The notes beneath the pieces are model-generated. The model was not told where the DNA came from and did no database searches. It was given only the letters and a program-made list of their open reading frames with translations. Below are positions 1 through 34,022 of a stretch of DNA of 34,022 nt, one piece after another. Position numbers and translations under genes: made by a program. How positions within the stretch are numbered: position 1 is the first letter of the stretch; each line of letters opens with the position of its first letter. The stretch covers positions 1 to 34,022 of the IMG/VR virus record IMGVR_UViG_3300030106_004620; one strand, given 5' to 3'. Origin of the DNA: a virus (lineage: Duplodnaviria; Caudoviricetes).

Positions 1-77
1 TCTTTAATTTTTGTATCAAAATCTAGGTTTTCAAAAGAATCTTCTGATAGTTCATCTGGGTCTACTGGGTCGAGTCT
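1..77. repeat. 77-bp exact repeat R1, copy 1 (equals 32155-32231)
   Basis: Direct base-by-base identity; the two copies diverge at 78 and 32232. Confidence 0.95.
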
Positions 78-3000
78 AAAACTTTTTTCATTTTCTTGAT
101 TAAATGCCCCACCCTTCGTAGCATAGTTTTCATTGGTATTGAGGATGTTTGTAATTCGTTTATCATCGTATCCTCTGGATTTAAGAATTTCTCTTGCCTC
201 GTCTTCATAACTTGTCTCCCTTAAAATGCTTTTTGATTTTCTTAGTTTACCAAATAATCTTTTTTCTGGAAACCATATAATTGCTTGTAAATCTGCTGGG
301 TATAATTTACTAAATTCTATGTTATTTTCCTTAACTTTTTGGTTCACTTTATCTGTTGCTATTTGCATTATTTTTCTAAATGAAATTATTTGACCCCCAT
401 TTCTTGGACTGTCTATTAACTGAACAACTTTTTTTACCAAATTGTTTACAGATAAATTTAATTCTGTTTTGTTTTTGTATCCATTATTTGCATATGGTCT
501 TAATATTTCAGAGGCCTTTGAAATAGCATAGTTATCATCTGTTTTTAATAAATCTTCATCGATATTATATTCTTTAATGATTTTTTTTCTATTATACTTA
601 AATTGTAAAGGGTATTTTTTTTCATCTAATTTTATACCAGTTTTTTTATGACCTAATTTTACAATTTGTCCTTTTGTTTTTAATAATGTATTTCTAAATC
701 TATCTATTTGAGGCTTTAAATCTTCAATGTTGTTTGTTAATTCCCCAGTTATTCTTCCCATAGTTCTCATAAACCATCTATCCATAGTTACATATTCGTA
801 AGCACCTTGCAGATTTGGATAAAAGGCACCACCTATTTTAGGACCAAATATTGCAGAACCCGGTAATTCTTGGTCTACCTTTTCTTTGCTTGGCTTATGA
901 CCAGTTATGTAGTTTATTTCTCCAGCCTTAAATCGAGTATTTAAAAATTGGTTTGCATCATCTAGTCCAAACTCTATTACCAGATTATTATATTTTACAA
1001 ATCCCTCTCTCATTGAAGGACTAACAGAACCGGCACTATCAAACTCCTCCTCTGTTTCTGGGAATCGGTTGTTTTTTTTGTAAAAGTCATATACTTGTAA
1101 TGCATATTTTAAATTAGAACTTGGTGCTTGACCGTTGCTTGTTATGGCTAATCCTACAACAAAAGTTGTTCGAGCATTTTTATCAGACAATATTTCTGGA
1201 TATATGTCTCCTAAAAGTTTTATAGCATTTTCTATATTAGTTGAATACCAAGCACCAGCATTTTTAGGATTATTAACAATTTCGTTTAAGGCTTCTCTTG
1301 TTACAACATCAGATATAATTTCTATCTGTTCATCGGTATATTCGCCAGTTTCAGTTTTTAAGTCTATGTTGTTTTCTTTTTGTAATTGTTGATTTCGTTC
1401 TACTAAATATTTTCCTATTTCTTTATTGTCAGCAAATTTCTCTACATCTATAGCATCAATTAAATCAACATTAGATAATGTTTTAACTACATCAGAAAAA
1501 TCATCAACTGCTGGTGCTAAAGCATATGACATCCTAGGATCACTTGTAGGCTCTGGATTGAATTGAGATTTAATTTGTTCTGGATAAAAAGCTACATAAA
1601 TTGTGCTTTCATCTACAGCACTGTTGTCAAATAATAACCTTTCTGTTTCCTCAGCCTTTATACCATCATAACCAAGAGATTTTATATATTTAATTAAATT
1701 TTGATTCTGTTGAAAAAGTCTAAACAATGTTTGCTTATTATCTCCACCTAAAAATTCTTTTAATGCTGATTGAGGATCGCCATAAGCATTTGGAAAATTA
1801 GGATCAGCAGTGCTTATATCACCTAAAATATTATCGCCAAAAATGTTTTTATTTCTTATATTTTTTTTACCAGTTGACTTTTTTATTAATTCTACAAATT
1901 CAATACCAGAAATTTCGTCACCAAAATCTGCATTAAGAATTAAAGGATTTTTAATGTTTAAATAAGCTGGAACAACTTGAGCATTACCACCATCCCAATT
2001 TTCTCTATTTTTAGCATACAAACTAGCCACTGATGGCGAGTCAGAAAAGAAAAATTGTGGACCTATATCGGAGCTAAAACCAAATTGTTTAAAGTCTCTA
2101 TTAGTTCCGTGATATGTTTTTAACAACTCACCATTCTCATCTCTTACTTTAGAATCTTTAAAGAACTCTTCTTGTTGTGGTGTAAGCCTAAATGACTCTT
2201 CTGGAGTTTCTTTTGGAAATATAGTGTATATATCTTCTTCAGCATCTGTTAATTCTACTCTACCAGCTTTTTTCATAGCCTCCATAATTTCAGCATTTGG
2301 TGATTGAACATTAACTGGAAATGGAGATGTTTTTAACTCGTTTTTAAAATACTCTGTTGCTATTCCTTTTCTTTGAAAATCTGGATGAACAGCAAAGCCA
2401 TCGATTGGGTATGGAGATGATCCACTGCTGTGATATGCAATTACTGGTTTACCCTTGTAATTAAGTATTTCTGCAGTTTCACCATATCCAGTTGATGCTT
2501 CAGAAAAACCAGCCTTTTTTAATTCTGATTTTGTCATATCTCCACCATCCTCTAAGTTTTCAACTATAGTTGGTGTAAGTCTAAATGACTCTTCTGGTGA
2601 TTTCGTATCCTCAGCCGTTTCCACTGTCTCAACATCTTCTACTGGATCAGTAATTATAGGGTCGCCTCCTTTAAAAAGAAAAGCAGTGTTTACTCCATCG
2701 CTTTGCATTCCTAAGATTTCATCAAATTCTTTAACAATATTATCTGGTAATGCAACTATATCCTTTAGACCAACTTCATCATTAGCATACCCTAAATAAT
2801 TAAAAGTATACCATTTAGAAAACAACTCAATACCTCTTGGGCCACCAATATTATTATTGTCTAAAAGAGTCCCCATACCTCCTATCCAGTTATCTATTTT
2901 TGATTTAAGTTCTGGATTTTCTGTTTCAAGTTTTTTATAGAGGATTTCGACAACTTCCTCAACGTATACGTCTTGATTTGCTCCTTTAGTGAGTACGATT

Positions 3001-4451
3001 CTCCCTCCGGAACTATTATATATGTTGCTTCCGAGCGTTTTGACTTTGTATAATTTTTTTCCTTCTTCATATCCATCTTCTCCTTCTTTAATTCTTGAAA
3101 TTTCAAATTTTCTAGGATCGTAATATCTATCTAATAAATCTTGATCAGACATAATTGATGTTGGTACATCAACATAGAAATCAAAGTCAACGTCTTCAAA
3201 GTTAGGGTTATCTGTAATTAACTCATTAAATATCATCATATTTAAAGGTATCTCAACTCCAGTTTCTATTTCTTTTTTTCTATTTTTATCAGCTACATCA
3301 TAAGGGTTAATTTTTTTAATAAAATCTTTATCTTCTGTTAATTTTTTAACATATTCATAATCTTCTTTTTTGTTAAAATTTTCTTCTTTTATATTAATCT
3401 TAACATTGCCTTTATCGTCAACTTCTAAAAAATTAGGTAGAAGTAAATTTTCTCCTTCTGTTATTTTTTTTAAAATTGGTTTATTTTTTTTATTATTTAT
3501 CCTTGTAAAAGTACCACTAGCACTACCACCTAAAACTGACCCAATAGAGGCACTTGTTACTGTTCTTTCCCACCACTCATCATCTGTAATATCTCTATAA
3601 GTTCCTTCTGCTGTCAAAGAAGTTATTTCATCAATACCCTCTTGCAAACTTTCAGCTAATCCACCTTTTAACATTTCTAATGGCACATCTTTATGTAGTC
3701 CTTTTTTAAAAATTTTATTAAAGAAAACATCTCTAGCAAGTTTTGGATTTTTATTGTAACTATTAAATAAACTAGATGGTCCATAGTTTGTAGCAAAACT
3801 TACTAAACTCACCAATGATGAAAGCCTTCCAGCTTCTTGTGGATTTACATCGTATTCTCTAGCAGTTTGATATGTGTCTGAATACATTAAAGAGCTTCCA
3901 TAAAATGCACCACTTGCTGGACCCATAAAATATGAAGTTCCTACTTGAGTTAAAAATGTAGGAATAGTTTGAGCTAGTTGATCAACCCATTTTCCTTCTA
4001 TTTCAATATCATCTAATTTGTAATATTTATCATAAAACTTTTTTTGATCATTTATCCAGCTAGAAATTTTGTCCTCAGATACAATTTTTTCTTGTTCTTT
4101 TTCAGACCTTTGAGTATATAAACCATTAGGCCCAAGCTCCGTATTTATAAATCCTTCTTTTTTAAGTATAGGATTAATAATTGCTGGAGTTAAAAATGGC
4201 GTAATTGTTTTTTTATAGTTTTCTAAAAAATCATATGCTTTTTTATATTCTTGATGATTGGGATCGTCTGTGTTTAAATCATAATCTCCCATCTTGTACC
4301 CATAAGGACTTGTAGTAAAAGTCTCGTAGTATGATTGAGGTATCTCAAAAGCTAAATTTTTAGGCAATTCTAGTAAGCCTTTACCGAATGCTTTTAATGT
4401 GCTTTTATCTGGAAGTTCATCCCAAAATGATTTTTCTTTTTTTTCTGACAT
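1..4451 (-). CDS. Giant polyvalent internal virion (ejection) protein, N-terminal part plus cassette A. It runs off the window start and continues in frame at 32154..29988 (about 2205 aa in total).
   Basis: Missing from the ORF track because it has no stop inside the window. ATG at 4451 overlaps the previous stop (TAATG). Manual translation is open from MSEKKEKSFWDELP to ...SFRLDPVDPDELSEDSFENLDFDTKIKE, identical to the sequence inside ORF 29988..33950. It follows the tail and internal virion genes. Confidence 0.9.
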   Translation of the reverse strand, partial: MSEKKEKSFWDELPDKSTLKAFGKGLLELPKNLAFEIPQSYYETFTTSPYGYKMGDYDLNTDDPNHQEYKKAYDFLENYKKTITPFLTPAIINPILKKEGFINTELGPNGLYTQRSEKEQEKIVSEDKISSWINDQKKFYDKYYKLDDIEIEGKWVDQLAQTIPTFLTQVGTSYFMGPASGAFYGSSLMYSDTYQTAREYDVNPQEAGRLSSLVSLVSFATNYGPSSLFNSYNKNPKLARDVFFNKIFKKGLHKDVPLEMLKGGLAESLQEGIDEITSLTAEGTYRDITDDEWWERTVTSASIGSVLGGSASGTFTRINNKKNKPILKKITEGENLLLPNFLEVDDKGNVKINIKEENFNKKEDYEYVKKLTEDKDFIKKINPYDVADKNRKKEIETGVEIPLNMMIFNELITDNPNFEDVDFDFYVDVPTSIMSDQDLLDRYYDPRKFEISRIKEGEDGYEEGKKLYKVKTLGSNIYNSSGGRIVLTKGANQDVYVEEVVEILYKKLETENPELKSKIDNWIGGMGTLLDNNNIGGPRGIELFSKWYTFNYLGYANDEVGLKDIVALPDNIVKEFDEILGMQSDGVNTAFLFKGGDPIITDPVEDVETVETAEDTKSPEESFRLTPTIVENLEDGGDMTKSELKKAGFSEASTGYGETAEILNYKGKPVIAYHSSGSSPYPIDGFAVHPDFQRKGIATEYFKNELKTSPFPVNVQSPNAEIMEAMKKAGRVELTDAEEDIYTIFPKETPEESFRLTPQQEEFFKDSKVRDENGELLKTYHGTNRDFKQFGFSSDIGPQFFFSDSPSVASLYAKNRENWDGGNAQVVPAYLNIKNPLILNADFGDEISGIEFVELIKKSTGKKNIRNKNIFGDNILGDISTADPNFPNAYGDPQSALKEFLGGDNKQTLFRLFQQNQNLIKYIKSLGYDGIKAEETERLLFDNSAVDESTIYVAFYPEQIKSQFNPEPTSDPRMSYALAPAVDDFSDVVKTLSNVDLIDAIDVEKFADNKEIGKYLVERNQQLQKENNIDLKTETGEYTDEQIEIISDVVTREALNEIVNNPKNAGAWYSTNIENAIKLLGDIYPEILSDKNARTTFVVGLAITSNGQAPSSNLKYALQVYDFYKKNNRFPETEEEFDSAGSVSPSMREGFVKYNNLVIEFGLDDANQFLNTRFKAGEINYITGHKPSKEKVDQELPGSAIFGPKIGGAFYPNLQGAYEYVTMDRWFMRTMGRITGELTNNIEDLKPQIDRFRNTLLKTKGQIVKLGHKKTGIKLDEKKYPLQFKYNRKKIIKEYNIDEDLLKTDDNYAISKASEILRPYANNGYKNKTELNLSVNNLVKKVVQLIDSPRNGGQIISFRKIMQIATDKVNQKVKENNIEFSKLYPADLQAIIWFPEKRLFGKLRKSKSILRETSYEDEAREILKSRGYDDKRITNILNTNENYATKGGAFNQENEKSFRLDPVDPDELSEDSFENLDFDTKIK
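78..1525 (-). other. Variable cassette A of the giant protein: putative HhH-GPD/DNA-glycosylase-like domain
   Basis: Motifs WYSTNI, LAITSNGQAPSSNLKYA, GPKIGGAFYPNLQG-x4-VTMDRWFMR and ADLQAIIW. Confidence 0.55.
1526..1604. repeat. 79-bp exact repeat R2, copy 1 (equals 33944-34022)
   Basis: Direct identity with the last 79 bases of the window. Confidence 0.95.
1533..2177 (-). other. ADP-ribosyltransferase-like domain (ART of polyvalent proteins) within the giant protein
   Basis: Motifs LLKTYHGT, FFFSDSPSVASLYA, VVPAYLNIKNPL, LGYDGI and YVAFYPEQIKS. Confidence 0.8.
2178..2597. repeat. 27-bp direct repeats (2178-2204 and 2571-2597, 26/27 identical) encoding PEESFRLTP
   Basis: tggtgtaag[c/t]ctaaatgactcttctgg occurs twice, 393 bp (131 codons) apart. 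Confidence 0.92.
2205..2570 (-). other. GNAT acetyltransferase-like domain within the giant protein
   Basis: IDGFAVHPDFQRKGIATEYF matches GNAT motif A (V-x-P-x-x-Q/R-x-x-G-x-A/G). Confidence 0.75.
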
Positions 4452-5554
4452 TATTTTACTGACTCTTGCTGTGATTTAACATAACCAAACCAGCTGTCTT
4501 TTAAACTTTTTAATGCTTTTAAAAAGAATCCTTCTTCTTTATCTTCAACCACACTAGTTTTTTTAATTGAATCTATTTGCTTAACTAGCATAGGGTCTAA
4601 ATTCAGAAGTTCCATTGTTGCTCTGTCTATCTTCTTTTCATCATTATTTTTTACTGCTCTTTCTAACATACTCATATATATTTTTATTTCATCTTGTCTC
4701 TTATTATATTGAGTTGCAGTTTCTGATTTTGTTTTAGAAAATAAACCATTAACAACACTGTAATCTAGTTTCATATTTGGTTCTTTAGGTTTGTACATTT
4801 TTTTCAATTCTTCTATTTTAGCTTTACTTAAATAAACACTACCACTTTCTAAATCTTTAAAAAGTATATTTGATTTCATATAGTCTGGAAGATTTGCAAC
4901 ATCAATCCTATAAGGTCTCTCTACTGTTTCTTTTGTGTAATCAGTTTCTTTTTCTTCTTCTTTTCCTTTTTTCTCTAAAATTCCCTTAATTGGATCGTAC
5001 TCTATATCACTCATTTTATCTGCATATTTTGATTTTAATTGATTCATACTTGTTGTACTTAAATAAATACTATCTCCGGGTGTGTTTGAAATCATAGGGT
5101 CTTTTAAATATATAGGATTTAGCATTGTTTTATCAATAAGATTATGCCTTGTGATTGAAGGCTTTGATAAATCTGTAACTGGTTTATCTTCTTCTTTTAA
5201 TTTTTTTAATGCAGAAGGCAGATAGCTTTCAGCTAAGTCTTTATCAGTTTTTTTAAGATTTACGTTTTGTCTTACAGAATCCAACATTGCTTCTCTTGTT
5301 AGTTCATCAGCATTTTGATAAGAAGGAGTTTGTGTTAGTATGTTTGCATATATTCTAAAATCTTTACTAGCTTGAGGTTCGTTTTTAATTAATTTTTGAA
5401 TATTTTGAACGTGCTTTATTCCATCTTGTGGACTTAGTGAAAGTTGTTTTTGGTTTAGTTTATTTGCATTAACATAAGCCTTGACTTCTCTTGGTAGCTG
5501 AGGATCGTCAAAATCTACCCCTAAAATTGATTCTATTGTAGATTTGTATTCCAT
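4451..5554 (-). CDS. Putative internal virion/ejection protein
   Basis: 367-aa ORF, translationally coupled on both sides, between the tail genes and the giant protein. Confidence 0.55.
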   Translation of the reverse strand: MEYKSTIESILGVDFDDPQLPREVKAYVNANKLNQKQLSLSPQDGIKHVQNIQKLIKNEPQASKDFRIYANILTQTPSYQNADELTREAMLDSVRQNVNLKKTDKDLAESYLPSALKKLKEEDKPVTDLSKPSITRHNLIDKTMLNPIYLKDPMISNTPGDSIYLSTTSMNQLKSKYADKMSDIEYDPIKGILEKKGKEEEKETDYTKETVERPYRIDVANLPDYMKSNILFKDLESGSVYLSKAKIEELKKMYKPKEPNMKLDYSVVNGLFSKTKSETATQYNKRQDEIKIYMSMLERAVKNNDEKKIDRATMELLNLDPMLVKQIDSIKKTSVVEDKEEGFFLKALKSLKDSWFGYVKSQQESVK

Positions 5555-6132
5555 TATTTAACTCTCCCCCAGCTGTCTTGGTTAAACAACTGTTTTAAAT
5601 CTTCCATATTGAATTTTTGCAATGTTGCAAAAAATGATTCCATAGGATTAGTAGTGTTCATAATAAGATTAGAATCAGCTTGACCAGTAATACTCCTAAT
5701 TCTATCTGCTCTTCTTAAATTATAATCATCTACAACTTTTTCTTGTCCTATTTTATATTCTTCGTTCATAAGAGCAATTTTCCTTGCAGTTTCAGCAATT
5801 TGACCTTGTGTTTTTGCATCAAGCCTACTTCTTACTTCAGTTGCAATTATTGAATTTTCTAAACCTTGCTTAATTATATTTCCAGATTGTTGTGTTCTGG
5901 TTCTGTCTGCCATTGCAACTATAGGTTGAATCGCTTGAGATTTGATTTGACTTAAATTATCCATACCATACATTGACCTACGCTGTGCTTTTTCTAAATA
6001 AGCTAATTCTTCTGGAGATTGATATTTGGCATTTTTAATTGCTAAATTTCTAGCTCGATTCGCTTTTTGATTTTGTAAATTTGATGTTATTAAATTAAGT
6101 CCTAAATTAGCAAAAAAAGCTCCTACTGGCAT
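5554..6132 (-). CDS. Putative internal virion (pilot/ejection) protein
   Basis: Likely start is ATG 6132 (MPVGAFFANLGL), overlapping the upstream stop, with GAAGGAGG RBS. Hydrophobic N-terminus followed by a Q/A-rich helical region. Confidence 0.6.
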   Translation of the reverse strand: MPVGAFFANLGLNLITSNLQNQKANRARNLAIKNAKYQSPEELAYLEKAQRRSMYGMDNLSQIKSQAIQPIVAMADRTRTQQSGNIIKQGLENSIIATEVRSRLDAKTQGQIAETARKIALMNEEYKIGQEKVVDDYNLRRADRIRSITGQADSNLIMNTTNPMESFFATLQKFNMEDLKQLFNQDSWGRVK

Positions 6133-7058
6133 TATATTTCCTCCTTCATTCCTCTTGGTAATTCTTGGTCTATATTTTGATTTAAAATTTCTTGTATTCT
6201 GGCTTCCCAAATTTGTAAATGTTTATCTGATATTGCTGGGTCTGTCATTGCAGTTGCTACATATATAGCGTAATCGCAAAGAGCAATATGATGATCGTTG
6301 TCAATTACTGGACCTTTAATTCTATAGTTTTTAATTATACCAGTTCTAACAAAATACACATTAGATATACTTTGGCTTGACCAATCTCCACCACCTTGAT
6401 AGCATTGAAAACTTACATCTTTTTGATCGTTCAAAACTGCAACTCCATATGATACAGCTTGTGATAAATCTAATGGGTCTGAATCATCAAGATCAATAGC
6501 AGAGTCTACAGTTATGCTAGTTAAAGTATTTATTGTATTTCCTTCTAAATATTTAACTGATAAGCCATTAATTTGATCACCCATAGTAGTATCTAAGTAA
6601 ACATAATCGTTTCCACCTCCATTAATATGTGGTGCAAGTAAAACTGTTTTTGATATATTGTCTGTATTTTGAAGATTTGCTCTATAGTAGATGTCTGCAC
6701 TTCCACTTTTTGGGATTTTATCAAATACAATAAAACCATTTCCTAAAGTATAGTAATTAGGCTCTCCCTCTTCTACAGTCATAGGGCCAGTTGAGTTTGC
6801 ATTAAAAGTCCATTGGTCTCTTTCTATATGAGGTATTTCATCTCCATTAATATGAACAGATATAGCACTTTTAAAAGTAGAGGGCAACTTAAAAGCATTT
6901 AACTTTTCATTGTCTCTAAATAAAATAGTGTGATGCTGTTTAAATAAACTACATCTGTTCGCAAGTAAAACTTCTGCTTCTTTTAATAGTGGTATGTAGT
7001 TGTCATAATCTTCAAACAACTTACACCTTGTTTCTAATTGTGTCCACGATTGATCCAT
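6132..7058 (-). CDS. Putative head-tail adaptor (tail tubular protein A-like)
   Basis: 308 aa with motifs EAEVLLANRC, FKLPSTF, GEPNYY and PVIDNDHHIALCDYA, typical of podoviral adaptors; gene position fits. Confidence 0.6.
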   Translation of the reverse strand: MDQSWTQLETRCKLFEDYDNYIPLLKEAEVLLANRCSLFKQHHTILFRDNEKLNAFKLPSTFKSAISVHINGDEIPHIERDQWTFNANSTGPMTVEEGEPNYYTLGNGFIVFDKIPKSGSADIYYRANLQNTDNISKTVLLAPHINGGGNDYVYLDTTMGDQINGLSVKYLEGNTINTLTSITVDSAIDLDDSDPLDLSQAVSYGVAVLNDQKDVSFQCYQGGGDWSSQSISNVYFVRTGIIKNYRIKGPVIDNDHHIALCDYAIYVATAMTDPAISDKHLQIWEARIQEILNQNIDQELPRGMKEEI

Positions 7059-7196
7059 TTATCCCCCTAATGCTGTAACTCTTTTTTTTAAATTCTCTAT
7101 TTCTAACTTCATTTCTGTAATTAGTATTTCAATTCGTCTTGTTGATTCGCCTACAACTTTATTTTTTGGTTTCCTTGATATGCTACCCGACTTCAA
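7059..7196 (-). CDS. Small coiled-coil protein (45 aa)
   Basis: TTG start after AAGGA; MKSGSISRKPKNKVVGESTRRIEILITEMKLEIENLKKRVTALGG fills the gap exactly, with its stop abutting the next ATG. Confidence 0.55.
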   Translation of the reverse strand: MKSGSISRKPKNKVVGESTRRIEILITEMKLEIENLKKRVTALGG

Positions 7197-10100
7197 GCTC
7201 AATATCCTTTATTTGTAATTCTGTTGCTGTGCTGTTTGTTGTTTCAAACAATATCTCAACACCTTTTGCCCTTTTGCCAACTCTAACATTTCTTTGATTT
7301 CCACTCCCACTTACATCTCTCGTTAAGTCATAAGTATTATAAGCATCTGTTGTTCCGTGATCTTCAGAACTTCTATCAAATTTAAACTTCACTTGAACTG
7401 GCTCACTGGTAGAACAGTGAAAATTTAACTTTCTAATTAATATTTTTTCTTTTCCTTCTGCTAAAGTCACATATCCAGTTTTTAAAAATACTCTTGGATT
7501 GCCATTTGTAAAATTTCCACCATCAAATTCTCTAAATTTAGTATTTAAATTATTTGCAGAAATCATATTCATATAAACCTTGCTATCATTCCTTACAACA
7601 AATGAGTGTATTTTCCCCTCTTGATTACCTTTACTGCCACTTGTGTGCTTTGTAGATGTTTCATAACTAAAGCTATCACTCATATAATCATACCATATTA
7701 ATCTTTGTTGCTGAAACGCTTTTAAATCCATAATTCTAACTTTATAAGGATTGCCCGGTAATCTAACTAAAAGTCTTTCTTTGTTGTTGTCTATATCAAC
7801 TACAACATCACCTTCAGTAACACTACCAGTCTGACTTACAGTTTCAGTCAATGTAGCTGTTGCTGTTTGATATTTATCTCTCCATTGCTCTGAAATGCTA
7901 ATAAATTCAAAGTTAGGAGTAATATAATATAAATTATCTTTACCAGCAAAAAACACACCATTTTTCCATTTTTTTATACTTCTTGGATTCTCACAACCTA
8001 AATTTGGCTCTGACTCTATAAGACTCCATCCAGTAGGGTCTGTTGTTGGAATGCTTAGTCTGAAAATTCCTCTTTCAGCAAACACTACTAAGTCAGCCAT
8101 TAAACCAGCAACTCCAACGATTGCTCCACCTTGCAAATCATTTAAACGTATGTAGTTAGATATAGGCATAACGTCTGGTTGTTGTAGCTCACTATATATA
8201 ACCATATCATCATAAATATCACTTTCTCCTACTGAATCAAATAATTTAACATTACATCCAAATGTTCTACCATTTACAGTGTCAGATACTTTATATCTAG
8301 TATCTAAAGATTCCACTCCAGCTAAAGGATGAACATTTAAATCCCCAAATCCAGAATCAACAACTGTTAATATATGGTTGTTACCGACTTTGGTCCAAGA
8401 TGCATCTGTTCCAGCTATAACTCTATTTTTAGATTCTGCTTGAGTTAAATTTACAAACCCACTATTTCCAGAATTTCTAAAAACATCGTCAGTATTAGCA
8501 GAAACAAAAAAATTAGCTCCATCAATCATAGCTCTATTTCCAACTACACTATCTGGTTGTAGTCCACTATTATTAACTGCCCATAAAGATTGATGAGTCC
8601 AAGCCTTTGTTCCAGCTCTTTTTACTTGAGATATAATGACGTCATCCACTTTTAAAGAACCATTTACAGTATGGCTTCCACCAGTAGAATCTGCTTTTGC
8701 TCCAACTCTTCCAGTAACAAACATTCTAAATGCAGTACAGTTACTTGGTATTCTGAATAATTTTTCTAAGGTGTAAGTGTCGGTATTATTACCGATATGA
8801 TAATTAGTTTGTTCTGTAGATTGTGTCATAATAGTGCTACCAGCACCTCCTCCAGTAAAATCTTGCATTTTAAAACTTACTTTTGTTTTTCCTTCCTCAG
8901 AACCATTACCACCACTGGTCGTTAAAGAACCACTAGCCTTAAAATAAAACAATTCTCCTCCATTAAACCCAGAATAGATGTCGTCACTTTGAAAACAATC
9001 AAACTCATTATACACATAAACAATACTAGGAGCAACTGCACTCTTACTACCACTAGAGTATTCTCCACTACCAACACTCCCAGTTTGTAATGTTAGTCCA
9101 GTGCTAGAAGAAAAAGTTCCCCAAGTGGAAGACCCTCTTGCAGACAAATATCCAGAATTAGTCCAATTGTCAGACATTACGACCCAGCCTCTACTTTCAT
9201 CAAATCTATCATTATAAGTATCATCATCTAACAATAAAAATCTTTTTCCAACCTCGTTAATATGTCTTAAACTTTTTGCTTGAGCATTGCTAAGAGTTCT
9301 CCAACTGGTGCAAGTTTTAGTTTGGTCTATTGCTCCATATGATGTTGAAGGTGTTTCCATATCCATAAAAATATCACCTTCTTCAGCACTAACAGCAGAA
9401 GTTCCCATATAAGTATAACTACCAAAACTGCCACTTAAATTTGTGTAATTGGTTGCTGGGTAACTTGTGGTAAAATCATCTGTGTCCCAAGCACTAAACA
9501 GACTTCTACCTTTAAATCCAAGCCTTGTATTTATCCACTGATTTTCAACACCAGCTGTTGTATTTATTCCTTTAACATAATAATAAGCACCATCTTCTGG
9601 GTACTCTCCGTCAGTTATTGCTCTGTAAATACTTAGTCCAGTAAGTCTTGGATTGTATGCTGTTTCATCAAACTTTAATTCAAATGTAATAGTATTTGTA
9701 TTATCTCCACTAAAACTAATAGGTCCTACTGTATCATTAATAAATAATCCTTCTTGCACTCCATCAAAAACTGGTGCTATTTTATAATGAACATTTTTAG
9801 AGCTTAATGTAAAAGGCAAAGTACCTCCATCTAAAGACGTAACATTGCTAATAGTCACATTATCTATTCTTGGGTAATTTATAGGATCATAATGAAAAGC
9901 ATCAAAACTGTATCCTACTCCACTTGTAAATGTAGCTGATGTTGCACCATTGCTTATTCCATTAGGATTTAAAGTGCAGTCGTCAGTAAATCCAGCAGTT
10001 AAAGTTATATTTGTAGGAGTTACACTATCGTAAACAGTCTGTCTTATATAGATACCTCCATCCAGAGATAAAGAATTTTCAGAATCAACATTTGCTATTA

Positions 10101-11184
10101 CAGTCAAGCCTCCGTTGTGTCCATTTTTATGTTCAATTGCTGTTTTAAATTCAGTAGCCATTTGAGATGCAGTCATATCAACACCACTAGAAGATTCATT
10201 TATTACTATAACTTCTCCACCAGTATCACTACCACCAATAAACTGTGTATCAGCAGTTGCATTTGAAGTGTTAGAACCGGCTTCTGAGATAGCCGTATTT
10301 CCAAGTGCTGTTTTTATAGATTGCCTCATTGCAACTTTTCCACTAGCAGTAGCTCCTCCGTAGTTAACATCAATTAAACCATTATGGCCGTTAGTGTGAG
10401 TGATAGCTATAGCAAACTCAGTGGCCACGTCAGCTACATCTGATACACTACTAATGTTTACATAAGTGTATGTTCCATCAGTTTGACCAGTAGTTTTTGA
10501 GCCATCACTTTCAAAAAAATAAGTTATTACATAAAGAGACCCATCTGCTTTTTTGGCTCTTAGTGTAATTCTATATGCATCTAAAGTTGTGCTAGTGGCT
10601 GTCCAACTTGCTACTGACGATCCAACAACTGCACCAGTAAATACATAATCTACGTTATGACTATCTACTGCCTTATATGTTTTTGATAGTCCTTCGTAAT
10701 CAATCAATGTAATCGTTTCATCTTCATCCAGTTCTGCACTAAATTGCCAATGAAGTTTAGATTCCCCTTGATTAAAAAAATTTCTATCAATTTTTTGATA
10801 AACACCTACATTATGGTTTATGCCCTTAGCAAACCTTACAGCACTGCCATAGTTGTATAAAAAAATTCTTTCTGGAGAGTTTGTTGTGAGTGCATCTAAA
10901 TCTACATTATTTGAAAAATTTTCATCTAATCTAAATATTTGTTTTGATGCATCGAAATCATATCCAAACCAATATAAAGTTTGAGACACTGGTTCTATCC
11001 ACCAAATCCAATCTAAACTTTTTCTACCAGAAACTTCAACAGCAGAACCAAAACCATTTCTAAGTGTTAAAGCACCATCATTTAGGTTGTGTAAGTTCTC
11101 CATATGAACAAAACCTACCCTTACTAACTTAGGGTCTGATTGGCTGTTATAGCCTATGTTTATTGGATATTTTATTCTTATCAA
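7183..11184 (-). CDS. Tail nozzle/stabilisation protein (tubular B-like beta-propeller) with large inserted S/T/G-rich domains
   Basis: N-terminal MENL...GALTLRNG; propeller-like C-terminal half (YSELQQPD, LVVFAERGIF, LGCENPRSI, GVFFAGKDNLY); ends EKILIRKL...IKDIELEVG; directly downstream of the capsid gene. Confidence 0.7.
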   Translation of the reverse strand: MIRIKYPINIGYNSQSDPKLVRVGFVHMENLHNLNDGALTLRNGFGSAVEVSGRKSLDWIWWIEPVSQTLYWFGYDFDASKQIFRLDENFSNNVDLDALTTNSPERIFLYNYGSAVRFAKGINHNVGVYQKIDRNFFNQGESKLHWQFSAELDEDETITLIDYEGLSKTYKAVDSHNVDYVFTGAVVGSSVASWTATSTTLDAYRITLRAKKADGSLYVITYFFESDGSKTTGQTDGTYTYVNISSVSDVADVATEFAIAITHTNGHNGLIDVNYGGATASGKVAMRQSIKTALGNTAISEAGSNTSNATADTQFIGGSDTGGEVIVINESSSGVDMTASQMATEFKTAIEHKNGHNGGLTVIANVDSENSLSLDGGIYIRQTVYDSVTPTNITLTAGFTDDCTLNPNGISNGATSATFTSGVGYSFDAFHYDPINYPRIDNVTISNVTSLDGGTLPFTLSSKNVHYKIAPVFDGVQEGLFINDTVGPISFSGDNTNTITFELKFDETAYNPRLTGLSIYRAITDGEYPEDGAYYYVKGINTTAGVENQWINTRLGFKGRSLFSAWDTDDFTTSYPATNYTNLSGSFGSYTYMGTSAVSAEEGDIFMDMETPSTSYGAIDQTKTCTSWRTLSNAQAKSLRHINEVGKRFLLLDDDTYNDRFDESRGWVVMSDNWTNSGYLSARGSSTWGTFSSSTGLTLQTGSVGSGEYSSGSKSAVAPSIVYVYNEFDCFQSDDIYSGFNGGELFYFKASGSLTTSGGNGSEEGKTKVSFKMQDFTGGGAGSTIMTQSTEQTNYHIGNNTDTYTLEKLFRIPSNCTAFRMFVTGRVGAKADSTGGSHTVNGSLKVDDVIISQVKRAGTKAWTHQSLWAVNNSGLQPDSVVGNRAMIDGANFFVSANTDDVFRNSGNSGFVNLTQAESKNRVIAGTDASWTKVGNNHILTVVDSGFGDLNVHPLAGVESLDTRYKVSDTVNGRTFGCNVKLFDSVGESDIYDDMVIYSELQQPDVMPISNYIRLNDLQGGAIVGVAGLMADLVVFAERGIFRLSIPTTDPTGWSLIESEPNLGCENPRSIKKWKNGVFFAGKDNLYYITPNFEFISISEQWRDKYQTATATLTETVSQTGSVTEGDVVVDIDNNKERLLVRLPGNPYKVRIMDLKAFQQQRLIWYDYMSDSFSYETSTKHTSGSKGNQEGKIHSFVVRNDSKVYMNMISANNLNTKFREFDGGNFTNGNPRVFLKTGYVTLAEGKEKILIRKLNFHCSTSEPVQVKFKFDRSSEDHGTTDAYNTYDLTRDVSGSGNQRNVRVGKRAKGVEILFETTNSTATELQIKDIELEVG

Positions 11185-11202
11185 TGTTTTACCTTTTTAT
11201 TT

Positions 11203-11255
11203 ATAAAAGTGGGGGGAGTGATTCTAGGATTTCTCCAGTGAAATATCACCCCCAC
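11203..11255 (-). terminator. Intrinsic terminator-like hairpin after the major capsid gene
   Basis: On the minus strand GUGGGGGUGAU ... AUCAC(UC)CCCCCAC is followed by UUUUAU. Confidence 0.7.
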
Positions 11256-11259
11256 CCTT

Positions 11260-11281
11260 ATTAACTTACGATTAACTTACG
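11260..11281. repeat. Perfect 11-bp tandem repeat (attaacttacg x2)
   Basis: Copies at 11260-11270 and 11271-11281, between the capsid stop codon and the hairpin. Confidence 0.85.
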
Positions 11282-11283
11282 GT

Positions 11284-12411
11284 TTAAGCGTAATCAGACG
11301 GTCCACCACCCAGAACACCTTGCATTCTAGGATTAGTACATACTAGCTGACCCATCCAGAATAATCTAGACTGCATATTGTCTGAACCCTCTAATCTTTT
11401 AAAGTCCTCAAAAGTAAAGTTTCTATCTCTGTGAACTTTAAAATCCAAGTAGTCAGTATTTAAGAAATACATTTGACCAGCTGGAACGTGAGAGTCAACA
11501 ACTACTGTAGCACCCTTGAACCTTAATGAATCAAACCCAGCATTAGCAATGTCATCGCTACCAGCAAATCTTTTGTTTGCTTGTAATGATGTTTCATATG
11601 CATCATAAATTGCTTGAGTTGTGATTATAAGGTCTGGTTGATCATTATCTACAGTCAATGCACCATACATTCTAGTCATTGCTTTAGATATGTTTGCTAC
11701 ACCAGCACTTAATGTTACTAGCTCTGACCAAGTACAATCTGCTGTAGATGTAGCATCATCGTCAATACCACCAGATAAATTAAATGTACCTAGTTTAGCA
11801 TTCCACCAAGCATTAGAATCAGAATCGATTCCACCTAGTGTACGATTATACCCAACTATAGCACCGTTAATATTACCCGGAAAGTGGTGAGTAGTTGCAT
11901 CCGGCATTGTTTCAATTAAAGCAACACCAGCATCAACTGATGTATAGTCTGCACTTGCGATTGTACCACCACCAGATATTGCTGTAATAGCATTTGCATC
12001 TAGTGTACCATCATTATCAAACATAGAATCGCCAAACATATCTTTGAACTTTTTCTCTGCTTGTTTTAATTTTGATTTCATTAAAGAAATCACTTGTGAA
12101 GAACCTTTGTTTACTAGTTCTTCTGAACCCGGAATTTTTAATCCAACATATCCAGTTGCCCAATCCCAAGTAGCTTTTTGCATAGTTTCTTCTGATGCAG
12201 TTGCAGTGTTTCCACCATCATCTATCCAACCAGATGTACTGCCAGATAACTTTGCATATTCTACTGGGGTTACTATATTCTTACCTCCGTCTAACAATTC
12301 AGCATTTTTCAATAACTTTAAGCAGAGGACGTTAGAATTATAGATATTGTCAACCAATACTGGAATAAACTTTTCACGAGTAATTGCACTTACTGAAGTT
12401 GATAAAGCCAT
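11284..12411 (-). CDS. Major capsid protein (HK97 fold)
   Basis: 375 aa with LVDNIYNSN, PDLIITTQAIYDAYE, GFDSLRFKGATVVVD, MYFLNTDYL and GQLVCTNPRMQG; AAGGAG RBS; follows the scaffold gene. Confidence 0.9.
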   Translation of the reverse strand: MALSTSVSAITREKFIPVLVDNIYNSNVLCLKLLKNAELLDGGKNIVTPVEYAKLSGSTSGWIDDGGNTATASEETMQKATWDWATGYVGLKIPGSEELVNKGSSQVISLMKSKLKQAEKKFKDMFGDSMFDNDGTLDANAITAISGGGTIASADYTSVDAGVALIETMPDATTHHFPGNINGAIVGYNRTLGGIDSDSNAWWNAKLGTFNLSGGIDDDATSTADCTWSELVTLSAGVANISKAMTRMYGALTVDNDQPDLIITTQAIYDAYETSLQANKRFAGSDDIANAGFDSLRFKGATVVVDSHVPAGQMYFLNTDYLDFKVHRDRNFTFEDFKRLEGSDNMQSRLFWMGQLVCTNPRMQGVLGGGPSDYA

Positions 12412-12428
12412 TTTTTACTCCTTATTGA

Positions 12429-13322
12429 CTATTCGTCAAAGTATTGTTTAAGGTCTTCGTCATACGGGTTTATGTCTTTCCAAGATGTGAACTTTTTAGG
12501 AGTTATAGTTTCCCTTGCTCCCACCTCAGAACGATCTACCACAATATTAGAATTCCTACTATTATTCTTGTCAAGTTTTTTATAGTGGCCCAATTCTTCT
12601 TGAAGATAATCAAATGAATATTCTCTTAACATATTAGACAAGCTAACATTGCCGTTACTGTCACGATACCTTTCAGAGTTCTTCTCTGAGAAGTCAAGAA
12701 AGTTCATAACCTTATCTGGTGTTCCCAATAAATCTGGATACTTACCTTCTAGGCCAGACAATTCTTGTTCTAAATTATCGGTTCGCTGATCAATTATTCG
12801 ACTATTCTCAGCTTCCTCTAATTTGTTAAGCCTTTCTTCATATGGATTATTTTCAACTTGTTCAACAGTTTCTTCTGGTTCAATAAAATTACTATTTAAA
12901 CCATAAGAATCAAACTCCTTATCATTATCAAAGTAATCTTTAATGTGACTTTGAAGTTCTTTGTCTTCGTTGAACTTTTTCAAGAATTTTCCCACTCCAG
13001 CGATTTGTTGAGCTTTTTCTGTGTTAGACTTTTGCCAATCATTACGATTATCAGAGTCTTTTTTCCACTGTTCTACGTCAGAAATAGAATATTCCTTACC
13101 ATCTATTTCAAATCCGTATGTTTGCTCATAATCACTGCTACCCTCTGGATTTGTTGCTCTTGAATCTGCTTCATTCGATGCTTTCACATCTGTAACAGAA
13201 TTTTCTTGAGTCGCTTCCTTTGGTGTTTCTTCAGACGTTGTAGTCTGTTCTTGTCCCTCTAATGAACCAAGCTCTTCTTGAGAAAGCTCGACATTATTAT
13301 AGGACTCCTTACTATTCGACAT
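12429..13322 (-). CDS. Capsid scaffolding protein
   Basis: Acidic, E/Q-rich and helical, with EIDGKEY...WQKSNTEKAQQIA; immediately upstream of the capsid gene. Confidence 0.75.
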   Translation of the reverse strand: MSNSKESYNNVELSQEELGSLEGQEQTTTSEETPKEATQENSVTDVKASNEADSRATNPEGSSDYEQTYGFEIDGKEYSISDVEQWKKDSDNRNDWQKSNTEKAQQIAGVGKFLKKFNEDKELQSHIKDYFDNDKEFDSYGLNSNFIEPEETVEQVENNPYEERLNKLEEAENSRIIDQRTDNLEQELSGLEGKYPDLLGTPDKVMNFLDFSEKNSERYRDSNGNVSLSNMLREYSFDYLQEELGHYKKLDKNNSRNSNIVVDRSEVGARETITPKKFTSWKDINPYDEDLKQYFDE

Positions 13323-13360
13323 AGAGTCTCCTTATTTTTGAGTTGCTCTTATATAAAAAT

Positions 13361-13720
13361 TTATCTTACTATTGGCAAAGGACTACCATCTCTAGTAGTC
13401 TCTGTCACTGAGTACACTTGACCACCAAAGCTAAAATTTTCTGCTCTTCCAATTGCTGGACTTGCTCCCGTTGAAGTTATATGACTTTTCCATATTGTTG
13501 GAGTCATACCTCTGTCAGTTGAAGAATATCTATTTCTTCCAACTGTTACTCTTGTTGCACTATAAGTAAGTCCCGGCTTCCTAGACTTTCCTTCTGATTT
13601 TTGGTATTGCTCTGCTAGAGCATATCCAGTCATATCATTTCCACCAGACCTTGTTTGGCCTTTAGGTGCTTGTCTTTCCCCACCAGCTATTTTTCTTAAT
13701 TTGTCTTTCTTTTCGCTCAT
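13361..13720 (-). CDS. Hypothetical basic protein
   Basis: 119-aa ORF with GAGGAG RBS. Confidence 0.75.
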   Translation of the reverse strand: MSEKKDKLRKIAGGERQAPKGQTRSGGNDMTGYALAEQYQKSEGKSRKPGLTYSATRVTVGRNRYSSTDRGMTPTIWKSHITSTGASPAIGRAENFSFGGQVYSVTETTRDGSPLPIVR

Positions 13721-13872
13721 TACAGCTCCTCTGTTTTTTTGCTTAAATTACTTAATTTATATCTTTTTGCTTGTTCTACAATTTTCTGGTCTTTTGAATG
13801 AAAAGCACTATCAATGCACTTTTTGTTTATTTTTCCAAACCCATTAACTTTACAATATTCTATTAATCGCAT
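13720..13872 (-). CDS. Small hypothetical protein (50 aa)
   Basis: MRLIEYCKVNGFGKINKKCIDSAF...KKTEEL; TAATG coupling at both ends. Confidence 0.7.
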   Translation of the reverse strand: MRLIEYCKVNGFGKINKKCIDSAFHSKDQKIVEQAKRYKLSNLSKKTEEL

Positions 13873-15650
13873 TACGGTCTATACCTCTTTGGTCTTGGTT
13901 GTGATGGTTGCTTTCCAGTTTCTTGCTCTTCTTCTTGTGTTCCTTGTGCCATTAACTGCTGAACCAGCATAGCATCTTCAATTTCTTGTGGGTCTGTGGA
14001 ACTTTGCATTATCTCTGCTTGTTGTTGCTGTTGTTCCATTTGCATTCGTTTTTGCTCCATTATCTCTTCAAGTATCTCTTTAGAAATATCTTTTTGAGTC
14101 CATCTCCAGAATTGTTCTGCATTTAGTAGTCCCATCTGAACTAAATCTAATGCTTGATCAAAACGACTTGCACGAGACTCTGGCATACTTGATCCGGGAA
14201 CGTATTTAAAATCCATATCATCGTCAATTAAATAAGGAGTCACTTCATAAAACTCATACATACTTTCTTCTTGAGAATATGTTCTTACATTTATATTTTC
14301 AGCATAATTGTTTTTAAGCATAGATAAAGTATATTTATATAAGTTTATAATAGCATCTTGACCAACCTCTCTTTCTTTAGTACGAATAACTTGTTGAGAT
14401 GCTTCTTGTAATTGAGCAATTGCTCTACTTGCTGTCACCCCACTAGGGTTACGACCTTGTGTTATGTCGTGTACACCACTAACAGTATCTGCTAGTTGAA
14501 TTAAACTTTGAGCCATTGGCAGACTAGAAGATGATATATTCCCAGCTGGTAATCTGTTTACGACTTCGTGTGGTCCATTAGTATAAAATACTTGGCCCGG
14601 TTTGTCAGTAGGCCTATTGCCCGGTGTTTTCATCATACTCTTAGGCATAACCACAGAAGGATTACCGTGATAGATTAAATTATCCATCGCTTGGGATAAT
14701 GTAATAGAAGAGCCAACTGCCAATGACTCTATAACTTCTGGCTCACCTTTACCCCAAATAGTATGAGCCGATTTATAATTTTGAAACATTACTAAAGGTA
14801 TAAAAGGGTAAGGCGATTTTTCTCTTTGAAGTAAAACTGGCCCACACCAAGTTGCTAAATATAGCTCTCCTTGTTCATAATACCAAGCCTCTTTTAATAA
14901 TGCTTGTCCTTCTCCATAGCCTTCAGCAGTTTCTGAATCTGACCTAACTGGCGAATGAGTTGTTGCTTCTGGCCTATTTGTTTTGTCTGTAGCATATCTG
15001 TCAACGTGCTTTACGAAAGACCTATACTCATTCATTTTACCTTCGCTTTTTACAAATTTTCCATTATCATATCTTTCTTTAATTTCACTTATGTATGTTG
15101 GGGTTGCAAATATAATACAACTAGAGTTTTCTATTGTTGTAGCTAAAGGATCAAAAAACACAGTAAATGGGTCTGGTATAGTAAAATCAATTTTGTTTTT
15201 ATGCATTGAACATTTCAAAAACCCATTTCCATATATCAAACCATCTCTCTTCATACCAGCAACAGCTCTAGATACTTTTCTTTTTTCCATTTCAGACTCA
15301 ACAGCTTCTTGTGCTATTCTAGCAGTCTGAACTTGCTCTTGCCTCTTAGGCATTATATCTACTTTAGGATTACGATCTGTAAGTATAGAATACATAGTTT
15401 CAACAACAGAATGGACTATATTAGGCTCAATTCTTGACTTATACTTAGGTAAGTTAAATGGTTTTAAAAACTGTCCAGAATAAAGCTCTTCGTTCCTTCT
15501 CCATCTGGGAACTTTAATTTTTTTAGCATCTTTTGCAGACTGAAATTTGTTCTCTAGCTTTTTTATTAAACTAAATTCTTCTACGCTTGGAGCATAACCA
15601 GCTTGTACTTCTAAAGGTTCTCCAGTATCTGGGTATTCTTTCCTAGCCAT
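13872..15650 (-). CDS. Portal protein (podoviral/P22-like)
   Basis: 592 aa with NIVHSVVE, DGLIYGNGFLK, PFTVFFDPLA, IWGKGEPEVI and SGVHDITQG...TASRAI, plus a Q-rich C-terminal tail. Confidence 0.9.
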   Translation of the reverse strand: MARKEYPDTGEPLEVQAGYAPSVEEFSLIKKLENKFQSAKDAKKIKVPRWRRNEELYSGQFLKPFNLPKYKSRIEPNIVHSVVETMYSILTDRNPKVDIMPKRQEQVQTARIAQEAVESEMEKRKVSRAVAGMKRDGLIYGNGFLKCSMHKNKIDFTIPDPFTVFFDPLATTIENSSCIIFATPTYISEIKERYDNGKFVKSEGKMNEYRSFVKHVDRYATDKTNRPEATTHSPVRSDSETAEGYGEGQALLKEAWYYEQGELYLATWCGPVLLQREKSPYPFIPLVMFQNYKSAHTIWGKGEPEVIESLAVGSSITLSQAMDNLIYHGNPSVVMPKSMMKTPGNRPTDKPGQVFYTNGPHEVVNRLPAGNISSSSLPMAQSLIQLADTVSGVHDITQGRNPSGVTASRAIAQLQEASQQVIRTKEREVGQDAIINLYKYTLSMLKNNYAENINVRTYSQEESMYEFYEVTPYLIDDDMDFKYVPGSSMPESRASRFDQALDLVQMGLLNAEQFWRWTQKDISKEILEEIMEQKRMQMEQQQQQAEIMQSSTDPQEIEDAMLVQQLMAQGTQEEEQETGKQPSQPRPKRYRP

Positions 15651-15652
15651 TA

Positions 15653-15937
15653 TTATTCACCTTTACGTTTAGTGTTGTATTTTTTACCCTTCCAGATAAA
15701 TATTGCATCTTTTCCATAATTATCTCTAATAAATTTAAAAGCATCGTCAAAAGATTTTTCATCTCCAGCTAACTTTAAACCCGTTTTTCTTTCTTTTTTC
15801 CATATATCCCAAGTGCTTTTATCAATTTTCATATCAGTAGAGCTAGGATCAGCAATTTTTCTTACCAGCATTCCTTTAGTTCTGTACATTTTTTGAGGTT
15901 TTAGTTCTTTTTTTCTTAATTCCTTATATATTTTCAT
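15653..15937 (-). CDS. Hypothetical basic protein
   Basis: 94 aa, AAGGA RBS, motif SFDDAFK...FIWKGKKYNT. Confidence 0.75.
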   Translation of the reverse strand: MKIYKELRKKELKPQKMYRTKGMLVRKIADPSSTDMKIDKSTWDIWKKERKTGLKLAGDEKSFDDAFKFIRDNYGKDAIFIWKGKKYNTKRKGE

Positions 15938-15946
15938 ATTTTTCCT

Positions 15947-16249
15947 TTAAGTTAACTCGCTTACAGTTTTGCCTTTTTCCCACATTTTACAACTCCAGTA
16001 CCTAGCTTTAGTTTTAGGTCCGGGATTATCACAGTTATGTCTAGCTCTAAAATTCTTCCTAGCATTGTCATCATCTCTTCTTATCTCCATATTAGGATCA
16101 CCAAACATAACTTTCTTAGTCTTTCCACCGTCATTAACAAAGACTTTAAATTTTTTTCTACCATATCCGGGTTCACCTTGAGATATTCTAGATGGTTTAT
16201 TTAACTTAACATCAGCTATTTTTTTTATTTTACTTTTTCTATTAGACAT
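15947..16249 (-). CDS. Conserved-looking small basic phage protein
   Basis: Motif KKFKVFV...VMFGDPNM...RKNFRARHNC...ARYWSCKMW, which I recall from phage head regions; function unknown. Confidence 0.75.
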   Translation of the reverse strand: MSNRKSKIKKIADVKLNKPSRISQGEPGYGRKKFKVFVNDGGKTKKVMFGDPNMEIRRDDDNARKNFRARHNCDNPGPKTKARYWSCKMWEKGKTVSELT

Positions 16250-16499
16250 TTTTAGCTATTTCTTTTAAAATGCTTTTTTTATCAATTGGTTTTAATGTAG
16301 GATGCTTTTTGTCTGAATGCTCTGCTCCAGCCATTAATGTTCCATTAGGATGTTTATGCATAGGCCCTACATATGTATTTATTGGCCCTAATCCACATCC
16401 TTCAAAGTCTTCTACACCTTCACAAACATATTCTCCACCTTTTGTTTCCATTTTTATTTTGATGTATTTTTCGGACTCTCTCACTCTATCTTGTGACAT
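16242..16499 (-). CDS. Hypothetical protein
   Basis: 85 aa, GGAGG RBS, His-rich motif MHKHPNGTLMAGAEH. Confidence 0.7.
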   Translation of the reverse strand: MSQDRVRESEKYIKIKMETKGGEYVCEGVEDFEGCGLGPINTYVGPMHKHPNGTLMAGAEHSDKKHPTLKPIDKKSILKEIAKNV

Positions 16500-16639
16500 T
16501 ACCCTCCTCCTTGACCACCACCAATTTCTCCAGATGGAGGATTAGGTGCTTGATTTGAAACATAGCTTCTAGAATAATTTATTTTCTTATAAATTTTATT
16601 TTTATTTTTCTTTTTCTTTTTTTTGTATATTTTATTCAT
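16499..16639 (-). CDS. Small lysine-rich protein (46 aa)
   Basis: MNKIYKKKKKKNKNKIYKKINYSRSYVSNQAPNPPSGEIGGGQGGG; fills the gap and its stop overlaps the next ATG. Confidence 0.55.
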   Translation of the reverse strand: MNKIYKKKKKKNKNKIYKKINYSRSYVSNQAPNPPSGEIGGGQGGG

Positions 16640-16642
16640 TAT

Positions 16643-17410
16643 TTATAATGCCTTTGATATGTTTTTTAATCTTTTGTCTATCATCATTCTAGTAAGTTCG
16701 TTGAATCTATCTTGGCTTATTTCTTTTGGTTTTCCACCACTAGACCAATAACCTTGATCTTCAGTACCACCTTTTTTAATAAAACTTAATGTTGTATAAT
16801 ATTTATCACCTTGTTTAAACAACTGTCTTTCAGTTCCTAAACCAGCTGGACCATATGTTGTTCTTGATGTTTTATCTGTCACTCTACCTTTTCCGGGATA
16901 TTCTTGGAAGTGAGGTCGTTTTGCTACACTAAAATCAAATTTTCCCTCATCTTCTAATTTTTGTTCAGCAGTTTTTATTACCTTATGGGTTTCTGTTCTT
17001 AATCCAAGAGGACCAGCTTTATATGTTTCTCTATCTTGAGGCTCATACCATTCCCCATCTTCTTTATATGCAGTTGGATCGTGATGCCATTTTACCCCAT
17101 CTTCTCCCTTACCACCAGCACCATACAAAAAAGTATTTACCTTAGATAAATCAATTTTCCGTAACCTATCTGTAAGCTCTTTTGGAAGATTGCCATTTCC
17201 AATATTTACCATATCTTCACGAGATGCTTGAAATTTAGTACCATCTGGTAGGACAAACACATCTGTTCTGCCTTCTACCCACGGTGATTTATCATTGTCT
17301 ATATAACCATTAAATACTTTATTACTTTTAGGATTCCGTGCTTGAGACCCATATATATCAATTAGTTGTCTTAGCATACCCTTTTGTAACTTTTTTCCAC
17401 TTACAGTCAT
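16643..17410 (-). CDS. Hypothetical protein
   Basis: 255-aa ORF with AGGAG RBS. Confidence 0.75.
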   Translation of the reverse strand: MTVSGKKLQKGMLRQLIDIYGSQARNPKSNKVFNGYIDNDKSPWVEGRTDVFVLPDGTKFQASREDMVNIGNGNLPKELTDRLRKIDLSKVNTFLYGAGGKGEDGVKWHHDPTAYKEDGEWYEPQDRETYKAGPLGLRTETHKVIKTAEQKLEDEGKFDFSVAKRPHFQEYPGKGRVTDKTSRTTYGPAGLGTERQLFKQGDKYYTTLSFIKKGGTEDQGYWSSGGKPKEISQDRFNELTRMMIDKRLKNISKAL

Positions 17411-17418
17411 TTTTTCTC

Positions 17419-18828
17419 CTAATTAAAATTCATAGTAAAGCTCCCTCTTTGAGGCTCTGCTGTGAGTTCTTTATATTTTCTTTGGTCAGCAGTAAGTTTT
17501 TCAACCTTTACCTCTGACGGTGCTTGAATATGAGTTAAAGCATATCTCAAGGCATCTACACAGTGATCTTCCAGAGTCGTATCTAGGTCCTCTGGCCTTC
17601 TTTCATCACAAATTTGTTCTGGAATAGTCCTTGCTAAGTTTGGACAAGTTCCATTTATTATATAAAAATTTGGCTCGACTTTATCATTATGATGCATCAT
17701 CTGAGCTAAATTCCTCCAACCGTTCACACGGTCATTATTTGCTGGTTGTAAATTAGGCACTAATGGGTTTCCCATATCTCCCATCAAAGCATTCGCTATG
17801 CTTCTATCAGACCATATCTGACTAGAAGGATTCTTCCAAGACATTGGGTTTCGAGTCCACATCGAAGGATCGCCTAAAGACATTACAATATCGTCCTCAG
17901 TTAACTCTCTTATCATCTCACCCCACTCCATTGGATGCTTTTCAGTACCATATAACTCTCTATAACAAAAAACTCTATTCTCTGGCGTTACTTCAATCCA
18001 TATTGCACAAAACGGTGCAGAATAACCCCAGTCTATACCAATATATCTAAAATTATTTTCATCGCCAAATCCTAGCGATTCTGCCTTTTCATCGGAAATT
18101 ATATGCTTAGCTGGATGAAACTCTTTAAAATATTGTCCAGCAAACACATCCCAATCTCCATTTCTCCAAGCACTTTTTAAAGGCTCTGGTAAACTTTCTA
18201 AAAAATTTACATAATCTGGATCAGAGTTCTTCAAGGTAGGATTATCATCAATTGTTGCTGGGATATAAATACGATATCTTTTACTTACCTTACCCCGATG
18301 AGCCACCCCACTTTTTTTATGACCGATTCCGAATCTTGCTTTCAACCAGTTGTGACCACTTCCTCCGGGATTGGCTGTTAAGAATATCTGAGGCTTAACA
18401 TCTGTTGTACTCCTCACAGAAGATATTAATTTAAGGTAATCTTCCTCTCTCGGTATCTGCCCTACCTCTTCTATTAATAATCTGTTGATGTTCCATCCTT
18501 GAAACTGCTGGTATGCATCTCTATCTTTCAAGTGTCCAGTATATATCTTTGCTCCACTTGGAAAATGAAATACTGCTGGTTTACCAGTAACTTTAGCAGT
18601 GGTATATAATTGACTGGCTCTATCTATCCAGTTCCTAAGGTCAGAATGATTCCTTCTAATGCATAAACCTACAAAATTAGGATTCTCCACACCTTTAAGC
18701 ATCCATACAATTCCAGCATCTGTCTTACCACCACCTCTAGCACCACCATATAATATCTCATAAACAGATGTATCTATAGATAATGCAAGTGTCTGTTGAC
18801 CTTTGTGAGGTTTCCAGATTGATTTCAA
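17419..18828 (-). CDS. terL: Terminase large subunit
   Basis: PHKGQ, Walker A GGARGGGKT, Walker B LLIEE, motif III TANPGG, nuclease IGIDWG and EDHCVDALRYA. Confidence 0.95.
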   Translation of the reverse strand: MKSIWKPHKGQQTLALSIDTSVYEILYGGARGGGKTDAGIVWMLKGVENPNFVGLCIRRNHSDLRNWIDRASQLYTTAKVTGKPAVFHFPSGAKIYTGHLKDRDAYQQFQGWNINRLLIEEVGQIPREEDYLKLISSVRSTTDVKPQIFLTANPGGSGHNWLKARFGIGHKKSGVAHRGKVSKRYRIYIPATIDDNPTLKNSDPDYVNFLESLPEPLKSAWRNGDWDVFAGQYFKEFHPAKHIISDEKAESLGFGDENNFRYIGIDWGYSAPFCAIWIEVTPENRVFCYRELYGTEKHPMEWGEMIRELTEDDIVMSLGDPSMWTRNPMSWKNPSSQIWSDRSIANALMGDMGNPLVPNLQPANNDRVNGWRNLAQMMHHNDKVEPNFYIINGTCPNLARTIPEQICDERRPEDLDTTLEDHCVDALRYALTHIQAPSEVKVEKLTADQRKYKELTAEPQRGSFTMNFN

Positions 18829-18867
18829 AAAGCAATACTCCGTGTTATTTTCGTGTTTATCACGGCT

Positions 18868-19251
18868 TTATTCTGTTTCTGGCTTTTTCTGTTCTGGTAA
18901 ATAGACAAAGCCTAAATTCTCGTTATTCTCAACCTTTAATTCGCTACTCTTCAATGATGGTATTAGTCTCTCTATTACTAGTTTAGCACAAGTCATTGCA
19001 TCTTTGTGTTGGGATTGAGTTCCTAATGTTCCAGCTATTTTGAAGATATTTTCAATTAAGGTTTCACCTTTTGGATTGGCTCTAAATTCATCAACTATTG
19101 CATTCCCTTTTGGTCTGCCTTTTGGATTCCCAGATTGACCAGCTTTCCATTTACCATCCTTGTGTCTCTTCGGCTGATCTTCGGTCTGTTCTATTTTCTC
19201 CTCAATAACTGCATCTTCTGGATTAATTCCATTCTTTACTATCTCTGACAT
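18868..19251 (-). CDS. Terminase small subunit-like protein (DUF5681-type motif)
   Basis: GKWKAGQSGNPKGRPKG motif, directly upstream of terL. Confidence 0.75.
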   Translation of the reverse strand: MSEIVKNGINPEDAVIEEKIEQTEDQPKRHKDGKWKAGQSGNPKGRPKGNAIVDEFRANPKGETLIENIFKIAGTLGTQSQHKDAMTCAKLVIERLIPSLKSSELKVENNENLGFVYLPEQKKPETE

Positions 19252-19252
19252 A

Positions 19253-19501
19253 TTAGTTTATATCCTCGTTTTTCTCATCTGTTAGTGTATCTATGTATTC
19301 TTCATATTCATTATAGTTATAAGATGATGTATATTCTGGAGGTGTATCAGCAGTTCTATCTTCATCGCTTATTTGAGGGGGTTGTGTAATGTCACTAACT
19401 GCATTGCTGTATATGTTAGTTCCCATTTTTGAGCCTATAATTGTAATAATAACTCCCATCATTACTCCAAGTATTAAATAGATTGATTCTATCATAGCCA
19501 A
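19253..19501 (-). CDS. Small membrane-anchored protein with acidic tail
   Basis: N-terminal hydrophobic helix IYLILGVMMGVIITII. Confidence 0.65.
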   Translation of the reverse strand: MAMIESIYLILGVMMGVIITIIGSKMGTNIYSNAVSDITQPPQISDEDRTADTPPEYTSSYNYNEYEEYIDTLTDEKNEDIN

Positions 19502-19570
19502 TTTTAATCTATATTACAAATTAAATGATAGGTAATTATTGTGACCTTTATCACTTTTTCTGGTCGGTGT

Positions 19571-19622
19571 AAAAAAAAAATAAAAAAAATACTTGCATCA
19601 TATTACTTTAAGTGTTTAACTT
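19571..19622 (+). promoter_or_regulatory. Sigma70-like early promoter with A-tract UP element
   Basis: A-tracts at 19571-19589, TTGCAT at 19593-19598, then TTAACT or TAACTT at 17-18 bp spacing; resembles the site at 27894-27935. Confidence 0.55.
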
Positions 19623-19656
19623 GTTTCAAGTTCAAATTAACAAATTGGAGATTCAA

Positions 19657-19878
19657 ATGAAAATAAATAAAACTTACTTAAAAAATGGTGTTGAGATTGA
19701 TTTCCCTATGATAAGTGCTTTAGGTGAAACAGAAACAAGTAAAGCAATAAGATATTCAGAGGGGATGTTTCAGTTTTACAACTTTAAAACTGGTGAGGTT
19801 ATATATCAATCTGAAACATTAAAAGATGTTGTTAATTACACCAATACAAAATATAATCTGAATGATTCTGTAGCATAA
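19657..19878 (+). CDS. Hypothetical early protein (73 aa)
   Basis: Start reassigned to ATG 19657 after TTGGAGATTCAA. Confidence 0.8.
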   Translation: MKINKTYLKNGVEIDFPMISALGETETSKAIRYSEGMFQFYNFKTGEVIYQSETLKDVVNYTNTKYNLNDSVA

Positions 19879-19879
19879 A

Positions 19880-19935
19880 TCCTACTGATGAGGGTGGTCT
19901 CATATGAGGTCACCTAGAAACCGAGAGGTCTAGGA
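19880..19935 (+). ncRNA. Hammerhead ribozyme, type I (HH1); predicted cleavage after C19930
   Basis: Stem I UCCUA/UAGGA, core CUGAUGA (19885-19891), 10-bp stem II, A-GAAA, stem III CC-GAGA-GG, then GUC. Confidence 0.85.
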
Positions 19936-19965
19936 AACTTTTCCTAAGTTAAATTGGAGATAAAA

Positions 19966-20238
19966 ATGGAAATAAGAGCAAGAGAGTTAGTGTTAAATGA
20001 ATTATCAATGGCTAGAGAAGAAAAACAAAAAAAACTAGGGTTCATACCTCGAATGCAAGAAATGGCTAAAATAGACCAAGAATGTGTTGATGTAACAGAT
20101 GAAGTGAAAGCAGAATTAGCTAGTCTACACGAAGTTAGTATGGCTTTGCATAGGATAGAAATAAAGGCTTTGGATGTAAGGATAAGTTGGCTAGAAGATA
20201 TGATAATAACTAATTCAGTAGATAAGGAGTTGAAATAA
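19966..20238 (+). CDS. Hypothetical helical/coiled-coil protein
   Basis: Start reassigned to ATG 19966 after TTGGAGATAAAA. Confidence 0.8.
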   Translation: MEIRARELVLNELSMAREEKQKKLGFIPRMQEMAKIDQECVDVTDEVKAELASLHEVSMALHRIEIKALDVRISWLEDMIITNSVDKELK

Positions 20239-21098
20239 TGAAATATATAGTATTTGAAAACACAGAAAATTACGAAGACAGCATAGTTTTGATAGCAGAT
20301 AAAAATATAAAAACTATAGAAAATCCAGATAATAATATTAAAGCTGGATATGGTAATTACAAAATTCACGAACCAAGTGGTGGATTAGTATTTGACAATC
20401 TTAGATTATTACGACATTTTTTTGAAGGTGCAAGAGATGTGTTTGGAGAAGGTGATAGTTGTTATGGTTCACCAACAGATGATGAGAAAATGAAACGTAA
20501 AACTATGACTTGTTTTATTTATGAATTTTTAACTGCAAGTCATATAAAAAGAGAGATGGAATTAGAAGGTGGTTTAAATGTTGGTTTGTATTATATTGAA
20601 GATGACCAAGATAGCGAAACTTATAATTCTTACCTAGATTATATAAATTTTATAGAAAGAGAATTACATTTAAAAAAATCAAATAAACCAGAGGAAGGTA
20701 AGGTATATGCTCTTACTGGTGGTGTTGGTGATAAGTGTATTGCTAATGGTGATAGTTGGAAAGATAGTGTAGTTCAGAATGATGAGCCTAAAACCTTTAA
20801 AATTATCAGATTCTTTAAAGATGATGATAGACCTAACATAGTGCTTCTAACTGGACTTACTTTTGAACAAGCACAGAACCATTGTCAAGACCCAGATACA
20901 TCTGGTGATGGATGGTTTGATGGCTATGAAAGTGATGTAGTTCAAAATGATGAGCCTCAAGATTTCGAGGGTCATTGTCCAAAATGTGATAGTGATAATT
21001 TAGATAATGTTAGTGGTGGTGTTGAATATACTGATATGGCTTGTGATGATTGTGGTCATAAATTTGGTATTGAATGTAAAGGTTGGGTCATATCATAA
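20238..21098 (+). CDS. Multi-module hypothetical protein with C-terminal Zn ribbon
   Basis: 286 aa, CPKC...CDDC near the C-terminus, internal VVQNDEP repeat. Confidence 0.8.
   Translation: MKYIVFENTENYEDSIVLIADKNIKTIENPDNNIKAGYGNYKIHEPSGGLVFDNLRLLRHFFEGARDVFGEGDSCYGSPTDDEKMKRKTMTCFIYEFLTASHIKREMELEGGLNVGLYYIEDDQDSETYNSYLDYINFIERELHLKKSNKPEEGKVYALTGGVGDKCIANGDSWKDSVVQNDEPKTFKIIRFFKDDDRPNIVLLTGLTFEQAQNHCQDPDTSGDGWFDGYESDVVQNDEPQDFEGHCPKCDSDNLDNVSGGVEYTDMACDDCGHKFGIECKGWVIS
20768..20957. repeat. 22-bp direct repeats (20768-20789 and 20936-20957, 21/22 identical)
   Basis: tgtagttca[g/a]aatgatgagcct, 168 bp (56 codons) apart. Confidence 0.9.
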
Positions 21099-21099
21099 A

Positions 21100-21152
21100 T
21101 CCACTGATGAGGGAGGTCTCTTTGAGGTCTCCCAGAAACCGAGAGGTCTGGA
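21100..21152 (+). ncRNA. Hammerhead ribozyme, type I (HH2); predicted cleavage after C21148
   Basis: Stem I UCCA/UGGA, CUGAUGA (21104-21110), stem II GGGAGGUCUC/GAGGUCUCCC, A-GAAA, CC-GAGA-GG, GUC; compensatory changes relative to HH1. Confidence 0.85.
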
Positions 21153-21176
21153 AATATTAATTAAAGGAGATTCAAA

Positions 21177-21539
21177 ATGTTAACAAGTAAGCAAATAGAT
21201 GTGATCCCAGATACTAATACTGGAATAGTAAGAGAGGTTGTAGAGGCTATGTTTCATAACAATTATGGTGAATATGAGGCATTAAAAACTGCGAGGTATA
21301 ATTACTATAGGGCAGAGAAAAATGACTTTAAATCTGACCTATTTATAATCTTTAAATACAAAGGTAAGATTGTAGAGGTTGAAGGTCAGTGGTATGGTAG
21401 AGAAAATGATGAGTGTTGGTTTGATACTTACAACTGGAGTGTTAAAGTAAAAAACAAATCAACAGATTGGGATTATAAATATATATCATTAGATAGTTTA
21501 TATTCATTTAATATTAATTCAATTAGGGAGATAAAATAA
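21177..21539 (+). CDS. Hypothetical early protein
   Basis: 120 aa, AAGGAGATTCAAAATG start context. Confidence 0.8.
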   Translation: MLTSKQIDVIPDTNTGIVREVVEAMFHNNYGEYEALKTARYNYYRAEKNDFKSDLFIIFKYKGKIVEVEGQWYGRENDECWFDTYNWSVKVKNKSTDWDYKYISLDSLYSFNINSIREIK

Positions 21540-21706
21540 TGAAATATATGATGACTATTTCAATGAGTGTTGCATTAGTTCTATGGAGTATCATAATGTT
21601 TAATCATATGTATAGAGGGTTAAACTGGATACCTTTATTCCCAATCTGGTTGTTTATGATTGTGTGTCTATGGGTTACCTATAGAACCGATAGTAGTAAA
21701 TGGTAA
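21539..21706 (+). CDS. Small two-helix membrane protein (55 aa)
   Basis: MKYMMTISMSVALVLWSIIMFNHMYRGLNWIPLFPIWLFMIVCLWVTYRTDSSKW; GGAG RBS and TAATG coupling. Confidence 0.75.
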   Translation: MKYMMTISMSVALVLWSIIMFNHMYRGLNWIPLFPIWLFMIVCLWVTYRTDSSKW

Positions 21707-21771
21707 TTTGAAATGCCTCTACCCAGAGGCATAATGTAAGAGTGGCTCTCTTGCATCTGATGATAAAGCCG
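21707..21771 (+). ncRNA. Hammerhead ribozyme, type II with pseudoknot (HH3); predicted cleavage after A21733
   Basis: GAAA (21710-21713), stem III UGCCUCU/AGAGGCA, UA, 9-bp stem I AUGUAAGAG/CUCUUGCAU, CUGAUGA (21757-21763); loop UGGCU can pair with the 3' AGCCG. Confidence 0.85.
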
Positions 21772-21786
21772 TATAAGGAGATTCAA

Positions 21787-22293
21787 ATGAGTATAACTAG
21801 ATGTTTAGATTGTGAAAGAAGAATTGACATAGATATAGAAGATGCGCACTATGTGAATGATTCTGAATGTTTATGTGAGGATTGTTACTATGATGATGAG
21901 GTTATAGCAACAATGGTAATAGGTGATGAAAAATATTATAAAACCAGCTATAGATTGTTTAATAAATATGGTGATGATGATGTTCCAGAGGTAATCAAAA
22001 ATTATGCAAATTCTGTGAAATATCATTCAACAAATGGATGGAGAGGTTATTATGAAGGTGAAATTCCATCTGGTTATAATCTGGTTAAATCTAAATGGTT
22101 CTGTGGTATGGATGGTCATAATATGGATGATTTTATGTTAAATCTAAATGATATATTAGATAATAATCCAGAACGATTATCTGGTTTTGATTACTTTGTG
22201 GTAGTTCTACCAACAACAAATGTATTCAGCCAGAACCTTGAGGTGTATGTTAACAACAGTCAAAAAGATAAATTTATAGAGGAGATAAAATAA
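21787..22293 (+). CDS. Hypothetical protein with N-terminal Zn finger
   Basis: Start reassigned to ATG 21787 after AAGGAGATTCAA; CLDC...CEDC, and STNGWRGYY. Confidence 0.8.
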   Translation: MSITRCLDCERRIDIDIEDAHYVNDSECLCEDCYYDDEVIATMVIGDEKYYKTSYRLFNKYGDDDVPEVIKNYANSVKYHSTNGWRGYYEGEIPSGYNLVKSKWFCGMDGHNMDDFMLNLNDILDNNPERLSGFDYFVVVLPTTNVFSQNLEVYVNNSQKDKFIEEIK

Positions 22294-22763
22294 TGAATAT
22301 ATTAGATGATATATTAAATGATAAGAATGTAAACAATAACTTAAAAAAAGTAATGAAAGGAGATGCTATGAGTAAGATGAGCGATTTAGCAATGGAGCGA
22401 GATCAAATGTTTGACGGCACTGAAGGAATGTCTGAAGAACAATTAGAAAAAGATATGAACGAACAATATGTTGAGCATATGGGTAGAAATATTCTTAAAA
22501 AAGTTCGTTTGGAATTAGGCTATAGCCAAAAGCAAATGGCTGATGCTTTAGGTTATACCAGACAAGATATTATTTCTGGAATTGAAAATGGTAACAGAAC
22601 AATGTCTGGTGTAGCAGTTAGATGTTTGGAATATCTAATTCAAATCAAAGACTTAAAAGAATATAAAAATAATATTAAATCAACTATAGATTGGGCAGAA
22701 GGTAAATGGGGTGTCGGTGAATCTACAGATAATATTATAGTTGAGGAAATAAAGAAACTTTAA
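22293..22763 (+). CDS. XRE-family helix-turn-helix regulator
   Basis: LKKVRLELGYSQKQMADALGYTRQDIISGIENG; a second possible start at MSKMSD with its own AAGGAG. Confidence 0.85.
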   Translation: MNILDDILNDKNVNNNLKKVMKGDAMSKMSDLAMERDQMFDGTEGMSEEQLEKDMNEQYVEHMGRNILKKVRLELGYSQKQMADALGYTRQDIISGIENGNRTMSGVAVRCLEYLIQIKDLKEYKNNIKSTIDWAEGKWGVGESTDNIIVEEIKKL

Positions 22764-23158
22764 AAAGTAGTCTTTAAATAACTAATAGCAATATCAATAG
22801 AGTGAAGGTCATAATCTGTAGTTTGGATTGTGACCTTCCAGTTTGTAGCCACTTTATCATATGGTATGTAAGCAACCTTCCTTAATTCTGGATTAACAAA
22901 AGCAAACAAGTCAACATCCCTTCTTCTGTATCCACCCTTTATAGCCATCTCTCTGGTATACTTTAATACATATTGAAAGGAGCGACCATCAGTAGTTGTT
23001 GTATTGGATGTCTTAACTTGGACTTTATAAACATAGCCGTTATCTGCTATAACTACATCATAAGGCATTTGTCCATTAACAATAGTTGCATTATGACCCT
23101 TGTAGAAACAATCAAAGCAAACAAAATGCTCTCCAGCTGTTCCTACCATTAAACTCAT
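22760..23158 (-). CDS. PD-(D/E)XK endonuclease (homing/resolvase-like)
   Basis: GTAGE...PYDVVI...KVQVKT...VDLFAFV. Confidence 0.75.
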   Translation of the reverse strand: MSLMVGTAGEHFVCFDCFYKGHNATIVNGQMPYDVVIADNGYVYKVQVKTSNTTTTDGRSFQYVLKYTREMAIKGGYRRRDVDLFAFVNPELRKVAYIPYDKVATNWKVTIQTTDYDLHSIDIAISYLKTTF

Positions 23159-23355
23159 TTGTTATATATAATTCTGGTTACTGATTCATTAGATAAAAAG
23201 TAATGCTCTTTTATAATAGATATTTTATCGCTGGAGTTCAGATCACTATAACTTAAACCTTTCCAGAATGCTCTGATTTCTGCATCCCTTATTGCAGTAT
23301 CCATTTGATCATTAAGTCTCTGAAAATCTACATATTTACTCTTCATAATCATCAT
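23155..23355 (-). CDS. Small hypothetical protein, possibly Mor-like HTH
   Basis: RDAEIR...IKEHYFLSNESVTRII; start codon uncertain. Confidence 0.55.
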   Translation of the reverse strand: MMIMKSKYVDFQRLNDQMDTAIRDAEIRAFWKGLSYSDLNSSDKISIIKEHYFLSNESVTRIIYNK

Positions 23356-23506
23356 CGTATTGTTTATTTAAACAAAACCCACACAGAATATAATCATCTG
23401 GTTTACCTATGCCCAGCATTACCATTGGCTCATACCAAAGGTCTTCTGTGTCTCCACAGCTACAGCATTTTTTCGAGTTTTTGGTATTTGATTTTGATTT
23501 GCTCAT
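23336..23506 (-). CDS. Small Zn-finger protein (56 aa)
   Basis: AGAGGAG RBS; MSKSKSNTKNSKKCCSCGDTEDLW...LCGFCLNKQYDDDYEE. Confidence 0.65.
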   Translation of the reverse strand: MSKSKSNTKNSKKCCSCGDTEDLWYEPMVMLGIGKPDDYILCGFCLNKQYDDDYEE

Positions 23507-23858
23507 ATAACTCCTCTAATTCAGAATTAGAATATTTTTTTGTTTGTATGTACTGACCTCGTAATTCTTCAAACCTATCTTCACCAAACCTATCTTTGTA
23601 CCACTTGTAATACTCATAGTTATCGTAGCCGTGAGTAAAGTTATGTGACCAGCATTGAGTATGACAATTACCATCTTTACTAATATCCCATCTGGTTGAG
23701 TAATGTCTTCGTGAAAAGATATGGCCATTAGTAAGATTCTGGGTTGTTCCACACTGGACACAATGCCCATCTCTAAGTCTAATATATTTAGATACGATTG
23801 TATCAAGTCTTTTTACTAGATTTTTTCTTGTTGGTTTTTTCTTTGTTTTTTTTACCAA
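23460..23858 (-). CDS. ninG: NinG/Rap-like recombination endonuclease
   Basis: LDTIVSKYIRLRD, CVQCG, GHIFSRRHYSTRWD and NCHTQC. Confidence 0.8.
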   Translation of the reverse strand: MVKKTKKKPTRKNLVKRLDTIVSKYIRLRDGHCVQCGTTQNLTNGHIFSRRHYSTRWDISKDGNCHTQCWSHNFTHGYDNYEYYKWYKDRFGEDRFEELRGQYIQTKKYSNSELEELYEQIKIKYQKLEKML

Positions 23859-24042
23859 AGATTTCCTCCCATCTCTCTGGCGAACATATTCCAGAGAGAC
23901 TTGTTTTGATTCCAGTAGAAAAAGGTTGGTTTATAGGGTCTATATAAGCACTATCTTTTGGAGGCTTACAAGACTTTTTCTTTTGCCTCTCCCTATCCTT
24001 CGCCTTCTTCTCTAATGCTTTTATCTTCGTTGCTTTGTCCAT
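23803..24042 (-). CDS. Hypothetical basic protein
   Basis: 79 aa with a RWEEIFGK motif and AGGAG upstream. Confidence 0.6.
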   Translation of the reverse strand: MDKATKIKALEKKAKDRERQKKKSCKPPKDSAYIDPINQPFSTGIKTSLSGICSPERWEEIFGKKNKEKTNKKKSSKKT

Positions 24043-24217
24043 CTATTCTATTCAACTCCTCTTTAAGTTTTTCATAATGCATAGGATTTATGTACTCAAA
24101 ACTCCTAGCAAATTCAAATAAAGCCTTTAATTTTATTTCTAATTTATTATTCTTTGCTTTTTCCTCTGATAGGAGTGTTGTTAAATCATTATTTGCTTTA
24201 ATCAATTCGTCATACAT
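23993..24217 (-). CDS. Hypothetical coiled-coil protein
   Basis: 74 aa, TAATG-coupled to the upstream gene. Confidence 0.7.
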   Translation of the reverse strand: MYDELIKANNDLTTLLSEEKAKNNKLEIKLKALFEFARSFEYINPMHYEKLKEELNRIDGQSNEDKSIREEGEG

Positions 24218-24558
24218 TAAAAAGGTATACCTTCGTCTTGATTAGATGAACTACTAGCTCTACTATCTAAAACATCTACTAGTTTTTTGCCTTGCTGATT
24301 GTTAAACTGCCTATATTCTCCAGATGGATCATAAATTTCACTGGCCATATCATTTAACTGGTCTCTCTTATCTTTTGGAAACCAAATAATATCCATATAG
24401 GTATCATCTTTCTTTTTAACAGATGGACTAGCAACAAACAAACCATTAGTTCCTTCTACTAGTTTGCAGTTTTTAATCTCAAATCCATCTTGAGTTTTAA
24501 TAGTTAGGATTGCTTTTACTTTGTTCCAATCTACATTCCTCATTCCTATTATTTGCAT
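24217..24558 (-). CDS. SpoVG-family nucleic-acid-binding protein with SSB-like acidic tail
   Basis: IKNCKLVEGTNGLFVASPS...YMDIIWF matches SpoVG; ends in QDEGIPF. Confidence 0.8.
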   Translation of the reverse strand: MQIIGMRNVDWNKVKAILTIKTQDGFEIKNCKLVEGTNGLFVASPSVKKKDDTYMDIIWFPKDKRDQLNDMASEIYDPSGEYRQFNNQQGKKLVDVLDSRASSSSNQDEGIPF

Positions 24559-24684
24559 CGTATCTCCTTTATCGTTTTTTTTAGCTTTTTATAGATAGGT
24601 ATGGAGTTCTTAACTCTATCCCCATAAACTCTACCTATTTCTTCTTTTGCCTCTTCCAGCAATTCTATCACTTGATATATGTCT

Positions 24685-25083
24685 TTAATGTGTATCAATT
24701 TTTTTAGTGCAGTCTTCTAGCCTTATATATCCAACTAATTTTTTAATTTTTTTTCTATTTTTAAAATTAGTAGTAGCCTCTATTAATTTCCATTCCCATC
24801 CAAATGTTGTATCATCTTTGCTTAAATTAAATATATATATATTACCATCAACTCTTACTACATATATAAATTTTTTTTTAGCAAGTTCTGCATATTTAAT
24901 ATTAAAACTATACTTATCAAACTCTATCATTGTATTATCGTAATATTTATTTCTATCTTTAATCTCTACAATATAGTTTTTATCTTCAGCATCAAATCTA
25001 TTGTACTCGTAGTCGTTCCATTTAAGCTCAATATTGAACTCTTTATTTACTGAATCTAAAATATCTTTTTCGTTTTGTTTCAT
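24685..25083 (-). CDS. Putative PD-(D/E)XK nuclease-fold protein
   Basis: RFDAE...IVEIKDR...MIEFDKY. Confidence 0.6.
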   Translation of the reverse strand: MKQNEKDILDSVNKEFNIELKWNDYEYNRFDAEDKNYIVEIKDRNKYYDNTMIEFDKYSFNIKYAELAKKKFIYVVRVDGNIYIFNLSKDDTTFGWEWKLIEATTNFKNRKKIKKLVGYIRLEDCTKKIDTH

Positions 25084-25092
25084 ATTTTTTAT

Positions 25093-25362
25093 TTATTTAG
25101 TTATTTTCCAACAACATTTTTTGTATTTTTTTTCAGACCCACACCAGCAAGGTTCGTTTCTTTTAGGTCTTATAAATTTACGAGTTGGCTCTAAACCTAT
25201 CTGTCTCACACCATCAGACCTTTTATTCGATACAATCCAGTATATAACATCATTCCATAAAACTAAAGTTCCATCTGGATGCTCATCAAGTCCATCAAAC
25301 ACTTTGTCGTGTGAGACAAATCCTTTATTAATAAATGTTTGCTCTTTTATTTCTTCGCCCAT
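25093..25362 (-). CDS. SEC-C motif protein
   Basis: RNEPCWCGSEKKYKKCC. Confidence 0.85.
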   Translation of the reverse strand: MGEEIKEQTFINKGFVSHDKVFDGLDEHPDGTLVLWNDVIYWIVSNKRSDGVRQIGLEPTRKFIRPKRNEPCWCGSEKKYKKCCWKITK

Positions 25363-26153
25363 TGTCCTAATAGTTCCTTGATTTCTTCTGGAGATGCTGT
25401 ATCTACTGGTCGATTTTGTTCTTGTATTCTTCTTATTCTTTCAGCCTCTCTTCTTTCCTCAGCTTGTTTAAGTCTTAGTTGCTCTTTCTTTTTTTGATCA
25501 TAATCTCTATCACTCATACCTCTTTTGTTTTCTTTTGAATTTTTATACCAAGTATTAAGTCTTCTTTTTATTTCAAATGTAGGCTTAGTCTCTGCTAAAA
25601 ATCTTTTACCAGTTCTGGTTTTTTCAGTCCAATATGAAATAAAGTCTTCCAGCATAGTGGGTAGGTATTGAGTATTCTGCATAACTTCATCTTTAAATTC
25701 TTTTATTCTGATTTCAATCGGCTTTATTTTTTTTATATTATTATTTATAGTATTATTATTATTAGTGGATTTTCCACTAGTGGATTTTCCACTCTGGTCT
25801 ATGGTGGATTTTCCACTCTGGATAGCATCTTTAATCATATAATTTATATTTTTAGGATTTTGATGCTTATCTTCAAATACATTGTACTCTGTAATAAAAG
25901 TTCCCTCTGGTGTTCTGTATTTATTTCTGTTAAGATAGTATGCATTTTGCAATTCTATTAATGCTGTCTTTATAGAATCATACCCATCTTTAAAATTTTT
26001 AGATATATCTTTAATGCTAGTATTCCATTCATTAGGCTTTGATAATAAATATATTAAAACAGCCTTCGATTTTGCTGATATAGTGTTATCATAAATCAAT
26101 TTATTATCTATCATTGTAAAGTTTTCTTTTTTATGTGTAGTAAATTTAACCAT
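25347..26153 (-). CDS. Replication initiator (winged-HTH, lambda O-like organisation)
   Basis: NFTMIDNKLIYDNTISAKSKAVLIYLLSKPNEW N-terminal domain, repeat-bearing linker, and FISYWTE...RRLNTW C-terminal domain. Confidence 0.8.
   Translation of the reverse strand: MVKFTTHKKENFTMIDNKLIYDNTISAKSKAVLIYLLSKPNEWNTSIKDISKNFKDGYDSIKTALIELQNAYYLNRNKYRTPEGTFITEYNVFEDKHQNPKNINYMIKDAIQSGKSTIDQSGKSTSGKSTNNNNTINNNIKKIKPIEIRIKEFKDEVMQNTQYLPTMLEDFISYWTEKTRTGKRFLAETKPTFEIKRRLNTWYKNSKENKRGMSDRDYDQKKKEQLRLKQAEERREAERIRRIQEQNRPVDTASPEEIKELLGQWAKK
25720..25821. promoter_or_regulatory. Putative replication origin: three iterons plus an AT-rich tract
   Basis: gtggattttccact at 25765-25778, 25780-25793 and 25804-25817 (each a GTGGA-N3-TCCAC dyad), next to a nearly pure A/T run. 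Confidence 0.75.
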
Positions 26154-26304
26154 ATAGTTTTCTCCAATCCTTAATTGCTTTTGCTCTCTTCTTGTTATAC
26201 TTTTGTGTGTTTAATTTTGCACACTTTTTGCAAATATAACCCTTACGAGGGATAAGTTTTACCTCATCTTTTGTAAGGGTCACTTTGCACTGCCTACAAT
26301 TCAT
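26146..26304 (-). CDS. Small Zn-finger protein (52 aa)
   Basis: MNCRQCKV...YICKKCAKL...; GGAG RBS and ATGA overlap. Confidence 0.7.
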   Translation of the reverse strand: MNCRQCKVTLTKDEVKLIPRKGYICKKCAKLNTQKYNKKRAKAIKDWRKLYG

Positions 26305-27059
26305 TTAGACTCCGACAAATCTAATTGAAATGTAGATTGTAATTTTGGCTTTCTTTTAGGTTTTTGATCCTTATCATAATCCTCATAAAACATATTAAAT
26401 TGATACACTAAATGCCCTACTGCCTCTGGATTATAATCAACCTCGTGTAGTAAATTTGTTCTAGGTGAAGGTCTTTCACCAGAGAATGTTTTACTGCAAC
26501 GAATAACACCTAATCTGTCAATCTTTTCGCCACCCATTTCTTCCCATAGCATTTTGTACATAGAAAGCTGGTACATATAATTAGGGTCTTTATAATTAAT
26601 AGATGTTTTAGCATCAAGCATCCAAACGTCACCATCAATACGAGCAACCATATCACATCTTCCAGCAAAACCAAACACAAGTTTGCCTTTAGATATTCTT
26701 GGCGAGTATAACATCTTTTCAATACTAATAATCTCTGGGTTATGTTTTTCTCTCCAACACACATAGCTAATCATTCCTTTAGTAGCCTCCCTTGACTTAT
26801 TTTCAAAGTCTACTAACTGACCATCCTCATAGTCTTCTATGCCTTGATGAACATCAGTACCATCTATTAATGCTTGGGTTTTTTTATTATAGTAGGTATC
26901 AACAGAACCTTCTGATTGCTTAATAATATATAGTAATGTTGAATGGGCCATAGGGTTTCCATATCTACAGAGAGTAGTTGCAGAGGGAACTATCACACCC
27001 TCTGCAATCTCGTAGAACCTACCATAATGAGTTCTTGGATAGATTCTTGGGAAACTCAA
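26301..27059 (-). CDS. PD-(D/E)XK (RecB/Cas4-like) exonuclease
   Basis: PSATT, GTDVHQGIE, FAGRCD, MLDAKTS and YQLSMY; adjacent to the annealase. Confidence 0.85.
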   Translation of the reverse strand: MSFPRIYPRTHYGRFYEIAEGVIVPSATTLCRYGNPMAHSTLLYIIKQSEGSVDTYYNKKTQALIDGTDVHQGIEDYEDGQLVDFENKSREATKGMISYVCWREKHNPEIISIEKMLYSPRISKGKLVFGFAGRCDMVARIDGDVWMLDAKTSINYKDPNYMYQLSMYKMLWEEMGGEKIDRLGVIRCSKTFSGERPSPRTNLLHEVDYNPEAVGHLVYQFNMFYEDYDKDQKPKRKPKLQSTFQLDLSESK

Positions 27060-27793
27060 GACTTAAATGCCTTTTCTTGTTCTTTTATAATATGCTTTTC
27101 TAGTGCAATTAAAGTATTTAAGTGTAATTGCTGATCATTATTAAGATTGGTTTTTGGTTTCCAAAACTTAATATCTTTACGAACATCTTCTAGATTATTT
27201 CCAAAACCTTCTGCATAAGTTGTGCCCTTTCTAAATCCTACAACTATTTTATCAGAACCTCTAAGCCTTTGAGGTGCATCTGGTTCTGGTGTAAAGGTAG
27301 AGGGTGGTTTTATTGTAGGAGTGCTTTTAGGAATTGGAGATTCGTTAGAAGAGTCTCCCACACCACCCTCATTAATTTCATCTAGCATATCCATCTTATA
27401 AACCTCAGCACCCATACCAAAACAAACTGCTATACATTTAGTAAGGCATCTCATCTTTGCTGTGTTGATGCTGAAACAATCGCCAACTGGTTTATTAGAA
27501 TGATTAGTTACTGGTAACCACATATGCATTTTAACATCGCCTATCCAGATATTACATTCTACACTACAGCTACCATCTCTGTAATACTGGACATCTAACA
27601 TAGTTCCATCAGCTTGTTCATATTGAACAAATTCCCATCTTGCCTCTGGATAATGTTTTAAAAGTTCTCCTAAAGCATAAGTCCATTCAATGTATTCACC
27701 AAATGCACCCTTCTTTGTTTTGATCTTATCTTTAGGAATTTTGACATTAGTTAATGTCTTTCTTATTGATTCTATAGTATGTTTTTTACTCAC
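27056..27793 (-). CDS. Sak-like single-strand annealing recombinase (DUF1071-type)
   Basis: YIEWTYA...HYPEA, MWLPVTNHSNKP and INTAKMRCLTKCIA-x2-GMG. Confidence 0.8.
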   Translation of the reverse strand: MSKKHTIESIRKTLTNVKIPKDKIKTKKGAFGEYIEWTYALGELLKHYPEARWEFVQYEQADGTMLDVQYYRDGSCSVECNIWIGDVKMHMWLPVTNHSNKPVGDCFSINTAKMRCLTKCIAVCFGMGAEVYKMDMLDEINEGGVGDSSNESPIPKSTPTIKPPSTFTPEPDAPQRLRGSDKIVVGFRKGTTYAEGFGNNLEDVRKDIKFWKPKTNLNNDQQLHLNTLIALEKHIIKEQEKAFKS

Positions 27794-27893
27794 AACGAAT
27801 CTCCTTATTATTTAGTTAACTTTATCGATGTATAAATATAATTATAACAAATTTAAAAAACAAGAAATTAAAATTTATGGATTTTCCTTCGTG

Positions 27894-27935
27894 AAAAAAA
27901 AAGACTTGACTTATATATGACTTTACGTGTATATT
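27894..27935 (+). promoter_or_regulatory. Sigma70-like promoter with A-tract
   Basis: A-run, TTGACT at 27906-27911, 18-bp spacer, TATATT at 27930-27935. Confidence 0.6.
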
Positions 27936-27971
27936 CTATTGTTAACGAAAACGGAATTGGAGAATTTCAAA

Positions 27972-28295
27972 ATGAAAAAATCTGTTAAAAAATATACTGA
28001 AAAAACAATATCAATACTATATAATACTGGTGGTATTTGCTATTCAAGAATAGGATTTCCTAAAACAGCACAAGGGAAAAAAGATGCAGAGTTACTATCT
28101 AAAGAAATAAAAAAAGATGAAGACTATGCAAATGGTGGAATGTTTGATGGAATGCCTATGGGTGGTATACACGAATACAAAGATCGTATTGAGGTTTATA
28201 TGAATTTTTATAATTTATATAGTGAGTTCAATGTTGTTGATCTAAGTGATAATTGCAGTGGAATATGTGGTTATAGTGAATGTGAATGTGAATAA
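27972..28295 (+). CDS. Hypothetical protein, isolated plus-strand gene
   Basis: Start reassigned to ATG 27972 after TTGGAGAATTTCAAA; YANGGMFDGMPMG motif and Cys-rich end. Confidence 0.8.
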   Translation: MKKSVKKYTEKTISILYNTGGICYSRIGFPKTAQGKKDAELLSKEIKKDEDYANGGMFDGMPMGGIHEYKDRIEVYMNFYNLYSEFNVVDLSDNCSGICGYSECECE

Positions 28296-28303
28296 AAACA
28301 ACG

Positions 28304-28335
28304 GATGCTGGGTATACTTAGGTATGCCCAGTGTC
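28304..28335 (+). terminator. 14-bp hairpin between convergent genes (possible terminator)
   Basis: GAUGCUGGGUAUAC-UUAG-GUAUGCCCAGUGUC with three G-U pairs; weak U-tract on the plus strand. Confidence 0.5.
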
Positions 28336-28373
28336 ATTATCTCCCCATAAAAGCCTATCCTCGCTAACCGAAA

Positions 28374-28565
28374 TTACTTGATCAGCACATCTTTTATAAC
28401 ATCCTTAACAGAATCATAAATAGCACCAAAGATTTTTTCTTCAGTAGATTCATTTAAAATAGGGATGTTAACATTCTTATTCCATTTAGATACAACTTTT
28501 TCTTTAGTAGCTGGATCATCTAACTTAGCCATAACCCAGTCAGCTATTTGTTTTTTTAAGTTCAT
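28374..28565 (-). CDS. Hypothetical protein of the lysis region
   Basis: Likely start ATG 28565 after AAGGAAG; NKNVNIPILNESTEEKIF. Confidence 0.65.
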   Translation of the reverse strand: MNLKKQIADWVMAKLDDPATKEKVVSKWNKNVNIPILNESTEEKIFGAIYDSVKDVIKDVLIK

Positions 28566-28646
28566 CTTCTTCCTTTTCTTTTTTTGCCATTTTTTTAATT
28601 TCAAAATCTCTTTGGAATTTTGGTAGGCTTAATAACCATTCCCAGT

Positions 28647-28919
28647 CTATTTTTTTCTTGCTTGTTTTTCTAGCCATTTTATTCTCTTCTCTAAATTTTT
28701 TATTGGTGGATGCGAGTCATTTTTTAAAGAGCCTATGTCTTTTTCAATTATTTCTTGATTTTTTAATATCTTTGTTTGATTTTTTTGAACTTGCTTCATT
28801 TGTCTGTCAAGCACATTATCTTTATTAACATAATCATCCATTTTTTTTAAGTTGTGCTTTTCATTAATTTTTTTCATTATAGCACTAAATATTAATTTAA
28901 CAACCATCGCTTGTATCAT
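28647..28919 (-). CDS. Hypothetical coiled-coil protein of the lysis region
   Basis: Likely start ATG 28919 (ATGA overlap, GGAG RBS). Confidence 0.65.
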   Translation of the reverse strand: MIQAMVVKLIFSAIMKKINEKHNLKKMDDYVNKDNVLDRQMKQVQKNQTKILKNQEIIEKDIGSLKNDSHPPIKNLEKRIKWLEKQARKK

Positions 28920-29101
28920 ACTTTTCTCCATTCTTTTATTTTAATAGCCAGAGTTATTAAACCAATAATTAACCCAACGAGTAATGTAAGGAATGAAAGG
29001 ATAGGATTTAAAATACCAGTCCAATATAATATTCCAGACCCAGCACTGGAGGCTATACCAATCTCCGGCTGATTGCTTAATGTATCTAAAAAATCTTTCA
29101 T
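28916..29101 (-). CDS. Putative holin-like membrane protein
   Basis: 61 aa with a long hydrophobic segment and basic C-terminus, downstream of the lysin; AAGGAG RBS. Confidence 0.55.
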   Translation of the reverse strand: MKDFLDTLSNQPEIGIASSAGSGILYWTGILNPILSFLTLLVGLIIGLITLAIKIKEWRKV

Positions 29102-29182
29102 TTATAAATCTCCTTTATATAATAATAACCCTATTGTAAAAAAAACCACAAAACCTAATATAAAAAAACCAAAATCATTCAT
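29102..29182 (-). CDS. Possible 26-aa single-TM peptide
   Basis: MNDFGFFILGFVVFFTIGLLLYKGDL fills the gap, and its stop abuts the next ATG. Confidence 0.45.
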   Translation of the reverse strand: MNDFGFFILGFVVFFTIGLLLYKGDL

Positions 29183-29534
29183 TGCAGTTATCCCACTTCT
29201 TCAAATCTAGCATAGGCAGAGGTTTTTCTATTAAATGATCTTTTAATTTATCATTTTGTATAGCTACTTTATTTCCACCTTTAATAAATGGTTTTCCATC
29301 TGCACATCCTACTTCATAAACAAACAATATTGTTTTCCAAAAACCTACTCTAATTACCCTTGCTGGTCTTCCATCAAATATAACAGTATCATCTGTGTTT
29401 AAATCGTCTCCAGCAAAAACCTTAATTGCTTCTACCAAAGACTCTATAGTAGATCGACCAATAAGCAAAACAAAACCAACAGCAATCATCCAGCCATATT
29501 GCCCTATCATTGATTCAATTGTCTGCTGATCCAT
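29175..29534 (-). CDS. Membrane protein with MscS-like beta domain
   Basis: One TM helix followed by DDTVIFDGRPARVIRVGFWKT. Confidence 0.5.
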   Translation of the reverse strand: MDQQTIESMIGQYGWMIAVGFVLLIGRSTIESLVEAIKVFAGDDLNTDDTVIFDGRPARVIRVGFWKTILFVYEVGCADGKPFIKGGNKVAIQNDKLKDHLIEKPLPMLDLKKWDNCNE

Positions 29535-29535
29535 A

Positions 29536-29991
29536 TTAATCCTTGTTTGCTTTTAAAAAGTGTTCAGTTGTCCCTTTTCCTTTTTCTGTGTTATAGTATT
29601 GTTTCCAGTATTCTGCTCTAAATTTTTTACTTCTAGGTATAGGCTCTGGAACTCTTCTGTAGTGAAGTCTACATAGACATACAGCAACAGCAATGTTTGT
29701 TTTTAAACTAAATTCTAAGTCCAGAGGGTCAACACCAAAATAAATTAAAGCCTCAACTAATGACGGCCTATATTCTACATAGTTATTAAATATATCTCTA
29801 GCTGTATCTGGCTCTATTTGAAAAAAACTTAAAGCTGGACCACCACCTTTTTGTACCAAAGCTCTATATCCAGACTCAGCCATACCAGTTTCATATATTA
29901 AGTTAACAGCCTCTTCCGTAACTGGTATTTTTGTTAATTTTTCTAATTTTTCTAAAACCTCAATAATTATATTTTTTATATCTTTTTTCAT
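29536..29991 (-). CDS. Putative endolysin (lysozyme/transglycosylase-like fold)
   Basis: ES motif followed by GPALSFFQIEP-x-T, and AEYWKQYYNT-x2-GKGT; upstream of membrane genes. Confidence 0.7.
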   Translation of the reverse strand: MKKDIKNIIIEVLEKLEKLTKIPVTEEAVNLIYETGMAESGYRALVQKGGGPALSFFQIEPDTARDIFNNYVEYRPSLVEALIYFGVDPLDLEFSLKTNIAVAVCLCRLHYRRVPEPIPRSKKFRAEYWKQYYNTEKGKGTTEHFLKANKD

Positions 29992-32900
29992 TTTGTGTAT
30001 AATTGTTTTAATCTTTTAGTATAAAGACTAGGTGTTATAAGATTGTTATCTAGTGCATCTATTAATACATTTTCATACATATCAATACTAGCATTTGATA
30101 AAGTTTCTTTTTTTAAGTCTTCTTTTAATTGTTTTAATTGTAAAGATGTTGTTTTTTCTATGTTTGATTCGCTACGCTCAAAAGGATAGTAAGGCCTATC
30201 TTTAAATGCATCAACACTAGGCGTTATCCAAAAACCAACCTTACCTACAACTGGTATTCTTTGCATTAAATCAAAGTAAGTTTCTTTTATTTCTTCGCCT
30301 CTCATATCTTCAAATTCTTCGTCTGTCATACTTTCTTTAGTTTTTTCTAAAGATATGTTCTTCCTAAGCCTTTCAATATCTGTAAGTAATTCTTCTCCAA
30401 CTGAAAAAGATGGAGGCCCTACAAATTTATTTATTATACCACGAAACCCATATCTTTCTACTTGATATATATGATACCTACTAGCACCTATAAATTGTAA
30501 AAGATTATCAAATGCATAATCGCTTATATTTTTTATAGGTCTTAATAAAATTAAATCTTTTAAAGCATCTTTTGGAACACCAGCTACAAGAAACATCATT
30601 AAAAATCTTGTAAAGTTTGCAAAACCTAGTGCTTTTTCTTTGTATGTTTTTGCATTTTTTATATCATTTACAATTTTTCTACGAATCACATCTAACTGTC
30701 TTATTGTAAAAGTTTTCAATTGATAAAGTAGCCTTCCTTTGTTAGCATTTAAATATCCTTGAGGCATTTCTGATTGTGTTACTGGTTGATGGTCTAATAA
30801 TTTATTAAAAACTAAAATTTGCACATCTTCAGTTACAATTCCATCTGCAAAATCTTGTATAAGTTGATTAATTTTTTCTTGATCTTTTGTGTCAAAATAA
30901 CTTTCTATATCTTTTTTGAATTGCTTAGAAATTTTTCCAGATTTAGCCTCTTTAGAATATCTATTGTAAATAGAATTAATTAAAGTTTCTTTACCCAGCC
31001 TATCTATTTTACTTAAGCCAACTATTTTAAATATACTATCAACAGCTTTTCCAGTTCCTCTGTTGGATGTAAATTCTTGCCCAATTTTCTCAATTCCTAT
31101 ATCTTCTATTTTTATTTTTTTAGTAGTAACTAAAGTTCCTAAAGTTTCAAAAAAACCAGCTTGGTCTAAACTGTAGGCTAAGTCTCCTATTTGTGTTATA
31201 GCAGAAATAAAACTCCCCATTGTAAGAATATATGTACTATTCTTAATATCTGAAATAATTGGACTTGTTGCTTGTGGATTTAATCTTGAATTTAAAACTT
31301 CTTTAAGAGTTTGCTCTTGCTTTACTGTGAGAGGAGTTCTTTCATTAACTTCTACAATAAATTTAGCTATAGCATTTTCATTAATTTCTCCTTGACCAAT
31401 AAACTTTCTTTTTTCTATAACATCAGTCATATTTTCTATGTAGTTCATTAAAGCTTCAGAAGAAGGTCTATAAAACTTATTAATTTCACTGTCTATAATT
31501 TTGACTGTTCTAGGTTTAGCAGATTTAGGATCGCCAGAATTAAGAGTTTTGTAGCCTCTCATTATCATACTCATTATATGCTCTTTTTCTTCTATTGTTA
31601 AAGGCTCTCCATTTTTCTTTTCAATAGCTTCTTTTTGTAGTCTGTTATAAAGAGTTTGCAAGTTAGGGTCTATGTTAAAAATTGTCTGCCTTAATCCATC
31701 TAAATCATCTAAACTTCTAGGAATATAATTTTCTATAAATCCAATATCTCCACCAGTGTCAATATAGTCTTGACGAATTTGATCAAGCATTATTCTTAAT
31801 GTATTATACTCTTTTTCTAATCCATACTTGTTTATTAATTCATCTATTTTAGGTTGATGTGAGTTTTTAAAAGCTAAATCCAGATAATAAAAATCTTCCT
31901 CTGTCATATTTTTTGCTTTGTCAAAAAAATTGAAAACAACTTCTCTGCGAAATTTAGTTTTTTGCAGTAAGTCGTATTCAAAATCTCTAAGTTTTCTTTT
32001 TAATATAGGATCAATGCCTTCTAAAACTGAAGATATTGGCTTTAAAATTATTTCTAGCTGTCTTAAAGCATCTCTTTCTTTTGTTAGAGTGCTTATTATC
32101 TTGTTTTTAATTTTATCTTTAAAAGGCTCTTCGCTTGGAGGGGTTTCAAATATTTCTTTAATTTTTGTATCAAAATCTAGGTTTTCAAAAGAATCTTCTG
32201 ATAGTTCATCTGGGTCTACTGGGTCGAGTCTGTAACTTTCGTTGTTTTTGCTGATTTCTTTTTCGATGAGGGATTCAATTTTCCTTGAACTATTTTCCAG
32301 CCTCGTTTGTATACCTCGTCCGTATCTTTGAACCAGCCTTTCAATGTAATCTTGCCCATTATTTTTTTCCTCCCAATTATTATTACTTTCAAGCATATCG
32401 CCTAATGCCATTTTTATATCTATGTTGCCATCAAAATCTTGTAGCGATTCTTTGTGTAAATTTATAAAATCTTCTGTTTCTTTCAAAATGTAATCTGCTT
32501 TTTCTTTTACCCTTGTTATTTTTGAAGGTGCTTTAAAGTTAGTTATTACACTTAAAGCTGGTATTTTTTTACCTTCAACCATAACGTAGTCAGAAGATGC
32601 TCCAGAAATAACATCCGGTGCTACTTCTCTTAATTTTTTATAAAACTCATCTTGTTTTTTTAAATTTTTAAAATTACCATCTACATCATAAAAATATAGT
32701 ATAGTATTTTTACCAGTAGGATTATTCTTACTGCCTACAATAGAAGTTTGTTGTGCAAGATAACCCAAAATATCTATAAACGATTTAATACCATCTTTAG
32801 ATGCTATAGTAGTAATAGTTGTGGTTGGTTCAGCAGAATAGTCTTTCCAAAAACCTTGTTTATGAAAGTCAACATTAGACTTCACTCCAGTTATTTTAGA

Positions 32901-34022
32901 TGCTATTTTTATAATAGATTCATTAATTTTTTTTGTTATTTTTAATTGATCATCAAAAGTCATATCATATATTTGTGGAAACTTTTTAGAATACGGAGTT
33001 CCTTCTCCAAAAACTAATGCAGATGTAATTTTTTGTGTATTGCTAAGTATTGCATCTCCCATTGTTCCTCCAGCATCTACACCATAGTCACCTAAGAAAT
33101 TTATGACATTTACCCAGTCTACTGCTTGAACTTGTTGAGTTGTCCACTTTTGACCCATCCAATTAATATCATTTAATTTTTTTGTTAGTTTGTTACCAAA
33201 AGCAGAAGTGTTTTCATATTGAGTTTCTGTTGGATTTCCTCCAAAATCAACAGATAAAGATTTTAGTTTGTTTTTACCAAAGGCTCTTACTAGTGCATTA
33301 TAAAATGCTGAGTCTATAAAACCTCTCCCTCTTGATGTATGAATATCAGCAGTATATGGAGAACCACCTTTAGGATCATTTCCCATAAGATATCTTGTGT
33401 TATTCCCTATTGCAGAATCTATAAAATCAAATAATTTTTGACCAATTCCACCTTTAATTTTTCCATCTTCTGTAAACAACTGTCTAACTGCTTCATCGTT
33501 TAAACCAGCTTTTTTATTTCCTTTTAAATTGCTTGTTTCTTCTTCGTAAGCTAATAATAAATTGTTAATTGCACCTTCTGGTGACTCATTTACTTGAGTT
33601 ACCAATGAACCTAAAACAAATTTTATTGCACTTTCTGGAGACCCGTCAGTCAAAGGCTGAATATCTTCTATGTAATTGTCATACCAGACTCTTGCTTCCA
33701 TTATTTGTTCTAAAGTCATATTATTTTCTACATCTTTTATCCACTGATTAATAGTTTTATTTCCAACTGTCATTCTATAGTTGTCATTAACTAAAGTTTT
33801 AGATTTGTTTTTTGGTTCTCCAATTTTAGGGTCTCTATTAATTTTTTTCCGAAGATTTGATTCGGTATCTTTGTCTGGCAGAACAGAATATATATTGTCT
33901 CTTACTTCATCACCTTTGTATTCTGGATTTGGTTCTATTCTAAATGACATCCTAGGATCACTTGTAGGCTCTGGATTGAATTGAGATTTAATTTGTTCTG
34001 GATAAAAAGCTACATAAATTGT
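29988..34022 (-). CDS. Giant polyvalent virion protein, cassette B plus constant C-terminal region. It is 5'-partial and joins the N-terminal part at 4451..1605 (about 2293 aa in total).
   Basis: The frame stays open upstream of ATG 33950 to the window end (TIYVAFYPEQIKSQFNPEPTSDPR-MSF), identical to the end of the ART domain at 1604-1526. Confidence 0.9.
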   Translation of the reverse strand, partial: TIYVAFYPEQIKSQFNPEPTSDPRMSFRIEPNPEYKGDEVRDNIYSVLPDKDTESNLRKKINRDPKIGEPKNKSKTLVNDNYRMTVGNKTINQWIKDVENNMTLEQIMEARVWYDNYIEDIQPLTDGSPESAIKFVLGSLVTQVNESPEGAINNLLLAYEEETSNLKGNKKAGLNDEAVRQLFTEDGKIKGGIGQKLFDFIDSAIGNNTRYLMGNDPKGGSPYTADIHTSRGRGFIDSAFYNALVRAFGKNKLKSLSVDFGGNPTETQYENTSAFGNKLTKKLNDINWMGQKWTTQQVQAVDWVNVINFLGDYGVDAGGTMGDAILSNTQKITSALVFGEGTPYSKKFPQIYDMTFDDQLKITKKINESIIKIASKITGVKSNVDFHKQGFWKDYSAEPTTTITTIASKDGIKSFIDILGYLAQQTSIVGSKNNPTGKNTILYFYDVDGNFKNLKKQDEFYKKLREVAPDVISGASSDYVMVEGKKIPALSVITNFKAPSKITRVKEKADYILKETEDFINLHKESLQDFDGNIDIKMALGDMLESNNNWEEKNNGQDYIERLVQRYGRGIQTRLENSSRKIESLIEKEISKNNESYRLDPVDPDELSEDSFENLDFDTKIKEIFETPPSEEPFKDKIKNKIISTLTKERDALRQLEIILKPISSVLEGIDPILKRKLRDFEYDLLQKTKFRREVVFNFFDKAKNMTEEDFYYLDLAFKNSHQPKIDELINKYGLEKEYNTLRIMLDQIRQDYIDTGGDIGFIENYIPRSLDDLDGLRQTIFNIDPNLQTLYNRLQKEAIEKKNGEPLTIEEKEHIMSMIMRGYKTLNSGDPKSAKPRTVKIIDSEINKFYRPSSEALMNYIENMTDVIEKRKFIGQGEINENAIAKFIVEVNERTPLTVKQEQTLKEVLNSRLNPQATSPIISDIKNSTYILTMGSFISAITQIGDLAYSLDQAGFFETLGTLVTTKKIKIEDIGIEKIGQEFTSNRGTGKAVDSIFKIVGLSKIDRLGKETLINSIYNRYSKEAKSGKISKQFKKDIESYFDTKDQEKINQLIQDFADGIVTEDVQILVFNKLLDHQPVTQSEMPQGYLNANKGRLLYQLKTFTIRQLDVIRRKIVNDIKNAKTYKEKALGFANFTRFLMMFLVAGVPKDALKDLILLRPIKNISDYAFDNLLQFIGASRYHIYQVERYGFRGIINKFVGPPSFSVGEELLTDIERLRKNISLEKTKESMTDEEFEDMRGEEIKETYFDLMQRIPVVGKVGFWITPSVDAFKDRPYYPFERSESNIEKTTSLQLKQLKEDLKKETLSNASIDMYENVLIDALDNNLITPSLYTKRLKQLYTK
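32155..32231. repeat. R1 copy 2 (equals 1-77)
   Basis: Exact identity. Confidence 0.95.
32232..33943 (-). other. Variable cassette B: glycosylase-like domain plus additional alpha/beta domain(s)
   Basis: VWYD, GIGQKLFDF, TADIHTSR and QQVQAVDW parallel the cassette A motifs. Confidence 0.5.
33944..34022. repeat. R2 copy 2 (equals 1526-1604)
   Basis: Exact identity. Confidence 0.95.

Follow-up and report, generated by a model that had tools for sequence, protein, structure and literature searches.

Polyvalent proteins, as described by Iyer et al. (2017, PMC5512222), are giant multi-domain proteins of terminase-portal phages that combine domains such as ART-PolyVal, GNAT-like and LPD38 and are predicted to be delivered into the host with the DNA. 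An HExxH zincin-like peptidase occurs in about 36% of them and is not required, and the ART domains have been postulated to act on host targets (PMC5512222). Cassette-like variation is noted once in that paper, for a kinase locus, and the words 'glycosylase', 'linker' and 'shuffling' do not occur in its main text; its supplements could list such domains under LPD names. A giant LPD38 protein, gp47 of the podovirus phi24B, carries a metallopeptidase, has been detected in virions and is a proposed ejection protein (bioRxiv 10.64898/2026.04.10.717836). Variation of a similar kind has been described by Bellas et al. (2020, PMC7468147) as flexible gene modules or metagenomic islands, in which near-identical cores coexist with diverged variants that are shuffled independently, even among the tail fibre and lipase domains of one large ORF. 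Finally, the Dag defence glycosylases are HhH enzymes that attack modified bases in conflict with phages (bioRxiv 10.1101/2025.10.29.685425).

The locus described here, from a marine phage with a genome of ~32 kb, shares features with each of these systems and differs from each. Like the polyvalent proteins of PMC5512222, its product is giant and multi-domain, is encoded by a terminase-portal phage, and contains ART-PolyVal and GNAT-like domains, with LPD38 in relatives. In contrast to the proteins as presented there, its modules are bounded by a fixed linker, its alleles swap within a species, its last slot always holds a module with a predicted HhH fold, and it has no HExxH. The islands of PMC7468147 mostly concern receptor-binding, methylase and secreted genes in one population, whereas here the variable units are enzyme domains of one protein, with repeated-peptide borders and identities of 82-100% across species. 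A predicted HhH fold with a Lys and an Asp would relate the modules to the Dag enzymes, but Dag proteins are host defences, and the modules here are phage-encoded, reside in a likely virion protein and lack a sequence match to solved structures. The likeness to phi24B gp47 is one of domain content, in that LPD38 is present in four relatives but not in the C-terminus of the window itself. What is new is a slot that always holds a predicted glycosylase-fold module; polyvalent proteins and coexisting phage alleles were already known. In the literature covered, which took in few subscription papers, we found no account of linker-bounded swapping or of glycosylase domains in polyvalent proteins, and none of the family DUF7178 that is discussed below.

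Results

Layout of the contig

The window, that is, the whole stretch of 34,022 nucleotides that was analyzed, carries a giant gene on the minus strand, with its start at 4451 and its end at 29988. The original prediction had described the contig as R1-A-R2-(genome)-R1-B-R2, and this layout was reproduced to the base with all coordinates, sizes and open frames. Cassette A (78-1525, 1448 bp) and cassette B (32232-33943, 1712 bp) differ by 264 bp, giving circular forms of 32154 bp with A and 32418 bp with B; the reading frame is open in both, and the conceptual products of the two paths are 2205 aa (A) and 2293 aa (B). The features are as follows, in gene order, followed by the terminal stretches and a recombination gene pair.

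2589..4451, minus strand: N-terminal region, 621 aa, in all relatives
2571..2588, minus strand: linker 1, SFRLTP
2196..2588, minus strand: optional GNAT-like module, 131 aa with linker; second variable slot
2178..2195, minus strand: linker 2, SFRLTP; linkers 1 and 2 make up a 32-nt repeat (91% identity)
1530..2195, minus strand: ART-PolyVal module, 222 aa; PF18760, 75 bits against a cut-off of 31
1512..1529, minus strand: linker 3 of path A, SYALAP
78..1525, minus strand: cassette A, 482 aa; predicted HhH glycosylase fold, invariant Lys and Asp
66..83, minus strand: linker 4 of path A, SFRLDP
33930..33947, minus strand: linker 3 of path B, SFRIEP
32232..33943, minus strand: cassette B, 570 aa; N-terminal domain (about 63-295) predicted to be HhH-like, C-terminal part alpha/beta and ferredoxin-like
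32220..32237, minus strand: linker 4 of path B, SYRLDP
29988..32231, minus strand: C-terminal region, 749 aa from the linker; common to both paths
1..77: R1, start of the C-terminal region, exact copy at 32155-32231 (77 nt); assembly cut point
1526..1604: R2, end of the ART module, exact copy at 33944..34022 (79 nt); assembly cut point
26301..27793, minus strand: Sak single-strand annealing protein and exonuclease; Pfam SSAP_Sak E 1.1e-21, PHROG exonuclease E 2e-27

The domain that precedes the slot, called an ART domain from the start, is matched by Pfam ART-PolyVal (PF18760) at E 9.8e-21. The two paths are identical up to and including base 1 of the Tyr/Phe codon (SYALAP/SFRIEP) and again from the Arg codon of SFRLDP/SYRLDP; both switch points fall within linkers, which bears out their proposed position. 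R1 and R2, which had been suspected of being assembly overlaps, differ in length (77 vs 79 nt) and are cut points rather than discrete repeats, since the flanking contigs in one sequencing run (X1, below) stay at backbone depth over lengths of 10538 and 679 nt. Besides R1 and R2, the window holds no exact direct or inverted repeats of at least 20 nt.

Depth and junctions at the slot

Contigs of four runs (X1-X4) were aligned to positions 1-5000 of the window, with depth taken as the mean per contig; X1 may be the contig's own source sample, and X2 and X3 have identical records and are counted as one. The X1 flank is a 10538-nt contig at depth 26.4 that ends at position 77, cassette A is a single contig (48-1555) at depth 14.6, and the ART contig (1526-2204) and the N-terminal side lie at 29.1 and 28.2. 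A further X1 contig of depth 15 links 85 to 1526, the sequence between these positions not being seen in it. We assign this contig to B on the ground that L035, a relative from another assembly, has a B path that likewise aligns to 85-1; the depth of B is thus taken from this joint row. Together, A and the bridging contig reach 29.6, which matches the flanks (26-29), and the expectation that A plus B should add up to the backbone is met in X1 by an A at half backbone depth and a depth-15 contig, read as B, that spans the same flanks. Cassette A lies at 5.0 against a backbone of about 11 in X3, and at 3.2 against 4-5.7 in X4.

Support at all four junctions had also been expected and was found at the level of contigs, which lose rare variants and do not phase the slots. 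Both junctions of A are crossed in X2/X3 with 0 differences (records 1-618 and 806-2204), and the depth of a mixed contig, 9.22, fits A at 5 plus a backbone of 11.2 (expected 9.26). Both junctions of B lie inside one 5652-nt alignment of L035 at 99%. In addition, three full-length B proteins of 2162 aa are encoded on contigs of 31864, 31816 and 31740 bp; at 31.7-31.9 kb, these are as long as one genome unit holding a single cassette. In IMG/VR, a search for the exact A junction returned nothing, and the C-terminus alone had no match there. The assembly to which the window belongs comprises this contig alone. The depths and the bridged junctions support the proposal of a graph bubble formed by two coexisting near-identical phages, and the contig is almost certainly a walk through a bubble of two real, coexisting alleles.

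Modules of the giant gene and forms within the species

The slot is not the only part of the gene that varies. The GNAT-like module (Pfam Acetyltransf_1, E 0.0045, under the curated cut-off) has a depth of 14.0 in X1, i.e. half, is cleanly skipped in X3 with a joint from 2187 to 2581 and an in-frame loss of 393 nt, and is missing from L035, P0001, P0003 and P0005. The ART module is swapped for an ART of 32% identity (ART2) in P0002-P0004, which belong to the same species, and no ART is present in five rows of the module table. The C-terminal region is exchanged for an LPD38-bearing C-terminus in four relatives, three of them (L041, L043, L050) found by scan and the fourth 90% identical to one of these; the window's own C-terminus has no LPD38 match. 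Because five rows are without ART and four have another C-terminus, the slot was defined as the last module before the C-terminus.

The N-terminal region matches no family in Pfam, PHROG or NCBIfam. It carries an invariant EExxE, which we take to be placed like the HExxH of zincins, and HExxH itself occurs in 0 of 6 family members checked. An Atlas search with the EExxE region returned only unnamed clusters and weak LPD1/LPD23 leads, and no peptidase was recognized in the window.

Forms of the same species (N-terminus 97-100%, C-terminus 99% identical) are GNAT-/ART1/B in P0001, P0323, P0325 and L035, GNAT-/ART2/B in P0002-P0004, and GNAT-/ART1/C in P0005, although some of them may be one dataset assembled twice. 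The last of these carries a third allele, C; a search for further alleles between R1 and R2 had been suggested at the outset. The X1 pair is most simply inferred to be GNAT+/A (2205 aa) and GNAT-/B (2162 aa), and the combination GNAT+/B (2293 aa) may be the assembler's choice. The original prediction needs amending in three respects, two of which arise here. The A/B difference at the slot is confirmed, but as many as three places, rather than one module, set the coexisting types apart; and both frames are open, but the 2293-aa GNAT+/B form is not seen elsewhere, whereas the 2162-aa GNAT-/B form is seen three times at full length.

Slot alleles and their exchange between species

In all, 22 rows of the giant gene were cut at their linkers. 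One (L049) ends before the slot, and two of the remaining 21 are shortened by the end of their contig. Left out were duplicates or near-duplicates (L042, L045, L055, L056, L037, P0002, P0004, P0008, P0011), sequences that do not reach the slot (L034, L036, L038, L052), distant ones (L053, L054) and one that yielded no ORF (L051). Exactly one allele occupies the slot in 21/21 rows that reach it, A in 5, B in 6 and C in 10.

The alleles are shared at 82-93% identity between phages whose N-termini share 37-62%. Allele A is 90% identical where the N-termini are 43% identical (P0006); for allele B, the corresponding values are 91% vs 53% (L029) and 82% vs 44% (L047), and for allele C they are 93% vs 62% (P0007), 92% vs 39% (L046) and 83% vs 55% (L040). 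The same holds for ART2, which is 100% identical where the N-termini are 42% identical (P0003/L049). More diverged copies of A and C (31-68%) also occur. On an IQ-TREE phylogeny of 19 N-termini the allele labels need 8 changes, as against a mean of 9.0 for shuffled labels (as low in 45/200), and no allele forms a single clade in any bootstrap tree. The slot, the GNAT-like and ART modules and the C-terminal parts all vary at the same linkers. Linker-bounded exchange between phages very probably underlies these patterns. An effector module had been proposed to have been exchanged between the two coexisting phages; rather than having simply passed between these two, its alleles are common to many species.

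Sequence similarity between A and B is not significant (BLAST E 0.094; hhalign probability 21%, E 0.001), and cross-HMM comparisons of the two families gave 0/51 and 0/150 at E<0.1. Relatives of B number 441 at E<=0.001 among 50% identity clusters. No relatives were found in GTDB genomes, and cultured phages yielded distant matches only (capsid <38%, A 24-31%, B none).

The linker

Each module begins with a hexapeptide linker of the S[FY]RLxP type. In the six frames of the window there are 6 matches, all within the giant gene, against a mean of 0.005 and a maximum of 1 in 2000 residue shuffles; the pattern was derived from its own matches, so this test is post hoc. Among 47 linkers from 15 ORFs, 7 first codons (both Ser families, TCN and AGY, and Thr), 3 Arg codons and 6 Leu codons are used. 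Since the linker codons vary synonymously, it is the peptide rather than a single DNA site that is conserved. At the DNA level, the linkers share an 18-nt core with near identity over 17-32 nt, and a further 70 nt or so comes from the conserved ART tail. Pairs picked for sharing a module were compared over a 600-nt span, and in 11/11 the DNA identity shifts between -71 and +62 nt from a linker, in 5 of them within 9 nt. These change-points fit microhomology and selection for whole domains alike, the linkers being located at domain borders.

Further afield, the linker is not a general trait of the B family, since a looser linker pattern follows 6/49 distant B modules, compared with a background of 6%. 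Among long distant proteins, a 6-mer repeated three times occurs in 10/104 compared with 0/104 shuffles, and some of these resemble the aromatic linkers seen here.

Predicted fold of the slot modules

Neither A nor B belongs to a family in Pfam, NCBIfam or PHROG, and no PDB sequence match falls under E 0.4. The model of A (pLDDT 84, 43 rows) best matches the 8-oxoguanine glycosylase Tm1821, an OGG (Z 11.7, rmsd 3.8, 200 of 209 aligned). The first 25 rows of the structure search all have the same fold and comprise 22 DNA glycosylases, 2 rows of a queuine salvage enzyme (DUF2419, Z 10.6) and 1 phage DNA transferase, the PaMx11 gp46 glycinyltransferase (Z 6.7); unrelated rows begin at Z 5.8. The fold is not confined to glycosylases, a nucleoside hydrolase and a phage DNA transferase being among its members. 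The model of B (pLDDT 91, 64 rows) matches Tm1821 at Z 8.4 and rmsd 4.0, with 176 aligned over residues 63-295, a part modeled within the whole module. The score of 8.4 is tied with those of unrelated efflux-pump rows that match the other domain, further glycosylases follow at Z 6-7, and the remainder of B matches ferredoxin-like folds. Helical proteins can by chance attain Z-scores as high as those of A and B. Searched with Foldseek, neither model has a PDB match at E<=0.001. A total of 14 BFVD entries are matched by A; all of them are either unnamed or of uncultured-phage origin, and several are labeled polyvalent proteins.

As to residues, K230/D249 are invariant in 43 A-family rows and K170/D200 in 64 B-family rows; we take these pairs to correspond to the Lys/Asp pair of OGG1, with the 19-residue spacing in A presumably as in OGG1. 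Across the slot modules, the Lys motif is present in 21/21 and the matching Asp motif pattern in 19/21, compared by motif and not by superposition on active sites. In both their predicted fold and the placing of Lys and Asp in HhH-like motifs, A and, more tentatively, B would resemble members of the HhH superfamily (Tm1821/OGG, EndoIII, MutY, AlkA). DUF7178 is matched by C above its cut-off (32-38 bits vs 27) but not by A and B; 16/43 A-family members do match it at E<=0.01, and in Atlas neighbors at 0.95-0.97 it occurs in 15-26% of members.

On the strength of the models, A is predicted to have an HhH DNA-glycosylase fold, and B an HhH DNA-glycosylase-like fold, the case for B being weaker than that for A; C would join the superfamily by its motifs and family only. 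A, B and C are thus predicted to be deeply diverged HhH DNA-glycosylase superfamily members that keep the Lys and Asp. The chances are about even that the putative activity of the slot module is base excision.

Gene context

Genes recognized in the window encode the terminase (TerL), a P22/SU10-like portal, capsid, adaptor, Sak, exonuclease and NinG. TerL, portal, capsid and adaptor lie upstream of the giant gene on the same strand, and the giant gene follows the capsid, tail and adaptor genes in an order kept in 10/10 loci checked. Compared with polyvalent proteins, the product unites unlike domains in one chain of 2162-2293 aa (ART-PolyVal, a weak GNAT and a predicted HhH module), includes hallmark domains and is encoded in a late structural operon; it lacks an HExxH zincin-like peptidase. 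Because of its place after the structural genes, and because phi24B gp47 occurs in virions, the giant protein is likely, by analogy, to be an ejection protein that is packed and injected with the DNA.

Discussion

The explanation that we consider probable overall is that A and B are coexisting alleles of a slot in a polyvalent protein, whose linker-bounded modules are likely swapped by homologous recombination. The giant protein would enter the cell together with the phage DNA, its ART module would modify host targets, and the slot module would remove particular, possibly modified, bases from the DNA of the host or of rival phages early in infection, much as HhH enzymes of hosts act on modified phages. 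A, B and C would differ in base specificity, and variation among hosts and rival phages would keep several alleles in circulation. The swaps themselves could be performed by the phage's own Sak/exonuclease pair during co-infection, via the short shared tracts at the linkers. Sak is a Rad52-like recombinase, of a family that has been linked to the formation of phage mosaics (PMC3945230).

It is worth considering how else the two cassettes could have come to stand on one contig. Both have relatives of 82-91% in other phage species, so foreign reads exist from which a misassembly could have joined one cassette from another phage via a short shared stretch. Nonetheless, other datasets contain contigs across the two junctions of A and of B, complete B proteins are known from the same species and the depths sum to the backbone, which leaves an error of this kind exceedingly improbable, with only the combination GNAT+/B being perhaps the assembler's choice. 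If A and B were instead on one molecule, as in a dimeric genome or two prophages in tandem, each copy with its own allele, ratios near 1:1 would be expected; such ratios are observed (14.6, 15 and 14.0 in X1, with A near half in X3 and X4), they are the only support for this reading, and short reads cannot separate it from two equally common types. However, the runs may all come from one body of water, and the recurring ratio would then be a single observation. Two slot modules are present in 0/21 rows, the unit contigs (31.7-31.9 kb) have B and no second cassette, and there is no integrase among 24-26 ORFs scanned; a shared molecule is accordingly very improbable. The linkers could also be recombinase sites of a programmed, shufflon-like switch, given their 18-nt core, the repeat of up to 32 nt at 91% identity and the loss of the GNAT-like module as a clean repeat-to-repeat deletion. 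A shufflon needs a fixed DNA site, a recombinase and silent cassettes, but here the linker varies synonymously (7 first, 3 Arg and 6 Leu codons), the crossover tracts range from -71 to +62 nt, and the window ORFs scanned include neither a silent cassette nor a recombinase, so that such a switch is highly unlikely.

Two further proposals concern what the linker and the slot module do. The linker may chiefly be a protease site of a polyprotein, with the DNA microhomology as a by-product, a reading that is compatible with exchange. The peptide is kept through synonymous changes and changes between Ser TCN and AGY, it marks every module start, and embedded zincin peptidases have been proposed to process polyvalent proteins (Iyer et al. 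2017, PMC5512222). But HExxH is found in 0/6 members, which have EExxE instead, no peptidase is recognized in the window, and descent from one duplicated linker would also explain the likeness; a chief role in processing is therefore conceivable but doubtful. We would be similarly tentative about a slot module that is a base-modifying transferase, a nucleotide hydrolase, in either case of the same fold, or a DNA-binding, non-catalytic shield for the incoming genome. DUF2419 and PaMx11 gp46 are in the list of folds, and there is an additional alpha/beta part in both B and C. On the other side, glycosylases supply the best match and the majority of rows, and the invariance of Lys and Asp, spaced by 19 residues in A, speaks against a pure binder. 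A bolder form of the exchange reading is that the linker is both processing site and recombination handle of a genus-wide plug-in polyprotein, in which an obligatory glycosylase exists as three ancient alleles with distinct modified-base targets in host or rival-phage DNA, under balancing selection. We regard this as unlikely; if true, the last slot would be a phage-side mirror of the host defence glycosylases.

Returning to coexisting alleles exchanged at linkers, the locus offers a base-resolution view of how polyvalent proteins acquire mixed architectures: whole domains pass from one species to another where the short linker recurs, and one phage population harbors several versions of a module. 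It also offers a predicted fold and testable residues for DUF7178 and two unannotated sister families, and it points to putative phage-delivered glycosylases, for which no description was found. For metagenomics, contigs like this one overstate genome length and can invent combinations of modules. A third contig break lies near 21047-21694.

Modules of the giant gene

The C-terminus of the giant polyvalent protein had been supposed constant; in four related contigs (L041, L043, L048 and L050), it is swapped at a linker for an unrelated C-terminus bearing the polyvalent-protein domain LPD38. This replacement is 90% identical between L043 and L048, versus 67% for the N-termini of the same pair.

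LPD38-bearing C-terminus: L041:14294-16693, L043:13619-16090, L048:14384-16801, L050:12431-14929
Additional modules bounded by linkers (three, of 174, 123 and 174 aa): L039:2656-3177 and 3178-3546, L042:12128-12649, L048:11864-12385, L050:10379-10900
First-slot module (127-136 aa; weak KptA/PARP-like matches): L029:9038-9421, L040:11939-12346, L041:11876-12256
GNAT-like optional module (second half-depth slot, between two linker copies): window 2196-2588
EExxE motif, invariant, following a hydrophobic strand: window 2946-2960 (residues 498-502 of the giant protein)

The three further modules, which belong to no known family, include one whose copies in L039 and L050 share 96-99% identity, against 39% for the N-termini of those two. 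L049 carries a tandem pair of ART modules (6014-7183). The second matches the ART of the window's same-species proteins P0002-P0004 at 100% identity and is probably a very recent transfer. The KptA/PARP-like matches of the first-slot module (E 0.002-0.07) are weak, and it is possibly a second kind of ART.

The GNAT-like module is missing by in-frame deletion from sequencing run X3, L035 and every same-species protein found, and none occurs in the remaining 20 rows of the comparison of relatives cut at linkers. In the N-terminal region, EExxE occupies a position resembling that of HExxH in zincin peptidases, and is possibly an altered metal site.

Rest of the genome and contig ends

Third variable region (+): window about 20400-22700, small genes including an HTH repressor-like ORF
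SpoVG-like gene (Pfam E 1.3e-12): window 24217-24558, within the replication/recombination module

Contigs of X1, which may be the source run, break inside the third variable region at 21047 and 21694, and its gene content and order differ in L035. A similar 14-nt element precedes several gene starts (19646, 19955, 21165 and 21776). The terminal overlaps of the contig are unequal, with 77 nt at 1-77 versus 79 nt at 33944-34022.

What the first reader, a model, noticed from the sequence alone, without database searches (positions are those of the whole stretch)
19880..21771. Early phage operon punctuated by three hammerhead ribozymes at gene boundaries
Seen in sequence: three complete hammerhead cores lie on the coding strand within 1.9 kb. 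Each starts 0-2 nt after a stop codon (19878, 21098, 21706) and ends shortly before a GGAGAT RBS. HH1 and HH2 show compensatory changes (stem II U-A to A-U and G-U to G-C; stem I UCCUA/UAGGA to UCCA/UGGA). Established: CUGANGA/GAAA/UH with three stems is the hammerhead core, cleavage leaves 5'-OH and 2',3'-cyclic phosphate, and hammerheads have been reported in phage and metagenomic DNA. Inference: the phage cuts its early polycistronic RNA into 1-2-gene units without host nucleases, analogous to RNase III processing of T7 early RNA.
Basis: partly seen in the sequence, partly recalled or inferred. Interest (0 to 1): 0.9.

Follow-up and report, generated by a model that had tools for sequence, protein, structure and literature searches.

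The report
Variant hammerhead ribozymes punctuate phage operon
All three real gaps between genes in a seven-gene phage operon hold a hammerhead RNA motif that likely cuts the long message into one- and two-gene pieces, a layout described in 2011, but two of them carry an extra A in the catalytic core that recurs in related phages and that I did not find in print.

Summary
Observation largely confirmed. A descriptor scan finds exactly three hammerheads in this 34-kb phage contig, against 0.025 expected by chance. They fill the operon's three real intergenic gaps; the other three junctions are TAATG overlaps.

HH3 is a pseudoknotted type II with a U after A9, a known kind of insertion. HH1 and HH2 are type I with an unpaired A just before G12.

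That variant is a family: 28 copies, 21 distinct. All 21 have a U.G/C-G step in stem II, and the upstream stop codon lies 1 nt before stem I in 14 of 18. Related phages keep the slot but swap genes; four complete slots hold 1, 1, 0 and 1 hammerheads, so cutting looks dispensable.

Clustered prophage hammerheads that process polycistronic RNA are published (PMC3088659), and this scan noted the layout before on other DNA (e1-9706807, e1-3288895). Cleavage is untested. HH1 has a competing fold, and one RNA-library contig spans a relative's HH3 cut site. 'Early' is inferred. Verdict: known layout, probably new core variant.

The parts
19593..19622 (+). Promoter-like TTGCAT-18 nt-TAACTT with upstream A tracts; likely start of the operon transcript
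   Evidence: Seen by eye; similar sites head the operon in 6 of 13 related loci printed (coordinates). The consensus scanner did not list it.
19657..19878 (+). Gene 1, 73 aa, unknown; its UAA stop is part of the UAAA just before HH1 stem I
   Evidence: ATG ORF; no PHROG, Pfam or NCBIfam hit
19880..19935 (+). HH1: type I hammerhead, stems 5/10/3 bp, extra A at 19916 before G12, predicted cut after C19930
   Evidence: the hammerhead fold is 1.3 kcal/mol above the MFE alone and 2.4 with flanks
19966..21098 (+). Genes 2 (90 aa, 19966-20238) and 3 (286 aa, 20238-21098), joined by a TAATG overlap; unknown function
   Evidence: no hit above a curated cut-off
21100..21152 (+). HH2: type I hammerhead, stems 4/10/3 bp, extra A at 21134 before G12, predicted cut after C21148
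   Evidence: it is the MFE fold of 21096-21160
21177..21706 (+). Genes 4 (120 aa, 21177-21539) and 5 (55 aa, 21539-21706), TAATG overlap; unknown function
21707..21771 (+). HH3: type II hammerhead, stems I/II/III 9/3/8 bp, U inserted at 21764 after A9, pseudoknot of loop I UGGCU (21743-21747) with AGCCG (21767-21771), predicted cut after A21733
   Evidence: (z = -3.09); loop and tail match the Rfam Hammerhead_II consensus printed
21787..22763 (+). Genes 6 (168 aa, 21787-22293, unknown) and 7 (156 aa, XRE-type helix-turn-helix protein), TAATG overlap; end of the + strand operon
   Evidence: PF01381 E 4.8e-7; phrog_3; Atlas gave only hits under 0.9 for gene 6

Best explanation
Three hammerhead motifs fill the three real gene gaps of a seven-gene phage operon and likely cut its transcript, without host nucleases, into units of 1, 2, 2 and 2 genes.

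Shown: the folds and their positions, the TAATG coupling of genes within each unit, an RBS after each cut site, and conservation of the folds in related phages with different genes.

From established hammerhead chemistry (G12 general base, G8 2'-OH general acid; PMC11300833): a cut would leave the upstream piece ending in the stem II/III hairpins (stem III for HH3) with a 2',3'-cyclic phosphate, and the downstream piece starting with a 5'-OH leader 28, 35 or 53 nt before its AUG.

Inferred: these ends act like a terminator hairpin that lets the polymerase read on, setting stability and translation of each unit separately. The extra A of HH1/HH2 is likely looped out and offset by a tertiary contact between the A-rich flanks of stem I (5' UAAA, which includes the stop codon, and 3' AA) and the conserved U.G/C-G step in stem II.
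For: Chance is excluded: 3 found against 0.025 expected. Hammerheads occupy 3 of 3 real gaps and 0 of 3 overlap junctions.

Extra-A family: 28 copies, 21 distinct; all 21 parse with full stems I and II, though they were picked for that. On 9 of the 21, 96.6% of cells pair, 6 of 17 pairs change on both sides, and 0 of 500 shuffles reach the covariation score; slid controls pair at most 56% (relatedness not controlled).

HH3 family: 6 copies, 5 distinct, with stem II UUU/AAA, GCC/GGC or UGUC/GACA and pseudoknots that change on both sides. An insertion after A9 is tolerated and U there raised the rate 3-4-fold in a viroid hammerhead (PMC3705267 passages).

Flanking genes vary: 49 flanking ORFs fall into 43 families. 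Syntenic phages hold extra-A or consensus hammerheads in the same slot. Predicted RBS accessibility rises after cutting: 0.70 to 0.93, 0.44 to 0.58, 0.36 to 0.59. Precedent: tandem prophage hammerheads cleave ~2-kb polycistronic RNAs in vitro, and one set in vivo (PMC3088659 section 6).
Against: No cleavage datum exists here. An insertion next to the general base G12 is untested, and Perreault's insertions A6a and G2a/C2b cut slowly (section 8; passages).

HH1's hammerhead fold is not the predicted ground state: stem I and II pair probabilities are 0.10-0.20, and its 3' product can form a hairpin (19931-19946) that competes with stem I. With flanks, stem I probability is 0.10 for HH1 and 0.12 for HH2. 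HH1 and HH2 fold no better than shuffles (z -0.45, -0.64). The three stem III pairs never vary in the alignment, so they show no covariation.

A 443-nt contig from an RNA library spans the HH3 cut site of a relative whose HH3 differs only in loop III; it may be DNA or uncut RNA. Of 4 complete slots found through the terminase, one has no hammerhead and three have one each. The closest (L212, terminase 85%) lacks HH1 and HH2 and joins the gene 4 homologue by a TAATG overlap instead.
Confidence: 0.64

Rival explanations
1. HH1 and HH2 are slow or dead as ribozymes and are kept as structured boundary elements (stabilising hairpins or protein/nuclease sites); only HH3 cuts efficiently.
For: Untested insertion beside G12; competing folds; 3-bp stem III; Perreault's other insertion variants were slow. 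CUGAUGA and GAAA were demanded by most of my search patterns, so their invariance in the family is not independent evidence.
Against: The A15.1-U16.1 pair and H17 (C or U, never G) parse in all 21, and stem III stays paired with changing loops. In one search, which did not demand the 3' half, the full 3' core was present in 5 extra-A loci of 18. Extra-A and consensus hammerheads occupy equivalent positions in the same loci (L154, L161).
Confidence: 0.15
2. Cleavage is gated by translation termination: a ribosome on the upstream UAA would cover stem I and the CUGAUGA core and hold the RNA in an inactive fold, so cutting depends on whether and when the upstream gene is translated.
For: TAA closing 35 or more open codons lies exactly 1 nt before stem I in 14 of 18 distinct members found without demanding TAAA, against 155 of 1898 TAAA sites in the same loci. 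Alternative folds lie within 0-2.4 kcal/mol for HH1 and HH2.
Against: The control does not allow for intergenic position or relatedness. A compact genome that reuses a structural UAAA as a stop explains the same spacing. Four of 18 lack it, and consensus hammerheads show similar spacing. No switch-like fold is shared by all members.
Confidence: 0.1
3. The ribozymes are near-neutral passengers at the 3' end of exchangeable gene cassettes; their shared sequence and the GGAGAT-AAATG motif mainly serve as recombination boundaries.
For: Counts of 0 to 3 per slot. An identical HH3 precedes a different gene in L190/L212. RNA-library contigs leave the window at 21099 into another RBS, and another joins 20792 to 21527, skipping HH2 and gene 4. 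The phage encodes a Sak-like annealing protein.
Against: Recombination would not select for base pairing, the U.G/C-G step or a covarying pseudoknot. The breakpoints seen lie at RBS motifs or just outside the ribozymes. This can hold alongside cleavage.
Confidence: 0.08
4. HH1 and HH2 work as a double hammerhead or excise and religate the 1.2-kb piece between them into a circular RNA.
For: Short stem III is the mark of dimeric type I hammerheads (PMC4209133 passages); two near-identical copies lie in tandem.
Against: Both loops are non-palindromic GAGA tetraloops; most related loci hold a single copy; Perreault looked for spliced or circular products and found none.
Confidence: 0.03

Closest known systems
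Clustered hammerhead ribozymes flanking genes in prophage operons (Perreault et al. 2011, PMC3088659: Clostridium scindens, Azorhizobium caulinodans, Agrobacterium tumefaciens triple arrangement)
   Same: Several hammerheads of mixed type within about 2 kb, flanking one- or two-gene blocks of changing identity; same proposed job of cutting a long phage RNA.
   Different: Here all three cores carry an insertion. An A between 11.1 and G12 is not among the variants named in section 8 (U3-A8, A6C, A6a, U13a, U15.1-A16.1, U10.1-U11.1) or section 9 (G2a/C2b). No activity data exist here.
Pseudoknotted type II hammerhead (Rfam RF02276 Hammerhead_II; Perreault 2011; a pseudoknot hammerhead structure in PMC11300833)
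   Same: HH3 has closed stems I and III, a short open stem II, and loop I UGGCU pairing with a 3' AGCC tail, as in the Rfam consensus.
   Different: U inserted after A9 and an A-U stem II. HH3 itself gets no Rfam hit, while a U-insert relative in L201 scores 40.9 against a gathering score of 37.
Extra residue between A9 and G10.1 (chrysanthemum chlorotic mottle viroid plus hammerhead; Penelope-like element hammerheads)
   Same: Same position as HH3's U; tolerated, and U was 3-4-fold faster (PMC3705267, PMC1636495, PMC4209133 passages).
   Different: HH1 and HH2 carry the extra base on the other strand, before G12. Ten of 21 family members have an A on both sides.
RNase III processing of T7 early RNA (recalled, no call)
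   Same: A long phage transcript cut between genes into short mRNAs with 3' hairpins.
   Different: Needs a host protein and leaves 5'-phosphate ends; here the RNA would cut itself and leave 5'-OH.

Membership tests
Hammerhead ribozyme class | CUGANGA and GAAA core boxes in permitted order | tested here: met
   CUGAUGA and GAAA in all three
Hammerhead ribozyme class | UH cleavage triplet with A15.1-U16.1 pair | tested here: met
   GUC, GUC and AUA; A-U pair closes stem III
Hammerhead ribozyme class | Three helices around the core | tested here: met
   Stems 5/10/3, 4/10/3 and 9/3/8; two-sided changes in stems I and II, none in stem III
Hammerhead ribozyme class (consensus core) | 10.1-11.1 pair directly flanking A9 and G12 with no extra base | tested here: not met
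   Extra A at 19916 and 21134, extra U at 21764; filed as a core variant, not as consensus
Hammerhead ribozyme class | [quoted passage not shown] | tested here: inconclusive
   HH3: pseudoknot with two-sided changes in relatives. HH1/HH2: no common loop-loop contact or pseudoknot seen; U.G/C-G step in 21 of 21 against 1 of 6 type I without the extra base only suggests a contact
Hammerhead ribozyme class | Site-specific, core-dependent self-cleavage | not testable with these tools
   Only contigs, not raw reads, were available
Rfam hammerhead families (clan CL00010) | Score at or above the gathering threshold | tested here: not met
   No hit; consensus type I relatives in L139 and L154 were also missed
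Clustered prophage/phage hammerheads (Perreault 2011) | Several copies flanking short gene blocks in phage DNA, genes not constant | tested here: met
   Portal, terminase and head genes; 49 flanking ORFs in 43 families; syntenic slots differ
Dimeric type I hammerheads of retroelements | 1-2 bp stem III with a palindromic loop, in tandem repeats | tested here: not met
   GAGA loops in HH1 and HH2; most related loci hold one copy
Phage early operon | Transcribed first by host polymerase | not testable with these tools
   Promoter-like site shared with 6 of 13 relatives by eye; scanner negative

The most novel reading that the evidence does not exclude
HH1 and HH2 define an undescribed structural subclass of type I hammerhead: an A before the general base G12, a U.G/C-G receptor in stem II docked by the A-rich flanks of stem I, and the upstream gene's UAA stop built into that contact, so that a terminating ribosome gates cleavage. 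This would be a natural translation-coupled ribozyme at phage gene ends. The subclass alone (active, own tertiary contact, no gating) I put at about 0.35, with interest about 0.55.
Probability: 0.12. Interest if true: 0.72.

Novelty: new variant of a known kind. Interest (0 to 1): 0.42.

Why it matters
The role of bacterial and phage self-cleaving ribozymes is still open (PMC6765202 section 13). This operon is a tidy test case: three of three gaps carry a ribozyme, and natural relatives have one or none. If the extra-A core cuts, it widens the hammerhead consensus at a position next to the general base, and strict descriptors would have missed the family. It would also point to a new tertiary contact worth a structure. 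The layout itself is not a discovery.

Tried and rejected
Rfam over the window and the region: no hammerhead; rejected as evidence of novelty because consensus type I relatives were missed too. ARAGORN: no tRNA, so no tRNA-linked ribozyme context. Promoter and terminator scan: at chance level (23 found, 26.5 expected).

Searches that found nothing useful. The exact HH1/HH2 pattern in viral contigs gave 0. Gene 6 relatives in viral contigs: 0 of 7 candidates confirmed. Cultured phages by blastn: only short chance matches. Genome contigs: 16 pattern matches, none an extra-A hammerhead, so no host was identified. Terminase homologues gave no usable host name. The Atlas gave no hit of 0.9 or more for gene 6 and did not answer for gene 3.

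RNA evidence. One run held 0.11 of the words, as contigs only. No listed contig covered the HH1 or HH2 core; a hole proves nothing. The loop change in the relative's HH3 (ACCC to GGGT) is the reverse complement, so probably one inversion; I do not count it as four neutral changes.

Readings rejected. A U10.1-U11.1 mismatch for HH3: relatives with GCC/GGC stems fit only the insertion. A G10.1-A11.1 mismatch with a shifted stem for HH1/HH2: it fails in L095 and L121. My own covariance model found no fourth copy in the window.

Literature searches for the extra-A variant: 0 papers; 0; for the layout. The library lacks most subscription papers.

Full report
Setting. The window is a single 34,022-nt contig and is its own whole assembly, with a terminal repeat of at least 50 nt. 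It is a tailed phage: head, portal, terminase, Sak-like annealing, exonuclease and replication-initiation genes all lie on the - strand. A seven-gene + strand island runs from 19657 to 22763 and ends in an XRE-type HTH gene. The other six genes have no hit above a curated cut-off. A promoter-like TTGCAT-18 nt-TAACTT with A tracts heads it and resembles sites in 6 of 13 related loci by eye; the scanner did not list it. 'Early' is therefore an inference. No host was found.

Observation. A three-topology descriptor that allows one inserted base finds exactly three hammerheads in the window, with stem sums 17, 16 and 19; 40 shuffles gave 0.025 at sum >=12 and 0 at >=14. They start 1, 1 and 0 nt after stop codons. 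The operon has three real gaps (87, 78, 80 nt), each with a hammerhead, and three TAATG overlaps without one. But each core has an extra base: A19916 and A21134 between stem II and G12, and U21764 after A9. Rfam finds none of the three; it also missed consensus type I relatives.

The extra-A family. I scanned public contigs with patterns. Metagenomes: 120 matches, scan cut at 46 of 64 parts; 6 had the single extra A with full stems and 2 had AA, and two of these loci held a second copy. Viral contigs: 1 of 3 loci, 5 of 18 loci and 10 of 26 loci. Genomes: 0 of 16. With the window's two this gives 28 copies and 21 distinct sequences. L085 is identical to HH2 and its proteins are 100% identical to the window's, so it is not independent. 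Ten have G.Y plus the extra A, ten have A facing A, and one has G-C plus AA. Searches demanded the A; one search did not, and there 5 loci had it while 4 loci (L128, L134, L138, L139) held hammerheads without it.

Conserved features of the family. All 21 carry a U.G pair followed by C-G, 5-6 nt into stem II, and 20 of 21 have G-C five pairs inside it. The pattern demanded TC...GG, which accounts for 8 of the 21; the other 13 have it unasked. Only 1 of 6 distinct type I hammerheads without a base before G12 in my loci has it. On 9 of the 21 (G-type; I left out the ten A.A members, L095a and L121 because their register differs), 96.6% of cells pair and 6 of 17 pairs change on both sides; 0 of 500 shuffles reach the score. 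That control ignores relatedness, the two stem I changes partly reflect an indel, and stem III never varies. A UAA closing 35 or more open codons lies 1 nt before stem I in 14 of 18 distinct members found without demanding TAAA, against 155 of 1898 TAAA sites; this control does not allow for intergenic position. My inference is that the A-rich flanks of stem I dock at the U.G/C-G step; no call tests this.

HH3. It is a type II hammerhead with loop I UGGCU able to pair with AGCCG, as in Rfam's Hammerhead_II consensus. Six copies (five distinct) in the window and the 211 loci then held share the U after A9, with stem II UUU/AAA, GCC/GGC or UGUC/GACA and pseudoknot strands that change together; the pattern demanded the U and tail for L190, L208 and one L201 site. 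Stems I and III are in the MFE fold, z = -3.09. An insertion at this position is known, and U there is favourable.

Relatives. The 49 ORFs flanking these ribozymes fall into 43 families. Six related loci share the slot next to the terminase genes, five of them also showing HTH or NinG genes. A search by terminase, blind to ribozymes, gave 16 loci. Four span the whole slot and hold 1, 1, 0 and 1 hammerheads; two partial ones hold one each; ten end before or early in the slot and show none. Three of the 16 are contigs already found by pattern. The closest, L212, has an identical HH3 before a different gene, no HH1 or HH2, and its gene 4 homologue (95%) joined by a TAATG overlap.

RNA data. One metatranscriptome run held a small share of the region, as contigs only. 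Twelve contigs were laid. One leaves the window at 21099 straight into another GGAGAT site, and one joins 20792 to 21527; both suggest relatives without HH2. A 443-nt contig spans the HH3 cut site; its only HH3 changes are four loop III bases, against 25 listed changes in the 60 nt of gene upstream. The loop change is an exact reverse complement, probably one inversion. The spanning contig counts weakly against complete cutting of HH3, but it may be DNA. Nothing here shows RNA ends.

Folding caveats. HH2's MFE is the hammerhead and HH1's is not. HH1's hammerhead lies 1.3 kcal/mol above the MFE with pair probabilities of 0.1-0.2 in stems I and II, and its 3' product can fold a hairpin that competes with stem I. 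With flanks, stem I is weak in both (0.10, 0.12). These models ignore tertiary contacts and folding order. Predicted RBS access rises modestly after each cut.

Mechanism. Most likely (0.64) all three cut, giving units of 1, 2, 2 and 2 genes, each with a structured 3' end and a 5'-OH leader. That 5'-OH ends resist 5'-end-dependent decay and that T7 uses RNase III for the same purpose are recalled, not from calls. Rivals: HH1 and HH2 slow or dead (0.15), gating by terminating ribosomes (0.10), passengers at cassette boundaries (0.08), dimer or circle formation (0.03).

What is known. Of PMC3088659 I saw passages, sections 6 and 8 and part 1 of section 11, scrambled figure text of supplements S5-S7 and only the first part of Dataset S1. 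Its alignments (pages 651 onward) and one .doc file could not be read and may contain extra-A members. It describes and tests clustered prophage hammerheads. PMC6765202 (passages and section 13) and PMC6155905 (passages) call their role open. I saw passages only of PMC1636495, PMC3705267, PMC4209133, PMC11300833, PMC4075628, PMC2632901 and PMC13725137. I found no description of an A inserted before G12 in searches, but the library lacks most subscription papers. I recall, without a call, that some plant satellite RNA hammerheads have a mismatch inserted at the base of stem II, which would resemble the A.A form.

Earlier scan notes. The layout was noted on other genomes (e1-9706807, e1-3288895). 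One note (e1-6239489) reports an extra core A 'already noted in print' without showing the position, so I could not compare it. A sequence look-up with HH1 found nothing.

Verdict. Real, ordinary in layout, and probably a new core variant with its own conserved features. Interest 0.42.

Noticed in passing
window 1-4475 (-) and 29988-33950 (-): A 1491-codon open frame runs off the left end; with the terminal repeat it continues at the right end, next to a 1320-aa ORF. None of the large proteins scanned there has a PHROG hit.
   Followed up: no
window 20238-21098: Gene 3 looks modular: VVQNDEP occurs twice (residues 178, 234), different segments match different relatives, and an RNA-library contig joint falls at 20792, just after the first copy. 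A possible recombination hinge.
   Followed up: partly
window 19931-19946: After the HH1 cut, the new 5' end can fold a 6-bp hairpin (-6.9 kcal/mol for the fragment) that would block religation and cap the downstream RNA; not seen in L093.
   Followed up: partly
window 21721-21724: A relative has the HH3 loop III as its exact reverse complement, a likely micro-inversion between the hairpin arms.
   Followed up: no
window 21760-21762: The AUG inside HH3's CUGAUGA core is in frame with gene 6; no RBS precedes it.
   Followed up: no
L095:288-598 (+): Two extra-A hammerheads 234 nt apart share a 13-nt loop II of near-identical sequence and lack the upstream stop codon; their context seems to differ from the phage operons.
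   Followed up: no
L201 (-), L154 (-), L161 (-), L139 (-): Other phage contigs with two or three clustered hammerheads of mixed core type; L201 has three type II with a U after A9.
   Followed up: partly
L161:1639-1711 (-): A type I hammerhead with the family's stem II wobble but the extra base (U) after A9 instead of before G12, suggesting that the insertion can switch sides.
   Followed up: no
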